NCBI GenBank assembly: GCA_944391115.1
Contig: CALXSJ010000012.1
Location: 41,630-105,629, forward strand
Direction: 5' to 3'
Length of the DNA stretch: 64,000 nucleotides
From: an uncultured Victivallales bacterium
GTDB taxonomy: Bacteria; Verrucomicrobiota; Lentisphaeria; Victivallales; UBA1829
Shown: one piece after another, positions 1-64,000 of the stretch
How positions within the stretch are numbered: the stretch's first letter is position 1
Layout of the letters: each line of letters starts with the position of its first letter
The notes under the pieces: generated by a model
The model's database searches: none
Told to the model about the DNA's origin: nothing
The model's input: only the letters and a program-made list of their open reading frames with translations
Made by a program: the position numbers and the translations under genes

Positions 1-238
1 ACTGGTCGCGCACCATGACGCAGACCGCGTCGACTGCCGGATCCGCGATCAGTTCCGGATAGGAGGAATACAGATGCGCGCCGGAATCCGGATGCTCCCT
101 CCGGTAGCGTTCCAGCATTTCCGGGTTGCGGTCGCAGACCGCGGCCATTTCCGCCCTGTCGCGCGGATAGTTGCATTCGATGAGGGACGCGCGGAGCGAA
201 AAATCCGCGCCGATCAGTCCGATCCCGGTTTTCTTCAT
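1..238 (-). CDS. Gfo/Idh/MocA-family oxidoreductase, N-terminal ~79 codons only (gene continues past window start)
   Basis: Own reverse-strand translation from ATG (complement of 236-238): MKKTGIGLIGADFSLRASLIECNYPRDRAEMAAVCDRNPEMLERYRREHPDSGAHLYSSYPELIADPAVDAVCVMV. This is a Rossmann-type N-terminus typical of the family. The start overlaps the stop of the upstream gene as ATGA. It is not in the ORF track because it has no stop in the window. Confidence 0.6.
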   Translation of the reverse strand, partial: MKKTGIGLIGADFSLRASLIECNYPRDRAEMAAVCDRNPEMLERYRREHPDSGAHLYSSYPELIADPAVDAVCVMVRDQ

Positions 239-1089
239 TTTTCCCTTCCCTGTTTTTTCATGAATTCCGTGCGGAGCGCAATTGCGTTGCCCCGGAAGAA
301 TTTTTCCTGCTCTTCCGGCAGTCCCCAGCGGTAGTAAAGTCCGCCGACGAATTCGAAATAAAGTTTCCAGAATTCCGCGAGGCGCAGCGCGCGTTCGTTG
401 GATTCCCCGATGCCGTAGAATTCATCCGTGGCGAAGTGTATTTTCTCATTGAAGAAACGGGCCGTGCCGTCGTGCGCGCGCCGGTCCAGAATCTCCCGCA
501 GCGCGTCCACGGAGCGCAGATAGCCGCTCACGTCGCAGCGGATGTTCCTGTAATAATAGAGGTTGTGCTGCATCTCCTCCAGAAACGGATACCCCTGATG
601 TCCCGCGATGATCCGCAGTTCCGGAAACGCCTCCGCAATGCCGGCGAGATGGATCGGACGCATGTTTTCCGGTCCGAACGCATGCGGCCGCGCCGGATCG
701 TAAGGCGTCCCGTGCGCGATCAGGCCGGTATGAAAGAGAATCGGCATTCCGAGCGTCTGCGCCCGTTCATACAGCGGATAATACGCTTCATGGTTGTAGG
801 GGTGGAGCTGTTTATATGGTTTCAGCCCGACAAAGCCCGAATCGCGGAGACGGTCGATCGTTTCCGGAGTGTCGTGGTCCAGATCCAGAAAGCCGAAGGC
901 GAGGAAGAATCCGTCGTAGCGCCGGACCGTCTCGAGAAGTTCCTCCCGCGTGGCGAAGAGGACGTCGCCCAGGCGCCCGATGCCGGAGAGGTCCATCAGC
1001 CAGATCTGCTCGAACACGCCGGATTCCACGATCCGGTCGATCCCTTTTGCCTTGTGCGTCAGATGCGCATGTGCGTCGATGAATTTCAT
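235..1089 (-). CDS. amidohydrolase-family (TIM-barrel metal-dependent) hydrolase
   Basis: 284 aa. N-terminal MKFIDAHAHL carries the HxH metal-binding motif. Later His/Asp-containing strands (ILFHTG, IIAGHQG, ATDEF) fit the amidohydrolase_2 pattern. Confidence 0.8.
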   Translation of the reverse strand: MKFIDAHAHLTHKAKGIDRIVESGVFEQIWLMDLSGIGRLGDVLFATREELLETVRRYDGFFLAFGFLDLDHDTPETIDRLRDSGFVGLKPYKQLHPYNHEAYYPLYERAQTLGMPILFHTGLIAHGTPYDPARPHAFGPENMRPIHLAGIAEAFPELRIIAGHQGYPFLEEMQHNLYYYRNIRCDVSGYLRSVDALREILDRRAHDGTARFFNEKIHFATDEFYGIGESNERALRLAEFWKLYFEFVGGLYYRWGLPEEQEKFFRGNAIALRTEFMKKQGREK

Positions 1090-1102
1090 CCGGCCGTCTC
1101 CG

Positions 1103-1954
1103 TCAGATGTTGAACTTCGGCGCGGTCGCGGTCTTGACGTCGGTGACGATCAGCAGATTTTTGTGATGACGAGCATGCGTGACGGGATAATCGTCGCCGG
1201 GTTCTCCGAGCGCGGCGATGCGCAGCACCGTGTTTGCCCAGAAGAACTCCTGCGACTCGTTGCGCGTCATCAGCAGCATTCTGCGCGCGGCGAGACACTG
1301 CCTCATGCCCATGGTGATCGCGCGGCGCGGGAAGTTCTCCAGATTGCCGCCGACGCCTTTGTGGCGCGTGGAGTCGATTGTGCGCGTGAATTCGTTGATC
1401 GTGAGAATGCGCGGATCCGAGTCCCTGACGCCGGGTTCCGGTTCGTTGAACGCCACATGCCCGTGGATGCCGATGCCGCCGTAGCAGACTTCGATTCCCC
1501 CGGCGTCCTCGATCATTTTCGGGAGATCGCGCAGATTTTCCGGCGACGGGAAAATGATCTGTTCCGCCGGCATGAGAAGCTCGGGACGGATGCGGTTGAA
1601 AAGCAGCGGTCCGATCTGACCGCGGAAGCTCAGCGGATGCGTCACGGGAATGAGCTGATCGTTGTCGTCGCAGTATTCGTCCATGAAGAAGAAGCGGACA
1701 TTTTTCAGATTGAGATTCCGGTAATTGATCTTTTCCGCCATGATCCGGTAGGGCTGCGTCGGACCGACCGGCATGATGAATGACACGATCTCATTCCCTT
1801 CGGCGGCCTTCTGAAATTCCCCGACCATCTCCTCCGCAAGAAATTCATAGACTTCGTCCAGCGTCTCCAGCACTTTAAGCTGTCCCGCGGCCTCCTCCAC
1901 GAGCTCCTCCACGGACAGGCTCAGAATTCTTCTCACTTCCTCGGATCGTTTCAT
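1103..1954 (-). CDS. glucosamine-6-phosphate deaminase-like protein (NagB / 6-phosphogluconolactonase superfamily)
   Basis: Motifs FFFMDEY and GIGIHGHVAFNEP. I chose the start at internal ATG (MKRSEEVRR, complement of 1952-1954). The ORF-track N-terminal 44 aa run into the divergent promoter region. Confidence 0.8.
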   Translation of the reverse strand: MKRSEEVRRILSLSVEELVEEAAGQLKVLETLDEVYEFLAEEMVGEFQKAAEGNEIVSFIMPVGPTQPYRIMAEKINYRNLNLKNVRFFFMDEYCDDNDQLIPVTHPLSFRGQIGPLLFNRIRPELLMPAEQIIFPSPENLRDLPKMIEDAGGIEVCYGGIGIHGHVAFNEPEPGVRDSDPRILTINEFTRTIDSTRHKGVGGNLENFPRRAITMGMRQCLAARRMLLMTRNESQEFFWANTVLRIAALGEPGDDYPVTHARHHKNLLIVTDVKTATAPKFNI

Positions 1955-2110
1955 GACTGCATCCTTTCCTGGCGCATGCGCGGATGACTTCGCTTTTCCG
2001 CACATCGTTTTTCTGTTTTTTGTAAATACGGATTTTGTTGCGTTTGCAATGATATTATATGCGTGTATTGTAAGAAACGGAATCATACTTTTGATGCATT
2101 TTTATCACAA

Positions 2111-2956
2111 ATGACGCAAAGGCTGGAAAATATGGGAAAAATCAGGATCATCAGCAGGCCGGAACCGAATACCGTGCCGGATTTTCCCGAGCCGATTCAT
2201 GTCCGCTCCGTGGGAAGCAACGAAAGCGAGTGCGGATGGAGCGAGTCGGTGCCGGGGCGGAAAAAGCAGTTCGTCCAGCTCTTCTGGACGTTGAAGGGAT
2301 GCGGGCGGATTGCGCTTCCGGACCGGGAAATCGTCACACGCGAGGGAGAGGTTTTCTACCATCTGCCCGGAGAGGATCACAGACACCGGACCGTCGGAAA
2401 GAAATGGCATTACCACTGGTTCACCTTCGACGGCCCCCGTGCCGCGGAATTCATGTCCTCCTACGGATATTCCCGCGACTCCCGCTATGCGGGCGAATGC
2501 CCGGTCAAGCTCTTTCTGGAGCTGGAACTGCTGCTGCGGGAACGCACCCCGTATGCCAGGCGGCATGCTGTCGCGGTCGCCGCGGAGATCCTTGCGCTGG
2601 CGGGCGGGGAATTCTCCGCCCGCGGCTCGGGAAATGTGGTCCGCCGCTTTATTGAGATCGCGCAGGAGTCGCAGCTGGACACCCGCCTGAGCGCCTCGCG
2701 TCTGGCAAAGGAACTCGGCGTGCACCGCACGACGCTCAACCGTCTTTTCCAGCAGGAGATGGGAATGACGCCGGGCAGTTATCTTCAGGAACTCCGGATT
2801 CAGCACGCACTGTCGCTTCTGCGGGAGACGGAACTGCCGATCAAGGCGGTCGCGGCCGAATGCGGAATGCCGTACGCCGGATATTTCTGCCGCCTGATCC
2901 GGCGGATTACCGGCTTCACTCCTGCCGCCTACCGGAAACAGGGCGGACTGGACTGA
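2111..2956 (+). CDS. AraC-family transcriptional regulator (cupin-like N-domain + C-terminal HTH)
   Basis: C-terminal AraC HTH signature (LAKELGVHRTTLNRLFQQEMGMTPGSYLQELRIQHALSLL...GYFCRLIRRITGFTPAAYRK). The ORF-track start at 2063 is a GTG. In-frame ATGs lie at 2111 and 2132, so the start is uncertain. Confidence 0.8.
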   Translation: MTQRLENMGKIRIISRPEPNTVPDFPEPIHVRSVGSNESECGWSESVPGRKKQFVQLFWTLKGCGRIALPDREIVTREGEVFYHLPGEDHRHRTVGKKWHYHWFTFDGPRAAEFMSSYGYSRDSRYAGECPVKLFLELELLLRERTPYARRHAVAVAAEILALAGGEFSARGSGNVVRRFIEIAQESQLDTRLSASRLAKELGVHRTTLNRLFQQEMGMTPGSYLQELRIQHALSLLRETELPIKAVAAECGMPYAGYFCRLIRRITGFTPAAYRKQGGLD

Positions 2957-3866
2957 GGGACGGTGGCCCTTTCGCGGATTCCTGCGGGAAATGGTTCTCC
3001 GGCAGGCTTTTCCGGACGGAGAGCGGCGCGCACCCCAGATGCTTGCGGAAGCATTTCCACATATGGCTGTAGTTGAAGAATCCGCAGCGTTCCGCAATTT
3101 CCTCGTGGGAAAGGCGCGTATTGTCCAGAAGCTCCATGGCGCGGTTCACCCGGAGACGCTGCAGAAAATGCAGGGGACTTTCCCCGTAGGCCGCCTGAAA
3201 CAGAAGCTGCAGTTTGCGGATGCTCATTCCCGCCTGCTTCGCCAGTTCGCCGATGGAAAAGGAGCCGTCGCCGAGGTTTTCCGTCATTGCGGCGACGACC
3301 CGGCTCAGATTCCAGGATTTCGGAGGCGTGTTTTTCTTTTTGCAGTGGTAGGAAAGCAGAATGGCCAGCGCGACGAAGTGTCCGCACACAAGAGTCTGGC
3401 AGCCGGGACGCCGCCGGGAGAGCTCCCGGCGCATGTTTTCCAGCAGAAAAACGGCGGTGGTCAGGTCGCGTGGACTCAGTTTTCCCAGAATCCCCTGAAA
3501 CGGGGCCCGGAGAAGATCCCTGCCGGGATAAAGCATATGCAGAAAAGGCGATTTGGAAAGGGTCAGCATCGGAAGCGGAAGCTTGAAATTGTAGATGATA
3601 TTGTAAAGGCGCATGTTTTCGGTGATTTCCGAGTAGGCGTGCTTCATTCCGGGATAAATCAGAAGAAAATCGCCTTTCCCCAGTCTGCCGCAGCTGTTCC
3701 CGCAGGAGTGCATGGCATGCCCGTCCGCAAGGAGGACAAGCTCGGCGAAATCGTGGGAGTGAGGCGGCGTGACGGGAGAATGCAGATTGCCGTTCCAGGT
3801 CATGAGCGTCACGGCCAGCGGATAACGTGTCTCGTCGATGAATTTGTTCAGGTTCAGTTCCAGCAT
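2916..3866 (-). CDS. AraC-family transcriptional regulator (cupin N-domain + HTH)
   Basis: 316 aa. Cupin-like HSHDFAELVLL...GDFLLIYPGMKHAY, then an AraC HTH (IGELAKQAGMSIRKLQLLFQAAYGESPLHFLQRLRVNRAMELL...SHMWKCFRKHLGCAP). It is divergent from the 4042 operon. Confidence 0.85.
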   Translation of the reverse strand: MLELNLNKFIDETRYPLAVTLMTWNGNLHSPVTPPHSHDFAELVLLADGHAMHSCGNSCGRLGKGDFLLIYPGMKHAYSEITENMRLYNIIYNFKLPLPMLTLSKSPFLHMLYPGRDLLRAPFQGILGKLSPRDLTTAVFLLENMRRELSRRRPGCQTLVCGHFVALAILLSYHCKKKNTPPKSWNLSRVVAAMTENLGDGSFSIGELAKQAGMSIRKLQLLFQAAYGESPLHFLQRLRVNRAMELLDNTRLSHEEIAERCGFFNYSHMWKCFRKHLGCAPLSVRKSLPENHFPQESAKGPPSLSPVRPVSGRRQE

Positions 3867-3964
3867 GGAGGGGTCCCTTCCGCCGGTTAATATACCGGCG
3901 TTCCGGGCAATGTCAAATACTGCGGAGCGCGGGATGGGGAAATGATGAAAAAATTCGTGTATGG

Positions 3965-4027
3965 ATATGCTTTTCGCATATGTTTGACTTGTATTTTTTT
4001 CCCTTCAGGATATAATGTATTCCTGAA
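3965..4027 (+). promoter_or_regulatory. candidate promoter/operator region of the isomerase-pseudopilin operon
   Basis: TATAAT at 4011-4016, with TTGTAT 16 nt upstream (3989-3994). Inverted repeat TTCAGGA-N10-TCCTGAA (4004-4027) brackets the -10. A second inverted repeat ATATGC-N5-GCATAT lies at 3965-3981. An SD-like AAGGA precedes the ATG at 4042. Confidence 0.4.
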
Positions 4028-4041
4028 AAAAATAAGGAAAA

Positions 4042-5034
4042 ATGGCGGAGCGCTGTAGCATGAAGGAAGATGCTGTTCGGAAATATTCCCTGTCCTACCC
4101 GGTTACGACTGTCAACTGGAACGGCGAAAAAGTGACGCGCATGCCGGACGAGACGTTTCTGCCCGTCTGCCGGATTCTGAAGGAGCTGGGCGTCGACAGG
4201 CTGATGATTACGGGATATGTCACGGTCGAGGAAGCGGATTTCGACATGATGGCGGAGACCGCGCGGCTCGGCGCGCTGCTGGATTCGATGGGAATGCGTC
4301 CCGCGCAGCATCACGGCCTTTCCGCGACTTATGCGCCGCCGGGAAACGATCAGTCCCCCGTTGTCGAGCGCCTGATCCGCGCCGTCCGCTATACGGCGAA
4401 CCTGAATTCCCCCGTCCTCGTGCTTCATCCCGGTCATTATCATGATCCGGAAAGCTGGGGACGGGTCCCGAATACGGAGATGTTCGAGCGCGAGTCCGCC
4501 GCGTGCGGCCGGGAGGAAGTGATAAAAACGATGGCGGAAAACCTGCACGCGGCCGGGGAGGAGGCGCGGAAGCTCGGCGTGAAAATCGCACTGGAGAATG
4601 TCGATCGTTTTGAAGCGGCCGGCAATGCCGCCATACTTCCCGAGCTGGTCCGGAGGACGGATTCGCCCGCCGTGGGATTCTGCCTGGATTCCGGTCATGC
4701 GCACTGCTGCGGGGAGATGTCCGTGACGGACTGGATCTCTCTCATGGGGGACAAGCTGTTTACAACCCATTTCCATGACAACCGCGGCCCGCGGGCGCAG
4801 GCGGCGACTCCGGCCAAGTGGATTTCCCCCTCCGGGATCGACGAACATCTGCCGCCGGGATTCGGCACGATTCCGTGGATTGATGTGATTCACTCGCTAT
4901 GGTCCGCCGGATTTGCCGGACCCATTAATTTCGAGGCGGGGGCATGGCCCGGCATGGAGACGAAAGAGGGATTCGGAGCGGCAATCCGTTTCTGGAGATG
5001 CTGTGAAACGCTGGCGGAGAAAAAACTTTCATGA
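4042..5034 (+). CDS. sugar phosphate isomerase/epimerase (xylose isomerase-like TIM barrel)
   Basis: 330 aa. VLVLHPGH, KIALENV and CLDSGHAH fit the metal-ligand pattern of the AP-endonuclease-2 / xylose-isomerase-like fold. No signal peptide. Confidence 0.8.
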   Translation: MAERCSMKEDAVRKYSLSYPVTTVNWNGEKVTRMPDETFLPVCRILKELGVDRLMITGYVTVEEADFDMMAETARLGALLDSMGMRPAQHHGLSATYAPPGNDQSPVVERLIRAVRYTANLNSPVLVLHPGHYHDPESWGRVPNTEMFERESAACGREEVIKTMAENLHAAGEEARKLGVKIALENVDRFEAAGNAAILPELVRRTDSPAVGFCLDSGHAHCCGEMSVTDWISLMGDKLFTTHFHDNRGPRAQAATPAKWISPSGIDEHLPPGFGTIPWIDVIHSLWSAGFAGPINFEAGAWPGMETKEGFGAAIRFWRCCETLAEKKLS

Positions 5035-5846
5035 AAAACACGGGGAAGGAATTGGAAATGCTCCGGAAAAACTGTTTGCATCCGTGCGGAGGAAAGTGCA
5101 GTTCCGCAAAATTTTTCACTTTGATCGAGCTCCTGGTCGTGATTGCGATCATCGCGATTCTGGCCGCAATGCTTTTCCCTGCTCTGAACAAGGCAAAACT
5201 GACTGCGCAGAGCATATCCTGCCTGAACAACACAAAAACGATCATGAACGGAATGACGCTGTATGGTGATACCTACGGGTATTATCCATACCGCTCCAGC
5301 TCCACCGCAACAAGCCCGTTCTGGCATCAGCATATTTACGAAATCATTTCCGGCCGGGACAAGTCGGGGCTTTCGCCTTCCGTGTATGCCGCCGCACCGT
5401 ATTACCGCTGTCCCGCCTACCGTTTTGCCGGTGATCCGAATCACATGACCCTTGCCTACGGGAAGAATGATTATCTGGGAGGGGCGGGGAACAATACCAC
5501 GAAACCTGCTTCCGTCCGCCAGCCTTCGCAGAAGATTGCAATCGGCGACAGTTACGATGCTGCACGTTACGGCCAGATCATTGCACCTGTCGGGGAGTTT
5601 CTGCTCGGCAACCGTCATGAGGGCAGGGCGAACGTGGCCTTTGTGGACGGGCATGCGGAGAAGCTTCTTTCCCAGATCTACGCACCGGTGAAGGTCGAAG
5701 GAAAAATGAATTACGAGACAGGAACGGAACTTGTTCATACCGAAGGTCTTTATACGACTCCGCCTACACTGCCGCTTTTTCTGCGGCAGATATGGGGTTG
5801 CCGGGGAACGGGCTACGATTACATGACGGGAGACGGGGAATTGTAA
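5031..5846 (+). CDS. prepilin-type N-terminal domain / H-X9-DG (DUF1559-like) pseudopilin-like protein
   Basis: [28 protein letters not shown] matches the type IV pilin/pseudopilin N-terminal helix with Glu at +5. C-terminal HEGRANVAFVDGH is H-X9-DG. The start overlaps the upstream stop as ATGA. Confidence 0.85.
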   Translation: MKNTGKELEMLRKNCLHPCGGKCSSAKFFTLIELLVVIAIIAILAAMLFPALNKAKLTAQSISCLNNTKTIMNGMTLYGDTYGYYPYRSSSTATSPFWHQHIYEIISGRDKSGLSPSVYAAAPYYRCPAYRFAGDPNHMTLAYGKNDYLGGAGNNTTKPASVRQPSQKIAIGDSYDAARYGQIIAPVGEFLLGNRHEGRANVAFVDGHAEKLLSQIYAPVKVEGKMNYETGTELVHTEGLYTTPPTLPLFLRQIWGCRGTGYDYMTGDGEL

Positions 5847-5965
5847 AAGATGGAGTCTGAAAAGGCTCCGCCCTCCGAACGGGGATCCGCCCCCTGCATC
5901 TGAAAAACAACTTTTCCTGCCGGAATGCCGTTTGCTTTTTTCCTCTTTTCAAGTAAATTGCAGAG

Positions 5966-6673
5966 ATGCGCGCATTGAATCATGCAAAGGATGAGCGAAT
6001 GATTGAAATACCCGGCTGTTCCTGTTTTCTTGTCGATATCGACGGCACTCTTACAGGCTATCGTCCCGGCGCGGTCGCCCGGGAAAAACTGCTGCACGGC
6101 AATTTTCTGCTTCCCGTGATCCGGGATATGATGATGGAGCGCGGCTGGGGGAAGCCCGCGGCGGAAGCGGCGATCCTGGACCTTCTGAACCGGACTGTTT
6201 TCTGGGATTATTCCGATTTTCTTGCGGAGTTCCGCCTTCCCGTGAAAGAGGGTTTCCGGCGCATGAAAGAATGGCACAGGGAGAATCTGTTCGCGTATGA
6301 AGACGGCGTATCTCTTGTGAAACGTCTTCACGCGCAGGGGCGGAACCTTTTCATCATGAGCAACAATCCCTATCTCGGCTGCCTGTTCAAACTGCAGGCG
6401 GCGGGACTGGCGGAGGACGATTTCTCCTCGCCGTATTTCCGCAGGATCTTCGGGACGAATCTTCTGCGCGGCTGCAAATCCGTTCCGCATGTCTGGCTCC
6501 GCGCCCTGGCGCAGATTCCCGCCGATCCGTCGGACGTATGCGTGATCGGGGACAATCCCTGTGAAGACGGAGAGATCCCCGCTTCGGCGGGAATTGCGGC
6601 TCATGTCATTCTGAATCGCGGGACGATCGTCCGCGGCGTGGAAAATACGGGACGCGCGGATTCTCCGGCATAA
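5966..6673 (+). CDS. HAD-superfamily hydrolase
   Basis: Motif I FLVDIDGTLT, motif II MSNNP, motif IV VIGDNPCEDG. Confidence 0.75.
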   Translation: MRALNHAKDERMIEIPGCSCFLVDIDGTLTGYRPGAVAREKLLHGNFLLPVIRDMMMERGWGKPAAEAAILDLLNRTVFWDYSDFLAEFRLPVKEGFRRMKEWHRENLFAYEDGVSLVKRLHAQGRNLFIMSNNPYLGCLFKLQAAGLAEDDFSSPYFRRIFGTNLLRGCKSVPHVWLRALAQIPADPSDVCVIGDNPCEDGEIPASAGIAAHVILNRGTIVRGVENTGRADSPA

Positions 6674-6685
6674 GAGCGGTCACAC

Positions 6686-6722
6686 TTTTTTTTCTAAAAA
6701 AAATAAAAAAAAATTTTTTTTT
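6686..6722. repeat. two consecutive A/T homopolymer palindromes (T8-CT-A8, then A9T9)
   Basis: The sequence reads ttttttttctaaaaaaaataaaaaaaaattttttttt. It sits between the HAD gene stop (6673) and the -35 of the r-protein promoter (6736). It is an extreme AT island in GC-rich DNA. It is probably an UP element, possibly also a terminator-like hairpin. Confidence 0.5.
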
Positions 6723-6735
6723 GGAAAAAGAGTGC

Positions 6736-6763
6736 TTGCAAAAAACAAAAACAATGTTATAGT
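6736..6763 (+). promoter_or_regulatory. sigma70-type promoter of rpmJ-rpsM-rpsK-rpoA-rplQ
   Basis: TTGCAA (6736-6741), 16 nt spacer, TATAGT (6758-6763). An A/T-tract UP-like region lies immediately upstream. The leader to rpmJ is about 130 nt. Confidence 0.55.
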
Positions 6764-6901
6764 TATGGCCTCGTACGTGTTTAGTCATGATTCGCGTCTT
6801 GACTTCATTCCAAAACCCGTGCGCGTGGCGTGCTCCCGGAAGGGGGCGAAACTGTTGTTTTTCATCGTAAGATTCAAAAACTTAAATTTGAGGCTGCACT
6901 T

Positions 6902-7018
6902 ATGAAAGTCAGGGCGTCCATCAAACGCAGGTGCGAATCCTGCCAGATCATCAAACGCAAAGGCACGGTCCGCGTCGTATGCTCGCGCAATCCGCGTCAC
7001 AAACAGAAACAAGGTTAA
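6902..7018 (+). CDS. rpmJ: 50S ribosomal protein L36
   Basis: [38 protein letters not shown] is a canonical L36 with its zinc ribbon. The start is the internal ATG at 6902 of ORF 6830-7018. Confidence 0.95.
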
Positions 7019-7037
7019 ATCGGAGAACCCAAGAGAC

Positions 7038-7469
7038 ATGCCTAGAATCATCGGAGTTGACATCCCGGGGAACAAGCGCATCGAATACGCCCTCCGGTAC
7101 ATCTACGGAATCGGACCCGCCGTTGCTGCGGAACTGGTCAAACGCGCGAAAATCAAACCCGGCACCAAAGCCAATCAGATCACAGACGAGAATATCGCGA
7201 CCATTACGACGATGCTGCAGAACGAGTTCGTCGTCGAAGGCGATCTCAGACGTTCCCTCGCTCAGGACATCAGACGTCTTCAGGCGATCAACTGCTACCG
7301 CGGAATCCGTCACCGCAAGAATCTGCCCTGCCGCGGACAGCGCACCCGTACCAATGCCCGTACCAGAAAAGGCAAGAAAGTCACCGTCGGCGCCATCCGC
7401 GACAAAACGCAGAGAAAGATCGAGAAGAGCGGCAATCCCGCTCCTGCCGCTCCCGCCGGGAAGAAATGA
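7038..7469 (+). CDS. rpsM: 30S ribosomal protein S13
   Basis: MPRIIGVDIPGNKRIEYALRYIYGIG...CYRGIRHRKNLPCRGQRTRTNARTRKG. It carries a C-terminal extension of about 20 aa. Confidence 0.95.
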   Translation: MPRIIGVDIPGNKRIEYALRYIYGIGPAVAAELVKRAKIKPGTKANQITDENIATITTMLQNEFVVEGDLRRSLAQDIRRLQAINCYRGIRHRKNLPCRGQRTRTNARTRKGKKVTVGAIRDKTQRKIEKSGNPAPAAPAGKK

Positions 7470-7527
7470 GTGCGCGGCGTAATCTGTCATCAATCAACAC
7501 AATCAACCGAAAGGCTTTGTAAATACC

Positions 7528-7989
7528 ATGGCTGACGAGAAAAAGGAAACTGCTCCTGTTGTCGCCGCGAACACGGAAGCCGCCGCTGCCGACGCCTCCA
7601 AGGCGCCCGCGGCGGAAGGCAAGCGCAAGAAAGGCGGACGCTATGTTCCGTCCGGAATCGCTTTTATTCTTGCCACATTCAATAATACGAAAGTAACCTT
7701 CACCGACCTGCACGGCAATGTGCTCTGCTGGTCCACCTCAGGCAAAAACGGATTCAAAGGCTCGCGGAAGAGCACGGCTTACGCCGCTCAGGTCGTTGCC
7801 GCCGACGCCGCGAAAAAGGCCGAGGCCCTCGGTATGAAGGAAGTTGAAGTCCGGATCAACGGACCGGGCGCCGGAAGAGAGTCCGCCGTAAGAGGCATCG
7901 CCTCCGTCGGCATGGAAATCAATGCGATCAAGGACATCACCCCTGTCCCGCATAATGGATGCAGACCTCCGAAGAGACGCCGTGTCTGA
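7528..7989 (+). CDS. rpsK: 30S ribosomal protein S11
   Basis: [38 protein letters not shown]...[13 protein letters not shown]. It has an Ala/Glu/Lys-rich N-terminal extension of about 35 aa. Confidence 0.95.
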
Positions 7990-8078
7990 TGTGATGTGTT
8001 CCGGGCACGGCCCGCGGCCGCGCCCGGCATGATGAACCCCGGACTTTTAACCCGAAAATACTTGGAGGATTTTACAAG

Positions 8079-9104
8079 ATGGCTGCTGTATCCGGATTTC
8101 CGATGCCTCAATCCCTCGTGATGGAGGAACATACCGCGACAGACACGTATGCCAAGTTCATTGCGGCTCCTTTCCAGAGCGGTTTTGGACATACCATAGG
8201 CAATTCCCTGCGCAGGGTGCTGCTCTCTTCTCTGGAAGGCTCCGCAATCTCCGCCGTGAGAATTGACGGCGTCTCCCATGAGTTCACCACGCTTCCGAAT
8301 GTCGCCGAAGACATTACGGAAATCATTCTGAACCTGAAAAAGGTCAAACTCAACCTGCATACGGATCCCCCGAAGACTCTTGAAATCAAGAAGAGCGTGG
8401 CCGGTCCCGTGACGGCGGGTGACATCATCACGGACGGAACGGTTGAGGTCCTCAATCCCGATCAGGTGATCTGCACGCTGGACAAGGATGTGCCCTTCCG
8501 TGCGGAAATCGAGATTTCCAGAGGCCGCGGCTGGTGCCCCGCTGAAAAGAACAAACTGCCGACCCATCCTTACGGAACGATTCTTGTCGACTGTCTTTTC
8601 AGCCCGGTGACGCATGTCCGCTACCAGGTCGGTGCGGCGCGCGTCGGCGAGGAAACCGAAATGGACAGCCTGACGCTCGAGATCTATACCGACGGCAGAA
8701 TTTCTCCGAAGGACGCTCTGGAAAAGGCGGCGAAGATTCTCAAGGATCATCTCCGTCCCTTCCTCGGAAGCCAGATGACCGAGGACGACGCGCTTGCGGC
8801 GATCAGCGAGGAGGAGCAGAAACTCTTCCGCATCCTCTCCCAGGATGTTGAGGTGCTTGATCTCTCCGTCAGAGCGATGAACTGCCTGAACAACGCGAAC
8901 ATCAAGCTGCTCGGCGAACTCTGCATGAAGACGGAATCCCGGATGCTCAAGTTCCGCAACTTCGGGAAAAAGTCCCTTGACGAAATCAAGGAAAAGCTTT
9001 CCGAGAACAATCTGTCTCTCGGCATGTCTTTCAGCGAAGAACTCAGTAATGCAATTCAGGCCGAAGCCGACCGCGCAAAGGCCGTTAAGAAAGAGGAGGC
9101 GTAA
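8079..9104 (+). CDS. rpoA: DNA-directed RNA polymerase alpha subunit
   Basis: 341 aa. N-domain GFGHTIGNSLRRVLLSSLEGSAI. C-terminal domain LDLSVRAMNCLNNANIKLLGEL...FRNFGKKSLDEIKEKL. GGAGGA SD at 8064-8069. Confidence 0.95.
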   Translation: MAAVSGFPMPQSLVMEEHTATDTYAKFIAAPFQSGFGHTIGNSLRRVLLSSLEGSAISAVRIDGVSHEFTTLPNVAEDITEIILNLKKVKLNLHTDPPKTLEIKKSVAGPVTAGDIITDGTVEVLNPDQVICTLDKDVPFRAEIEISRGRGWCPAEKNKLPTHPYGTILVDCLFSPVTHVRYQVGAARVGEETEMDSLTLEIYTDGRISPKDALEKAAKILKDHLRPFLGSQMTEDDALAAISEEEQKLFRILSQDVEVLDLSVRAMNCLNNANIKLLGELCMKTESRMLKFRNFGKKSLDEIKEKLSENNLSLGMSFSEELSNAIQAEADRAKAVKKEEA

Positions 9105-9109
9105 TCGCC

Positions 9110-9631
9110 ATGCGTCATCTTAGGAAAGTAGCGAAACTCGGCCGCAACTGCGGCCATAGAAAGGCCATGCTTGTCAATATGGCATGCAGCCTGATTGAGC
9201 ACGAGCAGATCGAAACCACCGTGAACCGCGCAAAAGAGGTCCGCCGGCTTGTCGATCGTCTCGTCACATACGGGAAAAAAGGCGGCGAGCACAACCGCCG
9301 TCTGGCTATTGCCAGAATCAAGGACAACACCCCGTCCGACAAGGCCCAGACGAAGAAGGATGTGATTGCGAAGCTTTTCGGCGATCTTGCAGCCCGCTTC
9401 GCCGAGAGAAACGGCGGATACACAAGAATCATCCGTACCGGCAAGCGCATCGGCGATGCCGCAGACGCCTGCATTCTTCAGTTTGTGGAAGCCGGCGCTC
9501 CCGCTTCGAAGAAAAAAGCCGCCGCTCCTGCCGTGGAGACAGCCAAAGCGGATGAGACGCTCAAGGCCGAGCCTGCCGCTGAAACCGCCGCTCCCGCTGA
9601 GGAAGCAAAAACGGAAGAAGCCAAGGCATAA
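9110..9631 (+). CDS. rplQ: 50S ribosomal protein L17 (with Ala/Glu/Lys-rich C-terminal tail)
   Basis: MRHLRKVAKLGRNCGHRKAMLVNMACSLIEHEQIETT...GGYTRIIRTGKRIGDAADACILQFVE, followed by a low-complexity tail of about 45 aa. Confidence 0.95.
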   Translation: MRHLRKVAKLGRNCGHRKAMLVNMACSLIEHEQIETTVNRAKEVRRLVDRLVTYGKKGGEHNRRLAIARIKDNTPSDKAQTKKDVIAKLFGDLAARFAERNGGYTRIIRTGKRIGDAADACILQFVEAGAPASKKKAAAPAVETAKADETLKAEPAAETAAPAEEAKTEEAKA

Positions 9632-9652
9632 GTTTTTTCAGACTTCTGCAAG

Positions 9653-9685
9653 CCCCTGTCATGAACATCATGACGGGGGTTTTTT
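9653..9685 (+). terminator. intrinsic terminator of the r-protein/rpoA operon
   Basis: 11-bp stem cccctgtcatg/catgacggggg (one G-U pair), 5-nt loop, then T6. It begins 22 nt after the rplQ stop. Confidence 0.8.
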
Positions 9686-9780
9686 ATGTACGGGGGAATC
9701 TTCAAGGGTGCGGGACTGCGTTTTTCTCCAGCGGCCTGCGGGAAGACGCAAGGAGCCATAGCGGGGCCGTGGGAGCGTCC

Positions 9781-10542
9781 TTATTTTTGTATTTCCGCAT
9801 TTTCCCCGAGTGCGAGACGCACTTCTTCTTTTGTCAGATGACGCCATTTTCCGGGCGGCAGTCCGCCGAGGCGCAGTCCGCCGACGGCTATCCGCTTCAG
9901 ACGGCGGGTCTCCCGTCCGCTGGCTTCCAGCATCCGCCGCACTTCGCGGTTTTTCCCCTCGTGGAGCATGAATTTGTATTTCCCCGGCGCAATATGCTCG
10001 ACGCATTCGGCTTTCAGAATATCGCCGCCGCTGCGGACTCCCTCGTGCGTCAGGCGCCGGATTGCTTCCGGTGAGAGGTCACCGTCCGTGCTGACAAGGT
10101 AGATTTTGCGCACCTCGTAGCGGGGATGGGTCATTCTGGCGATGAAGGAGCCGTCGTTCGAGAACAGAAGCAGTCCCTCGCTGTCCTTGTCCAGGCGTCC
10201 CGCGGAGACGATCCGGATCTCCCGGGAGAGCGGGATCAGATCGACCGCCTTCTTTTTTGCATGCGGGTCCTCCATCGTGCAGACATAGCCGCGCGGTTTG
10301 TGGAGCATGATGTAAACGTAATCCCGGACAGGGGAGACGAGCTTTCCGCGCACGGTTACGCGGTCCTTCTGCGTGACGCGTTCTCCCGGGTTCCGCGCGG
10401 GAATCCCGTTGACGGAGACAATTCCGGCTTCGACCAGTTCCGCCGCACCGCGCCGGGAACAGACGCCGGATGCGCTCAGGTATTTGCTGAGATTCATCGA
10501 TCCGTCATTTGAGGATTGCGTTTCCATGGGAGCCCTTTTCAT
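9781..10542 (-). CDS. pseudouridine synthase, RsuA/RluB family (S4 domain + catalytic domain)
   Basis: S4-like LSKYLSASGVCSRRGAAELVEAGIVSVNG and catalytic GRLDKDSEGLLLFSNDG. Alternative in-frame ATGs lie at 10527 and 10497. Confidence 0.85.
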   Translation of the reverse strand: MKRAPMETQSSNDGSMNLSKYLSASGVCSRRGAAELVEAGIVSVNGIPARNPGERVTQKDRVTVRGKLVSPVRDYVYIMLHKPRGYVCTMEDPHAKKKAVDLIPLSREIRIVSAGRLDKDSEGLLLFSNDGSFIARMTHPRYEVRKIYLVSTDGDLSPEAIRRLTHEGVRSGGDILKAECVEHIAPGKYKFMLHEGKNREVRRMLEASGRETRRLKRIAVGGLRLGGLPPGKWRHLTKEEVRLALGENAEIQK

Positions 10543-10664
10543 GCTGCGTTGAGAAAACAGAGGATTTTAGCATGTTTTGAGCGGAAATCAAGCCCGTCTT
10601 CATTGAATGCCGGAAAAAACGGAGTATATTATACGCTTCAATTTTTGCGGAGACCGATGCAGCG

Positions 10665-11591
10665 ATGAATATGGATATGGTGACGAAGGTGATTCTGGCG
10701 ATTCTGGAAACCTTCATTTTTTTCGGATTCGGAGCCTGGGCGTATCGTTTAAAAATGATCGAGGACAGTGATCTCGGAAAACTCGGACGGCTTTCGATCG
10801 ACATGCTTCTGCCGTTTCTGACTTTTTCCAGCGTCGTCCGGAATTTTACCGCGAAAGACCTTGCGGCGATCTGGCAGCTTCCTCTGCTCGGACTGGGGAT
10901 CATGGCCTTTGGCGCGCTCTGCGGTTATGTGCTGGTCTACGGACTTCATGACAAATCGCCGCGCCGGAACGGGACGTTTCTGCATCTTGCCATCGCGAAC
11001 AACTATGTGTTTCTGCCGCTGGTGATCCTCGGAAACCTTTTCGGCGCCCGGGCCGTCGCGGCGCTGATGCTCCTGACAGTGGGATCGACCGTCGGTTTCT
11101 GGACATTCGGCGTGGGAGTGCTTGCCGGGCGCGACTTCAAGCGTGTCATCCGCAACGTCTGCTCGACGAACATGGCGGCGGTCGTTCTGGCTCTGCTCTG
11201 CGTGTTCACCGGATTTCAGGTGCCAGCCTTCGGGATGAATATTTTCGAAAAGCTCGGCGCGCTGTCGGTGCCGCTCTCGCTCCTGCTGATCGGCGCGTCG
11301 ATGTACAAGACCGGCATCCGGATGCTGACCCACCGTTTCGACGCACTCTACACGCTTGTAACGCGCCTGATTATTCTGCCGTTCCTCACGGTGATGCTGC
11401 TGCGGCTCCTGCCGCTGGAACCTCTGGTCTATCATGTGGCGCTGATCGTTTCGCTGATGCCGGCGTCCTGCACTTCGGTGCTGATCGTCCGGAAATACGG
11501 AGGGTGCCCCGATTTCGCCGGGCAGTCCGTATTCTTTTCCACGGTGGCCTGCATCGTGACGGTTCCCCTTTTTCTCTGTTTTCTGATGTGA
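10665..11591 (+). CDS. AEC-family (auxin efflux carrier-like) membrane transporter
   Basis: 308 aa with about 10 hydrophobic segments. The size and N-terminal pattern are typical of AEC permeases. Confidence 0.7.
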   Translation: MNMDMVTKVILAILETFIFFGFGAWAYRLKMIEDSDLGKLGRLSIDMLLPFLTFSSVVRNFTAKDLAAIWQLPLLGLGIMAFGALCGYVLVYGLHDKSPRRNGTFLHLAIANNYVFLPLVILGNLFGARAVAALMLLTVGSTVGFWTFGVGVLAGRDFKRVIRNVCSTNMAAVVLALLCVFTGFQVPAFGMNIFEKLGALSVPLSLLLIGASMYKTGIRMLTHRFDALYTLVTRLIILPFLTVMLLRLLPLEPLVYHVALIVSLMPASCTSVLIVRKYGGCPDFAGQSVFFSTVACIVTVPLFLCFLM

Positions 11592-11653
11592 AGCGGGTTG
11601 CATCCTGAATCCGCATGGGTTATAGTGACATAAAAAACAAGGAGGAAAGCGCA

Positions 11654-12631
11654 ATGAAGCATATTTTCATCGCCGGCGGCGCCGGTTACATTGGAAGCGC
11701 ATGCACCGAGTACATGCTCAACAAGGGCTATCAGGTCACTGTCTTCGACTCGCTCGTGACAGGACATGAAAAGGCGATCGACAAACGCGCCTCCTTCATC
11801 CGGGGCGATCTTGCCGACCGTGAGAAACTGCTGGAAATCTTCCGGAACGGAAATTATGACGCCGTGATGCACTTTGCCGCGTTTTCCCTGGTCGGCGAAT
11901 CCATGAAGGATCCCGGCAAATACTTCCGCAACAATCTCGCCAATGCGATCAATCTCGCGGACGCCGCCGTCGAAGGCAAGGTGCAGGCCTTTGTTTTTTC
12001 CAGCACCGCCGCGACTTTCGGCGAACCCAAGGAGATTCCGATTGCGGAAACGGCCGAACAGCTTCCGATCAATCCCTACGGGGAGTCCAAACTCTGTTTT
12101 GAGAAGGTCCTGAAGTGGTACAGCAGAATCTACGGACTCAAATATGTGGCGCTCCGCTATTTCAACGCGGCGGGCGCGACGGAGAACTTCGGAGAGGATC
12201 ATCATCCGGAATCCCATCTGATCCCGATTCTGCTCCAGGTCGCGCAGGGAAAACGCGAAAAAGCCATGATCTTCGGCGACGACTACGACACGCCGGACGG
12301 AACGTGCATCCGCGACTACATTCATATCCTCGACCTTGCGCAGGCGCATGAAAAAGCGCTCTACGCCCCGAGAAGCGGACACTACAACCTCGGCACCGGC
12401 GCCGGCCTGAGCGTGAAGGAGATTCTCGACACCGCGCGCAAAGTGACGGGCCATCCGATTCCGGCGGACGTGGTCCCGCGCCGTCCCGGCGATCCGCCGC
12501 GCCTGATCGCATGCTCCGATCTCGCCAAGAAAGAGCTCGGCTGGAAGCCCGAATATGAAAACGCCGGCGCGATCATCGAATCCGTCTGGAAGTGGCTTCA
12601 GAAACACCCGGACGGATACGGGGACAGATAA
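11654..12631 (+). CDS. galE: UDP-glucose 4-epimerase
   Basis: MKHIFIAGGAGYIGS (GxxGxxG), PYGESK (YxxxK), DGTCIRDYIHILDLAQAH. AAGGAGGA SD at 11638-11645, so ATG 11654 is preferred over the ORF-track start at 11615. Confidence 0.9.
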   Translation: MKHIFIAGGAGYIGSACTEYMLNKGYQVTVFDSLVTGHEKAIDKRASFIRGDLADREKLLEIFRNGNYDAVMHFAAFSLVGESMKDPGKYFRNNLANAINLADAAVEGKVQAFVFSSTAATFGEPKEIPIAETAEQLPINPYGESKLCFEKVLKWYSRIYGLKYVALRYFNAAGATENFGEDHHPESHLIPILLQVAQGKREKAMIFGDDYDTPDGTCIRDYIHILDLAQAHEKALYAPRSGHYNLGTGAGLSVKEILDTARKVTGHPIPADVVPRRPGDPPRLIACSDLAKKELGWKPEYENAGAIIESVWKWLQKHPDGYGDR

Positions 12632-12634
12632 GGC

Positions 12635-13186
12635 ATGGCTTCCGCGTGGCATGCCATGGGGCCGTTCACGGTGTTCGACGTCGAAACCACCGGGATGAGC
12701 CCCGTCCGCGACAGGATTGTCGAAATCGGCGCGGTGCGTGTCGACCGCGACGGCGTCTGGACGCGCTTTGAAACGCTGGTCAATCCCGGCATGCCGATTC
12801 CGTATCAGGTGACACGCGTGCACGGCATCGACGACCGCATGGTGGCGGATGCGCCGTCTTTTTCGGACGCCGCCTACCGTTTCCTTGATTTTGCACGAGG
12901 ATCAAAGCTGGTCGCGCACAACGCACGGTTTGATTTGAGTTTTCTTCAGGAGAGTCTGGCGCGCGTCGGACTTCCGCTCTGGAAGACAGGCGCATATGAC
13001 AGCATTGTCCTGATCCGCAAGGCCTATCCGGGACTTTCCAGTTACAGTTTGCAGTTCCTGCGTCAGGCGCTCGGGCTCGGTCAGGAGATCGACGAGGCGC
13101 GGCCGCACCGCGCCGGATATGACGCGGAACTCACGATGGAGGCGTTTTCGATGGCGATGAAAACGCTTCACGCCCGCTCGGAGTAG
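12635..13186 (+). CDS. DnaQ-like 3'-5' exonuclease (DNA polymerase III epsilon family)
   Basis: Exo motifs FDVETTG, HNARFDLSFL and HRAGYDAE. It starts 3 nt after the galE stop. Confidence 0.8.
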   Translation: MASAWHAMGPFTVFDVETTGMSPVRDRIVEIGAVRVDRDGVWTRFETLVNPGMPIPYQVTRVHGIDDRMVADAPSFSDAAYRFLDFARGSKLVAHNARFDLSFLQESLARVGLPLWKTGAYDSIVLIRKAYPGLSSYSLQFLRQALGLGQEIDEARPHRAGYDAELTMEAFSMAMKTLHARSE

Positions 13187-13899
13187 CATTGCCGCAGAAG
13201 TCCCGCCAGTTCTTCCGTCGGCAGGAAAGGAACCGCGGGAACATGTTCCCGCAGAAGCTGATGCCCGGCGCTCTCCTTCGCCGCATGGAACAGGCAGACC
13301 GAGGGATGCAGTTCAAGGATTGAGGGAGAGACTTTTCCGCTCAGTTCAAGAACGGCGGCGATTCCGATGCGGTCGCAGAGCGTCAGGATTTCTTCGAGCG
13401 CATTCTGCGTATCGCGCAGCACCGTGAAATTGAATCCTTCGGCACGGCAGAGTTTTTCCAGTTCGTTTTCCTCCGGCACGGCGGTGAATTCATAGCGGCG
13501 GAATTGCGTTTCACTTCCGTTGAGAATCAGTTTCCTTTCGTCCGTCCACTCGGGAAAACGGATGCCGACGACTTTGTTGATGAGGTAGTATGCCTGTCCG
13601 TTCTTATGGAAAATCAGGCTCATTTCATAGAGCGAAGGCCGTCCGGCGGTATGGATGTGCCAGAGGTTCGGATTCCCGATCCTCGCTTTTTCGCGGAGGG
13701 GAACGCGGTTGCGTCCGGGGGCAATGACGACGCGGGCGGATTCAATCAGTTCCATTCCATCGATCCGGAACGAGACGATGAGCGTGGCGGGTTTTTCCGC
13801 GTCAATCTCGATGCACGGGGTGATCTCGACGAGTTTTCCGCCGTTGAGGCGTCTGATGTCCAGAGAAAAATCGATCCGTTCGAAAATTTCGTCTTCCAT
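13168..13899 (-). CDS. GH2-like internal fragment (Ig-like domain + start of TIM barrel); probable gene remnant
   Basis: NPNLWH...PSLYEMSL...VGIRF...LILNG...AEGFNFTVLR...LCDRIGIAAVLEL follows the beta-mannosidase/beta-galactosidase (GH2) domain-2 to barrel junction. The N-terminal sugar-binding domain and the catalytic strands are absent. Start taken at MEDEIF (complement of 13897-13899). The ORF-track extension to 14259 overlaps rnpB. Confidence 0.5.
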   Translation of the reverse strand: MEDEIFERIDFSLDIRRLNGGKLVEITPCIEIDAEKPATLIVSFRIDGMELIESARVVIAPGRNRVPLREKARIGNPNLWHIHTAGRPSLYEMSLIFHKNGQAYYLINKVVGIRFPEWTDERKLILNGSETQFRRYEFTAVPEENELEKLCRAEGFNFTVLRDTQNALEEILTLCDRIGIAAVLELSGKVSPSILELHPSVCLFHAAKESAGHQLLREHVPAVPFLPTEELAGLLRQCYSERA

Positions 13900-14020
13900 T
13901 GCTGTTTTCCGCTTCCGTGTTCCGTTTGCGCATCCGCTGTTTCCGGGGTAAGATAACGCACAAAACGGGAAAAACAATCCCGGAAGACTGGATTTTCCGC
14001 GAAATGGGCGTATATTGACG

Positions 14021-14377
14021 CCGGAGACGGCGGCAGGCGGCCGCCGGTCCTGTCGGGCCGGAGGAAAGTCCGGACTCCACAGAGCGGGGAGTCCCCTGCA
14101 CAAGGGGATGCCGGGGACGATATGCCCCGGAAAGGAAAGCGCAACAGAAAGCATACCGCCGGATGCGAATCCGGCAAGGGTGAAATGGCGGGGCAAGAGC
14201 CCGCCGGGAGCGGAAGCAATTCCCTCCGTCAAGGCAAGCCCCTCCCGGAGCAAGACCAAATAGGGGATGAGCCGTTGCTCGCGGCGTTTGAATCCCGGGT
14301 TCTGGTCGCATAGACAGATGGTCGCCGCCTCTTTTTCGGAAGAGGAACAGAATCCGGCTTACCGCCGCCGTCTCCGT
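14021..14377 (+). ncRNA. rnpB: RNase P RNA, bacterial type A
   Basis: GGAGGAAAGTCCGGACTCCACAGAGC (P4 5' strand), GGGTGAAATGGCGGGGCAAGAGCCCGCC, GCAAGACCAAATAGGGG and ACAGAATCCGGCTTAC (P4 3' strand). P1 pairing is GGAGACGGCGGC (14023-14034) with GCCGCCGTCTCC (14364-14375). TATATT lies at 14011-16 just upstream and a T8 run follows. Confidence 0.95.
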
Positions 14378-14509
14378 TTTTTTTGAGCGCATGCCCTTAC
14401 GGAAAAGGGAAGGCTTTGAACACTGTTTTGACGCAGTGGAACCCGCATTTCCGCGGAATGCGGACCTTTGCGGAACGCGCGGACTGCCGGGACCTCGGAC
14501 TGTTCGGAC

Positions 14510-14540
14510 AAAAAAATCCGGCAGAACAGCGTTTGCCGGA
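14510..14540 (-). terminator. intrinsic terminator downstream of the 14656-22059 operon
   Basis: On the minus strand: stem tccggca/tgccgga, 10-nt loop, then T7. It lies about 115 nt after the stop at 14656. Confidence 0.7.
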
Positions 14541-14655
14541 TAGGGGTGCGGCGGAGCCTGCATGACTGCACCTGCGCCGCACACATGGAAAAAGGATCCT
14601 GGAATTTGCATCCCGCAGCCCGCCTGATGGAATGGAGGCTGCCGGAATCTCTTTT

Positions 14656-15711
14656 TTACTGGAATTCGGAGAGTTTCTTTACGCCGATCTGGCTGTTCAG
14701 CTTCCGGAGCTGCTCCAGAAGTTCCGCGCAGCGGACCGCGTCCTCCTTCTGGCGCGCAGTTTTATATTCCTCCATGATTTTGGAGAATTCCGCTTTCTTT
14801 GCGCTGTCCGCCGCCGTGATTTTTTCAAGGGAACGGGCAAGCGCATCAAATTCCGTATGGTCCAGTTTCGGATTCCAGTCGAGGCTCTTCAACGTGTTGA
14901 AGACGGAGGCCGCCTGTTCCGAGAGGAAACGCGGCACGGCTTTGGAGGCCGGTTCGTTCAGGAAGGAGCCGAAGGCGAAAAGGATTTCCTTTGTTTCCGG
15001 TTTTCCCATCAGATAAACCCCTTTCGCGGCATGAAATCCGGCTTTCTGGATTTTATCGCTTTCATAGACCAGCAGATTGCCGAATTCTTCGAGATCAGCC
15101 CGGTTGTAGAAGGCGAACGCATTTCCTTCCGGCAGAATGTCGGGAACGATTCCGCGGAGCAGATAATCCTTGCTGCGGCTTGCCAGATGGCGTTCCCCGC
15201 CTTTTTTCAGCCACGGGGTTCCCGGCATGGCGTTGAAGACGAAATCATATTTTGTCATGTCCAGATTGAGGAACTCCAGTTTCGCGAAGACCCAGTCCGG
15301 CATGTCTTTTTTATGAAGAAAGCGGAGTTTGAGTTTTCCGGAGTCCGGAAGAGCCCATTCGAATTCGGCGATGATGCCGCCCGCATAGGGGGCATAGGTG
15401 ACTTTCGCCGGAATTCTGCTGAGCAGATTCTGATATTTGTTTTTTTCATAGAAGCGGAAAAAGAGCCAGCGGTCCCATCCGCCGTTGCGTCCGTGTTCGC
15501 CGAATGTCGCTCCGAACGAGGTGTTGGAGGTTGTGCCGTCCGGTTTTTTCGTGACGCTGTAGATCAGTTTCCCGCTGACCATCGGAAGATCATAGGTGGT
15601 CACCTTGAATTTTCCGTTCTTGTTTTCCACGTCTTTTTCCGTCACTTTCATGGCGCCGGAAAGCGCCGCCGCGGAGAGCAGCAGGCAGACGATCATGGAT
15701 GTTTTTTTCAT
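14656..15711 (-). CDS. exported protein of unknown function (last gene of cassette 2)
   Basis: 351 aa. Signal peptide MKKTSMIVCLLLSAAALSGA. Charged helical C-terminal tail. I recognise no family. 23-nt gap to the upstream gene. Confidence 0.75.
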   Translation of the reverse strand: MKKTSMIVCLLLSAAALSGAMKVTEKDVENKNGKFKVTTYDLPMVSGKLIYSVTKKPDGTTSNTSFGATFGEHGRNGGWDRWLFFRFYEKNKYQNLLSRIPAKVTYAPYAGGIIAEFEWALPDSGKLKLRFLHKKDMPDWVFAKLEFLNLDMTKYDFVFNAMPGTPWLKKGGERHLASRSKDYLLRGIVPDILPEGNAFAFYNRADLEEFGNLLVYESDKIQKAGFHAAKGVYLMGKPETKEILFAFGSFLNEPASKAVPRFLSEQAASVFNTLKSLDWNPKLDHTEFDALARSLEKITAADSAKKAEFSKIMEEYKTARQKEDAVRCAELLEQLRKLNSQIGVKKLSEFQ

Positions 15712-15734
15712 TTGCGATCTCCTTTTTGTCGTTT

Positions 15735-18700
15735 TTATGGTTCAAGATTGATGGTGTGTTTCCGCATGGAGCCGGTCAGAATGTCCGTGACGAGAAATTC
15801 ATATTTCCCGGCCGGGTCGCTGAGGGCGAAACGGAAGACGCACTTCGGTCCTTCCGCCGTGTCAAGGACCATGCCGCGGTTCCGCATCGCCTTTCCGTCC
15901 GGAGCGGAGACCGCAAGGTGAATGATCCGGTTTCCCGGCATGGAACTGAAATCGAAGCGGACAGCCGCGCCGGGTTTTGCGGAATCCGGCGCATGAAAGC
16001 GGAGTGGCGGCTGTTTTTCGTCGAAGGCGGCAAAAAGCTCCAGCGGCGAAGCGCTGAAATCCGGCACGATTTCGGCGCTCCTGCCGAGATAGCCTTTCCC
16101 GCAGCGGTAGATGTGTTTGGGGGAGGGGAGGCGGATACGGCCTTTGCTGCCCGGCGCGACGAAACGGTTGGCGACATGCGCGCCGATCAGGCGGAAGCCT
16201 TTGCCCGTCCGGATGCGCGCCATTCCATTGGAATCCGGGAGCGAGACGTCATACTCCGCGGAAACGCCCGCTCCTTTCAGCAGAGCAAGCAGAAACGCGT
16301 CGAACGGGGTTGCGTCTTCCGCCGTGACCTCAGCCATGGGGAGCGTGAAGTTCAGCAGAACGGCGCGTCCTTTTCCGCAGGTCCGGACCGTGCAGAATTC
16401 CGCACCCGGATTTGAGAGGGCTTTTTCCGCCCGGAAGTTCAGCATTTTCCCGTTCCACTTCCGCGTCACGGAGACACGCCGGACTTCCGGCGTTTTCAGA
16501 GTTGCGAGCGTCAGATCGCCGAAGAGTTCCGCAAGGGGATTTTTCCGGTTGACGCTGAAGCAGCTGTTCAGAAGCGCGCAGTTCATATCGGCGATCAGGG
16601 TTCCGCCGTTCCGGACGAAGCGGATCAGCGCCTGCGCCGTTTTGTCGCCGAGGACGGAGGTCCCCGCGAGGAAGAGCGTCCGGATGGAGCCGTTTTCAAG
16701 CCGTTCCATGGTCCGTTCGGAGACCATGTCGAAGTTGATTCCGCGCCGGTAAAGGAAGCGGACCAGCGGGGAAAGACTGTCCACCGGGGAGATCATGCGC
16801 TTGTCCAGTTCCGCCGCGCGTTTGGACGGATGACTCCAGAACAGCGCGAGTCCGGAGGAAAGCAGCGGCGTTTTGACCAGCAGTTCGCCTGTCCCGAAAC
16901 GCATCCGGTTCAGTTCCGCAATGAAGCCCGCGGGATAGGAGGGCGTGTTGTCCACTCCCAGGATGCACATGGTGGAATACTCGTCCACCTCATACCATCC
17001 CATGCCGTTGATTACGCCGCTGAGAAGATCCTGCAGAAGCAGGGGATATTTCCCCGCGCCGCGCTCGTTGTGGTATCCGTACCATACGGTCCGGAGACGT
17101 TCTCCGCCGAAACAGCGCATGGCCTCGCTGTCGAGCAGGTTGCGGTAGGGACCCCAGTATTCCATATCCCGGATCGTCAGTTCGATGTCGCCGGGCATTG
17201 AGCCTTCGGAGCCGACTTTCGCGCCGGGATCGATCCGCCGGATCTCCTCCGCGCAGAAATGATGGATGTCCGCATACATTTTTTCCATGTATTCCTGATG
17301 ATCGTTCCAGGCCGCCCAGTTTCCGGCTTTTCTCGCTTCCTCGAGCGTCGGGTGCGGCACCGCGGAGAAATCCGCAAAGGCGCTTTTCCATTCCCGGTTG
17401 AGAGCGTCGATCGTGCGGTATTTTTCCTTCAGGAACTCGCGGAAGTAGATTGCGTCGGAAGGGCCGAATCCGGCGTTGACGTTGTAATTGTTCTCATCGC
17501 CGAGCGAATAGACCGGAATCCCGTAGGGGGGTGTGTTTTTGATCCGGTGACGGATGGCGCCGCGCCAGATCTCCCGGACCTCGGGGCGGTAGAAGCAGGC
17601 GTCGCCGTCGACTTCCTTCGCCTTCTTCTTCAGCTCCGGCGGCAGGAAGTAGTTGTGGAAGAAGCGCAGGCCGCCCGTCTTGTTGTCGCGGACGAGCGCG
17701 ATGCTCAGCATGTAAGGGATCAGACGCTGATTCAGAAAGGCCGCCTCTCTTGCCGTGCCGGAGGAGAATTGTGTCAGACATGCGTTGAGCCCGAAGGTTT
17801 CGCTCAGCTGCATGGAGCCGGAAACGGAGCGGTTCAAACCCCATCCGTAGGCAAAATAAGGCGGGATGTCGCGGTTCGGGAAAAAGAGTTCGCAGTGGCG
17901 GCGTTCCGAAACTTTGCCGGCGGCGTCCTTCAGTTCCGCATAGAGGGTTCCCGCGATGGTTGGAATGAAGCGGTCGCTCCATGTGAACTCCTGCAGTCTG
18001 GCTCCCCGCGTCCAGGGAATTTTCTTTTCCGCCCAGACGCGTCCGTAAGGATGGTCGGCGAGGAGAAGGCGGAGTTCCGCCCCGTCTGCCGGAGCTTTCC
18101 CGAGCGAGAGACTCCCGCGGATGGATTCGTTTTTTCCGATGAACGCGTTCTGCACGCGCAGAGCCGCCCCTCCATGGCGCGAGGAGATTTTGAAGGCTCC
18201 GATGCCGAAATCGAGAGTTTCGCCGTTCTTCATGACGAAAACGTCGGCGTAATAGTCGCCTGCGGGCAGATCGGGAATTTCCGCCGTGTAAACGCCGTCC
18301 TTCCGCGCTTCCCGCTCTGCGGTCACATGGTTGAAGCCGTCCCGGATCCGGATTTTCACTGCCGCGCCCCGGTCGTCTCCCGCGAGTTTAACCTTGATCC
18401 CGCCGTTTTCCTCCGCGATGGACGCGATGGCGCATCCGTTGTCCCTGCCTGCGGCCCAGATCATGCTTTGCAGCAGAAATGCCTGACGGTTCTCATAGGC
18501 GGCATTGCGCAGCGCCCCTTCGGGGAGCGGCTTCACCTTGAACTGGAGCAGACGGCCTTTCCCGAACTGATACGCGGACAGTTCGTTTGGCTGGAGTGTG
18601 GCGGGAAAGCGTCCGGCAAAGGGATTTTTCCGCCGGTCCGCGATGACTTTGCGGTAGCGGATCGGCATCAGGCAGTCATAGACAAGCCCGGTTCCGTTGC

Positions 18701-19139
18701 GGAGCTTGTCCAGAATGATGAACTGGAGATCGTCCGGAAGCTTTTCGAACCATGCCCGGTAAAACACGATGACATCGTAATCCTCTTCCAGTTTCTTCCG
18801 CAGTTCCTGCTCCTTTTCCGCCGGCGAGGTTCCCGTCATCGTTCCTTCATAGACGTCGGTTCCCGCCAGGTTAGCCCAGTTGAGCATGGTGAAGTTTCTG
18901 AATTCCATCTTCATGCGCTGCGCATTCTCCGCCGCTTCGCGCGCATTCAGGCGTTCCGTGATGAACAGGACGCGCAGTGGCTTTCCCGCAAAGTTTCCGC
19001 CCCATTCCAGATGCGGCGTGACATAGCTCCGCCCGACCTCGTGCAGATACGTGCCGTCCACTTTCGCCGCGAGCGCCGGTGTTCCCGCGGCGCATCCCGC
19101 AAGGCAGAAGAGAGTCAGCATTTTGAGAGTCATTTTCAT
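15735..19139 (-). CDS. large exported putative glycoside hydrolase (GH42/beta-galactosidase-like central region)
   Basis: 1134 aa. Lipoprotein-like signal MKMTLKMLTLFCLAGC. Central SLGDENNY...LNREWKSAFADFS...DPGAKVGSEG resembles the GH42 barrel. A later GATase1-like trimerisation-type segment reads TLFLAGTSVLGDKTAQALIRFVRNGGTLIAD. The family call is tentative. Confidence 0.8.
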   Translation of the reverse strand: MKMTLKMLTLFCLAGCAAGTPALAAKVDGTYLHEVGRSYVTPHLEWGGNFAGKPLRVLFITERLNAREAAENAQRMKMEFRNFTMLNWANLAGTDVYEGTMTGTSPAEKEQELRKKLEEDYDVIVFYRAWFEKLPDDLQFIILDKLRNGTGLVYDCLMPIRYRKVIADRRKNPFAGRFPATLQPNELSAYQFGKGRLLQFKVKPLPEGALRNAAYENRQAFLLQSMIWAAGRDNGCAIASIAEENGGIKVKLAGDDRGAAVKIRIRDGFNHVTAEREARKDGVYTAEIPDLPAGDYYADVFVMKNGETLDFGIGAFKISSRHGGAALRVQNAFIGKNESIRGSLSLGKAPADGAELRLLLADHPYGRVWAEKKIPWTRGARLQEFTWSDRFIPTIAGTLYAELKDAAGKVSERRHCELFFPNRDIPPYFAYGWGLNRSVSGSMQLSETFGLNACLTQFSSGTAREAAFLNQRLIPYMLSIALVRDNKTGGLRFFHNYFLPPELKKKAKEVDGDACFYRPEVREIWRGAIRHRIKNTPPYGIPVYSLGDENNYNVNAGFGPSDAIYFREFLKEKYRTIDALNREWKSAFADFSAVPHPTLEEARKAGNWAAWNDHQEYMEKMYADIHHFCAEEIRRIDPGAKVGSEGSMPGDIELTIRDMEYWGPYRNLLDSEAMRCFGGERLRTVWYGYHNERGAGKYPLLLQDLLSGVINGMGWYEVDEYSTMCILGVDNTPSYPAGFIAELNRMRFGTGELLVKTPLLSSGLALFWSHPSKRAAELDKRMISPVDSLSPLVRFLYRRGINFDMVSERTMERLENGSIRTLFLAGTSVLGDKTAQALIRFVRNGGTLIADMNCALLNSCFSVNRKNPLAELFGDLTLATLKTPEVRRVSVTRKWNGKMLNFRAEKALSNPGAEFCTVRTCGKGRAVLLNFTLPMAEVTAEDATPFDAFLLALLKGAGVSAEYDVSLPDSNGMARIRTGKGFRLIGAHVANRFVAPGSKGRIRLPSPKHIYRCGKGYLGRSAEIVPDFSASPLELFAAFDEKQPPLRFHAPDSAKPGAAVRFDFSSMPGNRIIHLAVSAPDGKAMRNRGMVLDTAEGPKCVFRFALSDPAGKYEFLVTDILTGSMRKHTINLEP

Positions 19140-19155
19140 TGCAGTTGTTTTCCTT

Positions 19156-20181
19156 TCAGTTGAATTCGCCCTGCAGACGTATTTTCCAGTAAAGTTTTTT
19201 CAGTTTTCCGCATTTTTCCTGATACTGGAAGAAACGCGGGAGCCCCTCCAGATCAGGCGGAGCGCATAGCGACTCGAATTCCTTCCGGTCCGCGCTGTTT
19301 TTCCCGTGTTCCGCCAGAGGACGGACTTTTCCGGCTTCTTTTTTCCATTCCTTTTCCGCACGTTTCAGGAAGAGGTCCGCCTTTTCCGTTTTCACTCCGC
19401 TTCCGTCGTTGTACAGAATTCCGTCCCGGATCTGCAGGAGCCAGGGGGCTGGGGTCATCGGATCGAGCACTGCGCCGATCCGTTTCAAATCCATCGGCGT
19501 TTTTCCGTCCGTGAAGCAGATCCGTGTGAACGCAGTGGTGTTCATATAGTTGCCGTTGGGGGAGGAAACCGCGCCGATGAATCCGTTCGGCCAGGCGAAT
19601 CTGGCATGGAGAAAGCCCCATACGTCTCCGGGATGTCCCTGCGCGCCGAGATCGCTCCACGGGAAAAACGCCTCAATGCTCCAGCGGTCCGCCTCCACGG
19701 AAGTTTTCGCCATCCAGCCGATGCCGCTCCATTCGTTCAGCGTCACCGACGCATCGAGCCGCATCATGTCCGCGGTGCAGCCGATGGCATTTACGATAAA
19801 GCGGCGGTATCCGATGCCGTCCCCGGCGGGGTCGAAATAGATTTCCGCGCAGTCGTCCGTCCAGAGATCAGGGGAATCGAACGCCTGGATGAACTTCCGG
19901 ATTTTCGAGCTGTCTCCATGATTTGTCACGCCAAGATAGATACCCTTTTCGTCATATGCCATGCGGAATTCCGTTTTCAGCGGAGAGGGTTTCGGATTTG
20001 TCTTGAAGTATTCGTAATAGGCGGTATGCGCGGGGATGTCGCGCCATCCCGCATCCGTGAGCCGTCCGTCCAGAGTGATCGGGGTTTTCAGCGGGTGCAC
20101 GGCATAGAAGGAGAGTTCCTGCCAGTCGGCGGCGGCCGTCAGGAGCGCGCCTGCGGCAATCGTGGAAATGAAGAGTTTCAT
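19156..20181 (-). CDS. exported CBM9/DOMON-like carbohydrate-binding protein
   Basis: Start at MKLFISTIAAGALLTAAA (signal peptide, complement of 20179-20181). ITLDGRLTDAGWRDIPAHTAYYEYF...DDCAEIYFDP is typical of CBM9-like domains. Confidence 0.75.
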   Translation of the reverse strand: MKLFISTIAAGALLTAAADWQELSFYAVHPLKTPITLDGRLTDAGWRDIPAHTAYYEYFKTNPKPSPLKTEFRMAYDEKGIYLGVTNHGDSSKIRKFIQAFDSPDLWTDDCAEIYFDPAGDGIGYRRFIVNAIGCTADMMRLDASVTLNEWSGIGWMAKTSVEADRWSIEAFFPWSDLGAQGHPGDVWGFLHARFAWPNGFIGAVSSPNGNYMNTTAFTRICFTDGKTPMDLKRIGAVLDPMTPAPWLLQIRDGILYNDGSGVKTEKADLFLKRAEKEWKKEAGKVRPLAEHGKNSADRKEFESLCAPPDLEGLPRFFQYQEKCGKLKKLYWKIRLQGEFN

Positions 20182-20201
20182 GCGGGTCCTTGTTTTCCGG
20201 G

Positions 20202-20942
20202 TTACAGGTTGGGGAATTTGCAGTAGCTTTCGTATCCGGCTTTGAGTTCGCCGTTGACGAAATAATTGAAGATCAGAAACATGGTTGCCATTCCCGGGTA
20301 GGAATAAATGCACGGAACATCCCTGGACTTCCGGTTTTCCGCATGACCGTCCCAGAAAGAGACATTGACCGTTCCGGAATGCCGCCAGAATGCCGCCGCA
20401 TCGCCTCCGTTCAGACTCGATGGAGTCCATATGGAGAAATTCTTCACATCCAGAAGCAGGCTGGTGCGCGACGGACGGGGCAGGGAGCCGAGGCGGTGTG
20501 CGGAGACGGCTGTCCAGCTGCTTCCTCCGCCCTCGACCGCATACTGATTCACTCCGTAGCTGGTCGCGTTCGTTCCGAGCGAAGGATCCTCAGGCGCATT
20601 CGGGCGCAGTTCCTCCGGGGTCGTGTTCGGACACGTGAAGATGCTCGGCCCCCGGTAGTGCGAGTCCAGATACATGCGCTCCTTGGGAATCTTGTAAAGC
20701 TCCGCAAGCAGATCCTGGTACATCATCATGTTTCCCATGTTTTTGGGGGAGGGCAGATAGCTGTTGTAGTCGTTGCCGTAGAGCAGAAAATAGTGCGTGA
20801 GCTGCCGGACGTTTCCGAGACATTTGATCTTCTTTGCGGTTTCCCGCGCCTTGCCGAGGGCGGGAAGAAGCATCCCCGCAAGCACCGCGATAATCGCAAT
20901 TACAACAAGAAGTTCTATCAGCGTGAATGATTTTCTTGCCAT
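20202..20942 (-). CDS. prepilin-type N-terminal domain / H-X9-DG pseudopilin-like protein
   Basis: [48 protein letters not shown] and C-terminal [13 protein letters not shown] (H-X9-DG). 13-nt gap to the upstream regulator gene. Confidence 0.9.
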
Positions 20943-20955
20943 TTTTTCTCCCGTG

Positions 20956-22059
20956 TCATGTCTGACGTTTGATTAAATAAGGTTTCAGGATGATTTCTTC
21001 ATTTTCCGCATGATTGAGGATGCATTCCGCCGCGGCCTTTCCGATCTCATGTTCGCGGATGCAGATGGAGGTCAGTTCCGGATAGAGGATGGTTCCCCAT
21101 CCGGTATTGTAGAGCCCGATCAGGTTCAGTTCCCTGCCGATCGGCACGTTGCAGCGGTGCGCGGTTCTGTAAACGGAGGGAAGATACGAGTCGCCCGGAG
21201 CGAAAATTCCGCCGCGGCCTTTTCTGCAGAACTCCTCCAGCTGATTGTGGAATTCCGTCGGGCTGTCATGATAAAGAGGGGAGTGCAGAATTTCCAGAGT
21301 CCCGGGATCGATGCCCGCATCTGCGAGAACTTCGGAAAAGCCCTCGAGCATCCGGTTGACTCCGATGTCCAGCCCTCCGTTGCTGGCGAGTTCGGCGGGA
21401 TTGAGGGGGCCGGGGATGATCGCCCCCAGACGCCGCTGCCCGCAGGAGAGAAGGTGGCGCGCGGCGATTCTTCCCGTTTCCCGGTAGTCGAATGTGATCA
21501 GATTGGAGCCGGGAAAATCCAGATCCGTCTCCCGGAAAACCAGAAAATTCAGCTGCCGGATTTTGCGCAGGAGCCGGTGCAGGGCCCGGAAGCGGTTGTG
21601 GCGGCTTCCGTATATGACAAGGGATTCAAAATCGTTTTCCACAAAGCTCCGGATCCGTTTGTCCCGCTCCATGAAGGTCATGGGTTCGAGGGAGCAGAGG
21701 CTGACAAAATAGCGTCCGCAGGGTTCCAGGACCGTGGCCATGCTGCTGCGCAGATTGGAGAAGAGATCGTCTCCTTCGCCGAGGATGAGTCCCACCTGAT
21801 GATGTCTCTTCCCTTCGGCTTTTCCGGTGTCGTCGTCCGTATCCTGATTTTCGATGAAGACGCCTTTGCCCGGATGCCGCCTGAGCCAGCCCTGCGTTTC
21901 CAGTTCCCGGATCGCGTTGGCAAGCGTCACCTGCGTGGTGTGGAAATCCGCCGCGAGGCGCCGATAGGTCGGGAGACGGCTGCCCGGAGGAAATTCCCCG
22001 GACTGGATTTTTTTCAGGATGCTTTCACTGATCCGCAGATATTTTTTTTCTTCTTCCAT
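20956..22059 (-). CDS. GntR-family HTH regulator with LacI-type sugar-binding domain (AraR-like)
   Basis: N-terminal winged HTH ([43 protein letters not shown]), then a periplasmic-binding-protein-like fold ([27 protein letters not shown]). Confidence 0.85.
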
Positions 22060-22077
22060 GACGCGCTCTTGATAAAT

Positions 22078-22089
22078 TGCTATATAGCA
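22078..22089. promoter_or_regulatory. perfect 12-bp palindrome TGCTATATAGCA (candidate operator)
   Basis: It lies between the predicted -10 (22101-22106) and the regulator ATG (22059). A third ATAGCA half-site lies 3 nt away (minus-strand reading: ATAGCA-aac-TGCTATATAGCA). Confidence 0.5.
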
Positions 22090-22100
22090 GTTTGCTATTA

Positions 22101-22128
22101 ATTATACTTGAAAAAAAGAGATTGTCAA
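22101..22128 (-). promoter_or_regulatory. consensus sigma70 promoter of the cassette-2 regulator/operon
   Basis: The minus strand reads TTGACA (22128-22123), 16 nt, TATAAT (22106-22101). An A8-TA-T7 tract lies just upstream at 22140-22156. Confidence 0.6.
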
Positions 22129-22208
22129 TAGCGGAAAAGAAAAAAAATATTTTTTTACGGATTTTCGGCAGGCAGGGAAAGAGGCGGATGGCGCAAGAGA
22201 GAACGAAT

Positions 22209-22247
22209 GCCGGTTGTCGCAGGAGAATTTCCGCAACCGGCTTTTTT
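22209..22247. terminator. hairpin + T6, terminator-like element between cassettes 3 and 2
   Basis: gccggttg...caaccggc stem followed by tttttt on the plus strand. On the minus strand the hairpin is followed by a moderately T-rich stretch. It lies 135 nt downstream of the stop at 22383. Confidence 0.4.
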
Positions 22248-22382
22248 GCGGGAAGATGCCATGGGGGGAGTCCGGAAAAGCAGACTCCACCCGGTAGCTG
22301 CAGCAAAAGCATCACGGGAGGGATGCTGCCTGGCGCTCCCGGGAATCCAGGAGGTGGCGGGAGATCACTTCAAATGCGCTTT

Positions 22383-25013
22383 TCAGTCCCGGATGGCTTT
22401 CCGGCAGTTTTGCAGAACATTTTCATATTCCGGTGTTTCTGCAAGGACAAAAACAGGGGTCGGGCCCAGTGAAAACGCACGTTCTGTTTTTTTGCGCAGG
22501 TCGTTTCCCATTACGTCACAGACCAGATAGGAAGAGGGGAGGCGCGAAAGGTCGAATTTCCGGCGCCCTTCCGTCGCTGCGTCGTCGTGTATGGTGAATG
22601 CGGTTCTCCCCTTGCCGGAGAAAAGAGCCTGCACCACTCCTTTTTCCGGAGGGAAGGGGCGTGGATCGAGTCCGTCAATGAACCATGCCGTCACTGCGGT
22701 TGCCGCGGCGGAGACCGTGGGGGTCCGGTCGTATTCGATCAGCATTTTATAACCTCCGCGGTATGACATGGTGTCCGTCTGGTGAAGCGTGTAATAGAAA
22801 AATTTCCCGATACCGGCCTTTTTCTGTTCAATCCAGATGCGCGATCCGGCGGCAGCCGCTTCGCTGTGTTCCTCCCGGCGGGAACGGAAACTGTAGAAGA
22901 GCGAACGGAAGCCGCCCCAGGATCCTTCCGTGTTCCAGTATTCTCCCGGGTCGCGCAATGTCAGGATTTTTTTTCGAAATTCCTCCAGATCGTTTTTGAC
23001 GGACAGTGTTCCATCGCCGGGTGGGTGCTGGAAATAAACATGGAAGGATACGGCATCGATTCCGCTGATTTCCGACTTGGGAAGCTTTGCGATGAATCCT
23101 GCTGTCGTCAGTTCCGAGCACCATCCGAGGACCTTTGCGTTCGGATTGCCTTCCTTCAGGGCTTTGAACGCCGCCTGGAAGAGTTCCGCGAACTGCTGCG
23201 CGTCACCCGGATAGAAATAACTGATGTAAGGTTCGTTCCAGATCTCCCATGTGTCAATCCGTCCCCGGTAATGCTCCGCTGCCTTCCTGCACCAGTCGGC
23301 ATAGATTTTCACATGGATCGGATTGCCTTTCCCCCCGCCGCTGCGCCTGGCATGGGGCGCCGGATAATCAGGCAGTCCGAGGATGTGAAATCCCGCTTTC
23401 AGGATGGCATCCACGGCCTCATCCTTCCATTGATATTTTCCCGGCTCAGGATTGCCCCATTTCATTTTGGTGATATTGGAACAGTCATGCAGGCGCTGCC
23501 ACCGGAATCCGAGGCGTTTTGCGTAATCTATAAAATAAGGACGCACCGCGAAATGGGTCCCGAAAAAACTTTCCGCACCGATATCATTCCGCGGCTCAGG
23601 AAGCCGTGCCGCGACATTTTCATGCATGGCGGCAGCAGCGGGATCCTCCGGAATCAGCATCAGGCGCATGATTCCGTTGACGCCGGGTTCAAGTTCTTTT
23701 TTCAATGTCTTTCCTGGTGTCAACACGACCTTTTCCTCCAGAACGGTCCGTTCCGGATATGCGACAACTTTCAATGTTGCCGGAATTTCCTTTGCCAGTC
23801 CGCCTTTGATCGCAGGCCAGGCCGAGAGAAGAAGCTGCAGCTTTTTCCCCCAAGGCACGATGTTCGGCAGTCCGTCCTCGAGCGCCGCCTCGATTTCGTA
23901 AGGGTGCGACGGTTTGTATTCCGAGGCTTTTGAACCCGCTTCAAATTGAATGCCGTCCACAAAGACTTCCGCAGGGCCGCTCTTCTGAAATTCGATCCGG
24001 ACACTGTCTATGAGATCGGGGACAACGCCCGAGGTTATGGAATAACGTTTCCAATCTTTCCCCGGCCGGATCAGCCGTGTTGCCTTTAGGTGCTTGCCAT
24101 TGACTTTTTGACTTTGGAATCCGCACCAGAGCGCGGCATTTCCCCGGCTCTTCATCCAGAATGAGAGGGTGTAGGGGGATCCGGAGGCGACGGGAATGTC
24201 CAGACTCTGCACATTCATCGCAAGCCCCCGGCCTCCTGTTTTCACCGGATCAAGGACGAAACAGTGTTTCCCGAATTTTCCTTCTTTGTCCGTCCGTCGG
24301 AACCCGGGATCTTCCCATTGCAGATCCGGATTGTTGCCCGTGAGCGAAACGGACCAGAAGGGATTCCTGGCGATTTCACAGGAGGAGTTCGGAATCAGAT
24401 TGCCCCGCACCAGCGGGTTTGCGTTTCTGCGGACAACGGCTTTTTCCGGATTTTCCTGAAACTCTTCCACGCGGATGTCGTCGATCATGATCCTGCCCAT
24501 TCCCGCACTGGAAAACATGACCCCGAAATCACGATCAATGTCCGTTCCTCCGGGTCCTGAAAAGGAATATTCCCTCCATTCGTTCGAGGGACGGAAGCGG
24601 ATGCCGCGAATGAGAACTTTCCAGGCGACAATTCTGCGGACCTTGGCCTCCACTGTTCCGCTGAAATCAATTCCTTTTGCCCGGAAGGAGATCTTATAGA
24701 AACGGTTGCGCGCCATGGTCCAGGGTGCGGTCCAGAACTGCATTTCCCCCTGACTGATCCCTTTGATATGGATCTGCAGTCCAGTGCCGCGGTAACCCTG
24801 GCAGGGCCGTATTTCGATTTCTTTTTTCCCCCATGTGTAATTGTTGGTGAAATCCGCCGGATAGGTATCCATTCCCCGGTGGGTTTTCCAGTTGCGGCAG
24901 TTTTCAAAGTCCCACACGCGGACAGTCTGACCTTCCAGAGATACGGTTTCCGCTTTTCCTGTCAGAGCGGAAAGCATTGCCGGAATCAGAAAGGCGGACA
25001 GAATGTTTTTCAT
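22383..25013 (-). CDS. exported multi-domain glycoside hydrolase (CBM-like N-terminal domains + clan GH-A TIM barrel)
   Basis: 876 aa. Signal peptide MKNILSAFLIPAMLSALTGKA. The WEIWNEP motif is the GH-A acid/base NEP. N-terminal beta-sandwich regions resemble CBM4_9-type modules. Confidence 0.85.
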   Translation of the reverse strand: MKNILSAFLIPAMLSALTGKAETVSLEGQTVRVWDFENCRNWKTHRGMDTYPADFTNNYTWGKKEIEIRPCQGYRGTGLQIHIKGISQGEMQFWTAPWTMARNRFYKISFRAKGIDFSGTVEAKVRRIVAWKVLIRGIRFRPSNEWREYSFSGPGGTDIDRDFGVMFSSAGMGRIMIDDIRVEEFQENPEKAVVRRNANPLVRGNLIPNSSCEIARNPFWSVSLTGNNPDLQWEDPGFRRTDKEGKFGKHCFVLDPVKTGGRGLAMNVQSLDIPVASGSPYTLSFWMKSRGNAALWCGFQSQKVNGKHLKATRLIRPGKDWKRYSITSGVVPDLIDSVRIEFQKSGPAEVFVDGIQFEAGSKASEYKPSHPYEIEAALEDGLPNIVPWGKKLQLLLSAWPAIKGGLAKEIPATLKVVAYPERTVLEEKVVLTPGKTLKKELEPGVNGIMRLMLIPEDPAAAAMHENVAARLPEPRNDIGAESFFGTHFAVRPYFIDYAKRLGFRWQRLHDCSNITKMKWGNPEPGKYQWKDEAVDAILKAGFHILGLPDYPAPHARRSGGGKGNPIHVKIYADWCRKAAEHYRGRIDTWEIWNEPYISYFYPGDAQQFAELFQAAFKALKEGNPNAKVLGWCSELTTAGFIAKLPKSEISGIDAVSFHVYFQHPPGDGTLSVKNDLEEFRKKILTLRDPGEYWNTEGSWGGFRSLFYSFRSRREEHSEAAAAGSRIWIEQKKAGIGKFFYYTLHQTDTMSYRGGYKMLIEYDRTPTVSAAATAVTAWFIDGLDPRPFPPEKGVVQALFSGKGRTAFTIHDDAATEGRRKFDLSRLPSSYLVCDVMGNDLRKKTERAFSLGPTPVFVLAETPEYENVLQNCRKAIRD

Positions 25014-25028
25014 AAAGGTCTCCCAGTT

Positions 25029-25469
25029 TCATTGTTCGTAAATTTCAATTTCGTAAATCCCGTAACTCTGCCATTTCGTTCCCGGTTTTTCCAGACGGAT
25101 CCTGATGAAGCGCGTTTCTACCGTGGAAAATCCGAATGCGTCGATTCCGCCTGCTCCGTTATCGGTTTTCGCGACTTCCCGGAACGTTTTCCTGTCTTTG
25201 GATACTTGTATGGAAAAGTGTTCCGCAAAACATGTCTGCCAGTAAATGATGACACAGCCCACGTTGCGGATTTCTCCCAGATCCACCATGATCCACTGCC
25301 GTTCCCTCTGTCGTGAGGACCAGTGAGTCCGGATGTCTCCATCAATGCTTTTCGAGGCATTTTTCAGATTTTCACTTGCCGTGGCGTATCCATTCCGCGC
25401 CAGGTTGTCCTCCATGGCAAGGACCATGGAAATACTGAAGAATAATACCGGTATCATAAGATATCTCAT
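25029..25469 (-). CDS. exported F5/8 type C (discoidin) domain protein
   Basis: Start at MRYLMIPVLFFSISMVLA (complement of 25467-25469). SIDGDIRTHWSS...QWIMVDLGEIRNVGCVIIYWQ...FSIQVSKDRKTF...YGIYEIEIYE is a classic discoidin pattern. Confidence 0.8.
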   Translation of the reverse strand: MRYLMIPVLFFSISMVLAMEDNLARNGYATASENLKNASKSIDGDIRTHWSSRQRERQWIMVDLGEIRNVGCVIIYWQTCFAEHFSIQVSKDRKTFREVAKTDNGAGGIDAFGFSTVETRFIRIRLEKPGTKWQSYGIYEIEIYEQ

Positions 25470-25491
25470 CGCATTTCTCCTTTCCGAATAT

Positions 25492-26157
25492 TCAGAATCC
25501 GATATTCCTGCACTTTGCGGCGATGCCGGCGGAAGCCAGCGCTTCGACATGCATATCCAGAAACAGAAAGTTTGTTTTCCCCTGATGATTGTATCCGAAA
25601 AGCTCCCGTCGCTTTGTTTCCGTGCTTTTTACTGTTCCGTTAAACTCCTGAATCCAGGAGGAACCGGAGCCGCCGTCGGCGCGGAGAAAATTGTTGGTCG
25701 GATGCGTGATTTTCGCATATAGAAAGACGGTGTGACGCATATAGGGGTCCGGGATTTCCGCGCTGGATTTCCCCGTTTCCCTGCTGGAAAGAAGCGGTGA
25801 GATGCCATACCATCCGGAATTTTTGTATCCGGTACTGTCTTTCGTTCGAGCGCTTTCCTGCGGACAGGCGAAAATTCCCGTCCTTTTGTTTCTTGCTTTT
25901 TGCATTGTCACGACATCCGGATAACCTGCATAAGAGAAAACATGGTTGTAAAAATACTGTCCGGTGAACAGCCAGCCTCTCGAATCATCAGTGTAACAGA
26001 GAAAACAATAGCCCTGTTGCCTCAGGTTGTTGACGCATTGAATGGATCGTCCCCTCCGACGGACCTGATTCAAGGCGGGAAGCAGAATGGAGACGAGAAG
26101 AGCAATGACACCAATAACAATTAAAAGCTCTAAAAGTGTGAATTGTTTTCTCTGCAT
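25492..26157 (-). CDS. prepilin-type N-terminal domain / H-X9-DG-like pseudopilin-like protein
   Basis: MQRKQFTLLELLIVIGVIALLVSILLPALNQVRRRGRSIQCVNNLRQ. The C-terminal HQGKTNFLFLDMH is an H-X9-DM variant. Confidence 0.85.
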   Translation of the reverse strand: MQRKQFTLLELLIVIGVIALLVSILLPALNQVRRRGRSIQCVNNLRQQGYCFLCYTDDSRGWLFTGQYFYNHVFSYAGYPDVVTMQKARNKRTGIFACPQESARTKDSTGYKNSGWYGISPLLSSRETGKSSAEIPDPYMRHTVFLYAKITHPTNNFLRADGGSGSSWIQEFNGTVKSTETKRRELFGYNHQGKTNFLFLDMHVEALASAGIAAKCRNIGF

Positions 26158-26259
26158 ATTCCTGTCCTCCCTGTTTTGTTGAAAATGCTCGTTTCCTGCC
26201 CGGATTTCTCCCTTGCGGAGAAAGATGATCCTCGAATCCGCGGCATGGCTCTTCCTGTT

Positions 26260-27591
26260 TCATCCATTCTGCATCACTGCCAGTTTTTCATCCATGCATT
26301 TTCGTATCAGCTCCGGATTCGCTCCGAAGAATTCATGCTGTTCATATAAAGCAGCCAGCACTGCGATTTCTTCCTTGCTCAGGAGATCCCGTGTAAGAAA
26401 CACGGTTCCTTCCTGCGGAAAAAACCAGCGGAAATCTTCTCTTGTCATCCATGGATGATCTTCCGGGCGCATGTCTTTCCGCGGAGAAATCATTCCGGAC
26501 AGCGCCGCCAGTTTCTTCTGAGTTTCCCGGGAAAGCAGCTCCTTGAGGAAGAGCCAGAGACGTTTTTTCTCCGATATGGTTACGGTATGATTTGCAAAAG
26601 CCTGAAGAGGAACACTCCGCCAGGACAGCAGATGGCGCTTCCCGCACATTTTCGGGATGATCCGGAAAGCTTCCGGAAGCATTCCTCGCCGTCCCGCCTG
26701 AATCGATATCCAGGAGCCGATATTGAAGCTCAGGGCGCATGAGCCGTCAAGAAAGGGGGTCTGTTCATTTCGCGTCGCATGCAGATCTCCCATAATACGG
26801 AACATTCTCTTTCCGGCTTTCGTATGGAAAAAAGGTGTCCGGAAAAGCCTTTCAACGGAATTCCTCTCATTGGCCATGATGATTTCCGCAAGCGGCTGAA
26901 GGGGAAAACTCCAGAGCGTGTCCGTGAAATAATTTTTGACCGCGGGAACAATTCGTTCTCTGCGGCAGGCTGCTGCAAAAGATTTCCACCACTCCATAGA
27001 GGAGAGTTCCGTGATCCTGTTTTCAAAACCGGTTTTCTTCAGCAGCGGCAGGTTTACCGCTCCCTGAGCGGAAAGGCAGTAAAAGGGAACCAGCGTGCCT
27101 CCCCGTTCCGGAACAGCTTCGGAAAATTCCGACATGAAGTCTCCGTAATCCGGAAAACAGGAAAAATCCATCTGCGGTCCGCTGCTTTTCATCCATGGAT
27201 CGAATTCTGAAAGAATAACCTTGTGGGTGCTTGCAGAAGCGTCCAGTTCTTTTTTCAGATAGCGTTTCTTCAGGATGAAATTCAAGTTCAGCTGATGTTT
27301 TTCGGAAATTTCCGACAGGATTTTTTTCAATTCCGCAAAATCGAACAGTGTTTCCTGGAGATAAAACTCGACATCCAGCACATCTCCGCCGTTCAGAAAC
27401 GAACCGACACCGTTGACAATCCGGATTTTGCCCTCCTGCTCCAGTTTTTTGAACGAGCGTTGAGCTGTTGTGTAGGTGATTCCGAAACGGTCACAGATTT
27501 CCGCATATTTAGGCAGCTTGTCACCGGGGCGGAGCTTGTTTTCCGAGATGAGACGGTCCAGATGATTTCTGATTGTTTCCGTTACAGACAT
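26260..27591 (-). CDS. GntR-family HTH regulator with large C-terminal ligand-binding-like domain of unassigned fold
   Basis: HTH DKLPKYAEICDRFGITYTTAQRSFKKLEQEGKIRIVNGVGSFL. I moved the start to MSVTETI (complement of 27589-27591) because a consensus promoter lies inside the ORF-track N-terminal extension. Confidence 0.8.
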   Translation of the reverse strand: MSVTETIRNHLDRLISENKLRPGDKLPKYAEICDRFGITYTTAQRSFKKLEQEGKIRIVNGVGSFLNGGDVLDVEFYLQETLFDFAELKKILSEISEKHQLNLNFILKKRYLKKELDASASTHKVILSEFDPWMKSSGPQMDFSCFPDYGDFMSEFSEAVPERGGTLVPFYCLSAQGAVNLPLLKKTGFENRITELSSMEWWKSFAAACRRERIVPAVKNYFTDTLWSFPLQPLAEIIMANERNSVERLFRTPFFHTKAGKRMFRIMGDLHATRNEQTPFLDGSCALSFNIGSWISIQAGRRGMLPEAFRIIPKMCGKRHLLSWRSVPLQAFANHTVTISEKKRLWLFLKELLSRETQKKLAALSGMISPRKDMRPEDHPWMTREDFRWFFPQEGTVFLTRDLLSKEEIAVLAALYEQHEFFGANPELIRKCMDEKLAVMQNG

Positions 27592-27620
27592 TGCCGTTTT
27601 GTGCTTTCCATGAAAAGATA

Positions 27621-27636
27621 TGCTATGTATATAGCT
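27621..27636. promoter_or_regulatory. inverted repeat AGCTATATACATAGCA (candidate operator)
   Basis: The minus strand reads AGCTAT-ATAC-ATAGCA, starting 3 nt after the -10. It shares the GCTATATA...GCA core with the palindrome at 22078-22089. Confidence 0.45.
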
Positions 27637-27639
27637 TTT

Positions 27640-27668
27640 ATTATACCGTTTCATGTTTCCTTTGTCAA
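27640..27668 (-). promoter_or_regulatory. consensus sigma70 promoter of the cassette-3 regulator/operon
   Basis: The minus strand reads TTGACA (27668-27663), 17 nt, TATAAT (27645-27640). An A/T-rich inverted repeat lies upstream (27672-27700). Confidence 0.6.
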
Positions 27669-27952
27669 GTTCAAGAAAGAAAAAAGTTTTATTTTTCTTC
27701 GTAACACAGATATCTTCCGAGGATTAGGAAAACTTGCCTGCCAGGGGCAGGGCAATTCTCCCCGCCGCAGTCCGAGTGCGGAATATCGATGCATGATTCC
27801 GGGATATGGGAGAGACTGCTTGCATTTGAGAGGAGTTTGTTTTTCCGGTTGATATTTCCGGAATCCGTGATATGGTAGCGGGAAGGGGAAGGGGACCTGC
27901 GCGTTTTCCGCGGATGCCGTCCCGGCAATCATAACGCAAAGGAGGTGTTCCG

Positions 27953-28501
27953 ATGAAACAAATCGTTCCGTTCTGTCTGCTGCTTCTGCTCGGCGCCTGC
28001 GCGGGATCCGGCACGCAGGACATTCCATCCGTCAGCGGACTGGATGTGCCGCGCTATATGGGGAAATGGTATGAAATCGCGCGTCTGCCGCATACGTTTG
28101 AAAAGGATCTGGATTTTGTCACGGCGGAGTATACCCTCCGTGACGACGGGCGGATCCGCGTGGTCAACCAGGGGATGCGGAACGGCGCGCAGAGCCGGGC
28201 GGAAGGCATTGCCAAATTGAAGAATCCCGATGCCCGTCCTGTGACAGGAGATCTGCGCGTCTCCTTCTTCCGGCCGTTTTACGGAGATTACAGAATCATC
28301 GAACTGGGAAACGACTACAGTTACGCCGTCGTGACTTCCTCTGCGAAGGATTATCTCTGGATTCTCTCCCGTTCGCCGCAGCTGCCTGAAAAACTGCTGT
28401 CCGGACTGACTGCCCGTCTGAAAACCCTCGGATTTGACACGGAAAAGCTTGAATATCCGAAACAGGAGGTGCCGCCATGTTCCGGCGCGAAGTCGTTGTA
28501 A
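27953..28501 (+). CDS. blc: bacterial lipocalin (outer-membrane lipoprotein Blc)
   Basis: Lipobox LLLLLGAC, and YMGKWYEIARLPHTFEKD...YRIIELGNDYSYAVV...LWILSR. AAAGGAGG SD at 27939-27946. Confidence 0.85.
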   Translation: MKQIVPFCLLLLLGACAGSGTQDIPSVSGLDVPRYMGKWYEIARLPHTFEKDLDFVTAEYTLRDDGRIRVVNQGMRNGAQSRAEGIAKLKNPDARPVTGDLRVSFFRPFYGDYRIIELGNDYSYAVVTSSAKDYLWILSRSPQLPEKLLSGLTARLKTLGFDTEKLEYPKQEVPPCSGAKSL

Positions 28502-28983
28502 ACGATCTGATGCAGAAAAATTACGTCTATTTCCTGACGGAGAAGCCGGGAGAAAATTTTCACGCGGGATTCCAGCCGGAACTGACGCCGAAGGAGATGC
28601 TGGCGCTCGGCGTTTTCGGCGGAAAATACATGACCGACTGCACCGGAGAGTTTCCCTCCGACTGGTTCGATCATGCGAAACTCTGTCATGAACGCCATGA
28701 TCCGGACCTGAATTTCTTCCATGTGGAGGCTTCGCTTCCGCTGGCGGTCTGGCGCGCCAGAGGGTGGATCCGGGAGGAGGATCCGCGTGGCTGGTTTCAG
28801 TGGTACTGCCGCTACTACATGGGAAGACGCTCTTCCGATGACGAGCGGCAGATCAGGCGGTGGCGCGCCATGATCCGGCATGTGGCGCAGATTCACTGGA
28901 ACTGCCGGTACGGAGACGTTTCCTGCCGCCGCAGACAGCGTCAGGCTCTTCTGAACTGGGCATACGACAGCCGCCGCATGTGA
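28477..28983 (+). CDS. conserved-looking hypothetical protein (Trp/Arg/Cys-rich, 168 aa)
   Basis: AGGAGG SD at 28464-28469, 7 nt before the ATG. It overlaps the blc 3' end by 25 nt. Motifs are FQPELTPKEMLALGVFGGKYM and GWFQWYCRYYMGRR. I cannot assign a family. Confidence 0.65.
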   Translation: MFRREVVVNDLMQKNYVYFLTEKPGENFHAGFQPELTPKEMLALGVFGGKYMTDCTGEFPSDWFDHAKLCHERHDPDLNFFHVEASLPLAVWRARGWIREEDPRGWFQWYCRYYMGRRSSDDERQIRRWRAMIRHVAQIHWNCRYGDVSCRRRQRQALLNWAYDSRRM

Positions 28984-28993
28984 CGGAGCCGTG

Positions 28994-31153
28994 TTACAGC
29001 GCAATGTCCTTGTGATCGTGCTGCGCCATGGCGTTCTCTTCGATCATCTGAAGCAGAATGGCGCCGGTTGTCCGGATCCGGTAGCCGGAGATGAAATAGT
29101 TCCTCCCCGCAATCTGCTGTTCAAACTGCGCCATGTTGTTTGCGGAAATGATTCCGGCCAGTTTCCGGATTTCCTCCGCCGCAGGCATGCCGTCTGCCGC
29201 GGCTTCTCCGAGCAGATGGAGTTTCCCGTTCCGGATTGTCACGACGCACCCTTCATGATCGAGGAGATAGAGTTCATGAATGGGATCGGCGTTGTTTGCC
29301 TGAATGAGCGGCGCAAGCAGACGCTCCAGACGCAGTTCCAGTCCCGCCACTCCGAGAAATTTTCCATCCCGTCCGTACATCGGATAGCGGCAGGTGATGC
29401 GCAGGTTTCCCTGAGGGGTCTGATACGGTGCGGACCAGATGATCTTTCTGTATTCCCCGGGTTCTGCGAAGGTGTTCCAGCAGCGTTTGAACGCATCCGA
29501 TTCCGGATTGTCATAGGTTCCGGGATAGCTGTAGCGGACGCCGCTGGCCCAGCGGACGAAAAGACGCTGGATCATGGAGGCGGGATCGAGGATTTTGCCT
29601 CCTGAAAAACCGGTTTCATTGATGCGGGTGCTGTTCAGATCGTAATTGACGACTTTGCTGCAGATCTGCACAAATTGTTTCGCGTCCGGCAGGTGCTGGA
29701 GAGTTTTTGACGGTGCATCCGGCAGGAAACGGGTCATATAGGCCAGATTTACGGGGTTGGGATACAGCGGGGAACGCTGCATTCCCGGAGGAGAGGTTTC
29801 CGCTTTCCCGTAATCCTTGTTGTCGTAGAATTCCGAATCTGGGTAGGGGGTGGCGGCGGTGGCGCACTCCTGGACGTCCTCGATCAGGTTGTCCGCGAAG
29901 ATCAGAAGCTGCGCCTGAATCTGGAGGATGTTTCTGCCGACGGCGGTGGCGAGAATGTCCGTGTAGCCCTGCAGGCGAAGCCGGCGCATCGTGTTGACGG
30001 CGCGCAGTTCGTTGTCCCGGTTTGCGCGGTAGTAGGAGTAGAAGAGTTCCCCGCAGAGCAGTGCGAAAAGCAGTCCCGTGATGAGGATCGATTTGATCCG
30101 GTTGCGGTAGATCAGGCGGAAAAACTTCTGGAATAAATTGTCCGGAGCGGCGGAAACTTCTTCGTCGTAAATGAAGTGCCGGACGTCGGCGGCGAGCGCC
30201 GCGACGCTCGGATAGCGTCCGGTCGGATCGGGATTTACCGCTTTCAGAATGACCGCCTTGATTCTCGGGGCGATTCTGAGGGAGGGCAGATAGTGGCGGT
30301 AACTCTGTTCGTCATGGACGTCGCTGGAGGTTGCGCTGTCCTCCTGCGCGGCGGAACAGCGGCTGTCCCCGCGGCGCAGCGTCGTCATCTCGAAAAGCAG
30401 CACGCCGAGGGAATAGACATCCACGAGCGGCGTCACGACTTTGTTCTCCAGAAATTCCGGCGGCAGATAGTTCGGAGTTCCGCTCAGGCTTTCCGGAACG
30501 GTTCCGAAGGTCCGCGCACAGCCCCAGTCCATCAGATAGACCTCGCCGAAATTTCCCATGAGGATGTTTTCCGGCTTGATGTCCCCGTGCACGACTTTCA
30601 GGCTGTGGCAGTACTCCACCACGGCGCAGATTTTGAGAAAATATTCCAGACGCGAAATCAGTGCGTGACGCTCCTGCGCGGCATTCACTTTCTTCTTGTC
30701 GTAAGTGGCGCGGACGGTGCTGATGAAGCGTTTCAGTGAAGACCCGCTGATGAATTTCATCGCCACCTGCCAGTGGCCGTCCGCATCTTTGCCGAGATCG
30801 TAGACCGGCACGATGGATGGATGGTCGAGTTTTGCGTTCAGGCGGCATTCCTCGACAAAGGAGCGGATTGCCTCGGCATTGTCGCGGAAGGTTTCATTCA
30901 GGCACTTGACCGCGACAACCCGGTCGAAGACCAGGTCCCGGGCCTTGCCCACCTTTCCGACTCCGCCCGCGCCGAAATCGCAGATGAACTGGTAGCGTCC
31001 GGAGAATTCCGGAGTCTTTGCTGATTCGGGAGTTTCCGCTGCAATGGGATTTTCCCGGTTCCGGTGAAGCGCGCCGGCGAGAACGACCGTTGCATCGATT
31101 TCCCGCGTCGTATTTCCCCGGGAGACCGGAGGTGGCGCATTGTTTTCTTTCAT
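28994..31153 (-). CDS. Ser/Thr protein kinase with single TM helix and extracytoplasmic Cache-like sensor domain
   Basis: Kinase motifs VAVKCL, VHGDIKPENILM, MDWGCA and GTPNYLPPE. TM helix SILITGLLFALLCGELFYSYY. The C-terminal ~330 aa include WSAPYQ...GKFLGVAGLELRL, as in Cache domains. Confidence 0.85.
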   Translation of the reverse strand: MKENNAPPPVSRGNTTREIDATVVLAGALHRNRENPIAAETPESAKTPEFSGRYQFICDFGAGGVGKVGKARDLVFDRVVAVKCLNETFRDNAEAIRSFVEECRLNAKLDHPSIVPVYDLGKDADGHWQVAMKFISGSSLKRFISTVRATYDKKKVNAAQERHALISRLEYFLKICAVVEYCHSLKVVHGDIKPENILMGNFGEVYLMDWGCARTFGTVPESLSGTPNYLPPEFLENKVVTPLVDVYSLGVLLFEMTTLRRGDSRCSAAQEDSATSSDVHDEQSYRHYLPSLRIAPRIKAVILKAVNPDPTGRYPSVAALAADVRHFIYDEEVSAAPDNLFQKFFRLIYRNRIKSILITGLLFALLCGELFYSYYRANRDNELRAVNTMRRLRLQGYTDILATAVGRNILQIQAQLLIFADNLIEDVQECATAATPYPDSEFYDNKDYGKAETSPPGMQRSPLYPNPVNLAYMTRFLPDAPSKTLQHLPDAKQFVQICSKVVNYDLNSTRINETGFSGGKILDPASMIQRLFVRWASGVRYSYPGTYDNPESDAFKRCWNTFAEPGEYRKIIWSAPYQTPQGNLRITCRYPMYGRDGKFLGVAGLELRLERLLAPLIQANNADPIHELYLLDHEGCVVTIRNGKLHLLGEAAADGMPAAEEIRKLAGIISANNMAQFEQQIAGRNYFISGYRIRTTGAILLQMIEENAMAQHDHKDIAL

Positions 31154-31240
31154 TTTCCGGATCCGTTTCCTTGTTTTCAGGTGTTTTAATTAAATATGCC
31201 GGAATCTGCATGTTTTCAAGAGGAGCGGGCGGAAACTTTT

Positions 31241-31293
31241 GAAAAAAAGAAAAAATGAATTCCGCGGAAGGATCGTTCCTGCTCCGCGGAATC
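31241..31293 (-). terminator. intrinsic terminator after leuD
   Basis: On the minus strand: 10-bp stem attccgcgga/tccgcggaat, then a T-rich run (tcattttttcttttttt). It starts 9 nt after the leuD stop. Confidence 0.65.
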
Positions 31294-31301
31294 GCCCGGT
31301 G

Positions 31302-31826
31302 TCAGTATTTTTTGTCGGCGTAATCCACCCAGCCGCCGGCCTTGACGAGTTCCAGATCGAATGCGCCGATGTGGAACGGATAGACCTTTTCCGTTTTCCC
31401 GTTGGAGATGGTGAAGGTGAATTTTTCCATATCCGTCGAGCAGACGGCGTCGGTTCCCGCGAAGGTCCTGAACATGTCGTCGATGACGGCTGCGTCCATC
31501 TGGACGGCCATCAGGCCGCAGTTGAACATGTTCTGGCGGAAGATGCGCGCGAAGTTCTCGGCGATCACCAGATTGATGTCGTTGCACTCCAGCACCCAGG
31601 GGGCGTGCTCGCGCGAGGAGCCGCATCCGAAGTTGGCGCGCGTGATGATGACGCTTTTCCCCTCAATGTCCTTTTTCGGATCGAATCCGGGAATCGAGAG
31701 ATCCTCCAGACAGTAGGGCTTGAGCGCCGCCTTGGTCAGCTCCGTCAGATATTTTGCGGGAATGATTTCGTCGGTGTTGATGTCCGAACGGTCGAGAAAC
31801 AGAATTTTTCCGCTGAAGTTTTTCAT
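31302..31826 (-). CDS. leuD: 3-isopropylmalate dehydratase small subunit (short, type-2 form)
   Basis: 174 aa. DINTDEIIPAKYL...ITRANFGCGSSREHAPW. Confidence 0.85.
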   Translation of the reverse strand: MKNFSGKILFLDRSDINTDEIIPAKYLTELTKAALKPYCLEDLSIPGFDPKKDIEGKSVIITRANFGCGSSREHAPWVLECNDINLVIAENFARIFRQNMFNCGLMAVQMDAAVIDDMFRTFAGTDAVCSTDMEKFTFTISNGKTEKVYPFHIGAFDLELVKAGGWVDYADKKY

Positions 31827-31843
31827 GATTCCGTAGTCCTTTC

Positions 31844-33130
31844 TCAGCCTTTGAAGAGCGGTGAATTCGTGATGACGCCGGCGATCGCGGTCGCGGCGGC
31901 CGTGGCGGGGCTCATCAGGTGAACCATGCCGCCCTTGCCCATGCGTCCGTTGAAGTTGCGGTTGGTCGTGGACGCGCAGGATTCCCCTTTGGCGAGCACG
32001 CCGTTGCTCATGCCGAGACAGGCGCCGCAGGTCGGGTTCGTCACGCAGAATCCGGCTTCCATGAAGATTTTGATGAGCCCTTCGTCCAGCGCCTGCGCAT
32101 AGATTTTCGGTGTCGCGGGCGAGACGATCGCACGCACATTCGGGCTGATCTTCTTCCCTTTCAGAATGCCTGCCGCGATGCGGAGATCCTCAATGCGCCC
32201 GTTCGTGCAGGAGCCGATGTAGATCTGGTTGACCGGAGTGCCTTCCATTTCCCGGACCGTCCTGACCTGGTCCGGCTTGTAGTTGAACGTGACCATCGGT
32301 TCGAGCGCGGAAGCGTCGAACGTGATGTCGCGGACGTATTCGGCATCGGCGTCGGGAAGCCATCTGGAATATTCCCGGAGCGCGTCCTCCTTCGTCCGGA
32401 ACTCGTCCTTGATGAAGGGCCAGAGATATTCGACCGTGGTCATGTCCGGATAGCAGATGCCGCAGGTCGCGCCCGCCTCGATCGCCATGTTGCAGAGCGT
32501 CATGCGCGCCTCCATGGACATGTCGGAGATGACGGGGCCCGCAAATTCGATGACCTTGTCGGTCGCGCCGTTCACCGTGAGCATTTTGATGAGCGCCAGG
32601 ATCAGGTCCTTGGCGTAGACGCCGTCGCGCAGTTTTCCCGTCACCGTGATGCGGATCGTGTCGGGGGAGCGCATCGTGCAGACGCCCTTCAGAATGCCGA
32701 CTTCGAGGTCCGTGGACCCGACGCCTGCGGCGAATGCGCAGAACGCGCCGTGCGTGCAGGTGTGGGAGTCGCCCATGATGACCGTGAAGCCGGGACGGAC
32801 AAATCCCTTTTCCGGAAAGATCGCATGGCAGACGCCGTTTGCGCCGATGTCGAAGAAGTCCTTGATCCCATGGCGCTTTGCCCAGTCGCGGAGCGTTTTC
32901 CCCTGTTCCGCCGTCTTGGAGTCTTTTGCGGGCGTCACATGGTCGATCACCGCTTTGATCTTCGAGGCGTCGAAGACGCGGTCCTTGCCTTTTGCGACAA
33001 GATCGTTGATCGCGATCGGCGTGGTTATTTCATGACAAAACACCCGGTCGAGAGAGAGAACGGATACACCTTCGGCGGGAGTGTCGATCAGATGTGCCGC
33101 GAAAATTTTCTGCGCAGTTGTTTTTCCCAT
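31844..33130 (-). CDS. leuC: 3-isopropylmalate dehydratase large subunit (aconitase family, type-2 form)
   Basis: Start at MGKTTAQKIF (complement of 33128-33130, AGGAG SD). DRVFCHEITTP, MGDSHTCTHGA, GSCTNGRIEDL and NPTCGACLG are the Fe-S cluster cysteines. Confidence 0.9.
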   Translation of the reverse strand: MGKTTAQKIFAAHLIDTPAEGVSVLSLDRVFCHEITTPIAINDLVAKGKDRVFDASKIKAVIDHVTPAKDSKTAEQGKTLRDWAKRHGIKDFFDIGANGVCHAIFPEKGFVRPGFTVIMGDSHTCTHGAFCAFAAGVGSTDLEVGILKGVCTMRSPDTIRITVTGKLRDGVYAKDLILALIKMLTVNGATDKVIEFAGPVISDMSMEARMTLCNMAIEAGATCGICYPDMTTVEYLWPFIKDEFRTKEDALREYSRWLPDADAEYVRDITFDASALEPMVTFNYKPDQVRTVREMEGTPVNQIYIGSCTNGRIEDLRIAAGILKGKKISPNVRAIVSPATPKIYAQALDEGLIKIFMEAGFCVTNPTCGACLGMSNGVLAKGESCASTTNRNFNGRMGKGGMVHLMSPATAAATAIAGVITNSPLFKG

Positions 33131-33486
33131 AAGTTGCAACTCCTGTTTGTGTTGAAAGAACAATAACTTTATAATATATCCTGTTTCCCCGGGGAAAACA
33201 AGTTGCCAACGCCTTTCCAGTCGTTTAAAATAATAAATCCCCTCTGCATCTTTTCCCGTCTGTTTCAGGTGTTTCCGGAGATGCGGGACATCGGCGCCGG
33301 ATATTATATTGAAATCTCCTGACCGGCGCTTTCCGGAGAACGCTCCATGGCGGTGTTTTTTCCCTTTTCTCAATGCGGAAAATTTGAAATCGGGAATGCC
33401 CATGCTACTTTACGGCAGATTGTCTGGATATTCTCCCGCCGGAGTGTGCGGGGGATCGAAGAAACGAAAACGCCGGGAGCGGGAGC

Positions 33487-34863
33487 ATGCAAAGACTGAC
33501 GTGGACTGCAAAAATTTCATACGGCGCGGGAGCCTTCGGGAAGGATCTCGTTTACGCGATTGTCGCCACCTTTTTCATGTTCTATCTGACCGACATCTGC
33601 AAAGTCAGCCCGGTTTTCGTCGGGAATCTGTTTCTTGCCGCGCGCCTCTTCGATGCGGTCAACGATCCGGTCATGGGGCTTGTGGTGGACAACACCCGGA
33701 CCCGCTGGGGCAGGTTCCGCCCGTGGATCCTGCTGGGAACGATCCTGAACGCGATCGTGCTTGTCTTTCTGTTCCTGAACCCCGGATTGAGCGGTTCCCG
33801 GCAGCTCACGTATATCGCCGTCACCTACTTCCTGTGGGGCGTGACCTACACCCTGATGGACATCCCCTACTGGTCCATGATTCCCGCCCTGACCGACGAT
33901 GAAAAGGAGCGCGACACAATTTCCGTGATTCCCCGGATTTTCGCCAGCGTCGCGTGGATGCTGGTCGGATATTTCGGCCTGCCTCTGGTGAAAACGTTCG
34001 GGGGAGGGGACCAGGCCGCGGGATTCGCCCGTCTGAGCGGCGTCATTGCCGGAGTCTTCTGCCTCTGCTCCCTGATTACCTTTCTTCTTGTGAAAGACCG
34101 CGCTCCCGCTGTTCCCGGCGGCAGGCCGAAGTATTCCACTTCGGTCAAGGAGATGATCCGGATTCTGGCGCGCAACGACCAGGTGATCGTGGTATTGATT
34201 CTTTCGCTCCTCTTCAATCTCTCCTTTCAGCTCTCCAACGGGTTCGCCGTCTTCTACTTCAAATACGCCGTCGGAATTCCCGAAATGGTTTCCGTCTATC
34301 TGCTGGCGGCCGGGATCGCGCAGCTCGGCGGACTGTTCGGCTATCCGTTTTTTGCCGCGCGGACCGGCAGAAAAACCGTGTTTGCCGCTTCCGCGCTCTT
34401 TCCCGTCGCCGGCTTCGCCGTTCTGCTGCTCGGCGTTTTTCCGTCCGGCGCCGCTCTCCTGTGGACTGTGGTATTCCTGACGGGCGGAATCATCAACTTC
34501 GGCATCGGGCTTTCCCTCGGAATCCTGACCGTCATGCTGGCCGATGTTGTGGATTACGGCGAGTTCAAACTCGGGACGAGGAACGAGAGCATTCTGTTTT
34601 CGACCCAGACTTTTGTCGTGAAACTTGCCGGCGCGCTGAGCGGATTCCTGACCGGAGCGGGACTTTCTCTCGTCGGGTTTGTCGCCGATGCGGTTCAGAC
34701 TCCGGCGGCCGCGGCGGGAATCCGCTGGATCATGGGCGGGATTCCCATCGTCTTTTCGCTGGCCTACCTGGCGGTCTACTGGAAGTTCTATCGGCTCGAC
34801 GGCGCATATCTTCAGACCGTCAGGCAGGCCTGCCGCGACCGGAAGGAAGCCGGGGAATCCTGA
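33487..34863 (+). CDS. GPH-family glycoside-pentoside-hexuronide:cation symporter (MelB/YicJ-like)
   Basis: 458 aa, 12 predicted TM segments. GPH signature DAVNDPVMGLVVDNTRTRWGRFRPWIL. Confidence 0.85.
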   Translation: MQRLTWTAKISYGAGAFGKDLVYAIVATFFMFYLTDICKVSPVFVGNLFLAARLFDAVNDPVMGLVVDNTRTRWGRFRPWILLGTILNAIVLVFLFLNPGLSGSRQLTYIAVTYFLWGVTYTLMDIPYWSMIPALTDDEKERDTISVIPRIFASVAWMLVGYFGLPLVKTFGGGDQAAGFARLSGVIAGVFCLCSLITFLLVKDRAPAVPGGRPKYSTSVKEMIRILARNDQVIVVLILSLLFNLSFQLSNGFAVFYFKYAVGIPEMVSVYLLAAGIAQLGGLFGYPFFAARTGRKTVFAASALFPVAGFAVLLLGVFPSGAALLWTVVFLTGGIINFGIGLSLGILTVMLADVVDYGEFKLGTRNESILFSTQTFVVKLAGALSGFLTGAGLSLVGFVADAVQTPAAAAGIRWIMGGIPIVFSLAYLAVYWKFYRLDGAYLQTVRQACRDRKEAGES

Positions 34864-34884
34864 CTGCGCCGAACCGCAGCCTTT

Positions 34885-35991
34885 ATGGAGAAAATGAGAA
34901 AGATCATACATGTCGACATGGACGCCTTTTATGCCTCCGTGGAGATCCGCGACAATCCCTCCCTCCGTGGAAAGCCCGTGATTGTCGGCGGAATGCCGAA
35001 TACGCGGGGGGTGGTCTGCACCTGTTCCTATGAGGCAAGAAAGTTCGGGGTTCATTCCGCCATGCCTTCCGCGCGGGCGCATCAGCTCTGCCCTCAGGGG
35101 ATTTTTCTGCATCCCCGCTTTGATGTCTACAGCGAAGTATCCCGCCGGATCCGGAGAATTTTCTTCGACTATACGGATCTCGTCGAACCGCTGTCCCTCG
35201 ACGAGGCTTACCTGGATGTGACCGACAACAAGCGCGGCATTCCCTATGCCACGAGAATCGCCCGTGAAATCAAGGCGCGGATCTGCCGGGAAACCGGCGG
35301 ACTGACGGCTTCGGCCGGAGTTTCCTTCAATAAATTTTTCGCAAAGGTCGCCTCCGACATGCACAAACCAGACGGCCTGACCGTGATTCCTCCCGCCGCG
35401 GCGGACGAATTTCTCGAAACGCTTCCGATTGGAAAGTTCTACGGCGTCGGAAAAGTGACCGAGAAGCATTTTCTGAAAATGGGAATTAAAAACGGAGGCG
35501 ATCTGAAAAAGCTTTCCAGACTGGAACTGATGAAGGCCTTTGGGAAAACAGGCGGATTCTATTATGACATCGCGCGCGGCATCGATACGCGCATGGTCGA
35601 GCCGAACCGCGAACGGAAATCCCTCGGCACCGAGGTGACGTTCCAGAGCGATATCAGCGATCTGACGGAAATGATTCCCGTTCTTCAGCGGCAGTCGCAG
35701 GAGGTCTCGGACGAGCTCCGCAGAAAAGGGCTTGCGGGACGGACGGTCACGCTCAAAGTCAAATTCTTCAACTTCAAGTCCATCACGCGGAGCCGCACGC
35801 TGGACGCCTGCACGGACAATGCCGATATCATCGCCTCCGTCGCCCGGGAACTTCTGCTTGCCACGGAGGCCGGAACCGTTGCGGTCAGATTGCTGGGCGT
35901 CACGGTTTCCAATTTCCCCGAGGAGGAGAAAATTGAGACTCCGACCGGTGTCTGGCTGCAGCCGGAGTTCGATTTCGGCGAGGAACTCTGA
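34885..35991 (+). CDS. dinB: DNA polymerase IV (Y-family)
   Basis: IIHVDMDAFYASVEIRDNPSLRGKPVIVGG...SLDEAYLDVT. An alternative ATG lies at 34894. Confidence 0.9.
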   Translation: MEKMRKIIHVDMDAFYASVEIRDNPSLRGKPVIVGGMPNTRGVVCTCSYEARKFGVHSAMPSARAHQLCPQGIFLHPRFDVYSEVSRRIRRIFFDYTDLVEPLSLDEAYLDVTDNKRGIPYATRIAREIKARICRETGGLTASAGVSFNKFFAKVASDMHKPDGLTVIPPAAADEFLETLPIGKFYGVGKVTEKHFLKMGIKNGGDLKKLSRLELMKAFGKTGGFYYDIARGIDTRMVEPNRERKSLGTEVTFQSDISDLTEMIPVLQRQSQEVSDELRRKGLAGRTVTLKVKFFNFKSITRSRTLDACTDNADIIASVARELLLATEAGTVAVRLLGVTVSNFPEEEKIETPTGVWLQPEFDFGEEL

Positions 35992-36016
35992 ACGTCTTCC
36001 GCTTCTTTCCGCGCTC

Positions 36017-38122
36017 TCAGCGAACGGGAACGGAGAGCTCCCGGCCTTTACTCCTTCCGGTTTCCTGCTGGAGTGCATGCGGACGCTCCGCCGTCCGGCG
36101 GGCGGAACGGGTCTTCTCCGCGGCTTCCCCGAGAAGCGGAGCCAGAACCGATGCGAATCCGTGGCAGCAGCTTGCCATGGGCGTTTCCTTTTCCCAGAGA
36201 GTGCCCGTTTCCCGCGCCATGGGAAGGAGTTTTTCGACGCTTTCGGCGAGCAGCTGGCGGAATCTTCCCGCCGTGCGCAGGCTTTCAAAGCGGAGAATCA
36301 GTCCGATGAACATGGCCGCCGGAACCATCCGGCCGTTCTTTCCTCCGTCAAGCAGGCGTTTCCTCCATCCGGCAAAACGGGGATCGGCATCGGAGAGCTC
36401 CAGGCAGAAGTCCGCGTAATACTGGCAGATTTCACTGATGTTTCCGCCTTTTTCCGGCAGGGGGCCGCCGTCCGGCGCGTTGTCGCGGAACCATTCGCCG
36501 TCGAAGGAGCGTTCGATGATTTTCTCCTGCAATTCCTCCGCCTGATCCAGAAATGCGCGGTCGCCGTAACAGAGTCCGGCCTCTTTCAGGCATTTCCGGT
36601 AGAGCATGTTTGTCGGGAAGTGCACTCCCTGGAAAAACTCTTCCGCGCGGGACCATTCGATGAAGTTCCAGCCGGGAAGATTTTCCAGAAATCCCTCCCT
36701 GTTCCGGCAGCGGCCGCATCCTGCGATGTACTTGCGGAAGCGCGGCTCCAGGAGTCCTGTGAAATCCCTTCCTCTTCCGCGCTTCCGTTTCTCGAAGATT
36801 TCAAGGAAGAGCCAGAACGGCCACTGCGGCAGAAAACTTTTCCGGGGATTGTCCGCCGGAAAGCACATCGGGATCATCCACTCCTCCGGAAGGGGATAGG
36901 AGTCGGGCAGGAAATAGTTTTCCAGAAAATCATCCTCCACATCGCTGCGTCCGGTCAGGAAGAATTCCGCGCGCGCCATGAAAAAACTGTCGCAGAGCCA
37001 GGCTGCGCGCTCCCGCCCGGGGCAGTCCATGAACACGTCCACAGCATTCTGTCGGAAGGTTTCGCATGCCGCCTCGTAGACGGTGTTTTCCTGCGGCGAA
37101 AAGAGCCGCCGGCTTTCCCGCGGCAGGAACCGCGCCGCATCGAAGGCGTATTCGCGGAGACGCACGCATTTCACCCGGACATTTCCGGAAAGAACGGCGG
37201 CGCATACGCAGCGCATCGCGTAAGGTTCGAAACTCTCAAAGGATATGGTCTTTCCTCCGAGCACCCGGAGACGGATGAAGTTGTTCGCCCAGTAAGCCCT
37301 CCGGAAATCGTATGTGCCGTGCAGAAGGAGTTCGTCCCATCCGATCAGGAGTTCGGATTCCTCCTGCGCTTCCAGATCCAGAATCAGGAATCCGCTGCGG
37401 AGTTTGCCGAAGTCATAGACGCGGTAGGTTTCGCCGCTTCCGCCGATCCGGCACGCCTCCAGGATTTTCGCCGGGACGGTCTCCGCAAAATCCGCTTCCC
37501 GTGTATCGAGCGAGGCGGAATGGAGCAGGCGCGCCTCGTGAATTTCGGAGAGCACGGGAGGCGGCGCGGAGCGTTCGATGAGGCGCGGCAGCGGTATGCT
37601 TTCTTCCGCGAGTTCGCGCAGCGGCGGATTTTTCTGAAGAAACCAGTCTGCCGCGGCGGGATTCCGTGTGAAGTCATATTGTTCCATCAGATCGCGCTGA
37701 TGCGTCAGCTTCGGCGCCTGCCAGTTCCGGAAGGGGAGCGCAAAGATCCGGAAGGTTTTCCCGTCCCCAGTCATGCCGGAAAAATTGCCCGCGCCGTCAA
37801 GGAAGGCGGCTTTCAGGAACGGCTGCTGTTTCGGATAATAGAAATTTTCCGTCTGATAGGCCGTCACTTCGATTGAAACCAGAGCGCGGGGGGCGGCCGA
37901 TACCGGAATCCGTTCCGTCCGGGCGAATCCGAGCGGTGCGCGCGCAGGTCCGTAGCTGATGACTTCTCCGTTGATGCGCAGGCGGTAGACCGAGGCGGCG
38001 GCGAGAAGGATTTCAGTCGTGCCCGCGGGGAGTTCTGCAAGAAATCCAAGTGCCGGCGCGTGGTCCGCCCAGATCCCGGACACGCACTTCCATTCCCTGT
38101 CTCTCATTTGTGAAACCGTCAT
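36017..38122 (-). CDS. six-hairpin glycosidase, alpha-L-rhamnosidase (GH78)-like, apparently cytoplasmic
   Basis: Start at MTVSQMRDREW (complement of 38120-38122). MDCPGRERAAWLCDSFF resembles the GH78 DCPxRER-GW-GD motif. No signal peptide. Confidence 0.75.
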   Translation of the reverse strand: MTVSQMRDREWKCVSGIWADHAPALGFLAELPAGTTEILLAAASVYRLRINGEVISYGPARAPLGFARTERIPVSAAPRALVSIEVTAYQTENFYYPKQQPFLKAAFLDGAGNFSGMTGDGKTFRIFALPFRNWQAPKLTHQRDLMEQYDFTRNPAAADWFLQKNPPLRELAEESIPLPRLIERSAPPPVLSEIHEARLLHSASLDTREADFAETVPAKILEACRIGGSGETYRVYDFGKLRSGFLILDLEAQEESELLIGWDELLLHGTYDFRRAYWANNFIRLRVLGGKTISFESFEPYAMRCVCAAVLSGNVRVKCVRLREYAFDAARFLPRESRRLFSPQENTVYEAACETFRQNAVDVFMDCPGRERAAWLCDSFFMARAEFFLTGRSDVEDDFLENYFLPDSYPLPEEWMIPMCFPADNPRKSFLPQWPFWLFLEIFEKRKRGRGRDFTGLLEPRFRKYIAGCGRCRNREGFLENLPGWNFIEWSRAEEFFQGVHFPTNMLYRKCLKEAGLCYGDRAFLDQAEELQEKIIERSFDGEWFRDNAPDGGPLPEKGGNISEICQYYADFCLELSDADPRFAGWRKRLLDGGKNGRMVPAAMFIGLILRFESLRTAGRFRQLLAESVEKLLPMARETGTLWEKETPMASCCHGFASVLAPLLGEAAEKTRSARRTAERPHALQQETGRSKGRELSVPVR

Positions 38123-38334
38123 GAAGCGTGATCCTCTAGTTGATGTCGTTTGAATGTGCGTTGTTATATCATGACGCATGGATCCGGAAATCGCAAGAGG
38201 GAAAACGGGAGAGGCCGGAGGAAAAGAGTGGAAAAACATGTTTTTGTGCATTTTGAATGAAAAATAATCATAAAGTGCATTTTTTATTCAAAAAAATCAG
38301 GTTAATATCGCGATGCTCTGCATCGCCAGAAATT

Positions 38335-38586
38335 GCTTCGTGCTCTCCAGTGAGTCCTGGTGCGGTCCAGCTGTGCAAGCCGGCCGCCGGAGGCGGGGGA
38401 TTTCGTGCTTCGCACGCCCAGCGTTTCGCCGCTGGATCACGCCAAGGGCCGGAAGGCCCTTGACCCCGCGAAAAATGCTGATGCATTTTTCCGTAATGAA
38501 AAAATAATTTGCAGAGCAAATTATGCTTCGTGCTCTCCAGTGAGTCCTGGTGCGGTCCAGCTGCGCAGGCCGGCAGCCGGAGGCGG
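38335..38586. repeat. tandem element, period 190 bp, with a 62-bp conserved core (38335-38396 and 38525-38586)
   Basis: The cores are 59/62 identical and the first 39 nt are identical. The 128-nt segment between the cores is not repeated. It contains perfect hairpins: aagggcc-GGAA-ggccctt, gaaaaatgc-tgat-gcatttttc, cgtgc-ttc-gcacg and ccagcg-tttcgc-cgctgg. Degenerate flank similarity extends to about 38311-38640. Confidence 0.7.
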
Positions 38587-38789
38587 AATCCCCGATAGAG
38601 CGCATGCTTGCATCGCGGTAATTGATTTCTCGGAAAAGAATGCTTAAAAATATCTTTGATCCGTTTCATGACGGGTATTTTTTCTGGTTTTTACGGACAA
38701 AAAAGATACAATGATGATTTTATCGAATTAAAATGCACATAAAAAAGAAAAAAAACAGATAAATTCCCTTCCGGAAAGATTTTTCTTCC

Positions 38790-38817
38790 TTGTCAAACAG
38801 TGCTTTTTCATTATAAT
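38790..38817 (+). promoter_or_regulatory. sigma70-type promoter of the cassette-4 pseudopilin-like gene
   Basis: TTGTCA (38790-38795), 16 nt, TATAAT (38812-38817). A-tracts lie upstream. A direct repeat AATATCCGG at 38815-38823 and 38842-38850 follows the -10. Confidence 0.5.
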
Positions 38818-38863
38818 ATCCGGCAGAGCAATCATTCGGGAAATATCCGGTTGTAAAAAACTT

Positions 38864-39790
38864 ATGAATGCAAAACAGCTTCGGCGGGGAGAAAAAATCA
38901 TGAAAGCGGCAAACATCCTGACTGACGGGAATTTGTTTCAGAACGCCTCCGTGCGTCGGAGAATCCGGCGTGCGGTTCTCTTTTTCCATCTGCGGCGCGG
39001 ATTCGGAAAAAGGAAGGAAAACCTCTTCGGCGGCGGAAGAAACTTTCCGGCATGTTTCACTTTGATCGAGCTCCTGGTCTGCATTGCGATCATCGCCATT
39101 CTGGCTTCGCTTCTGCTGCCGGCTCTGAATACCGCGAAAGAGAAGGCGCGCGGCATTTCCTGCCTTTCCAATCTGAAACAGTGCGGAGTGGCGCTCTACT
39201 CCTATGCCGCGGACTACAGGGACTATGTCGCGCTCCGGCAGGGCGGAACCGGATGGGTCTCCTTCTATGCGAACGTTCCGGACGAGCGTCTGGCCAACCG
39301 TCCCGACAGCGGAATGAAATATCTGGCGACCTCCTGTGTGATCTGCCCGTCCGCAAAACCCGGAAAGTATGACACGGGCTCAAGCGATGCTGCGAAAGTC
39401 GCCTACGGATACAATTACACGAGCATGGTTGCGCGCGGGACGTTCAATCTCGCTCCCGGCGATTACGATCTGATCTTCCGTCTCCGGGATCCGAAACAGA
39501 ATCTCAAGGCAATCAAGGATCGCATCACCACAATGAATCCGAACTGCGACACAATGGTTCTTCTTTTCGATTCCTGGTCCGTCGGACAGCAGTCCCAGTG
39601 GACCTGGGGAAATCCGCAGCCGACGCTTTCCGCGACGGATTCAACGATCGGTCTTCATCACGGGAAGCGGGGCAATGCGCTGATCGCGGACGGAAGCGCG
39701 GGCGCCTATGACCGGCCTGGCGTATGGGAGCGTCTCGGCTTCAACATGGCGGCAGTCGGCGAGGCGTCGCAGTATCTTCCCACACATTGA
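38864..39790 (+). CDS. prepilin-type N-terminal domain / H-X9-DG pseudopilin-like protein (unusually long leader)
   Basis: [43 protein letters not shown] and [13 protein letters not shown] (H-X9-DG). The start is uncertain. ATG 38900 has a GGGGAG SD, while ATG 38864 has none. Confidence 0.8.
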
Positions 39791-39896
39791 AGTGATGAAG
39801 TCGCCGCCCCGGCCGCTCTGCGCAGGCGGACGGATGCGGATGATCTTCAGAAGAAATACCCTGTTCATTACAAAAGAAAAGAGGATTGCACACAAA

Positions 39897-42707
39897 ATGA
39901 TTCCAATTCAGAAGAAAATTCTGTTCGGCGCCTGCTGGCTGCTGCCGATCTTCGGTCTGGCGGCTGCGGAGACTCTTTTGAATCTCAAGGCGGATACGGG
40001 AACGGAGACTCGGATCGAACGGGCGGCGAATCCCGCCGGAAAAGGCAAGGTCTTCGCATTCAGCTGTGCGGTGGACCGCTATGCTTCCCTCAAACTGCCG
40101 AAATCCCCGGGAGCGAACTATACCCTGACCGCATGGTTCAATCCGGACGGCATTCCGGACCGGATCGGGAAATTCACGCTGCTCGGCGAACACGGCGGCC
40201 GTCTCCGTCTTTCCTATCTTCCGTCCAAACAGTTTGAAGTCGAGTTTAAGCTTGCGAACGGGAAACGGGAAGTTATCAAAACCAGGGCGCTTCCCTCCGA
40301 CCGGTGGTATCATGTCGCGTTTGTCTGCCTCGGGGACAAGCGCCGCGCCCGGATTTACGTCAACGGGGAGATTCATCATCAGAGCGTGATCGCCGACGCG
40401 CCCGCGCCGCCTGAAGGGGAACTTTTCCTCGGCTGTGCCGATCCTGCCGCGGCGCGTCCGTTCTGGTGCAACGGATTCGCCGATGAGATCCGTCTTTACG
40501 ATACGGTTTTTGAATCCTGGGACGTCAAGAAGATTTTTCAGGGGGAGGCCGCGCGCTATACGCTTCCGAAAACTCCCGTACCGACCGGAAAAGCGCAGGC
40601 TGCACGTCCGTTCGTTCTTCTTCCGCCTTTTGCGGACAACGCCGTATCCGAGCGGAAGAAACAGCTTCTGCGAAAGGAGATTCCCGTGCAGCTGGAACAG
40701 TATCTTGCCGCAATCCGGAAATACCGTGCGGAGATCGATGCTTATCTCGGCGCCCGTTCATGCTTTCAGAAGGAGCGCATCGGAAAACGGGTGGAAATTG
40801 TCGGGAATCTTGCCGCCTTCATCCGGAAAAATCTGGATTCCGGCGATCTGACGGGGCTCTGTTCCGCCGCGAACGGCATCCGGGACATGAAACGTTTCGT
40901 CGATTATTTTCAGCTGGAGGCGGAATGCATCGCGAAATTTCCGTGGCTGCCGGAGGGCGGACTCCCCGGCAACAACCCGAAGATTTTCAGCGTCCGTGAT
41001 TTCGGCGCGAAGGGCGACGGCGTGACGGACGACTCCGCCGCGTTCGTCCGCGCGCTGGATGCCGTGAAACAGTGCGCCGGAGCGCCCGCCGTGCTCCGGA
41101 TTCCTTCGGGGGTCTACTTTTTCAACAGCTTTGTTCCGGCGAAGGGAAAGCCTGCGGAAAAGGGCGGCTGCCATGTGCGGATTCCGAAGCTGGAAAACGC
41201 GCTGATCGAAGGGGAGAATCCCGAAACGACGAAATTCCTCTTCGGGCGTCCGCAGGCGGCGGGAATTTTCATGGATGCGTGCCGCAATGTCACGGTGCGC
41301 AATCTGATGCTCCAGTATAAAAAGACGCCCTTCTGCCAGGGAACCGTTCTTGAGGTGAATGTTCCGGCGAACACGGTTACGATTCAGCTTGATCCGGGCA
41401 CGCTGGCTCCGGACGATCCCGTCTACAAGGCGAATCCGCGTTTCCAGTGCTGCACGGCGTATACGCCCGACGGCAGGCTGGTCCGCACGCAGTTCCTGGT
41501 CTACAACGAAAAGAAGGCGGATTCCCTCGGGAACGGGAAATACCGGATTTACATGGACAGGCGCTATTCTGTCCGCCACGTCCGTCCCGGGCTGAAGTTC
41601 GTGATTCCGAACCGCGACGGCGCGTATCCGTGCTTCCCGACCGGCGACAGCACGCTCTGCACGGCGGAAAACATCTATATCCGCAACTCTCCCGCGGCGG
41701 CCTTTCAGACCTGGGGGGGATTCTGGAACTCCTGGACGAAATGCCGTCTTTATCCGCTTCCGGGGCTCTGTCTGGCCTCCAATGCCGACTTCCTGATTTC
41801 CGGCAACGGCACGTATCTGTCCCGCTGCTCCGTGAAGAATCCGGGTGACGACTGCTTCAACGTTTTCGTCGGCGGAAAGAATGTCGTCGAAGCGGAAGGC
41901 ACTCATGCGCGCTATCCCGCGATGCCTGGCCGTTCCATTCCCGGCAACACCCTTGCCTTCCTCTCCGGCGAAACCGGACAGACGCTTGCGCTCGCGACCA
42001 TCAAAAGCCAGTCACGGATGGGCGGAGACACCGTCGCCGTTCTGGAGGAGGCGCTTCCGGATACCATCGTCAGCCGGAAAAAAGGCGGCCTGAAGAAACT
42101 CTCTCCGGTTCAGGAGGACCTTGTCTCCCGCGCGCTGATCCGCTACGAGTTCCGGCGGGACGCCGTCTACGACTCCCGCCAGTGGGGCATCGGATCGGTC
42201 GCCAGCGGCAATTCGTTTGCGCATGCCCGCGCCGGGATCAACATCCAGTCCGCCTGTTCGCTGGTGGAGAACAACACGTTTGAAAACATTCCGATGGGAG
42301 TCGGCATTGCGGTTTCCTGTCTGCTCGGCGTGCATGAGGGACCCGCACCCTACTGCATCACCGTGCGCGGCAACACCGTCAACGATGCCTGGGCGGGGCT
42401 CCGGACTTTCACCTTTGTCCAGAATATGGCTCCCGCGCAGTGCGCCCCGATCCGCGCTCTCGTTTTCGAGAACAACCGCTGGAGCAATACGGGCGGACTG
42501 ATCGTGAAAAATCTTTCCGACTCCGTTTTCCGCGGGAACACGATTGCCGGGGGGAACGGCGTGAATTCGTTCGGAGAGAAAATGAACCGGATTTCGGTGG
42601 ACCGTTCCGCAAATCTCCTGTTCAGCGGCAATGTCTGTCTCGGACGCCCGCTGACGCAGAACGATCTTCTTCTGAAAGAGTGCGGAAACGGCATTCTCGT
42701 GAAATAG
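39897..42707 (+). CDS. exported LamG-like + right-handed beta-helix (pectate-lyase-fold) protein, putative polysaccharide-degrading enzyme
   Basis: Start at MIPIQKKILFGACWLLPIFGLAAA (ATG 39897). The LamG-like region reads LTAWFNPDG...WYHVAFVC...IYVNGE...ADEIRLYD. The beta-helix N-cap motif is FSVRDFGAKGDGVTDDSAAFVRAL. Confidence 0.8.
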   Translation: MIPIQKKILFGACWLLPIFGLAAAETLLNLKADTGTETRIERAANPAGKGKVFAFSCAVDRYASLKLPKSPGANYTLTAWFNPDGIPDRIGKFTLLGEHGGRLRLSYLPSKQFEVEFKLANGKREVIKTRALPSDRWYHVAFVCLGDKRRARIYVNGEIHHQSVIADAPAPPEGELFLGCADPAAARPFWCNGFADEIRLYDTVFESWDVKKIFQGEAARYTLPKTPVPTGKAQAARPFVLLPPFADNAVSERKKQLLRKEIPVQLEQYLAAIRKYRAEIDAYLGARSCFQKERIGKRVEIVGNLAAFIRKNLDSGDLTGLCSAANGIRDMKRFVDYFQLEAECIAKFPWLPEGGLPGNNPKIFSVRDFGAKGDGVTDDSAAFVRALDAVKQCAGAPAVLRIPSGVYFFNSFVPAKGKPAEKGGCHVRIPKLENALIEGENPETTKFLFGRPQAAGIFMDACRNVTVRNLMLQYKKTPFCQGTVLEVNVPANTVTIQLDPGTLAPDDPVYKANPRFQCCTAYTPDGRLVRTQFLVYNEKKADSLGNGKYRIYMDRRYSVRHVRPGLKFVIPNRDGAYPCFPTGDSTLCTAENIYIRNSPAAAFQTWGGFWNSWTKCRLYPLPGLCLASNADFLISGNGTYLSRCSVKNPGDDCFNVFVGGKNVVEAEGTHARYPAMPGRSIPGNTLAFLSGETGQTLALATIKSQSRMGGDTVAVLEEALPDTIVSRKKGGLKKLSPVQEDLVSRALIRYEFRRDAVYDSRQWGIGSVASGNSFAHARAGINIQSACSLVENNTFENIPMGVGIAVSCLLGVHEGPAPYCITVRGNTVNDAWAGLRTFTFVQNMAPAQCAPIRALVFENNRWSNTGGLIVKNLSDSVFRGNTIAGGNGVNSFGEKMNRISVDRSANLLFSGNVCLGRPLTQNDLLLKECGNGILVK

Positions 42708-42768
42708 AAGAAACGGAAGAGGGTTCCGGTCTGGAAAAATTCCTGAGAACGTGTATAGTCCTGATGAT

Positions 42769-43818
42769 ATGACGAAGCGAACTTATACAACCTGCGCGCG
42801 GACCGAGGAGCTGCTGCGCGACTACATCCGGACCATGATGATCGCCAATCAGGACCGTCTGCCCGGGGAGCAGGCGCTTGCGGAGATCCTTCATGTTTCC
42901 CGGCGGACGCTTCACAAGGCCCTTCTGAAAATGGAGGAGCGCGGCCTCCTTGCCCGGGACGGCCGTTTCCGCCGCTATGCGCAGGAATACCGGAATCTCG
43001 CCCGGGCCGGGAAGATCCTGTTTCTTTCCGTCGGGCGGCATTACACGTTTCAGCTTCCTGCGATGGAGCGGCTCTGGAACATGCTGCATCCGCTGCTGCT
43101 CCGTCACGGGGCGGACGTAAGACTTTTCCTGACCGGCCCGGAAAGCGATCCGAAAAGCATCGTCGAGCAGATCGGGCATGCCGACGTCATTCTTTACGCG
43201 GGCTGCCTGTCCGCTGACCGCGGTCCGGTCATGGATGTTCTGTTTCAGAGCCAGGACGAAAAGACCGTCATCAGTCTGATTGAAACGCAGACGCAGAACT
43301 TCCGCAATATGATCGTGCTGGACAACTATGCCGCGGGGCGGATGGCCGCGGAATACCTGATGGATTCCGGTTGCCGGAAAATGCTCGGCATCTGGGAGTT
43401 CTGCAACAATCTCGATTTTTCAAGGCGTGCACAGGGATTTGCCGACAGTCTCGGCACGCATCATCTCGGCGGCATCGAATCGATTCTGTGGGTGCCGCCG
43501 CACGGTACCGTTTCCGGAATGAGGGAAACGGTCGACTGGGCGCTTGGCGAGAGGTTTGACGGACTCTTTCTCATGAGCGATGAACGCATTGCCGATCTGC
43601 TGCGCGGGCCAATCCGTTCCGGCCGGGTTCCCGGAGGGACGCAAATCATCACGATCGACGGCACGCAGGAGTGTCTGCGCATGACGCCGGTCATTCCCTA
43701 CATCAACCATGCAAGCGACAGAATCGCCGAGGAGATTCTGGAACAGATCACGCTGATTGCGCGCAGAACCTTCCGGAATGTCCGGAAGCATGTCTATCCG
43801 ACGCTCTGCCGGCACTGA
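42769..43818 (+). CDS. GntR-family HTH regulator with LacI-type sugar-binding domain (AraR-like)
   Basis: DRLPGEQALAEILHVSRRTLHKALLKMEERGLLARDG, then a PBP-like domain (MIVLDNYAAGRMAAEYLMDSGCRKMLGI). The ORF-track start at 42751 is a GTG. The first in-frame ATG is at 42769. Confidence 0.8.
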   Translation: MTKRTYTTCARTEELLRDYIRTMMIANQDRLPGEQALAEILHVSRRTLHKALLKMEERGLLARDGRFRRYAQEYRNLARAGKILFLSVGRHYTFQLPAMERLWNMLHPLLLRHGADVRLFLTGPESDPKSIVEQIGHADVILYAGCLSADRGPVMDVLFQSQDEKTVISLIETQTQNFRNMIVLDNYAAGRMAAEYLMDSGCRKMLGIWEFCNNLDFSRRAQGFADSLGTHHLGGIESILWVPPHGTVSGMRETVDWALGERFDGLFLMSDERIADLLRGPIRSGRVPGGTQIITIDGTQECLRMTPVIPYINHASDRIAEEILEQITLIARRTFRNVRKHVYPTLCRH

Positions 43819-43832
43819 GCGGAGGATTCGCT

Positions 43833-44969
43833 TCAGAAATCAAGCTCCGCTCCGGTTTCAAAGAAGGCACGGAAAGATTCCTCCAGACCGCGGATGACAA
43901 CCTGTCCGCCGTCCTTTTCCAGGGAAATCCGGTTTTCCGGCACATCCCGGGGAACGAGCCTGCGATACAGTTCGTCGATGCACCAGGTGTGTTCCCGCGC
44001 GATCTCCAGCGTGCAGGTGAAGACCGAGCGGTCGAAAACCTTTGCCGCCACGTCCCGGAACATGTCCGGATGCGGCGTGGAAAATTCGCGTTTTTCCCGC
44101 AGGGTTCCATCCGTGCCGCAGATGCTGCAGGTGTTGTCTCCGAAATCAATGTGAATCAAAGCGTCCGCGCATCGCATGCTGATCCGGGGAGGAATGATCT
44201 GGTCCGATGCATGACTGAAACAGGCGCGTATGGAAACTCCGTCCGCAGTCCGGAGGCGGATTGCGCAGGTGTCGAAATATTCAATGCTTCTTCTCGCCCG
44301 GTAAAGCTGCCCGTCGAGTTCGACCGGATGTCCGGATTTTTCAAAGCTCCTTCCCGCGAAGAAGAGCGGCAGGTTCAGATAATGGGCGAAGGCATTGTTT
44401 GCGGGAGAGTCCAGAATCAAGTCTCCCGATGCGGTTTTGATTTTTCCAGCCCAGTTGTTGCGCGCGTAATACGCGTCAGCCCGCGGCCAGACACCTATGA
44501 CGGCGATGGCGTGCAGTGCGCCGTAACGCCCGGCGGCAAGCTCTTTTTTGAGCCTCTGGAGTTCCCGGGAGTAGATGTGCTGGAATCCGACGGCGGCAAA
44601 GCAGCCCGATCCGGCTTCCGCCTCCCGCATGCGGTCGACTGCAGCTAGCGAACCCGCCGCGGGTTTTTCCACCAGGACGTTCACGCCATGCGCCAGAAAG
44701 GATTCTGTCAGCGGCTCATGCGAGGCGATGCCCGTCGGAAGGCAGACCAGGTCCAGAGAGGGGGCGCACTGTGCGAGCAGATCATCGGCGGACTCGAAAA
44801 CTTCGCATCCGATCGACTGGAAGTACTCCATGTCCTCCGGCGTTCTTTCCCGCGGCAGGACTGCCGCCGCCGCGAGTGTGATTTCTCCCGATTTCACCAG
44901 GAGCTTCAGGTGATTCAGATGAACTCTGGCATATCCGTTGATGCCGACCAGCGCTGTTCTTGCTTTCAT
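43833..44969 (-). CDS. Gfo/Idh/MocA-family oxidoreductase
   Basis: MKARTALVGINGYARVHL Rossmann N-terminus and VNVLVEKP motif. Confidence 0.8.
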   Translation of the reverse strand: MKARTALVGINGYARVHLNHLKLLVKSGEITLAAAAVLPRERTPEDMEYFQSIGCEVFESADDLLAQCAPSLDLVCLPTGIASHEPLTESFLAHGVNVLVEKPAAGSLAAVDRMREAEAGSGCFAAVGFQHIYSRELQRLKKELAAGRYGALHAIAVIGVWPRADAYYARNNWAGKIKTASGDLILDSPANNAFAHYLNLPLFFAGRSFEKSGHPVELDGQLYRARRSIEYFDTCAIRLRTADGVSIRACFSHASDQIIPPRISMRCADALIHIDFGDNTCSICGTDGTLREKREFSTPHPDMFRDVAAKVFDRSVFTCTLEIAREHTWCIDELYRRLVPRDVPENRISLEKDGGQVVIRGLEESFRAFFETGAELDF

Positions 44970-45160
44970 ATGCGATCCTTGTGTTGCGGCATGTCATGCG
45001 GAACCGGGGGAGGGGCGTGCTGACGGTGTCTGTCACGGCAGCTCCTGTCGATGAAGAACATCTTCCTGCGGCGCGGTTCCTGTTTGCCGGAAGAATAATA
45101 TTGTCCGGATTCCGGAAAGATCAAGCGCGGAAGCGATTTTTTCCGCTGAATGGCAAGATG

Positions 45161-46144
45161 TCAGAAGTAATAGCGGATCAGCGCCCTGGATTTCAGGTTG
45201 TCCGCATATTTTGCGCGCATCTCATTCTTGGCTTTTCGATCCAGCTGACGCCGGATTTCTTCCGATGCCTTTTCAAAGGCGATGCGCTCTTCCGGAACAA
45301 TGGAGGCGAGGCGGATGAAATAATACCCCTCCGGCGTTTTGACCGGACCGACAATCCGGCCCGCCTCGATATTTTTCAAGGCCGCGGCAAATTCGGGACG
45401 GAGCTTGTCCTGATCCACGAAGCCGACGTTTCCGCCGCTTTCCGAATTCGCAGCGTCGGAGTTGTCCCGGACAATCCGCGCGAATCGTGCCGCGTCCGCG
45501 CCCGCGAGCTGCTCCGAGAGTTTCCTGCATGTTGTTTCGGGATCCATTCCGGAACGTCCTCCGTCATTGGCAATGTGGAGGAGCTGCAGCTCATACCGGG
45601 CAGGTTTCGTCCACTGTTTCTGATTGGCGGTGTAATATTCATAAACTTCTTTCGGCGTGATGTAGATCGGCCGGTCGCAGTATTCCGAGAGCAGAATGTC
45701 GACGGCGAGCTTCTCCTTGACTTTTTCCCTGAGTTCGGTCATGGTCGTGCCGAGCTCCTTGGCTTTCTTCAGGAGTCCGCCGCGCGACCCGCCGCCCATG
45801 GATACGGCGAGGGAGTCCATCAGATTTTCGATGTACTGCTCTTCGATCGGGAAGGGTTTTTCCTTGTAGGAGTCGTAGACAAGTTTGCGGACGATGATTT
45901 CATCAATGACCTCTTTGCGGAGTTTGGCGATTTCACTGTAGAGCCGTGCGCCCGTGAACATGCTGGCCAGACGCATTTCCTCGCGCCCGCTTTCAATCAG
46001 GACATCCAGCAGGGTGATCGGCTCCCCGTTGACCGAGGCAAGAACGGAGTCCACGCGTGTCTCCCTGCCGATGTCCTGGGCGGCAAGCGGAAGCGCGTGA
46101 AGCAGAAAGGCGAAAATCCAGAGCGTAAGCAAGTTCTTCATCAT
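45161..46144 (-). CDS. SurA/PrsA-like periplasmic chaperone with parvulin PPIase domain
   Basis: Signal peptide MMKNLLTLWIFAFLLHALPLAA. SurA-N-like region SVLASVNGEPITLLDV. The parvulin segment ends in GPVKTPEGYYFIRL. Confidence 0.75.
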   Translation of the reverse strand: MMKNLLTLWIFAFLLHALPLAAQDIGRETRVDSVLASVNGEPITLLDVLIESGREEMRLASMFTGARLYSEIAKLRKEVIDEIIVRKLVYDSYKEKPFPIEEQYIENLMDSLAVSMGGGSRGGLLKKAKELGTTMTELREKVKEKLAVDILLSEYCDRPIYITPKEVYEYYTANQKQWTKPARYELQLLHIANDGGRSGMDPETTCRKLSEQLAGADAARFARIVRDNSDAANSESGGNVGFVDQDKLRPEFAAALKNIEAGRIVGPVKTPEGYYFIRLASIVPEERIAFEKASEEIRRQLDRKAKNEMRAKYADNLKSRALIRYYF

Positions 46145-46265
46145 TCTTTATCTTTCTCCTGAGAGACTTTTTTTCAATTCCATATTGTATTTGATAAATC
46201 CGAAATTTCAATAGGCGTTTCCGGTTTTCATCGCGATTTTGCCGCCGGACTCCGGCTCAGGCTCT

Positions 46266-48461
46266 TCATGAGACCCTCTCTGCGAACGGACGGCGCAGAC
46301 ATCCGATCCTGCTCAGCATCAGCAGACCGGCGCAGGGGAGAATCCCGTTTCCGGCCATCATGAAAAATGCCGTCAGGAACACGCCGGCGGCTGCTCCTGC
46401 CGTTTCCATGCTCCAGAAGAGCGGCGCTGCATCGTCATTCGCCCTGCCGGTCATTTCGCGCAGCAGGCTGCCGCCGGACAAGCCCGCGGCAAAAAGAAGC
46501 GTTCCGAACAGCGCCGGCGGAAGAACTCCTTCCGACAGCAGGGAAAGCGCTGGCAGTGCAGGCAGCGCGAAGGAGAAGATCCTGAGACAGTGTTCCGGAA
46601 TCCGGAAGCGTCCGCCTGAAAAAAGTCCGATGGCGATTCCGGTCCACAGAAGAGCTCCGTAGAGTCCCAGCATCCGGTACAGTGTGCCGTATGCGGTCTG
46701 GAAAAGGATCATGGAGAATGTAAGCATCCCTCCGAGATAAAACCCGTTTTCCAGGGATGTGAACAGGGTTTTCCGCGTGATGGTCGTGGAAGCGAAATAA
46801 CGTGAAATCAGATAAAGCAGCAGAATTCCTCCGGTCAGAGCCCATCGGTGGAAAAGACAGAAATCGGACAGCCGGAGCAGGAACTCCGCCGGGGCAGTCT
46901 GCGTGAAAACGGGATGTCTCCGCCAGTAGCTGAAGAGGAGCGGCGCAGCGGCCCGCCGGTTGGATTCCGACACGATGGAGCGGCCGATGATCTTCTGTGT
47001 CCGCGTATGAAGTTCCGGCTGCGAGTGGAGAATCACAAGAAGCCCTTCCGGGAAAACCTCGCTGTTCCGCATGAGTGCTGCCGCCCGTGCGTCCAGCGTG
47101 TCGAGATCGTTGGTAATGTTTCTGTCTCCGCCGAAGGCCATCGGCACGGATCCCGGAGCGAAAACCACCTTCGGAAAGACTTGACGCATGGTTGCGGCGA
47201 TGATCCCGTGCAGTTCGGCGATGCTTTCCCGCGTGTAGGCGGACGGAGCGGGGAGGGTTGTGGCGAAGACGCCGCCATCCGCAAGGCGTCCGGATGCGTC
47301 GCGGTAGAATTCCGTGGAATACAGGCGGTCCGCATCCAGATTCTGGGGCAGGGGGGGGACGACAAGGATCACGTCATAAGTGTGACAGGTTTTGTCCAGG
47401 AAACGGACGGGGTCGTCAATAATGATCCGGAAACGCGACGATTCCGGAGGGAGGAGCTCGAGAGCCTTCGCCGCTTTCAGCAGCTCTCTGTCGCGGACGA
47501 CAAGATCCAGCGAGGCCGTGAGCGGCAGCGCAGCGAATGCTTCCGGCAGTCCGGAAAACGCGTTGCAGATCAGAAGCGCCCGGAGGCTGTTTTTATCCGG
47601 CTGAATGCCGCAGATCAGCGCCGTCAGGCGGTGTCGGTCCGGAGTGTCCGGCAGAGTTGTGACGCTTTGCCCGTTGGCCGTGAGAAGGAAGCGGCCGTCC
47701 GGAAGCCGCAGAAGTTCGGTACGGCCTCCGGGAGTGTCAACGCGGATCGCATCCTTTCCGGCGCGCAGCGGATCCGCCAGGGAGAGACGCTGTTCCAGAA
47801 AACCGCAGGTCGTGTGAATCAGGGACGCTGCGGACAGGATTGCCAGAAGAGCCAGCGCTCCCCGGAGAATCTTCCGTTTCAGCAGCGGGAGATGAAGGAT
47901 GAGCGCGGCGAGCAGAAAAAAAAGACCGCTCAGAAGCAGCAGAAGCAGCATGTTGTCGAAACTGTGAATCAGCACTGCAAGGAGCACTCCGGAAAAAGCC
48001 GCTCCGAAATAGTGCACGCCTGACAGCGGAGCCGTGCGGGGCGCATCTGCCGCAGAACGCAGTGCGAAGGCGAAGTTCAGCCCGGAAAAGAAGAGCGGCA
48101 GCGCAAGAAGCGGCAGCGCCAGTGATGCCGTCATGAGATTCTTTCGTGTCATGGAGAGCAGCGGCAGCAGAAGAGGAAGCAGAAGAGAGACTGCCAGAAC
48201 CGGCAGGGGAGAGGCAAAGGCGCCTGTGGTTCCGGTGTTTTTTTTCCGGATGAGAGAGCCGGCAATTCCGCCGCATGCCGCGAAAAGCAGACAGAGAATG
48301 CCAGGAATTACATAGGCGATTTCCGCCCCGTAGGTCCGCACGGATGTTTCCCGGAGAAGAAATCCCGCATAGGCGACGGCGAACGCACTGCTGAAAAAGA
48401 GCGGCGGAAGACGTTTCGGCAGCAATGAGTCTCCGTTTTGCCTGTCAATCCTGGAATCCAT
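46266..48461 (-). CDS. polytopic membrane protein fused to a spermidine-synthase-like methyltransferase-fold domain
   Basis: Many TM helices at both ends. The central part reads YDVILVVPPLPQNLDADRLYSTEFYRDASGRLADGGVFATTL, as in spermidine synthase family proteins. The ORF-track start at 48497 is a GTG. The first ATG is at 48461. Confidence 0.75.
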   Translation of the reverse strand: MDSRIDRQNGDSLLPKRLPPLFFSSAFAVAYAGFLLRETSVRTYGAEIAYVIPGILCLLFAACGGIAGSLIRKKNTGTTGAFASPLPVLAVSLLLPLLLPLLSMTRKNLMTASLALPLLALPLFFSGLNFAFALRSAADAPRTAPLSGVHYFGAAFSGVLLAVLIHSFDNMLLLLLLSGLFFLLAALILHLPLLKRKILRGALALLAILSAASLIHTTCGFLEQRLSLADPLRAGKDAIRVDTPGGRTELLRLPDGRFLLTANGQSVTTLPDTPDRHRLTALICGIQPDKNSLRALLICNAFSGLPEAFAALPLTASLDLVVRDRELLKAAKALELLPPESSRFRIIIDDPVRFLDKTCHTYDVILVVPPLPQNLDADRLYSTEFYRDASGRLADGGVFATTLPAPSAYTRESIAELHGIIAATMRQVFPKVVFAPGSVPMAFGGDRNITNDLDTLDARAAALMRNSEVFPEGLLVILHSQPELHTRTQKIIGRSIVSESNRRAAAPLLFSYWRRHPVFTQTAPAEFLLRLSDFCLFHRWALTGGILLLYLISRYFASTTITRKTLFTSLENGFYLGGMLTFSMILFQTAYGTLYRMLGLYGALLWTGIAIGLFSGGRFRIPEHCLRIFSFALPALPALSLLSEGVLPPALFGTLLFAAGLSGGSLLREMTGRANDDAAPLFWSMETAGAAAGVFLTAFFMMAGNGILPCAGLLMLSRIGCLRRPFAERVS

Positions 48462-48540
48462 GGTTCCCCGTTTCCGTTGCAAAGAAAAAGACGGCACTCG
48501 ATCTGTCGGAACGAATGCCGTCGGATGAAATCAGCATGGA

Positions 48541-49788
48541 TCAGGGAAGCTGGACAACCGTTCCCGCCTTGATTTTGCCGTCGGCGGGAAGCGCCGGATT
48601 CAAAGTTTTGATATCGTCGGCCTTAATTCCGTACTGGGCGGCGAGCGCATCAATTGTAGTGTCCGTCGCGGGGACAGCCGTATCCGTCAGGGAGGCGGGA
48701 AGATTCGCATCGGCTGCCGGAGCCGCGGTGCCGGAAACCGCTTTGACCGCGTCCTCGGAGGCAAGCGGTTTGTCGCCGGCGGGAGCTGCCGGAACCGCTT
48801 CCGTTCCGTTTGCAGCGGGGACCGGAGCGGAGGTGTTCAGAGGCGCGGTTGCCGCATCCGGATTCTGGATGTCCTTCAGGAGGAGTTCCTCGTCAAGAGC
48901 GGCGGTCTTTCCCGTTGCGGGAGCGCCGGCGGAAGCCTGTTTTTCAACAGCTGCCGGAGCGGCTGCCGCAGCTTTGCTTCCGGTCGGCAGATTCAGTTTC
49001 TGCCCGATCTGGAGACGATTGGAGGAGACGCCCGGATTCGCCGCGGCGATCGCGGAAACCGTGACGCCGTATTTTGCCGCAATCTTCGAGAAGCTGTCGC
49101 CTTCCTTCACAATGTAAATGCCGTCCGCGGGAACGGCTGCTCTGGCTGTTTTGCGGGCGGATCTGGTTCCGGCAGCTTTTTTCTTTCCGGATTTTTTCGG
49201 CGCCTTCCTGTCGGCGGTTCCCGCCGCGGGCTTCTGCTGTTTGACGGCCTTGGAGCCGGCGGGAATGATTAATTTCTGGCCGATCCTGATCGGCTTGCTG
49301 GGAACGATGTTGTTGTAGGCGGCGAGCTCGGCGACGGAGATGCCGTACATCCGTGCGATTTTCCAGAGGGAGTCTCCCTTCTGAACGACATAGGTCGTGT
49401 CCTTGTCCGTCATGGCTGGAGCCGTCTTTTGGGGTTCCGGCGTTTTTTCCGGTGCGGGCGCTGTTTTTGTTTTGTCATCGGCAGCAGGAGCGGAAAGATC
49501 ATCCGGCAGAGCGGCGTCTTTTCTGTGGTCGATCTGCTGCTTGTATTCCTCTGTTTCCGTTGCAGGAGCGGAGAGCATGGCGGAGGTTTCGTCCTGCTGC
49601 GGCGCCGGTTTCGCCGTCGGCTGCGGCACATAAATTCCGGGAGGCATCGGCGGATCTTCCGGAGCGCAGCCGCCGGTCAGGAACATGCCGCCCAATACGA
49701 GATGAAGTACCGCCACAGTGGATAAGATGATGATGACTTTTGCTTTCACGGTTCCGTGCCTCCAGTTAGTATTCTCATTGCTATTCAT
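48541..49788 (-). CDS. membrane-anchored protein with three LysM peptidoglycan-binding repeats
   Basis: The LysM repeats are YVVQKGDSLWKIARMYGISVAELAAYNNI, YIVKEGDSFSKIAAKYGVTVSAIAAANPGV and IDALAAQYGIKADDIKTLNPAL. They are separated by Ala/Pro/Thr-rich linkers. Start taken at MNSNENT, before the TM anchor. Confidence 0.8.
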   Translation of the reverse strand: MNSNENTNWRHGTVKAKVIIILSTVAVLHLVLGGMFLTGGCAPEDPPMPPGIYVPQPTAKPAPQQDETSAMLSAPATETEEYKQQIDHRKDAALPDDLSAPAADDKTKTAPAPEKTPEPQKTAPAMTDKDTTYVVQKGDSLWKIARMYGISVAELAAYNNIVPSKPIRIGQKLIIPAGSKAVKQQKPAAGTADRKAPKKSGKKKAAGTRSARKTARAAVPADGIYIVKEGDSFSKIAAKYGVTVSAIAAANPGVSSNRLQIGQKLNLPTGSKAAAAAPAAVEKQASAGAPATGKTAALDEELLLKDIQNPDAATAPLNTSAPVPAANGTEAVPAAPAGDKPLASEDAVKAVSGTAAPAADANLPASLTDTAVPATDTTIDALAAQYGIKADDIKTLNPALPADGKIKAGTVVQLP

Positions 49789-49985
49789 TCTTCCAGTATA
49801 TTTCAGCATGGCGCCGTCCCGGACGTGCGCCATGGCGTATTGTACGCTTTCAAAAGCTATTTTTCAATACCGGATTTGCGAAAAAGCGGCATATTTTCTG
49901 TTTTCCCGAACCCTTTTCCGGGATTCCCGCGGAGAGGCGGAATATATCCGACGCGCAGGGGTTCCGGAATCCCCGCTCCGGATGC

Positions 49986-50480
49986 TCAGGCCAGATATTT
50001 CCGATAAAGATCCAGGTCGGATTCCCGGAAGCAGCAGAAGAACACCTCTTCGGGAAAAATTCCGTCCCATTTCCGGACTGTTTCCACGGCGATCCGCGCG
50101 GCCGCTTCCGCGGGAAAGCGGTAGACGCCGGTGGAGATGCAGGGGAAGGCCACGGTGCGGCAATGTTTTTCCGCTGCGCGCGCCAGCGAATTCCGGTAGC
50201 ACGCGGCCAGAAGTTCCGCCTCCTGATGGCCGCCTCCGCGCCAGACCGGTCCAGGCGTGTGGATCACATGGCGGCAGGGCAGGTTGTAGGCGGATGTGAT
50301 GACAGCCTCTCCCGTAGGACAGCCTCCGATCTGAAGGCACTCCTCCAGCAGTCCCCGGCCGGCCGCACGGTGGATTGCGCCGTCCACGCCGCCGCCTCCG
50401 TTCAGTCTGCAGTTCGCCGCGTTGACGATGGCGTCCACGGCAAGTCCGGTGATGTCGCCTGCGATTGCGTGGAGTTTCAT
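49986..50480 (-). CDS. macro domain protein (YmdB-like O-acetyl-ADP-ribose deacetylase family)
   Basis: Start at MKLHAIAGDITGLAVDAIVNAANCRLNGGGGVDGAIHRAAG (complement of 50478-50480). It overlaps the upstream kinase stop as ATGA. Confidence 0.85.
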   Translation of the reverse strand: MKLHAIAGDITGLAVDAIVNAANCRLNGGGGVDGAIHRAAGRGLLEECLQIGGCPTGEAVITSAYNLPCRHVIHTPGPVWRGGGHQEAELLAACYRNSLARAAEKHCRTVAFPCISTGVYRFPAEAAARIAVETVRKWDGIFPEEVFFCCFRESDLDLYRKYLA

Positions 50481-51904
50481 GAGATCACCTCCTGTTTCAG
50501 GAAGCGCCGGAACAGACGTTCCGCGCAGTCCGTGTGTTTTGCTTCCGCCGCCGCGCTCCGCACCATGGTTTCGCCGGCGGCTTCGAGATTTGGATAAACG
50601 CCGAGCGCGGTCATGCCGATCATGGCGGCTCCGAGCAGAGAGGCTTCGGAATTGGCCGGAAGCAGCTTCCGCTGGCGGAAAAGAGCTCCCGCCGTCTCCC
50701 TGACCGCGGCCTCGCGGCAGGCCAGAGCCTGCAACGCCAGATTCGGGCGCTTCCCCGCAAGTTCCTCCAGAAGATCGGCGCATTGCCGCAGGGGACAGAG
50801 CGCGCCGAACACTGCCGCGCGGCAGAAGTCCGGCAGGGTGTGGGAGGCCTTCATGTGCAGCCACGCGCCGTTCGGCGCATAGTCCATGCTGGGGGCGCCG
50901 CGCCCGAGAATATAGGGAAGAAAAAGAGGCTGCTCCTCCGAGAGCGGAACGCTCTGCGCAAGACGGAAAAATTCATCCATGGAAATGTTATGGAGGTTTG
51001 CGAACCATTCAAAGGAAAAACCGCCGGAGGGGACGGATCCCAGATAGAGTTCTTTCTCCGGATCGGCATGTGCGAAGACAAAAAGCTTTCCCGCCAGTTT
51101 TTTTCCCGTTCCCGGCCTCCCCGTGCCGAGGAGCTGTCCCGCCGTCCCGAGTGTCAGCGAAAGCGTTGTGTCATTGACGCCGCTTCCGAGCGCCGCGCTC
51201 GCCAGATCCCCGGCGCCGATGACCACCGGCGTCCCGCGCGGAATGCCGGTTGCCGCGGATGCTTCGGGGGTGATCGTTCCGCAAATGGAGCAGGAAGGAA
51301 GAATCTGCGGCATTTTCGCGGAATCGATTCCCAGGTCGCCCAGAAGAGAGTTTGACCATTGTCTTGCTTCCAGTTCCATTGCCAGCGTGCCGGATGCGTC
51401 GGATGCGTCGGTTGCAAAATTGCCGGTCAGGCGCAGCGCGATGTAGTCCTTGCTCTGCAGAAAACGGCAGGTTTTCGCATAGAGTTCCGGCGCATGGCGT
51501 TTCATATGGAGGATCTTCGGAAGCGTGAACACGGGGATCGAGGCATTGCCGAAGCGTTCCGGCAGCCTGGAGCCGTAACGGGCGTTGAGCTCGTCGGATT
51601 CCGTCTGTGCGATATTTGAACTCCAGAGCATCGCGGGGGCGACAGGGCGTGAGTCGGAAGAAACGCCGAGCAGCGCGTGCATGTTTCCCGTCAGCGCGAC
51701 GGCATCTGGCGTTTTTCCTGATTTTTCTGTATGCTCACGGAGCAGGGCGCCTGCGGCGTCGAACCATTCCGCGGCGTCCTGGGTATCCGGTGCGGCCGCG
51801 CGGTTGAGGCGTCTGCTCAGAAGAGTGTCCATCCTTCCGGTTTCATCGAAGGACGCGACTTTGATCCGGCTGGTTCCGATGTCGATGGAAAGAATCCGCG
51901 GCAT
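50477..51904 (-). CDS. FGGY-family carbohydrate kinase
   Basis: MPRILSIDIGTSRIKVASFDETG. The 475-aa two-domain length and GAGDLASAALGSG are typical of xylulokinase/gluconokinase-like enzymes. Confidence 0.85.
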   Translation of the reverse strand: MPRILSIDIGTSRIKVASFDETGRMDTLLSRRLNRAAAPDTQDAAEWFDAAGALLREHTEKSGKTPDAVALTGNMHALLGVSSDSRPVAPAMLWSSNIAQTESDELNARYGSRLPERFGNASIPVFTLPKILHMKRHAPELYAKTCRFLQSKDYIALRLTGNFATDASDASGTLAMELEARQWSNSLLGDLGIDSAKMPQILPSCSICGTITPEASAATGIPRGTPVVIGAGDLASAALGSGVNDTTLSLTLGTAGQLLGTGRPGTGKKLAGKLFVFAHADPEKELYLGSVPSGGFSFEWFANLHNISMDEFFRLAQSVPLSEEQPLFLPYILGRGAPSMDYAPNGAWLHMKASHTLPDFCRAAVFGALCPLRQCADLLEELAGKRPNLALQALACREAAVRETAGALFRQRKLLPANSEASLLGAAMIGMTALGVYPNLEAAGETMVRSAAAEAKHTDCAERLFRRFLKQEVIS

Positions 51905-51915
51905 GCTGCACCGCC

Positions 51916-52659
51916 TTACGGGAGGAGATAGGCGTTCTGGAGGAGCGGATCCTCCAGAAGTTTTTCATTATGCTCAAGTCCGCCCGGGGCATTGGAACTC
52001 AGAAAGACCGGCGGGGTTTTTCCCGCCGCTTCGATTTTCTCCACGGCGAGCGCGGAGAGCGCATGCAGAAGGAACGAGCCCGCAATCGTTGAAAGAGGTC
52101 CCATCGGATAGGCGCCGACCCGGATGGAGGCGTCGCCGCAGGGAACGTGGTTGTCAATGAGAACTGCCCGGTCCGCGAGCGCGTGGAGATTCGGAAGGGC
52201 TGAGTGGTTTCCCCTCTGATCCTTATAGGCGGACGAGGTCACGAGGATCAGCTTCGCGCCGCGCTTCAGGGCCGCGTCCGCGACCGCCACCGGCGCGCCG
52301 TTCTTGCCGGAGGTGGAGACGATGAGCAGCACGTCATCCTTCTGGATCCGCGAACAGCGGATGATCGCATTGCCGACTTCCTCGCTGTGTTCAACGGCGC
52401 TGGTCAGCAGTCCCGGCGTTGTCGCAATGCTCATGCCGGGGCCCCAGAGCGGACGCCAGAACGCCGGAGCTCCCGCGCGGTAGAAGACGTCTTCCGCAAG
52501 GATCGCCGAGTGGGTGCAACCGAAAATATAGATGGTGCGTCCTGCATTGTATGCGTCCGCGATGAGCGCCGCCGCTTTTTCGAGAGTTTCCTCCTCTCCG
52601 GCCAGCTCCTTGAGAAGATGTTCGACGTTTCTCCGATAATCCGCGATGATCCGGTTCAT
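51916..52659 (-). CDS. SIS (sugar isomerase) domain protein
   Basis: 247 aa. GRTIYIFGCTHSAILAEDVFYRAG...LLIVSTSGKNGAPV is a SIS phosphosugar-binding pattern. 11-nt gap to the downstream kinase gene. Confidence 0.75.
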   Translation of the reverse strand: MNRIIADYRRNVEHLLKELAGEEETLEKAAALIADAYNAGRTIYIFGCTHSAILAEDVFYRAGAPAFWRPLWGPGMSIATTPGLLTSAVEHSEEVGNAIIRCSRIQKDDVLLIVSTSGKNGAPVAVADAALKRGAKLILVTSSAYKDQRGNHSALPNLHALADRAVLIDNHVPCGDASIRVGAYPMGPLSTIAGSFLLHALSALAVEKIEAAGKTPPVFLSSNAPGGLEHNEKLLEDPLLQNAYLLP

Positions 52660-52704
52660 GCTCTGCTCCCGCTTTGATTTGTGTATGCCGAGTTTTCTGT
52701 TTTT

Positions 52705-53037
52705 TCAGGATTGGTTCGTGCCGGCTTTCCCGGGATTCGTCTCCAGGGCTCCGGCGGGGCGTGTCCGTGCCGCCGGATCGACGACTTTCGAATCGATGAC
52801 GGTGCATTCGATGTCGCAGTCCGCCGCGTCCTCCTGTGCGGAGGAAGCGGAGAAGCCGCGGCCTCCGCGCGGGAAGGTCGTGCTGCTGTACCAGCGCAGT
52901 CCGCCGTTCCATCTGCGGTTGGAGAGAAGCGAGAAAAAGAGCATCAGCACCAGAAGAAGCGGAATCAGCAGAAGAAAAAGGACTGCGCATACGGGCACGC
53001 AGATCAGAATCAGAAGAAGTTTCAGATATGGTCTCAT
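52705..53037 (-). CDS. small hypothetical membrane protein
   Basis: 110 aa. N-terminal hydrophobic stretch LKLLLILICVPVCAVLFLLLIPLLLVLMLFFSLL. My hand count shows G/C-rich third codon positions in this frame. It fills the gap between the SIS gene and pcnB. No family recognised. Confidence 0.45.
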   Translation of the reverse strand: MRPYLKLLLILICVPVCAVLFLLLIPLLLVLMLFFSLLSNRRWNGGLRWYSSTTFPRGGRGFSASSAQEDAADCDIECTVIDSKVVDPAARTRPAGALETNPGKAGTNQS

Positions 53038-53063
53038 GAATTTGCTCCGGTTGCAGGGGGCGG

Positions 53064-54311
53064 TCAGTCGCAGGTTCCGGTGGCGTCCGCGTTCTCCCGC
53101 AGATCACGGCCTTGTCCTGCGCGGCGGCGTCCGCGTCTGCGCTTTTCCCTGCGCGGTTCAGGAGGAGGAAGCTGTTCCTCGTAGCGCCAGAATTTCCACA
53201 TGACATTGTTCTGGATGACTGCAAGCTCCCGTGCGTGAGGATAGCCGGGATGGGAAGGCAGTCTTTTCAGCTGCAGGGTTTTGACCCGTTCCTGGAGCAG
53301 AAGAGTGCGGATGGCCGCCGCAACCGCGCGGCGGGTCGGCATGCCCGGCTGAAGCACTTTCAGCAGAATCTGATGCAGGCGGACGGGAAGATCCGGCACA
53401 TATTCCCAGAGTTGTCCGGGTTCGCGGCCGGAGATCAGTTTTTCTGCGAAGGGAAGGGTCAGGATCGACATTGCCAGGGAAATGCTGTCACGGTATTTCC
53501 CCTCCAGGATGCGGCGGTTGCGTTCCGCAAGCAGCTTCATCATGTAGTCGCACTGCGGAGTTCCCCAGCTGGATTCCACGAAAGGCAGGAAGAGTTTCAG
53601 AAATCCGTATTTGTGGAAGGTGTCCAGAATCAGATGCCCGTAGGGGTTTTTCAGAATCTTTTCCAGTTCCAGTGTCATCCGGGACGCGGATGCGTGAAGG
53701 ATGAACGGGAGACATTTGAGAACGGCGCATTCGGTCGCGGAATCCATTGTGAAGCCATACTGTCCGACCAGCTTGAGCGCGCGCAGAATGCGGACGGGAT
53801 CCTCCTCAAAACGGAGTTCCGGCTCTCCGATCGAACGGACCGTTTTTTCCGCAAGATCCTTCATGCCCATGCCTGTGTAGTCCACAATCCTGTCATTGAC
53901 CGGGTCGTAGAAAATCGCGTTGATCGTGAAATCGCGCCGCCATGCGTCTTCTTCGGCCGTGCCGAACTCGTTGTCCTGGAAAATCATGTGGGCGGGCGCC
54001 TGTTTTCCGGGTCTGCGCAGTTCCGTCTGATCCGGCGGCCGTCTGCGGAAGGTGCTGATTTCGATAATTTCTCCGTGGTGGTGCAGGTGCACGAGGCGGA
54101 AGCGTTTCCCGATAATCAGGACATGACGGTCCCGGAAGACTTTCCTGATCTGTTCCGGCGTTGCCGACGTGGACAGATCGTAGTCTTTCGGCTGGCGGTT
54201 CAGAAGAAAATCACGGACCGCGCCGCCGACAACATAGGCTTCATATCCGGCTTCCTGAAGCCGGGAGATGATTTCAACGATGTAAGGGGCGATTTTGGGT
54301 TGTAACTGCAT
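53064..54311 (-). CDS. pcnB: poly(A) polymerase I / tRNA nucleotidyltransferase family, PcnB-like
   Basis: YVVGGAVRDFLLNRQPKDYDLSTSATPEQIRKVF, RFRLVHLHHHGEIIEISTFR, DNEFGTAEEDAWRRDFTINAIFYD and EDPVRILRALK parallel E. coli PcnB. Arg-rich C-terminal tail. Confidence 0.75.
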   Translation of the reverse strand: MQLQPKIAPYIVEIISRLQEAGYEAYVVGGAVRDFLLNRQPKDYDLSTSATPEQIRKVFRDRHVLIIGKRFRLVHLHHHGEIIEISTFRRRPPDQTELRRPGKQAPAHMIFQDNEFGTAEEDAWRRDFTINAIFYDPVNDRIVDYTGMGMKDLAEKTVRSIGEPELRFEEDPVRILRALKLVGQYGFTMDSATECAVLKCLPFILHASASRMTLELEKILKNPYGHLILDTFHKYGFLKLFLPFVESSWGTPQCDYMMKLLAERNRRILEGKYRDSISLAMSILTLPFAEKLISGREPGQLWEYVPDLPVRLHQILLKVLQPGMPTRRAVAAAIRTLLLQERVKTLQLKRLPSHPGYPHARELAVIQNNVMWKFWRYEEQLPPPEPRREKRRRGRRRAGQGRDLRENADATGTCD

Positions 54312-54330
54312 GGGTTTGAGTCATTAATGT

Positions 54331-56001
54331 TTACTGATACTGCGTGGAATACGGTTTCTGAATGACGGTGTCGACTCCGTCCATCGCCGGATCGCGGCGC
54401 GGATAGTCCGCATTGTAATGAAGCCCGCGGCTTTCGTGGCGGAGCATGGCGGAATCGATGATGAGTTCTGCGACCGTCGCGATGTTGCGCAGTTCGATCA
54501 GATCGCTGGTGATATGGAAGTCCCAGTAATATTTCTCGATTTCCTTCTGAATGTTCCGGATGCGCGTTTTCGCGCGTTCGAGACGCTTGTCCGTGCGGAC
54601 GATGCCCACGTAATCCCACATGAAGCGGCGGATCTCGTCCCAGTTGTGGGAGATGACGATCTGTTCGTCGGAGTTTCTGGCGTTTCCGGTTGTCCAGGTC
54701 GGGATCGGATGGCTCGGGCGGATCGTCCGGAGATGTTCGAGGTTCTCCGCAATGTGCTGCGCGGAGCGGTTCGGCATCACGATCGCCTCAAGCAGACTGT
54801 TGCTGGCAAGACGGTTCGCTCCGTGCAGTCCCGTGCAGGCGGTTTCGCCGACCACATACAGTCCGTTGATGCCGGAGAAGCCGTGGAGGTCGGTCTGCAC
54901 GCCGCCGCAGCTGAAGTGCGCGCCCGGAACGACCGGAATCGGCTGCTCGGCAATGTTGATGCCGAGCTCCAGGCATTGCGCGAAAATGCGCGGGAAACGC
55001 TTTTTCAGAAACTCCTCGCTTTTATGCGTCATGTCCAGATACGCGCAGACCTGTCCGGTGCGTTTGAGCTCGTTGTCGATTGCGCGCGCCACAACGTCGC
55101 GCGGAGCAAGGCTCTTCATCTCGTGATAGTTCTGCATGAACGGCGTGAATTCCCCTCTGCGGTACTGCATCTTGAGCGTTCCGCCTTCGCCGCGCAGCGC
55201 TTCGCTGATGAGGAAGGAGCGCACTTTCGGATGGTAGAGGAGCGTCGGATGGAACTGATAAAACTCCATGTTTGCGATTTTCGCATGGGCGCGGTATCCC
55301 ATGGCGACGCCCGCGCCGCAGGCGACGTCCGAATTGCAGGTGCACAGATAGACCTTGCCGCAGCCGCCGGTCGCCAGAGAGGTGCTGTAGGACAGGAATG
55401 TCCTGACCGTTTCATTCCTGATGTCGAGCACATAGGCGCCGAGGCAGGTGTCCGCGCCCATCCAGCCGAGCCGTGCGGTCGTTATCAGGTCGATCGCGCT
55501 GTGATGCTCGAAGATGTGGATGCGCGGATTCTTGCGGCAAGCCTCGATGAGGGCGCGTTCGACCTCTTCACCGGTGATATCGCCGGCATGGATCACGCGG
55601 CGTTTCTTGTGTCCGCCTTCTCGCCCGAGGTCGAATTCATCCTTGTGCGCCTCATTCTGGTCGCCGAGTTCTCCGCGTGTCGTGAAATGTGTTCCGATTT
55701 CCGTGAGCCACCGGATGCGTTCCGGACCCGCCTCCACGATGCTCCGGACGCTTTCCGGATTGCAGAGATGGTCGCCCGCGTTGATGGTGTCGGCAATATG
55801 TTCGTCGAAGGAGTCCTCCTGATCCGTGACGCAGGCGATGCCCCCCTGCGCGAGCCTGCTGTTGCAATCTTCCACGGCGCCTTTCGTGACAACGGCGATT
55901 TCCCCTGTGCATTTTTCCGCAAGCATCAGAGCGCTGGAAAGACCGGCAAGACCGCTCCCGATGACCAGATGCTCAAAAAATATTTCTTGATTGGAATCCA
56001 T
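54331..56001 (-). CDS. nadB: L-aspartate oxidase
   Basis: 556 aa. FAD-binding LVIGSGLAGLSSAL, AQGGIA, FYQFHPT and HFSCGGV fit the succinate dehydrogenase/fumarate reductase flavoprotein family at NadB length. Confidence 0.85.
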   Translation of the reverse strand: MDSNQEIFFEHLVIGSGLAGLSSALMLAEKCTGEIAVVTKGAVEDCNSRLAQGGIACVTDQEDSFDEHIADTINAGDHLCNPESVRSIVEAGPERIRWLTEIGTHFTTRGELGDQNEAHKDEFDLGREGGHKKRRVIHAGDITGEEVERALIEACRKNPRIHIFEHHSAIDLITTARLGWMGADTCLGAYVLDIRNETVRTFLSYSTSLATGGCGKVYLCTCNSDVACGAGVAMGYRAHAKIANMEFYQFHPTLLYHPKVRSFLISEALRGEGGTLKMQYRRGEFTPFMQNYHEMKSLAPRDVVARAIDNELKRTGQVCAYLDMTHKSEEFLKKRFPRIFAQCLELGINIAEQPIPVVPGAHFSCGGVQTDLHGFSGINGLYVVGETACTGLHGANRLASNSLLEAIVMPNRSAQHIAENLEHLRTIRPSHPIPTWTTGNARNSDEQIVISHNWDEIRRFMWDYVGIVRTDKRLERAKTRIRNIQKEIEKYYWDFHITSDLIELRNIATVAELIIDSAMLRHESRGLHYNADYPRRDPAMDGVDTVIQKPYSTQYQ

Positions 56002-56116
56002 TTTTTTTACGCCTTATTTCCATTTGCGCTTTTACTTTTCGCATAAAACCGGTAAATTACATCCTGTTTGGTCTTTTTGCGAATTTCTAACAATATTTTC
56101 ACGGGATTTTTTTCTT

Positions 56117-57886
56117 ATGGAACAGTCTGACTGCCCGGAAATGGCGGAAGCGCGGCGTCTCGCCTTTGATTCGGGACGCCTCAAAATCTTGCTGGAACTG
56201 CTGCTCGCCGCGCTCTGCGGATGGGCTTACGCGGGGATCTTCGAGGAGGTGTCGCTCTCTTTCCTTGCGTGGTTCGGACTTCTCCCTCTTCTGATGTTTG
56301 CGCTGGGCCGCCGTCCGAAGCATCTGATCCTTCCCGCCTTTGTCTGGAGTTATGCTTGGAGTCTGACCAGTTTCTTCTGGCTGCGTGAAATCATGTGGTT
56401 CATCCCGTTCGTGCTCTGCCTGCTTCTCGCCGTCTTCCCGACGCTCTGGGCGCTTGCCGTGCCGTTTTTCTTCCGGAATCTGCTGATCCCGGTGAAAGTC
56501 CGCCTCGACGGGTGTGACGCGGTCCGGTGTTTCCGGAACTTCAATCCGTTTCTGGAAGTCGCCTTCTGCCTTGCCCTGGCCGCGTGGTGGTGCATTCTCG
56601 AATGGACGAAATCCTGGCTGTTCACGGGGCTGCCGTGGAACTATCTCGCCGCCAGCCAGTGGAAAATGCTTCCCGTGATCCAGATCTGCGAATACACCGG
56701 CGTCTACGGGGTAAGCTTCCTGATCGTGACGGTGAACGTTTCACTCGGGCTTTTTCTGAAAAAACTGCTTTCGCCGTCGAAGTCGCGCGTTTACTGCCGG
56801 CCCTATGCCCTGATGTTCGCCTGCGCACTGCTTCTGCTCTCCATGATTGCCGGCGCGTCGCTTCTGAAACAGCGCAGGAACGAGTATGCCGATCCGGTTT
56901 TCTTTCACGCGGGCATTGTTCAGCCGAATCTCTCGCAGCGCCGCCAGGCGAATATGGAAAAGGCGGCCGAGGCCCTTGATGTCTGCGTGTCGCTGAGCCG
57001 CGCGCTCTTCCAGGCGGGAAAGGCGCGTCCCGACGTGGTCATCTGGCCGGAGACGGCGGTGCCGTGTTCCTACAATGCGGCATCGGAATTCGCCGCCCGC
57101 TACCGGACGGAGCTGTTTTCGATGCTCCTGAAGTATCAGGTCCCGTTTGTGGTCGGAACGATTTTTCTGGAGCGGAATGCGGTCGATCCCGAAAAAATCG
57201 AGATCTACAATTCCGCACTTCTCCTGAAGCCGGGCCGCGGTGTCGCGGATCGCTACAGCAAGGAGCATATCGTGCCTTTCGGCGAGTATGTCCCTTACAG
57301 TGAAACGTTCCCGTGGCTGGCCCGGGCCGCCGGCATGGGACGCAATCTCACGCGCGGCAAACGCTTCAATCCGCTGGAGCTTGCCCCGGATGTCCGGGCC
57401 GGCGTTTCGATCTGCTATGAGGATGTTTACGCATATGTGTCGCGGAACCATGCGAAGAACGGGGCGAACGTGCTGCTGGTCATCACCAACGACGCATGGT
57501 ATCCGACGAGTTTCGAGCCGGCCCAGCATTTCGCCAATTCCATCTTCCGGACCGTCGAGACGCGCCTTCCCATGATCCGCTGCGGCAATCTGGATTATTC
57601 CGCTGTGATTCTGCCGAACGGCCGGATCGCCGGAGCCCCGGTGGAAAAAGACGGCGTTCCCGATCCAGCCTGGCGCGGACGCGTTTCCGCGACACTTTCC
57701 GTTCCCGTGCCGCGCGATCCGAAGCCGACCTTCTACACCCTTTACGGCGATGTGTTCATCGGATTCTGCGCCGCCTTCCTGCTGTTTGCGCTGGCGCTTG
57801 CCGTGCTGAACTGGAAAACGGAAAAGGATCTGCTCCGCGCGGCTTTGTGCGGAAGCGGAGATTCCTCCCCCGCATCCTCCTCCTGA
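56117..57886 (+). CDS. lnt: apolipoprotein N-acyltransferase
   Basis: Start at MEQSDCPEM (ATG 56117). N-terminal polytopic region, then a CN-hydrolase domain with VVIWPETAVP, KEHIVPFGEYVP and VSICYEDVY (catalytic Cys). Confidence 0.85.
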   Translation: MEQSDCPEMAEARRLAFDSGRLKILLELLLAALCGWAYAGIFEEVSLSFLAWFGLLPLLMFALGRRPKHLILPAFVWSYAWSLTSFFWLREIMWFIPFVLCLLLAVFPTLWALAVPFFFRNLLIPVKVRLDGCDAVRCFRNFNPFLEVAFCLALAAWWCILEWTKSWLFTGLPWNYLAASQWKMLPVIQICEYTGVYGVSFLIVTVNVSLGLFLKKLLSPSKSRVYCRPYALMFACALLLLSMIAGASLLKQRRNEYADPVFFHAGIVQPNLSQRRQANMEKAAEALDVCVSLSRALFQAGKARPDVVIWPETAVPCSYNAASEFAARYRTELFSMLLKYQVPFVVGTIFLERNAVDPEKIEIYNSALLLKPGRGVADRYSKEHIVPFGEYVPYSETFPWLARAAGMGRNLTRGKRFNPLELAPDVRAGVSICYEDVYAYVSRNHAKNGANVLLVITNDAWYPTSFEPAQHFANSIFRTVETRLPMIRCGNLDYSAVILPNGRIAGAPVEKDGVPDPAWRGRVSATLSVPVPRDPKPTFYTLYGDVFIGFCAAFLLFALALAVLNWKTEKDLLRAALCGSGDSSPASSS

Positions 57887-57965
57887 GGCGTCCGCTCTTT
57901 CCGGGATTTCCGCCGCGGCTCTTGCTGACGCTTTTCCCCATGAAACGGCGGAGCGGACGGAGGTT

Positions 57966-58469
57966 TTACAGCGTCTTCAGAAAATCTTCCGCCTCGCGCC
58001 GGGAAAACAGGCGGATCAGCCTGCACTCCGGCGGACGGGCGGCAAGACATTCTTCCATCTTCGGAGCCGTGACGCGTTCATAATTCCAGATGAAGCGCAG
58101 AAACGGGAGATCGATTTTTTCCGGGCATCCCGGATCAAGTTCCGGCCGGTTCCGTCCGGAATAGCGGAGACGGCGGAGCAGGACTCCCGCAAGGCAGCGG
58201 AGCCGGGAACAACGCAGGAAGATCACCGTGTCGGCAGATTCCAGGCGCCGCGCCAGGGTTCTTCCATAATTGCCGTCAATGATCCATCGGCTTCGAGCCA
58301 GTTCTTTCTCCAGCAGTGCGTCAAATTCTTCCCGGGGCCGCTCCCTCCAGCCCGGGAGCCAGAAGAGGCGGTCAAGGGGAACCACCGGAAGTCCGAGTTT
58401 CTCTCCGAGTTTCCGTGAAAATACGCTTTTGCCCGCGCCGCAGCATCCGATGACCAGAATCCGTCTCAT
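57966..58469 (-). CDS. P-loop NTPase, adenylate-kinase-like (FlaR/topology-modulation-type)
   Basis: MRRILVIGCCGAGKSVFSRKLGEKLGLPVVPLD contains a Walker A motif. 167 aa. Confidence 0.7.
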   Translation of the reverse strand: MRRILVIGCCGAGKSVFSRKLGEKLGLPVVPLDRLFWLPGWRERPREEFDALLEKELARSRWIIDGNYGRTLARRLESADTVIFLRCSRLRCLAGVLLRRLRYSGRNRPELDPGCPEKIDLPFLRFIWNYERVTAPKMEECLAARPPECRLIRLFSRREAEDFLKTL

Positions 58470-58639
58470 GATTCATCATATCCTTATGTCTCCCGTCCAG
58501 ACGGTTTGCCTCATCCGGGAATGCGTTAAAGTAGCATGATCCGGCGGGATTTCAAAGAATCCGCCCGCCTCTTTTCCCCGCTTTTTTCAGCGGGAGCGAA
58601 GAATGGGCATAAAATTTGGAATTCCGTCTGAAAACGGAT

Positions 58640-58668
58640 TTGACATCAACTTTCTGTGATGCTATAGT
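58640..58668 (+). promoter_or_regulatory. sigma70-type promoter of the EF-G-like gene
   Basis: TTGACA (58640-58645), 17 nt, TATAGT (58663-58668). About 110 nt of leader, then a GGGAG SD before ATG 58783. Confidence 0.55.
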
Positions 58669-58782
58669 CAAACCGAAAATGCTCGGGAAACCGTGTTTTC
58701 CGGTTGAATTTTTTCAGGAAACTCCGGTGGATTTCTGTTTTCCGCCTTTGTTTCCTTAACCCAAAATAAACGGGAGACAAGT

Positions 58783-60810
58783 ATGAAGTTTGAACCAAAC
58801 AAAATCAGAAATTTCGTTGTGGCCGGCCACAGCGGCAGCGGTAAAACCTCTCTCTGCGATCTGATGCTCTACAAGGCGAAAGCCGTCGAGCGTCTGGGTT
58901 CCGTCGATACCAAAACGAGCGTATCGGATTTCACGCCGGATGAACAGGAAAAAGGTTCGAGCATCTATACTTCATACATGAGCTGTGAATGGAACGGCTT
59001 CCGTTTCTTCTTCTCCGACACTCCCGGATACGGCCCGTTCATCGGCGAGGTGATCCCCGCCTACCGCGCCAGCGGCGCGGCTCTGGTCGTTCTCGACGCG
59101 GCGAACGGCCTTGAGATCGGCGCCGTCCGCGCATTCAAGCTGGGCAAGGCGTTCGACATTCCGAAACTGGCGCTTGTGAACCGCATGGACCGCGACAACG
59201 CGGATTTCTTCAAGGTGGTCCAGCAGCTGCAGGACGCCTACGGAAAGAACGTTGCCGTCCCGATGACGCTTCCCGTCGGCAGCGGCGCGAAATTCGAGCG
59301 TGTCGTGAGCGTTCTCGGCGATGCTTCGCAGATCCCCGACGATCTGAAGGATTACGCGGCGAAATGCAAAGAGATTCTGCTGGATACCGTCGCCGAGGCC
59401 GATGAAGCGCTGATGGAGCGCTATCTCGGCGGAGAGACGCTGACCGAGGCGGAAATCCTCCGCGGTCTGCATGATGCCCTCAAGAGCGGCGCGCTGATCC
59501 CGATTTTCGCCGGCAGTGTCGCGAAGGATATCGGTATCGAGGAGGTCATGAACGGTATTATCAACATCAGCCAGAGCCCGCTTGAACGCACGCGCGTCGC
59601 CAGCGACGGCACGATCGTGAAACCCGCCGAGGACGGCCCGGCCGCCGCTTTCGTCTTCAAGACTGTGATTGATCCGCATGTCGGACAGTTCGCCTTTTTC
59701 CGCGTTCTGACCGGAAAGATCCGGGAAAACTGCGATATGCTGAACCTGAACAACGGCACGAAGGAACGGCTCGGTCATCTGATTTTCCTGAACGGCAAGA
59801 GTCAGATTCCGATCGAGGAGGCATGTCCGGGATGCATCTGCGGCGTCGCCAAGCTGCGCGCGACAAAAACCGGCGATACCCTCGGCGAAAACAACCAGTG
59901 CCATGTGATGTCCCAGATGGAATTTCCCGCGCCCGTGATCTCCTACGCGATCACGGCGGCCAAGAGCGGCGACGAGGAAAAAATCATGTCCGGGCTTCAG
60001 AAGCTTTGCGAATGCGACCCGACGCTGCATATCACAACGAATCATGAAACCCACGAGGCGATCTTCAGCGGCATGGGCGAACAGCATCTGCAGATCGCGC
60101 TGCGCCGTCTCAAGGAACTGACCAAGACCGATGTGGTCGTTTCCACGCCGAAGGTGCCGTACCGCGAAGCGATCAACGGCAGGGCCGAAGGCCATTACCG
60201 CCATAAAAAACAGTCCGGCGGACACGGGCAGTTCGCGGAAGTTTATCTGCGGATCGAACCGAGCGAGGAAAAATTCCAGTTCGCCAACGAGGTTGTCGGC
60301 GGCGCGATTCCGAAGAACTTCATTCCCGCCGTGGAAAAGGGCGTTCTCGAGGCGATGGAGCGCGGCCCGCTTGCAGGATGCGTCGTGGAAAATGTGAAAG
60401 TGACCGTCTATGACGGCAAGTTCCATGATGTGGACTCCTCGGAAATGGCGTTCAAGATCGCAGCGCGCCGCGCGTTCAATGACGCAATGGCGAAGGCGAA
60501 TCCCGTGCTGCTTGAGCCGGTCATGTCCGTGAAGATCATCATTCCCGGGGAATACATGGGAGATATCACTGGCCATCTGAATCACAAGCGCGGACGCATT
60601 CTCGGCATGGACAGCGAAGACGGCATGCAGGTGCTTCTTGCGGAAATCCCGCAGGCGGAGCTTGCAAAATACGCGACGGAACTCCGCTCCATGACGCAGG
60701 GGCAGGGCACGTTTGAAATGGCTTTCGCCCGCTACGAGATGGTTCCGACGAATGTCGCGAACGAGATCATTGCCAAATTCAAGGCGGAACACGCCGAAGA
60801 AGAGGATTAA
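58783..60810 (+). CDS. elongation factor G paralog (EF-G-like GTPase)
   Basis: 675 aa with the five-domain EF-G length. G1 is AGHSGSGKTS, G3 is DTPGYGPF and G4 is NRMD. It is not linked to rpsL/rpsG/tuf. Confidence 0.85.
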   Translation: MKFEPNKIRNFVVAGHSGSGKTSLCDLMLYKAKAVERLGSVDTKTSVSDFTPDEQEKGSSIYTSYMSCEWNGFRFFFSDTPGYGPFIGEVIPAYRASGAALVVLDAANGLEIGAVRAFKLGKAFDIPKLALVNRMDRDNADFFKVVQQLQDAYGKNVAVPMTLPVGSGAKFERVVSVLGDASQIPDDLKDYAAKCKEILLDTVAEADEALMERYLGGETLTEAEILRGLHDALKSGALIPIFAGSVAKDIGIEEVMNGIINISQSPLERTRVASDGTIVKPAEDGPAAAFVFKTVIDPHVGQFAFFRVLTGKIRENCDMLNLNNGTKERLGHLIFLNGKSQIPIEEACPGCICGVAKLRATKTGDTLGENNQCHVMSQMEFPAPVISYAITAAKSGDEEKIMSGLQKLCECDPTLHITTNHETHEAIFSGMGEQHLQIALRRLKELTKTDVVVSTPKVPYREAINGRAEGHYRHKKQSGGHGQFAEVYLRIEPSEEKFQFANEVVGGAIPKNFIPAVEKGVLEAMERGPLAGCVVENVKVTVYDGKFHDVDSSEMAFKIAARRAFNDAMAKANPVLLEPVMSVKIIIPGEYMGDITGHLNHKRGRILGMDSEDGMQVLLAEIPQAELAKYATELRSMTQGQGTFEMAFARYEMVPTNVANEIIAKFKAEHAEEED

Positions 60811-60836
60811 GCTCCTCTGTTTCCGTCAGAATGAAG

Positions 60837-60871
60837 AAACCGCGCGCAGCATTCCCCTGCCGCGGTTTTTT
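60837..60871 (+). terminator. intrinsic terminator of the EF-G-like gene
   Basis: Stem aaaccgcg/cgcggttt with inner cag/ctg pairs, then a T-run. It starts 27 nt after the stop. Confidence 0.7.
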
Positions 60872-60990
60872 CTTTTCCGGATTTCCGGTTTTCAGTTCCG
60901 CTTTTTCCTGCGGAGGAAATGCGGGGAAAACCAAGATTCCGCGGGAAAGCGCAGGCTTTCCTCCTCCAGAATCTCCGGAAGGGTGCAAAT

Positions 60991-61024
60991 AAAAAAAACG
61001 GATTCCGTGAAGAATCCGGTTTTC
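60991..61024 (-). terminator. intrinsic terminator of the 61045-61434 lipoprotein gene
   Basis: On the minus strand: 7-bp stem cggattc/gaatccg, then T8. Confidence 0.6.
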
Positions 61025-61044
61025 TGTCCGATTGCGGCCGTGGA

Positions 61045-61434
61045 TTACTGCGCGGCGACAACCTGAAGATCAGCCAGGCTGACCGTTCTGCCCAGTTCCC
61101 GGCTGAGCGCCTTTTCGATGGCTTCATTGCTCATGTCATCCATCTTGAGGGCGATCATGCCGGAACGGTCGATATCCTTGACGGAAGAGTGCTGGTTCGC
61201 TCTGACTTCGGCCTTTGTGTAATAGATGGTATTGTTGCTGTAATCAATGACCAGGGCAACGACACCGGGAATGATTCCGAAGAGAAAACCGCAGCAGTCA
61301 AGGATCAGCACGGTGGGGTCCACCTGGTTGGAGGCCTGCTGGCCTTTGCGTTCCCCGTGAAAGAGGGTTCCGCACGCTGTGAGTTGGAGTAAGAGGGTTC
61401 CGGCAAGGACGGTCAGCATTGTTTTTCTGAACAT
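61045..61434 (-). CDS. small lipoprotein of unknown function
   Basis: MFRKTMLTVLAGTLLLQLTAC has a lipobox. There is one further hydrophobic helix. AAAGGAGAG SD. Only the last 129 codons of ORF 61045-63015 are taken. Confidence 0.7.
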   Translation of the reverse strand: MFRKTMLTVLAGTLLLQLTACGTLFHGERKGQQASNQVDPTVLILDCCGFLFGIIPGVVALVIDYSNNTIYYTKAEVRANQHSSVKDIDRSGMIALKMDDMSNEAIEKALSRELGRTVSLADLQVVAAQ

Positions 61435-61887
61435 TTCAGCTCTCCTTTTTGCAGTTCTTGATTTTTCCTGGTTAGGACCCTTGACCATTCGAACTCTACA
61501 TTTATTCCGTTTTTTTTCAAGAGCGGGGGCGGAAATATATCGTTTTTTTCTGTGTCTTTCTGTATGTTTGAGTGCTTTGGCGCGATTTTTCTGCGGATGT
61601 TTCATCGGTCCGCATTTCCGGAATTTCATCCCGTACCGGCGTTTCCCGGTGTATTCCCGTGCATCCCGGATACAGACATGCATTCGTCGCAGGATAAGGT
61701 GGCGGGGATGGAATTCCTGAATGTGCTTCCCGGAGCATTTTTCCGCTTTTTCCGGAGCTTTTGCAACTTTTCCCCCGCCGACGCTTGCGAAACGGGAATC
61801 CTGGTGTAGATTATCGCGTGAATTTTCTGGTTTGCGGAAGCGGAGGATATTTTGAGAAAGCAGGAACGGAAGGCGGAGGATTCCGCC

Positions 61888-63249
61888 GTGGATATGCGCG
61901 GCATGGTCAAGGTGACCAGTCTCGGGTGCGCGAAGAATTTCGTGGATACCGAAGTGGCTTCGGCCTCGTTTCTCTGTGCCGGTTTCGGACTTACGTCCTC
62001 GGATGCCGACGCGGATGTGCAGTTCATCAACACCTGCGCGTTTCTGGAGGAGGCGAGAACGGAGGCTTCCGGCGTGATTCGTTCCGTCCGGAGCTGGAAG
62101 GAGTCCGCGCCGGATGTCCGGCGCGTGATCGTCGCGGGATGTTTTGTGGAATGGGCGGAAAAATCCGAGCTGGAGAAATTTCCGTGGGTTGACGCATGGC
62201 TGCGGATCGACGCCGTCGCGGAGGCGGGGAAGACCGCCCGGAACCTTCTGGAGGGAAAAAGGAGCGTCCCGCGTGGAAGCGCCCGTCCCTCCTGGCTGTA
62301 TACCCATGAAACGCCGCGCGTCCAGCTGACGCCCGCGCATTACGCCTATCTCAAGATCTCCGACGGGTGCGACAACTGCTGCACCTACTGCCGGATTCCC
62401 TCCATCCGCGGATCGCTGCGGAGCCGGACGGTCGGCGATGTCGTCGCGGAGGCGCGGCAGCTGCTGAAAAACGGGGTCAGGGAACTGATTCTGATCGCGC
62501 AGGACAGCGGCGCGTTCGGGCGCGATGCGCAGGGGGTCTCCCGCCTGCCGGAACTGCTGGACAGTCTGGATGCGCTGAAGGGCGATTTTCTGCTGCGCCT
62601 GATGTATCTGCATCCGGCAAGCGTGAATGACGCCCTGCTGGACGCCATGAAGCGCTCGCACCATCTGGTCCGGTGCATTGAAATGCCGCTTCAGCATATC
62701 GCGGAACCGGTCCTCCGGGCGATGCACCGGAAGGTGTTCGAATCGCGCACCCGCGAAGTTGTGAAGCGGATGCGCGAAGCCGGATATGCCGTGAGGACGA
62801 CATTCATGACCGGCTTTCCCGGAGAGACTGCAGAGGATTTCCGGAAGCTGTGCCGTTTTGTCGAGGAGACGGAATTTGAGCGTCTGGGGGTTTTCGCCTA
62901 TTCGCGCGAAGAAGGAACTCCGGCGGCGGCGCTGCCCGGACAAATCCCCGCCGCGACCGCAAAACGGCGACGCGGCCGGCTTCTGAAGCTGCAGCGCGCC
63001 ATCAGCCTGAAGCACAACAAGGCGCTTGTAGGAAGCGTCATAGACGTGATTGTCGACGAGACGCTTTCTCCTTCCGAGGCGATCGGAAGAACGCTTTCCG
63101 ATGCGCCGGACATCGACAATCAGGTGTTCCTGAAGTCGGGACGGAGGCTGCTGCCCGGAGAGGTTGTGAAGGCGGAAGTGATTTCCGCGTCCGAATATGA
63201 ACTTGCCGCACGCTGTGTCTGCGGAAAGAAGAGAGGTGTCCGCAAATGA
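61888..63249 (+). CDS. rimO: ribosomal protein S12 methylthiotransferase (radical SAM, MiaB family)
   Basis: VTSLGCAKNFVDTE (UPF0004 N-domain), SDGCDNCCTYCRIP (CxxxCxxC) and a C-terminal TRAM-like domain. The start is uncertain. GTG 61888 lies 7 nt after GGAGGA. The alternatives are TTG 61852 and ATG 61894. Confidence 0.85.
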   Translation: MDMRGMVKVTSLGCAKNFVDTEVASASFLCAGFGLTSSDADADVQFINTCAFLEEARTEASGVIRSVRSWKESAPDVRRVIVAGCFVEWAEKSELEKFPWVDAWLRIDAVAEAGKTARNLLEGKRSVPRGSARPSWLYTHETPRVQLTPAHYAYLKISDGCDNCCTYCRIPSIRGSLRSRTVGDVVAEARQLLKNGVRELILIAQDSGAFGRDAQGVSRLPELLDSLDALKGDFLLRLMYLHPASVNDALLDAMKRSHHLVRCIEMPLQHIAEPVLRAMHRKVFESRTREVVKRMREAGYAVRTTFMTGFPGETAEDFRKLCRFVEETEFERLGVFAYSREEGTPAAALPGQIPAATAKRRRGRLLKLQRAISLKHNKALVGSVIDVIVDETLSPSEAIGRTLSDAPDIDNQVFLKSGRRLLPGEVVKAEVISASEYELAARCVCGKKRGVRK

Positions 63250-63851
63250 ACTGGATGAAGAATCTGCCGAACCAGCTGACGATCAGCCGGATTGTCCTGA
63301 TTACTGTTTTCGTCCTGCTGGCGAATATCGACGCCAGTAAAATCAATTTTGTCTACATTTCCCCGACGGTTTCCCATATTTCGCATGTGATCGCATACAT
63401 CGTAGCCATCATTGCCGGCATTACGGACTGGTTTGACGGATATCTTGCGCGCAAATACAAATGCGAAAGCGATTTCGGGCGCCTGATGGATCCGCTGGCC
63501 GACAAGATTTTCATCGTTGCGACTTTTGTGATGTTTTCGGACTACCGGATTATTCCGGCGTGGATCGTGGTGATTGTCATTGCGCGGGAATTCATGGTGA
63601 CGGGGCTGCGCCTTCTGGCGCTCAGCGAGGGAATTGTGATCTCCGCCGACCGGTCCGGAAAAATCAAGACCGCGCTTCAGATGTTCGCGCTTCTGATTGC
63701 GGGGGCGGGCTGGATCAATCTCTTCGACATCATGGATCCCGTGATCTGGAATCTCTGGTATGCGCTCATTCTTCTGGTGATGTTCGTCACGCTCTATTCC
63801 GGCGTATCTTATTTTGTCAAGAATTACAAGCTGTTCCGGAACAAATTCTGA
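63246..63851 (+). CDS. pgsA: CDP-diacylglycerol--glycerol-3-phosphate 3-phosphatidyltransferase
   Basis: CDP-alcohol phosphatidyltransferase motif DWFDGYLARKYKCESDFGRLMDPLADK. ATGA overlap with the rimO stop. Confidence 0.85.
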   Translation: MNWMKNLPNQLTISRIVLITVFVLLANIDASKINFVYISPTVSHISHVIAYIVAIIAGITDWFDGYLARKYKCESDFGRLMDPLADKIFIVATFVMFSDYRIIPAWIVVIVIAREFMVTGLRLLALSEGIVISADRSGKIKTALQMFALLIAGAGWINLFDIMDPVIWNLWYALILLVMFVTLYSGVSYFVKNYKLFRNKF

Positions 63852-63854
63852 TTC

Positions 63855-64000
63855 ATGGCCATCGACGACGAGACATTGAAGACGGAGAGCGCCGCGGGCG
63901 GAAAGATGCCCGCCTTTCTGATCGGAATCCAGGGCGCGGACTGTTCGCATGCCTCGGCCCTGGAATATCTTGCGGAGCTTCGCGAACTTGTAAACACCCT
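63855..64000 (+). CDS. hflX: possible GTPase HflX, N-terminal 48 codons only (runs off window end)
   Basis: Own translation: MAIDDETLKTESAAGGKMPAFLIGIQGADCSHASALEYLAELRELVNT. The pattern (hydrophobic strand, then ...LEYLAELRELV.T) resembles the HflX N-terminal domain. This is weak evidence. Confidence 0.35.
   Translation, partial: MAIDDETLKTESAAGGKMPAFLIGIQGADCSHASALEYLAELRELVNT

Follow-up and report, generated by a model that had tools for sequence, protein, structure and literature searches.

The 64-kb window, that is, the whole stretch of DNA from a gut Victivallales bacterium that was analysed, contains exactly four pilin-like genes, each accompanied by a sugar regulator. Their presence in four sugar-regulated operons suggests that polysaccharides are handled here by a pilus-type machine and not by the transporters known elsewhere. 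We propose, with a probability of about 0.4, that a type IV filament machine is shared between operons and that the pilin-like protein of cassette 2 is its sugar-induced subunit specific to this operon, with a variable head that would handle the glycan at the cell envelope. The protein belongs to a known, uncharacterised family, and its operon architecture has barely been described so far.

Cassette 2 (22128-14509, minus strand) comprises a promoter, a putative palindromic operator, five co-directional genes and a terminator. The genes are arranged in the order GntR/LacI-type regulator, 246-aa pilin-like H-X9-DG protein, CBM9-like protein, 1134-aa GH42-like enzyme and 351-aa protein, with intergenic gaps of exactly 13, 20, 16, and 23 nt, and the ATGs of the last four are preceded by ribosome-binding sites (GGGAG/AAGGA/AAGGAG). 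The sigma-70-type promoter (22101-22128, minus strand), TTGACA-16-TATAAT, agrees with the consensus at 12 of 12 positions; only two perfect promoters of the TTGACA/TATAAT type occur in 14.2 kb and the second (27668-27640) heads cassette 3. The orthologous cassettes L004 and L093 have the same promoter layout as cassette 2. Between the -10 hexamer and the ATG of the regulator gene lies the palindrome TGCTATATAGCA (22078-22089, minus strand), a candidate operator to which the regulator may bind; here L004 retains AAACTGCTATATA, and L093 has TGTTATATAACA, which is a symmetrical change in both half-sites. The operon ends at an intrinsic terminator read from the sequence (14509-14541, minus strand), ATCCGGCA-N10-TGCCGGAT followed by T7, with an 8-bp stem and a 10-nt loop, and the automatic terminator scan missed this hairpin because its loop is longer than 8 nt. 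When the coordinates and gaps were re-read, the five-gene operon with this spacing, a single promoter and a single terminator, as claimed in the initial annotation, was confirmed. The gene order that it gave was confirmed by profile matches, apart from the 351-aa protein which matches no family, and its claim that the operon contains no transporter gene was borne out by profile searches of the five proteins, which found no transporter family. The signal peptides that it had assigned to the three downstream proteins are present as judged by eye only.

The regulator (367 aa; 20956-22059, minus strand) has a GntR winged-helix domain (PF00392, 58.7 bits) and a LacI-type sugar-binding domain (PF13377, Peripla_BP_3, 37.3 bits). 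The CBM9-like protein (341 aa; 19156-20181, minus strand), which has a signal peptide and ends in a helical tail, matches CBM9_1 with 24.6 bits (cut-off 23.4) and is homologous to proteins that partner the GH42-like enzymes of Armatimonadota (E = 8e-22). The mechanical ORF of its gene extends to 20430 (424 aa), and on three identical metagenome contigs the gene was called from the 341-aa start. The GH42-like glycoside hydrolase (1134 aa; 15735-19139, minus strand) carries a signal peptide with the lipobox LAGC, and its match to PF02449 (35.6 bits) is partial, spanning only profile positions 108-235 of 376. GH42, GH35, and GH164 were at the top of a Foldseek search with the model of this enzyme (E about 1e-13, TM 0.17-0.26), the model being weak over the core (pLDDT 62). 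The 351-aa protein (14656-15711, minus strand) has a signal peptide and no match in Pfam, NCBIfam or PDB, and is kept at the same position in L004 with 30% identity (E = 7e-48).

The pilin-like protein of cassette 2 (20202-20942, minus strand) begins with the short basic leader MARKS; Phe(+1), Glu(+5) and a hydrophobic helix, about 20 residues long, come next. It passes the cut-offs of PF07963 (28.5 bits against 21.2) and TIGR02532 (21.4 bits against 16.3), so that the prepilin-type N-terminus claimed for it holds. Cysteines C41 and C104 are conserved, and conservation among 96 homologs is 90% or more at F6, E10, and the helix as well as at H188, D198, G199, and H200, the H-X9-DG motif being residues 188-199. 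Assignment of the protein to the TIGR04294/DUF1559-like family was upheld as regards the motif but not the profiles, because its TIGR04294 score of 15.8 is below the NCBI cut-off of 19 and a profile search gave no match to PF07596. Since many of its full-length homologs carry PF07596, it is a divergent member of the H-X9-DG/DUF1559 family. Conservation is about 93% over residues 6-33, the first 28 of the mature protein, versus 29% over the remainder. Third codon positions across the conserved helix vary freely and conservation is thus at the protein level only; therefore, the constraint acts on the protein, as is expected with a shared docking partner. The AlphaFold2 model (pLDDT 88.6) has a 51-residue helix (8-58) and then, in order of secondary structure, four strands in a small, mostly beta head of about 190 aa, and the predicted layout is that expected of a pilin. 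Foldseek with this model found no significant solved pilin, the best match (E = 1.5) covering the helix only, and only 3 of 1.84 billion proteins reached E <= 1e-30 in a search with the head alone. Identity with GspG or GspH was considered and rejected because the scores are 27.8 bits against 88.85 for GspG and 26.7 against 80 for GspH, from N-terminal residues only.

The other three cassettes share the pairing of a pilin-like gene with a regulator and differ in what accompanies it. Cassette 3 (22383-27668, minus strand) has, behind its promoter, a GntR regulator (26260-27591), a pilin-like gene (25492-26157), an F5/8 type C lectin-like gene (about 25029-25469) and a gene for an 876-aa CBM4_9/GH39-like protein (22383-25013). 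In cassette 4 (38790-43818, plus strand) a promoter, TTGTCA-17-TATAAT, near 38790-38818 is followed by a pilin-like gene that runs to 39790 and has its motif at 39056, a gene for a 999-aa protein with LamG and a pectate-lyase fold, which extends to 42707, and a GntR/PBP regulator gene (42769-43818). Cassette 1 (2111-5846) has two AraC regulators (2111-2956, plus strand; 2916-3866, minus strand), a cytoplasmic xylose-isomerase-like TIM barrel (4042-5034, plus strand) and a pilin-like gene (5031-5846, plus strand) whose start overlaps the upstream stop by 4 nt. No secreted protein is encoded in cassette 1. Thus, of the claim that the module recurs three more times, the pilin-like gene with a regulator stood in each case, but 4042-5846 has AraC regulators and lacks a secreted protein. 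Similarly, the count of four H-X9-DG genes per 64 kb holds for pilin-like genes, but the motif is exact in only three, cassette 3 having H-X9-DM. The copies of cassettes 1 and 4, like that of cassette 2, pass TIGR02532; they also reach PF07596 (23.4 and 24.4; cut-off 23.3), the cassette-1 copy is above the TIGR04294 cut-off (23.6 versus 19), and the prepilin motif of the cassette-3 copy was recognised by eye only. The heads of the four paralogs are only 23-25% identical.

Other metagenomes contain orthologs of the cassette-2 pilin-like protein with 46-65% identity, and the five-gene order is retained down to 46%; L004 contains three pilin-like genes. With synteny kept at 46-56% identity, the description of the gene as a stable, co-regulated and cassette-specific component of glycan operons was sustained. 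A regulator is at position -1 in 14 of 65 loci versus 0 of 110 control positions (p = 4e-7). The expected enrichment beside regulators was therefore found, but it is limited to Lentisphaerota, where the regulator is directly upstream on the same strand in 12 of 28 loci, never downstream, and in none of the controls; it is at -1 in 0 of 23 Verrucomicrobiota and 0 of 7 Planctomycetota loci. By a crude home-made predictor, 16 of 49 same-strand downstream genes have signal-peptide-like N-termini versus 11 of 157 others (p = 2e-5), and the large signal-peptide proteins downstream in the window cassettes and in related loci include DUF4838, GH78 rhamnosidase, pectate-lyase fold, sulfatase, and LamG proteins. 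In L016 the pilin-like gene precedes one for a phosphoglucose isomerase, with no secreted partner adjoining, and in L009 the gene is mixed with cytoplasmic-type enzymes and a transporter. The statement that the gene takes the place of an expected transporter is weak because some homologous cassettes additionally encode SSF transporters. The GH42-like and CBM9-like module is present without a pilin in Armatimonadota, which indicates that the pilin is a lineage-specific add-on and not part of the enzyme.

Gly(-1) is reportedly needed by the known prepilin peptidases, as Strom and Lory are said to have found in 1991. The -1 residues of the four copies in the window are S, F, Q, and C, and Gly is found in only 5 of 95 close homologs. 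Among Lentisphaerota copies it occurs in 2 of 37, the others having assorted residues (R, S, P, K, T, N, D, I), whereas G or A is found in 32 of 32 Verrucomicrobiota and 10 of 10 Planctomycetota copies. The Lentisphaerota copies have lost Gly(-1), and its absence puts canonical prepilin processing in doubt.

In our proposal the 246-aa pilin-like protein, with its class III signal, would be made only once sugar relieves the GntR/LacI-type repressor of the operon. Its near-invariant N-terminal helix would dock it into one shared T2SS- or pilus-like filament machine encoded elsewhere in the genome. The fast-evolving, operon-specific head would work on the glycan side of the envelope, where it may capture or hold the polysaccharide or its fragments for the signal-peptide-bearing lectin-like protein and the GH42-like enzyme of the operon. 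One machine with many substrate-specific plug-in subunits would be a pilus-based counterpart of SusD/SusC. None of the window ORFs scanned codes for a T2SS/pilus machine component (ATPase, platform, secretin or prepilin peptidase) and, therefore, we infer the link to a machine. Assembly of the protein into a filament and binding of glycan by its head are likewise conjectural, and the direction, capture rather than export, is presumed. We lean to the glycan side because cassette 1 and L016 are without a secreted partner and L009 has cytoplasmic-type enzymes and a transporter, and because pili-like fibres of Planctomycetes bind dextran (PMC5394234). The idea of a substrate-specific adaptor in the initial annotation thus gains from the cassette-specific heads, the near-invariant helix, the enrichment of regulators at -1 and of secreted-looking proteins downstream, and the pulG-like gene that proteomics found co-induced in an alginate operon (PMC13274419), and loses from the pilin-free Armatimonadota module, the one cassette without secreted cargo and the lack of Gly(-1).

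Two serious rivals to this proposal are enzyme export and a plain membrane-anchored periplasmic protein. In the former, which we consider unlikely, the protein would be a cassette-specific minor pseudopilin whose head recognises the folded periplasmic enzymes of its cassette, and a shared T2SS would export or surface-display them. The large signal-peptide proteins directly downstream in three of the four window cassettes and in many related loci fit export equally well, and the three pilin-like genes in L004 recall a multi-subunit pseudopilus tip. The 1134-aa enzyme has a lipobox, as has the lipidated pullulanase, the archetypal T2SS substrate. To our knowledge, however, the known T2SS substrates do not require a dedicated pseudopilin, T2SS genes are absent nearby, and Gly(-1) is missing. 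Cassette 1, which offers only a cytoplasmic TIM-barrel enzyme and thus no secreted cargo at all, speaks against an adaptor for secretion alone, and L016 and L009 are similar. For Verruconatronum alginivorum, the authors of PMC13274419 suggested in passing that alginate lyases are exported by a T2SS.

It is rather unlikely that the protein forms no filament and stays in the inner membrane by an uncleaved class III-like signal anchor, with the periplasmic head serving its own operon as a binding protein, chaperone or sensor, loosely like the Sulfolobus bindosome. Such an anchor would account for the tolerance of any residue at -1 in Lentisphaerota and the absence of machine genes nearby, but it would not hold F1, E5, and 28 residues about 93% conserved over hundreds of paralogs under purifying selection, and Glu(+5) of pilins is needed in filament assembly. 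DUF1559 is labelled a solute-binding family in Pfam, under the name SBP_bac_10, and in an older paper (PMC2754498), and pilin-type signals are already known from the sugar-binding proteins of the bindosome (PMC3047682); against this, the model is a small sheet after a long helix and not a two-lobed binding-protein fold, and the cassettes are without an ABC transporter. That the genes have no cassette-specific role at all, being generic, redundant structural pilins of an expanding family that lie near sugar operons because such operons are abundant, is improbable. The window is generally rich in carbohydrate genes and the family is enormous, with more than 7659 matches, 68 paralogs in P. limnophila (PMC10632474) and 67 in V. 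alginivorum (PMC13274419). Generic pilins, however, do not explain the specific placement of the regulator (at -1, same strand, never downstream; controls 0/110), an ortholog that stays within the five-gene order down to 46% identity, or the translational coupling or tight spacing to neighbour genes.

Extending the operon-specific filament subunit to the whole family is doubtful: the H-X9-DG/DUF1559 mega-family might confer substrate specificity on a pilus-based system by which bacteria of the PVC superphylum capture and import polysaccharides (or export enzymes), with one machine, hundreds of interchangeable heads, each induced along with the sugar operon that encodes it, and, in Lentisphaerota, processing that does not need Gly(-1). 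If true, this would supply the long-sought functional counterpart of SusC/D. The cassette-2 protein resembles the PVC members of the family (TIGR04294, PF07596), the function of which is not established (PMC10632474), in its prepilin N-terminus, head of about 200 aa, H-X9-DG near the C-terminus and large paralogous families, and differs from them in being under the TIGR04294 cut-off, without PF07596 and, like other Lentisphaerota copies, without Gly/Ala(-1).

Among known systems, the maltose-induced pul regulon of Klebsiella co-regulates pilin-like subunits with a secreted, lipidated glycoside hydrolase. The likeness to it and to T2SS GspG-K is in the sugar co-regulation with a lipobox-bearing enzyme and in the N-terminal helix, which matches the GspG and GspH models. 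However, only the first 30-60 residues match, the cassette-2 protein is almost twice the size of GspG, and gsp operons have five pilin-like genes as against one per enzyme operon here, with gspD/E/F absent from the window. Competence pseudopili bind DNA and pull it in; our proposal shares with these and with the Planctomycetes fibres the use of a type IV filament to capture a surface polymer and carry it up to or across the outer membrane, but no retraction ATPase or secretin is known for the Victivallales bacterium. The protein components of the Planctomycetes glycan-binding fibres are still unidentified (PMC12673574). In the alginate operon of V. alginivorum, proteomics in 2026 found a pulG-like gene co-induced (PMC13274419), and this operon, likened here by its description, is similar in that its pilin-like gene belongs to a polysaccharide operon whose genes are induced together; it is, however, from Verrucomicrobiota, and a TonB-dependent porin and a uronate transporter are encoded in it as well. 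The Sulfolobus bindosome (PMC3047682) shares the class III (pilin-type) signal on sugar-handling proteins and a pilus-like assembly system, but it is archaeal and consists of true ABC-transporter binding proteins. A bindosome-type binding protein was rejected for our cassettes because the predicted head of about 190 aa is mostly beta and not two-lobed and no ABC transporter is adjacent. A Bacteroidota-type PUL was likewise rejected, a SusC/SusD homolog being absent from all four cassettes. The analogy with Bacteroidota PULs is thus functional only, and lies in a regulator, a glycan-binding protein and enzymes brought together in a repeated, substrate-specific cassette.

Cassette 2, the five-gene operon under study, lies on the minus strand with its genes arranged head to tail. 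A 367-aa GntR/LacI-type regulator (20956-22059), which has a GntR winged-helix and a LacI-type sugar-binding domain, is followed by the 246-aa pilin-like protein (20202-20942), which passes PF07963 and also TIGR02532. Next are a 341-aa CBM9-like protein (19156-20181) that just passes the CBM9_1 cut-off, a 1134-aa GH42-like enzyme (15735-19139) with a partial GH42 match, and a 351-aa protein (14656-15711) that had no match in family searches or in the PDB. The gaps between the genes are 13, 20, 16, and 23 nt, with GGGAG, AAGGA, AAGGA, and AAGGAG standing, in that order, before the ATGs of the last four genes. A perfect promoter, TTGACA-16-TATAAT, is at 22128-22101 and a terminator hairpin, ATCCGGCA-N10-TGCCGGAT followed by T7, is at 14541-14509, both on the minus strand. 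The five co-directional genes, their gaps, the single promoter, and the single terminator had all been described from the sequence and all were confirmed, and three metagenome contigs carry the operon in identical form, with gene calls that agree. Signal peptides are, as had been claimed, visible by eye in the three proteins downstream of the pilin-like gene, and no transporter family is among the family assignments of the operon.

The signal peptide of the 1134-aa enzyme (19092-19139, minus strand) ends in the lipobox LFCLAGC, which makes this enzyme probably a lipoprotein. Pullulanase, a classic T2SS substrate, is likewise a lipoprotein. The structural model of the enzyme is of low confidence (pLDDT 62) and Foldseek ranks GH42/GH35/GH164-like enzymes for it; since the model is weak, these matches back a general GH42/GH35-like architecture only, and the enzyme is described here as GH42/GH35/GH164-like in overall architecture, as judged from a weak model.

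Between the -10 hexamer and the ATG of the regulator there is a candidate operator, TGCTATATAGCA, a perfect 12-nt palindrome at 22078-22089 on the minus strand. The promoter and the palindromic element are kept at the same position in two orthologous cassettes from other metagenomes, L093 and L004. In L093 the element (about 618-629) is TGTTATATAACA, in which both half-sites are altered alike, and in L004 (about 5360-5372) it is retained as AAACTGCTATATA. The palindrome resembles the operator of a dimeric repressor and the GntR/LacI-type regulator is the likely candidate to bind it. Cassette 2 probably represses itself until a sugar binds to the Peripla_BP_3 domain of the regulator, although the sugar step is one that we infer. 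A perfect promoter of its own also heads cassette 3 (22383-27668), where there is a related GCTAT...ATAGC element. The stretch that separates the end of this cassette, at 22383, from the cassette-2 promoter contains a GC-rich hairpin, GCCGGTTGC...GCGACAACCGGC, at 22205-22245, and this hairpin probably insulates these two co-directional cassettes from one another.

The pilin-like protein begins with the leader MARKS and the presumed cleavage site is after the S. In 96 homologues, conservation is at least 90% for F6, for E10 (Glu+5 in pilin numbering), for the entire helix, and for C41, C104, P64, P105, H188, N193, D198, G199, and H200. The frequency of the majority residue is 0.93 at residues 6-33 and 0.29 at residues 34-246. 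In the conserved 5' segment the four copies of the window vary freely at third codon positions and therefore the N-terminal conservation reflects selection on the protein; for the same reason, a DNA-level repeat or gene conversion in this coding segment was ruled out. The AlphaFold2 model built on this alignment (pLDDT 88.6, pTM 0.84) has a helix at 8-58 followed by four strands at 129-132, 161-166, 191-196, and 201-205, an order that, by secondary structure alone, is what one would expect of a pilin. The H-X9-DG motif runs across the final two strands together with the short turn that joins them. In a PDB sequence search the matches, to PilA and GspG, were confined to the N-terminal helix, and when the model was compared to the PDB by Foldseek nothing was found below E = 1 (best E = 1.5), so the head, the part after the helix, is not assignable to any solved pilin class. 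A solute-binding protein fold for the head was rejected on the AlphaFold2 model. The head evolves fast: queried alone it returned only 325 of 1.84 billion cluster representatives at E <= 1e-3 and three at E <= 1e-30. The named homologues come from Lentisphaeria. The window itself is from a Victivallales (Lentisphaerota) metagenome-assembled genome, and its RpoA belongs to a 90% cluster in which the named members are MAGs of Victivallales, Lentisphaeria, and Lentisphaerae. The assignment of the initial annotation to the H-X9-DG proteins stands for the motif itself (H188...D198-G199) but not for the family models, because TIGR04294 scored 15.8 against a cut-off of 19 and PF07596 gave no match.

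Known prepilin peptidases reportedly need Gly at -1, the position before the cleavage site, and tolerate Ala poorly (Strom and Lory in 1991 are said to have reported this). When the codon preceding the FTLIELL motif was examined, none of the four window copies had Gly(-1): it is S in cassette 2 (20928-20930, minus strand), Q in cassette 3 (26143-26145, minus strand), C in cassette 4 (39053-39055, plus strand), and F in cassette 1 (5112-5114, plus strand). Gly(-1) is present in 5/95 close homologues. By locus (L010-L089 were compared), it is found in 2/37 Lentisphaerota copies, which otherwise have almost any residue; G or A is found in 32/32 Verrucomicrobiota and 10/10 Planctomycetota copies. 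Among homologues found by the head alone, 40/128 have G or A at -1 and 127/128 have F at +1. That Lentisphaerota have lost Gly(-1) predicts either a peptidase of relaxed specificity or proteins that stay uncleaved. A homologue search with the PilB-like ATPase of L091, an Armatimonadota locus, gave no Lentisphaerota match, and the sole secretin adjoining a pilin-like gene was in L057, which is from Sedimentisphaerales and not from Lentisphaerota.

Orthologues of the cassette-2 protein from other metagenomes have head identities of 65, 56, and 46%. Where flanking DNA existed, gene order could be compared: it is regulator, pilin-like, and CBM9-like in L093; pilin-like, a 347-aa gene, and a long gene in L006; and regulator, two pilin-like, CBM9-like, a 1162-aa GH42-like enzyme, a 379-aa protein, and a third pilin-like gene in L004/L005. 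The 379-aa protein is 30% identical to the 351-aa protein of cassette 2 (E = 7e-48). The same order around the orthologues implies that the pilin-like gene is inherited with its cassette, and it is co-inherited with secreted glycan-binding and glycan-cleaving proteins. L004 is from a more distant relative and has three pilin-like genes in place of one, at 6581-7207, 7204-7980, and 13779-14501, the first two being adjacent with a 4-nt overlap, an arrangement that hints at a multi-subunit assembly. Two Armatimonadota loci, L090 (8001-18802) and L091 (5162-10284), have a GH42-like enzyme and a CBM9-like partner as a conserved module without a pilin-like gene; this partner, which has a helical tail, matches the cassette-2 CBM9-like protein with E = 8e-22. 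The pilin-like gene has thus been added, in one lineage, to a set of enzymes that is otherwise self-sufficient. In L090 the GH42-like/CBM9-like module is duplicated in tandem, and a protein of ~380 aa at the position of the 351-aa protein had no significant similarity to it by BLASTP. The GH42-like enzyme family is rare, with only 7 matches at E <= 1e-10, and a metagenome scan with a three-sequence CBM9-like alignment returned only four loci.

A six-frame motif scan of the 64-kb window found exactly four pilin-like genes, whose heads are 23-25% identical to one another. The count of four H-X9-DG genes made earlier therefore holds for the pilin-like genes but not for the motif, since the copy in cassette 3 has H-X9-DM. 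The recurrence of one module does not extend to 4042-5846 because cassette 1 (2111-6673) differs in kind. It has two AraC regulators, overlapping and convergent, a xylose-isomerase-like TIM barrel, the pilin-like gene, and a HAD hydrolase, and it has no secreted protein; the stop of the cytoplasmic TIM-barrel gene overlaps the pilin-like start by 4 nt. The G+C content at 24000-28000, in cassette 3, is 0.49-0.51 compared to 0.57-0.60 in the surroundings, and the whole cassette may have been acquired recently by horizontal transfer. Just upstream of cassette 4 (38790-43818), at 33517-38251, are two more large genes, one for an 853-aa protein that has no family and the other for a protein of 744 aa whose rhamnosidase six-hairpin match is weak, both without a pilin-like gene of their own.

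At 80 loci with relatives of the pilin-like protein in species-representative genomes, genes were called and neighbours were scanned by position. Directly upstream, Peripla_BP_3 was found in 14/65 neighbours, with a GntR (10) or a LacI (4) DNA-binding domain, compared to 0/110 in the control set, which was taken five or six genes away (Fisher p = 3.6e-7). With a home-made HMM, a regulator on the same strand and at most three genes upstream was found in 12/28 Lentisphaerota, 0/23 Verrucomicrobiota, and 0/7 Planctomycetota loci and never downstream of the pilin-like gene. The upstream-regulator link is a Lentisphaerota trait. Downstream neighbours are varied but centred on carbohydrates: DUF4838, GH78 rhamnosidase, pectate-lyase/beta-helix, LamG, sulfatase, and 3-keto-disaccharide hydrolase, and also phosphoglucose isomerase and SSF transporters. 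In Lentisphaerota loci, a crude heuristic finds signal-peptide-like starts in 16/49 genes that are on the same strand at +1 to +4, compared to 11/157 elsewhere (p = 2e-5). Thus, the association of pilin-like genes with CAZyme and regulator genes that had been proposed is real and specific for position but its regulator part is confined to Lentisphaerota, and the absence of transporters noted in cassette 2 is not general, because cassettes with pilin-like genes are not always transporter-free.

The earlier proposal was that each cassette supplies a pseudopilin adaptor to a shared T2SS or pilus machine for enzyme secretion or glycan capture; the observation behind it was confirmed and the interpretation is partly supported. 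The simplest model for a conserved helix with hundreds of heads would have all helices share a single partner and give each head a partner of its own. For the helix this would be the core of a type IV filament and the platform that assembles it; for the head it would be either the glycan, for capture, retention, or import, or the enzymes of the cassette, for export or display. Since type IV filament machine genes were not found in the window, we infer the link to a machine in every model. That the head acts on the glycan side is our tentative preference, with a probability of roughly 0.4. Export or display of the cassette's own enzymes has real backing from the secreted enzymes immediately downstream in most cassettes, the three pilin-like genes in L004, and the lipobox on the 1134-aa enzyme. 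We nevertheless consider it less probable and prefer the glycan side because in L016, as in cassette 1, no secreted partner adjoins the pilin-like gene, because in L009 this gene is mixed with cytoplasmic-type enzymes and a transporter, and because, to our knowledge, T2SS substrates require no private pseudopilin. The same preference comes from the pili-like fibres of Planctomycetes, which bind dextran (PMC5394234) and whose proteins are still unidentified (PMC12673574), and from Kiritimatiella, a related bacterium without TonB-dependent glycan importers (PMC5148204).

In a third model, comparable to the bindosome (PMC3047682), the protein would stay uncleaved and be anchored to the membrane in the periplasm. 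This would explain the missing Gly(-1), but F1, E5, and the helix are too strongly conserved to fit it well, and the head, in the predicted structure, is not a binding-protein fold; we hold it to be less probable still. Apart from how the head acts, the operon with its sugar-repressor-type regulator, the strongly constrained pilin-type N-terminus, and the cassette-specific head are established.

DUF1559/H-X9-DG proteins are among the largest uncharacterised paralog families of Planctomycetes, Verrucomicrobia, and Lentisphaerae, phyla that play a major part in breaking down polysaccharides in oceans, sediments, and guts. Two genomes in which the copies were counted have tens of them, 68 and 67. 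The function of the family was still called unknown in 2023 (PMC10632474) and an older paper labelled DUF1559 as solute-binding from the Pfam name alone (PMC2754498). No functional study came out of literature searches on H-X9-DG, DUF1559, and prepilin with CAZyme. The association was in part recorded very recently: in Verruconatronum alginivorum, in 2026, a pulG-like gene with 67 paralogs was reported in an alginate-induced operon, a further pseudopilin was over-expressed on alginate, and one sentence suggests T2SS export (PMC13274419). We found no other paper in which a gene of this kind lies within an operon for a polysaccharide. The protein family is known, but the operon architecture and the specificity logic are still to be worked out.

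The locus offers a way into a very large orphan family and into how PVC bacteria deal with glycans, with the mechanism being a proposal. It places the family in a concrete and testable setting, CAZyme operons under a sugar repressor, in which the gene is the first structural gene or an early one. Should the filament-machine link be true, it would be a new way to give a pilus or secretion machine substrate specificity, and annotation could be improved for the thousands of proteins that PVC genomes list as 'type II secretion system protein'. It also bears on how these phyla bind and import glycans without SusC/D-type systems. The cassette-2 locus is not a PUL of the SusC/D type, and its pilin-like protein is not an equivalog of T2SS GspG-K (27.8 compared to 88.85 bits) but a divergent member of the H-X9-DG/DUF1559 family.

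What the first reader, a model, noticed from the sequence alone, without database searches (positions are those of the whole stretch)
22383..27668. Second, adjacent cassette with the same logic but non-homologous parts (cassette 3)
Seen in the sequence:
- The gene order is: GntR-HTH regulator (different, larger C-terminal domain), 102-nt gap, H-X9-DG-like protein (H-X9-DM variant), 22 nt, discoidin (F5/8-C) domain protein, 15 nt, 876-aa CBM + clan GH-A enzyme (WEIWNEP).
- The slots match cassette 2: regulator, pseudopilin-like protein, small carbohydrate-binding protein, large exported hydrolase.
- The binding module differs (discoidin versus CBM9) and so does the hydrolase family.

The architecture is conserved while the parts are swapped. 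That argues for a functional module rather than a recent duplication. Again there is no transporter gene.
Basis: partly seen in the sequence, partly recalled or inferred. Interest (0 to 1): 0.65.

Follow-up and report, generated by a model that had tools for sequence, protein, structure and literature searches.

The report
Pilin-linked sugar-degrading operon in Victivallales
This is a real four-gene operon for breaking down a sugar polymer: a sugar-sensing regulator, a pilin-like membrane protein, a small sugar-binding protein and a large exported enzyme. The same layout recurs with different parts across a poorly studied group of gut and environmental bacteria, where the role of the pilin-like gene is still unknown.

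Summary
Four minus-strand genes lie at the stated spacings of 102, 22 and 15 nt.

- **Regulator:** a GntR winged-helix regulator whose true start is 27591, not 27654. Its 370-residue C-terminal domain is predicted to have the MalE-type oligosaccharide-binding-protein fold. None of the seven recognised GntR subfamilies has this fold.
- **Pilin-like protein:** 221 aa, of the DUF1559/H-X9-DG kind, with the variant motif H-X9-DM.
- **Lectin:** a secreted CBM32 (discoidin) domain protein.
- **Enzyme:** an exported 876-aa protein with the full clan GH-A catalytic signature. It falls below every curated family threshold tried.

A 12/12 sigma-70 promoter followed by a palindrome precedes the regulator, and no internal promoter or terminator was detected. 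This is most likely one autoregulated operon.

All 16 non-redundant regulator homologues examined are from Victivallales or Lentisphaeria. Each has a pilin-like gene within two genes downstream, usually followed by exported carbohydrate-active enzymes. Fifteen pilin-like genes chosen independently of any regulator show the same association.

The conserved core is regulator + pilin-like protein + exported enzyme. Gene order and the small binding-protein slot vary.

Pilin head domains are conserved within orthologous cassettes and very divergent between them, as expected of a specificity element. Their mechanism is not resolved: secretion adaptor, glycan capture, or membrane-anchored binding protein.

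The parts
27640..27668 (-). Sigma-70-type promoter, TTGACA-17 nt-TATAAT (12 of 12 matches), at the head of the cassette.
   Evidence: Twelve of 13 non-redundant homologous regulator genes have TTGACA (one TTGACG), a 17-nt spacer (one 16-nt) and TATAAT (one TATACT), 31-51 nt before the start codon.
27622..27635 (.). Operator-like palindrome GCTAT-ATAC-ATAGC, 4 nt after the -10 hexamer, over the expected transcription start.
   Evidence: Unique exact match in the window. All 13 homologous promoters compared have an ATAG/ATAT-containing element at the same place. Cassette 2 has ATAGC-AAACT-GCTAT at the equivalent place. Binding by the regulator is inferred, not shown.
26260..27591 (-). Regulator gene, 443 aa from the corrected start M22 at 27591; the stop codon is included.
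   Evidence: The longest ORF starts at 27654, but the promoter lies inside that extension, and 10 of the 13 aligned homologues start exactly at the M22 position.
27397..27579 (-). GntR-type winged-helix DNA-binding domain (residues 5-65 of the 443-aa protein).
   Evidence: Pfam PF00392, E 1.7e-12, 47 bits against a 27-bit cut-off.
26263..27384 (-). Sensor domain with a MalE-type (SBP_bac_1/8-like) oligosaccharide-binding-protein fold (residues about 70-443). It is cytoplasmic, with no signal peptide.
   Evidence: AlphaFold2 model: pLDDT 85.7, pTM 0.78. Foldseek against the PDB: 396 hits with E <= 1e-3; all 50 listed are solute-binding proteins, nearly all annotated as sugar- or oligosaccharide-binding, best E 8e-14. 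Three of 38 family members also hit SBP_bac_8 or SBP_bac_1 by sequence.
26158..26259 (-). 102-nt spacer between the regulator gene and the pilin-like gene.
   Evidence: No promoter-like or terminator-like site and no Rfam match. In most orthogroups the two genes abut or overlap.
25492..26157 (-). Pilin-like protein of the DUF1559/H-X9-DG kind, 221 aa. It has a basic leader MQRKQ, then FTLLELLIV... with Glu at +5, and Gln instead of Gly at -1.
   Evidence: There are 553 relatives at E <= 1e-3, and about half of the 120 listed carry PF07596 and/or PF07963. A family profile matches the N-terminal helix of solved type IV pilins (PilA 7e-15, GspG 1e-7). The AF2 model shows a long alpha-1 helix (8-58) and a small beta sheet, pLDDT 77. 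The head has no PDB fold match.
25549..25587 (-). C-terminal motif H191-x4-N196-x4-D201-M202-H203, the H-X9-DM variant of H-X9-DG.
   Evidence: In 61 relatives H191 is invariant and N196, D201 and H203 are at least 90% conserved. DM occurs in 13 and DG in 49 of the 87 relatives with the motif. C41 and C98 are invariant, suggesting a disulfide and hence an exported head.
25029..25469 (-). Secreted stand-alone CBM32 / F5-8 type C (discoidin) lectin, 146 aa, with an N-terminal signal peptide.
   Evidence: Pfam PF00754, E 2e-19. The closest solved relatives are the chitosan-binding DD1/DD2 modules of a Paenibacillus glucanase/chitosanase, E 2.5e-15. The signal peptide was judged with a crude hydrophobicity score.
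22383..25013 (-). Exported 876-aa enzyme: signal peptide, beta-sandwich CBM-like region, then a C-terminal clan GH-A (beta/alpha)8 catalytic domain.
23916..24242 (-). CBM_4_9-like beta-sandwich module (residues about 258-366).
   Evidence: Pfam CBM_4_9, E 1.3e-4 (below cut-off). NCBIfam spike-fibre beta-sandwich domain, E 2.5e-7.
22614..23576 (-). Clan GH-A catalytic domain (residues about 480-800). The proposed acid/base is E594 in WEIWNEP (codon 23232-23234) and the proposed nucleophile is E696 in WNTEG (codon 22926-22928).
   Evidence: R507, N593, E594, P595, H658, Y660, W693, E696 and G697 are invariant in 8 homologues at 24-38% identity. The weak best matches are GH1, GH53 and GH39 structures aligned across the NEP strand.
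22101..22128 (-). Downstream boundary: the promoter of the next cassette (cassette 2), TTGACA-16-TATAAT, 12 of 12 matches.
   Evidence: it is followed by its own ATAGC/GCTAT palindrome. It shows that cassettes 3 and 2 are separate transcription units.

Best explanation
Cassette 3 is a self-contained, substrate-specific glycan-utilisation operon of a Victivallales (Lentisphaerota) bacterium.

**Regulation (inferred from sequence).**
- One strong promoter drives all four genes.
- The first product is a GntR-type DNA-binding domain fused to a cytoplasmic MalE-like oligosaccharide-binding domain.
- It most likely sits on the palindrome over the transcription start and represses its own operon.
- It would leave the DNA when an oligosaccharide released from the target polymer reaches the cytoplasm and binds the sensor domain.

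**Exported products (inferred from sequence).** Induction yields three exported proteins.
- A free CBM32 lectin.
- A retaining clan GH-A glycosidase with its own CBM-like modules.
- A cassette-specific protein with a type IV pilin N-terminus and a fast-evolving head.

**Role of the pilin-like protein (the least certain step).**
- It is most likely an operon-specific subunit or adaptor of a shared type IV filament machine, such as a type II secretion system, encoded elsewhere in the genome.
- It would tie that machine to this cassette's exported proteins, for secretion across or display on the outer membrane.
- The variable head would then supply the specificity.

**What is shown and what is not.** Shown: the gene content, the predicted folds, the promoter and palindrome, and the conserved linkage across genomes. 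Inferred: repression, the inducer, co-transcription and the role of the pilin-like protein.
For: **Operon structure**
- The four genes are on one strand with gaps of 102, 22 and 15 nt.
- Only one strong promoter was found, and no internal promoter, terminator or Rfam element.
- In most orthogroups the regulator and pilin-like genes abut or overlap.

**Regulator**
- It has a GntR HTH and a confident MalE-like fold.
- All 38 full-length family members keep the HTH, and 3 hit SBP_bac_1/8 by sequence.
- The promoter and a post -10 ATAG element are present at all 13 homologous promoters compared.

**Enzyme and lectin**
- The GH-A catalytic residues are invariant.
- The lectin is a CBM32.
- Both have signal peptides.

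**Pilin-like protein**
- The N-terminus matches type IV pilins and GspG.
- Glu+5 and two Cys are invariant.
- Between cassettes, regulators stay 39-51% identical while pilin heads fall to 20-37%. Within orthogroups, heads are 66-94% identical. Mantel test: 0 of 2000 permutations reached the observed correlation.
- Head similarity follows cassette relatedness.

**Generality**
- All 16 non-redundant regulator-homologue loci examined show the linkage.
- All 15 independently sampled pilin-like genes lie in clusters with sugar-related or carbohydrate-active enzyme genes, and 14 of them with a sugar-type regulator.
- In most cassettes the gene after the pilin-like gene encodes an exported protein. 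The same tendency is reported for DUF1559 genes in Planctomycetes (PMC8567305).
- One related cassette holds both a pilin-like gene and an MFS transporter. The pilin-like protein therefore does not simply replace the inner-membrane transporter.
Against: **No experimental data exist for any DUF1559 protein.** The literature found describes only the paralogue expansion.

**Against a canonical pseudopilin**
- Residue -1 is Gln here. It is Gly in only 6 of 117 relatives. Canonical prepilin peptidases need Gly there (own knowledge).
- The head gives no structural match to any solved pilin.
- No type II secretion or type IV pilus machinery gene lies in the window.

**Against a secretion-adaptor role in particular**
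- Some pilin-like genes sit with cytoplasmic enzymes only. In the window, 5031-5846 overlaps a xylose-isomerase-like gene. In locus L024 the pilin-like gene follows two enzymes without signal peptides.

**Regulation is inferred from sequence alone.** The operator, repression and inducer are all unverified, and the substrate is unknown.
Confidence: 0.55

Rival explanations
1. The operon is as described above, but the pilin-like protein works inward. It would be a glycan-specific subunit of a retractile pilus or pseudopilus that captures the polymer or its fragments and draws them through the outer membrane. This would parallel DNA uptake by competence pseudopili. It would also explain why most cassettes lack a transporter.
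For: - There is no transporter in this cassette or in most related ones.
- Cassettes mix exported and cytoplasmic enzymes, so fragments must be imported.
- Some pilin-like genes sit next to cytoplasmic enzymes only.
- The heads behave as specificity determinants.
- Sources name relatives 'DUF1559 family PulG-like putative transporter'.
- Precedents, from my own knowledge: pilin-family cellulose-binding proteins of Ruminococcus albus, and fibre-associated polysaccharide uptake proposed for Planctomycetes.
Against: - The head has no recognisable lectin or CBM fold.
- A separate secreted lectin is already encoded in the cassette.
- The lack of Gly at -1 raises the same doubt about filament assembly.
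- No machinery genes are linked.
Confidence: 0.25
2. The pilin-like protein is not a filament subunit. It stays uncleaved as a bitopic inner-membrane protein whose periplasmic head binds the cassette's oligosaccharide or chaperones its enzymes. This is the 'SBP_bac_10' reading of Pfam PF07596.
For: - Gly at -1 is absent in the four window proteins and in 111 of 117 relatives.
- Pfam names the family SBP_bac_10, and a paper calls it a new solute-binding family.
- In Tuwongella, proteins with both domains fractionate with detergent-soluble membrane fractions.
Against: - The predicted head is a small alpha/beta unit, not the two-lobed binding-protein fold. It matches no solute-binding protein in the PDB.
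- Phe+1 and Glu+5 matter for processing and filament assembly (own knowledge). They are invariant in 61 relatives.
- No ABC permease genes are linked. The one linked transporter found is an MFS, a class that does not use binding proteins.
Confidence: 0.15
3. There is no functional link. Pilin-like genes and carbohydrate-active enzyme genes are both very dense in these genomes and lie side by side by chance. Alternatively, cassette 3 is simply a diverged duplicate of cassette 2.
For: - Pilin-like genes occur about once per 10 kb in the loci examined.
- Regulators make up about 17% of called genes in the sampled loci, so the background is high.
Against: - Same-strand adjacency with 15-102 nt gaps, or overlapping stop and start codons.
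- Linkage in all 16 non-redundant regulator-homologue loci examined, and in the 15 independent samples.
- Co-conservation of regulator and pilin head within orthogroups.
- The sensor domains, binding modules and hydrolases of cassettes 2 and 3 share no detectable similarity.
Confidence: 0.05

Closest known systems
Polysaccharide utilisation loci of Bacteroidota (Sus-like systems), and Gram-positive PULs
   Same: They are co-regulated, substrate-specific cassettes. Each combines a sugar-sensing regulator, glycan-binding proteins and exported glycoside hydrolases. The layout is conserved while the parts are swapped, and many cassettes occur per genome.
   Different: There is no SusC/SusD pair and no ABC binding-protein/permease set. 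The recurring envelope component here is instead a type IV pilin-like DUF1559 protein. The regulator is a GntR-HTH fusion rather than a hybrid two-component system, SusR or an ECF sigma factor.
DUF1559 / H-X9-DG 'prepilin-type' paralogue families of Planctomycetota, Verrucomicrobiota and Lentisphaerota (Pfam PF07596 SBP_bac_10, PF07963 N_methyl, NCBIfam TIGR04294)
   Same: The N-terminal FTLIELL helix, the C-terminal H-x9-D-G/M-H motif and the two conserved Cys are shared. The family is hugely expanded per genome. [quoted passage not shown]
   Different: This protein is short (221 aa) and falls below the curated cut-offs of all three models. Gly at -1 is replaced. The tight coupling to sugar regulators and carbohydrate-active enzyme operons was not described in the literature I could search.
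Type II secretion pseudopilins (GspG-K) and type IV minor pilins
   Same: It has a class III-like signal: a short basic leader, Phe+1, Glu+5 and a hydrophobic alpha-1 helix. The profile matches GspG and PilA N-termini. Minor pseudopilins are thought to contact secreted substrates (own knowledge).
   Different: It is not encoded in a gsp or pil operon. There is no Gly at -1. The head has no match to solved pilins. Genes are present in many operon-specific copies rather than one set per machine.
AraR-type GntR regulators (GntR HTH + LacI/GalR-type sugar-binding domain)
   Same: A GntR winged helix is fused to a periplasmic-binding-protein-like sugar sensor and controls glycan-degradation genes. 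The regulators of cassettes 2 and 4 in the window are of this kind (GntR + Peripla_BP_3).
   Different: The sensor here is a roughly 370-residue MalE-type (SBP_bac_1/8-like, class II) fold, not the LacI-type class I fold. The family is tiny: 68 clusters at 50% identity among 1.84 billion proteins. The genome-derived members that carry an organism name are all labelled Victivallales, Victivallaceae or Lentisphaeria.
CBM32 modules, e.g. DD1/DD2 of Paenibacillus sp. glucanase/chitosanase (PDB 4zxe, 2rv9)
   Same: The F5/8 type C fold, with E 2.5e-15 to these modules.
   Different: Here it is a free-standing secreted protein with its own gene, not a module appended to an enzyme. Its ligand is unknown.

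Membership tests
GntR family of transcription regulators | [quoted passage not shown] | tested here: met
   47.2 bits against a 27-bit cut-off, E 1.8e-12. All 38 family members scanned also match.
Recognised GntR subfamilies (FadR, HutC, MocR, YtrA, AraR, DevA, PlmA) | A C-terminal effector domain of one of the seven known types. | tested here: not met
   There is no Pfam or NCBIfam hit to FCD, UTRA, aminotransferase or Peripla_BP domains; NCBIfam hits cover the HTH only. The predicted fold is MalE-type SBP. The count of seven subfamilies comes from PMC11705089; their names come from my own knowledge.
Bacterial extracellular solute-binding proteins, family 1/8 (MalE-like fold) | A two-lobed class II binding-protein fold, or a sequence match to PF01547/PF13416. 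| tested here: inconclusive
   The fold criterion is met: Foldseek E 8e-14, TM 0.6 on the target, about 420 aligned columns. The window protein itself has no Pfam SBP hit. Three of 38 relatives hit SBP_bac_8 or SBP_bac_1. A profile search found no classical secreted SBP at E <= 1e-3. Ligand binding was not tested.
Type IV pilin / type II secretion pseudopilin (class III signal peptide) | Short basic leader, Phe/Met at +1, Glu at +5 and a roughly 20-residue hydrophobic alpha-1N helix. | tested here: met
   The sequence reads MQRKQ-FTLLELLIVIGVIALLVSILLPAL. F6, T7 and E10 are invariant in 61 relatives. The profile hits PilA at 7e-15 and GspG at 1e-7 over the helix.
Type IV pilin / type II secretion pseudopilin (class III signal peptide) | Gly at position -1, the prepilin peptidase cleavage site. 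| tested here: not met
   It is Gln here and F, S and C in the other three window proteins. It is Gly in 6 of 117 relatives. The curated models are also missed: TIGR02532 scores 13.9 bits against 16.3, and PF07963 gives no hit.
Type IV pilin / type II secretion pseudopilin (class III signal peptide) | Processing by a prepilin peptidase and assembly by a type IV filament machine. | not testable with these tools
   This needs N-terminal mass spectrometry and genetics. No machinery gene is in the window.
DUF1559 / H-X9-DG proteins (PF07596, TIGR04294) | A match to PF07596 or TIGR04294 above the curated cut-off. | tested here: not met
   PF07596 gives no hit at E <= 0.1. TIGR04294 scores 14.0 bits against a 19-bit cut-off, E 0.035.
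DUF1559 / H-X9-DG proteins (PF07596, TIGR04294) | Full-length homology to family members, and the C-terminal H-x9-D-G motif. | tested here: met
   There are 553 homologues. The best non-self hits have E 6e-19 to 1e-11 over 90-100% of the length and carry PF07596 or are named H-X9-DG protein. H191, N196, D201 and H203 are conserved. The G-to-M variant is shared by 13 of 87 relatives.
CBM32 / F5-8 type C (discoidin) domain | A match to PF00754 above the cut-off. | tested here: met
   70.4 bits against 28.2, E 2e-19. Solved CBM32 modules match at E 2.5e-15.
Clan GH-A glycoside hydrolases | The conserved signature: Arg (beta-2), Asn-Glu acid/base (beta-4, NEP), His and Tyr (beta-6), Glu nucleophile (beta-7). 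| tested here: met
   R507, N593-E594-P595, H658, Y660 and E696 are invariant in 8 homologues. The NEP strand aligns with GH1, GH39 and GH53 structures.
GH39 (or any defined CAZy family) | A match above the curated family threshold. | tested here: not met
   PF01229 scores 19 bits against a 26-bit cut-off. The GH1 model TIGR03356 scores 14 bits against 478. Only 9 homologues were found among 5.8 billion sequences.
Bacteroidota-type PUL | An adjacent SusC-like TonB-dependent transporter and SusD-like gene pair. | tested here: not met
   No such genes are in the cassette, the window genes scanned or the related loci.

The most novel reading that the evidence does not exclude
Victivallales, and perhaps PVC bacteria more widely, may organise polysaccharide use around operon-specific pilin-like subunits that programme one shared type IV filament machine. 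Each sugar-induced cassette would supply its own 'specificity pilin'. That subunit would direct the machine to secrete or display that cassette's enzymes, or to reel in that cassette's glycan. This would be a third architecture for glycan utilisation, alongside SusCD systems and ABC/binding-protein systems. It would also explain the hundreds of unexplained DUF1559/H-X9-DG paralogues.
Probability: 0.3. Interest if true: 0.85.

Novelty: new variant of a known kind. Interest (0 to 1): 0.6.

Why it matters
DUF1559/H-X9-DG proteins are among the largest paralogue families without a known function in Planctomycetota, Verrucomicrobiota and Lentisphaerota. These bacteria are important polysaccharide degraders in guts, soils and oceans.

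- **A testable hypothesis.** In Victivallales these genes are built into sugar-regulated enzyme operons, and their variable heads track the cassette. This gives a concrete hypothesis for their role, testable with a cultivable relative such as Victivallis vadensis.
- **How cargo or substrate specificity arises.** The finding bears on the open question of how type II secretion-like machines gain that specificity.
- **Two by-products.** One is a GntR regulator class with a MalE-type oligosaccharide sensor, which could be useful as a biosensor scaffold. The other is an unclassified clan GH-A enzyme family.

Tried and rejected
- **Context of the hydrolase's homologues.** Only 9 homologues exist. 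The distant ones (35-37% identity) sit in loci without pilin-like genes. No orthologue of cassette 3 is available, so its own conservation cannot be tested.
- **Fold search of the pilin-like model against the PDB.** No match reached E < 3. This gives no support for a solute-binding fold or for any known pilin head.
- **Sequence search of the regulator profile against the PDB.** Only the HTH matched; a sugar ABC-transporter binding protein appeared at a non-significant E of 0.71.
- **Literature.** There is nothing on the function of DUF1559 proteins or on pilin-linked enzyme operons. Only descriptive notes exist (PMC8567305, PMC2754498).
- **Rfam scan, terminator scan and repeat search of the cassette.** No riboswitch, internal terminator, mobile-element ends or flanking repeats were found.
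- **A second operator copy.** Searching for the palindrome elsewhere in the window found none.
- **Rejected: recent duplication of cassette 2.**
- **Rejected: the ORF start at 27654.**
- **Not possible:** a structure model of the hydrolase or of pilin-cargo complexes (cap reached), and direct taxonomic placement of the window beyond inference from its nearest homologues.

Full report
**1. What is in the sequence**

| Gene | Coordinates | Length |
|---|---|---|
| Regulator (longest ORF) | 26260-27654 | 464 aa |
| Pilin-like protein | 25492-26157 | 221 aa |
| Discoidin protein | 25029-25469 | 146 aa |
| Hydrolase | 22383-25013 | 876 aa |

The gaps are 102, 22 and 15 nt.

Family scans support the domain calls:
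- The regulator matches GntR HTH at E 1.8e-12.
- The small protein matches F5/8 type C at E 2e-19.
- The hydrolase gives weak CBM_4_9 and GH39 matches.
- The 221-aa protein gives only weak N-terminal pilin and pseudopilin matches, and H-X9-DG scores 14 bits, below the 19-bit cut-off.

The regulator's start needs correcting:
- Ten of the 13 aligned homologues start exactly at the residue aligned with M22, and the other three have at most six residues before it.
- A perfect TTGACA-17-TATAAT promoter at 27668-27640 lies inside the longer ORF.
- The gene is therefore 26260-27591 (443 aa). The finding's end coordinate is the -35 box.

**2. The regulator**

- AlphaFold2 on 14 sequences gave a confident model (pLDDT 85.7, pTM 0.78).
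- Foldseek against the PDB returned 396 hits at E <= 1e-3. All 50 listed are solute-binding proteins, nearly all of them sugar- or oligosaccharide-binding: chitin-oligosaccharide, maltose, glucose, raffinose and cello-oligosaccharide binders. The best E was 8e-14 with about 420 aligned columns.
- A profile of the sensor domain alone found only 68 clusters at 50% identity among 1.84 billion proteins. Nearly all full-length members are 438-469 aa, with the domain starting near residue 70.
- All 38 full-length members scanned carry the GntR HTH. Three also hit SBP_bac_8 or SBP_bac_1 by sequence.
- Fourteen genome-derived relatives were found. Twelve sit on contigs labelled Victivallales, Victivallaceae or Lentisphaeria; the other two are from an unclassified bin.
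- A 2025 paper counts seven GntR subfamilies defined by the effector domain (PMC11705089). To my knowledge none has a MalE-type domain.
- The regulators of cassettes 2 and 4 in the window are the ordinary AraR-like kind, GntR + Peripla_BP_3.

**3. Promoter and operator**

- Twelve of the 13 non-redundant homologous regulator genes carry TTGACA (one TTGACG), a 17-nt spacer (one 16-nt) and TATAAT (one TATACT). These lie 31-51 nt before the start codon.
- Each is followed by an A/T-rich element containing ATAG/ATAT half-sites.
- In the window this element is the palindrome GCTAT-ATAC-ATAGC (27635-27622), which is unique in the window.
- Cassette 2 has ATAGC-AAACT-GCTAT at the same place after its own 12/12 promoter.
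- Cassettes 1 and 4 have their own promoters with different repeats.
- Inside cassette 3 the scan found only two weak (9 of 12) promoter-like matches, both within coding sequence, no terminator in an intergenic gap, and no Rfam match.
- In most orthogroups the regulator and pilin-like genes abut or overlap.
- I infer one autoregulated transcription unit per cassette. Binding and repression are not shown.

**4. The pilin-like protein**

- It has 553 relatives. About half of the 120 listed carry PF07596 (DUF1559, 'SBP_bac_10') and/or PF07963. Sources name them prepilin-type H-X9-DG protein, type II secretion system protein or 'DUF1559 family PulG-like putative transporter'.
- In 61 full-length relatives, F6, T7, E10 (Glu+5), C41, C98 and H191 are invariant. 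N196, D201 and H203 are nearly so.
DM occurs in 13 and DG in 49 of the 87 relatives that have the motif.
- A family profile matches the N-terminal helices of solved PilA, geopilin and GspG (E 7e-15 to 1e-7), but nothing beyond that helix.
- The AF2 model (pLDDT 77) has a 50-residue alpha-1 helix and a small sheet. It matches no PDB fold, including solute-binding proteins.
- The residue before Phe+1 is Gln here and F, S and C in the other three window proteins. It is Gly in only 6 of 117 relatives. Canonical prepilin peptidases require Gly at -1 (own knowledge).

**5. Lectin and enzyme**

- The 146-aa protein has a signal peptide.
- Its closest solved relatives are the chitosan-binding CBM32 modules of a Paenibacillus glucanase/chitosanase, at E 2.5e-15.
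- The 876-aa protein has a signal peptide, CBM-like beta-sandwich modules and a clan GH-A domain.
- R507, N593-E594-P595, H658, Y660 and E696 are invariant across eight homologues at 24-38% identity.
- It is below the curated GH39 and GH1 thresholds and has only nine homologues in 5.8 billion sequences.
- The substrate is unknown.

**6. Is the module conserved?**

*Regulator-anchored loci.* Each of the 16 non-redundant loci examined that carry a regulator homologue has a pilin-like gene within two genes downstream on the same strand. One further locus, L016, has a different gene at that position and may carry an insertion. Typical layouts are:
- regulator / pilin / 185-aa secreted protein / 1547-aa GH2-like enzyme;
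- regulator / pilin / alpha-amylase / GH2;
- regulator / pilin / CBM9 protein / CBM4_9 protein / esterase / fucosidase.

*Independently sampled pilin-like genes.* I examined fifteen pilin-like genes that were not chosen through a regulator. They came from the flanks of these loci, from three look-ups chosen only by pilin homology, and from the window's other three.
- All 15 lie in clusters with sugar-related or carbohydrate-active enzyme genes, and 14 of them with a GntR-, LacI- or AraC-type regulator.
- Eight have the regulator immediately upstream on the same strand. The binomial P is 0.002 against a background this sampling inflates.

*Co-evolution of regulator and pilin head.*
- Within orthogroups, regulator and pilin head are conserved together. 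Examples are 76/71, 63/66 and 77/83% identity (regulator/head).
- Between orthogroups, regulators stay at 39-51% while heads fall to 20-37%.
- In a Mantel test, 0 of 2000 permutations reached the observed correlation.
- The remaining head similarity follows cassette relatedness.

*What varies.*
- Gene order and gene number vary.
- The small third-slot protein is often unannotatable.
- Cassettes mix exported and cytoplasmic enzymes.
- One cassette carries an MFS transporter next to the pilin-like gene and a heparinase-type lyase.

*This cassette itself.* No orthologue of cassette 3 exists in the collections. Its third-position GC is 0.54-0.61 against 0.67-0.74 in neighbouring genes, which suggests a more recent arrival.

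**7. Mechanism**

The operon-level reading is well supported by sequence and comparative evidence. I put it at about 0.8. It comprises an oligosaccharide-sensing, autoregulating GntR-SBP repressor, a secreted lectin, a secreted retaining glycosidase and a cassette-specific envelope protein.

The role of the pilin-like protein is open. My estimates are:

| Role of the pilin-like protein | Estimate | Main evidence for | Main evidence against |
|---|---|---|---|
| Operon-specific subunit or adaptor of a shared type II secretion-like machine | about 0.35 | The next gene is usually exported. The same tendency is reported in Planctomycetes (PMC8567305). Coexistence with an MFS transporter places it at the outer envelope. 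| Some pilin-like genes sit with cytoplasmic enzymes only. |
| Glycan-capture or uptake pilus subunit | about 0.25 | Transporters are generally absent, and some pilin genes sit beside cytoplasmic enzymes only. | The head has no lectin or CBM fold, and a separate lectin is already encoded. |
| Uncleaved, membrane-anchored periplasmic binding protein | about 0.15 | Gly at -1 is missing. | Phe+1 and Glu+5 are strictly conserved, and the head lacks a binding-protein fold. |

Chance juxtaposition or simple duplication is essentially excluded.

**8. Comparison with known systems and novelty**

- It works like a polysaccharide utilisation locus but is not a Sus-type PUL, because there is no SusC/D pair.
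- The pilin-like protein belongs by homology to the DUF1559/H-X9-DG superfamily. It fails the curated thresholds and lacks the Gly -1 of true prepilins.
- The expansion of this family, and its tendency to neighbour secreted proteins, is published for Planctomycetes (PMC8567305).
- I found no description of its integration into sugar-regulated enzyme operons, nor of the GntR-MalE-type regulator.
- I rate it a new variant of a known kind, with interest 0.6.

Noticed in passing
window 26142-26157, 20927-20942, 5103-5117 and about 39044-39058; relatives P0024-P0143: The pilin-like proteins lack the Gly at -1 that canonical prepilin peptidase sites have. It is Q, S, F and C in the four window proteins and Gly in only 6 of 117 relatives. 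Phe+1 and Glu+5 are nevertheless invariant. Either the lineage's peptidase has an unusual specificity or these proteins are not cleaved.
   Followed up: partly
window 22101-22128, 38789-38817, about 3990-4040 and 27640-27668: Each of the four pilin-containing cassettes in the window starts with a near-consensus sigma-70 promoter followed by, or overlapping, its own palindrome or repeat. Cassettes 2 and 3 share GCTAT/ATAGC half-sites although their regulators have different sensor domains, so cross-talk is possible.
   Followed up: partly
window 22383-27800: Cassette 3 has lower G+C than its surroundings (0.45-0.55 against 0.55-0.61). Its third-position GC is 0.54-0.61 against 0.67-0.74. It also has no orthologue in the collections. 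This suggests recent horizontal acquisition. No repeats or mobile-element genes flank it.
   Followed up: partly
window 4042-5846 (+): A pilin-like gene (5031-5846) overlaps by 4 nt the end of a cytoplasmic xylose-isomerase-like TIM-barrel gene (4042-5034), and no exported enzyme is next to it. This layout is hard to fit to a pure secretion-adaptor role.
   Followed up: no
window 22383-25013 (-): The 876-aa enzyme has the full clan GH-A catalytic signature. It is below every curated family cut-off tried and has only nine homologues in 5.8 billion sequences. It may represent an undescribed glycoside hydrolase family.
   Followed up: partly
window 38864-43818 (+): A fourth cassette has a different order: promoter, pilin-like gene, a 999-aa protein with laminin-G and pectate-lyase-like beta-helix domains, then a GntR + Peripla_BP_3 regulator as the last gene.
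   Followed up: partly
L019 1438-7351: A related cassette reads GntR regulator / pilin-like protein / heparinase II/III-type polysaccharide lyase / MFS sugar transporter. Pilin-like genes therefore also accompany lyases and can coexist with an inner-membrane transporter.
   Followed up: partly
L025 5134-7435: A short 178-aa N_methyl pilin-like gene lies directly upstream of an ABC ATPase and an ABC-2 permease gene. This is a different kind of pilin-transporter pairing.
   Followed up: no
window 27953-28501 (+) and 28994-31153 (-): A bacterial lipocalin (Blc-like lipoprotein, E 1.4e-41) is transcribed divergently from cassette 3. Beyond it lies a 719-aa Ser/Thr protein kinase.
   Followed up: no
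L016 10333-19329: In one complete Victivallales genome the regulator homologue is followed by a different gene (374 aa, SEC-C-like Cys motif) instead of the pilin-like gene seen at the same position in L015, whose regulator gene begins with the same 40 residues. An insertion or rearrangement may have occurred there.
   Followed up: no
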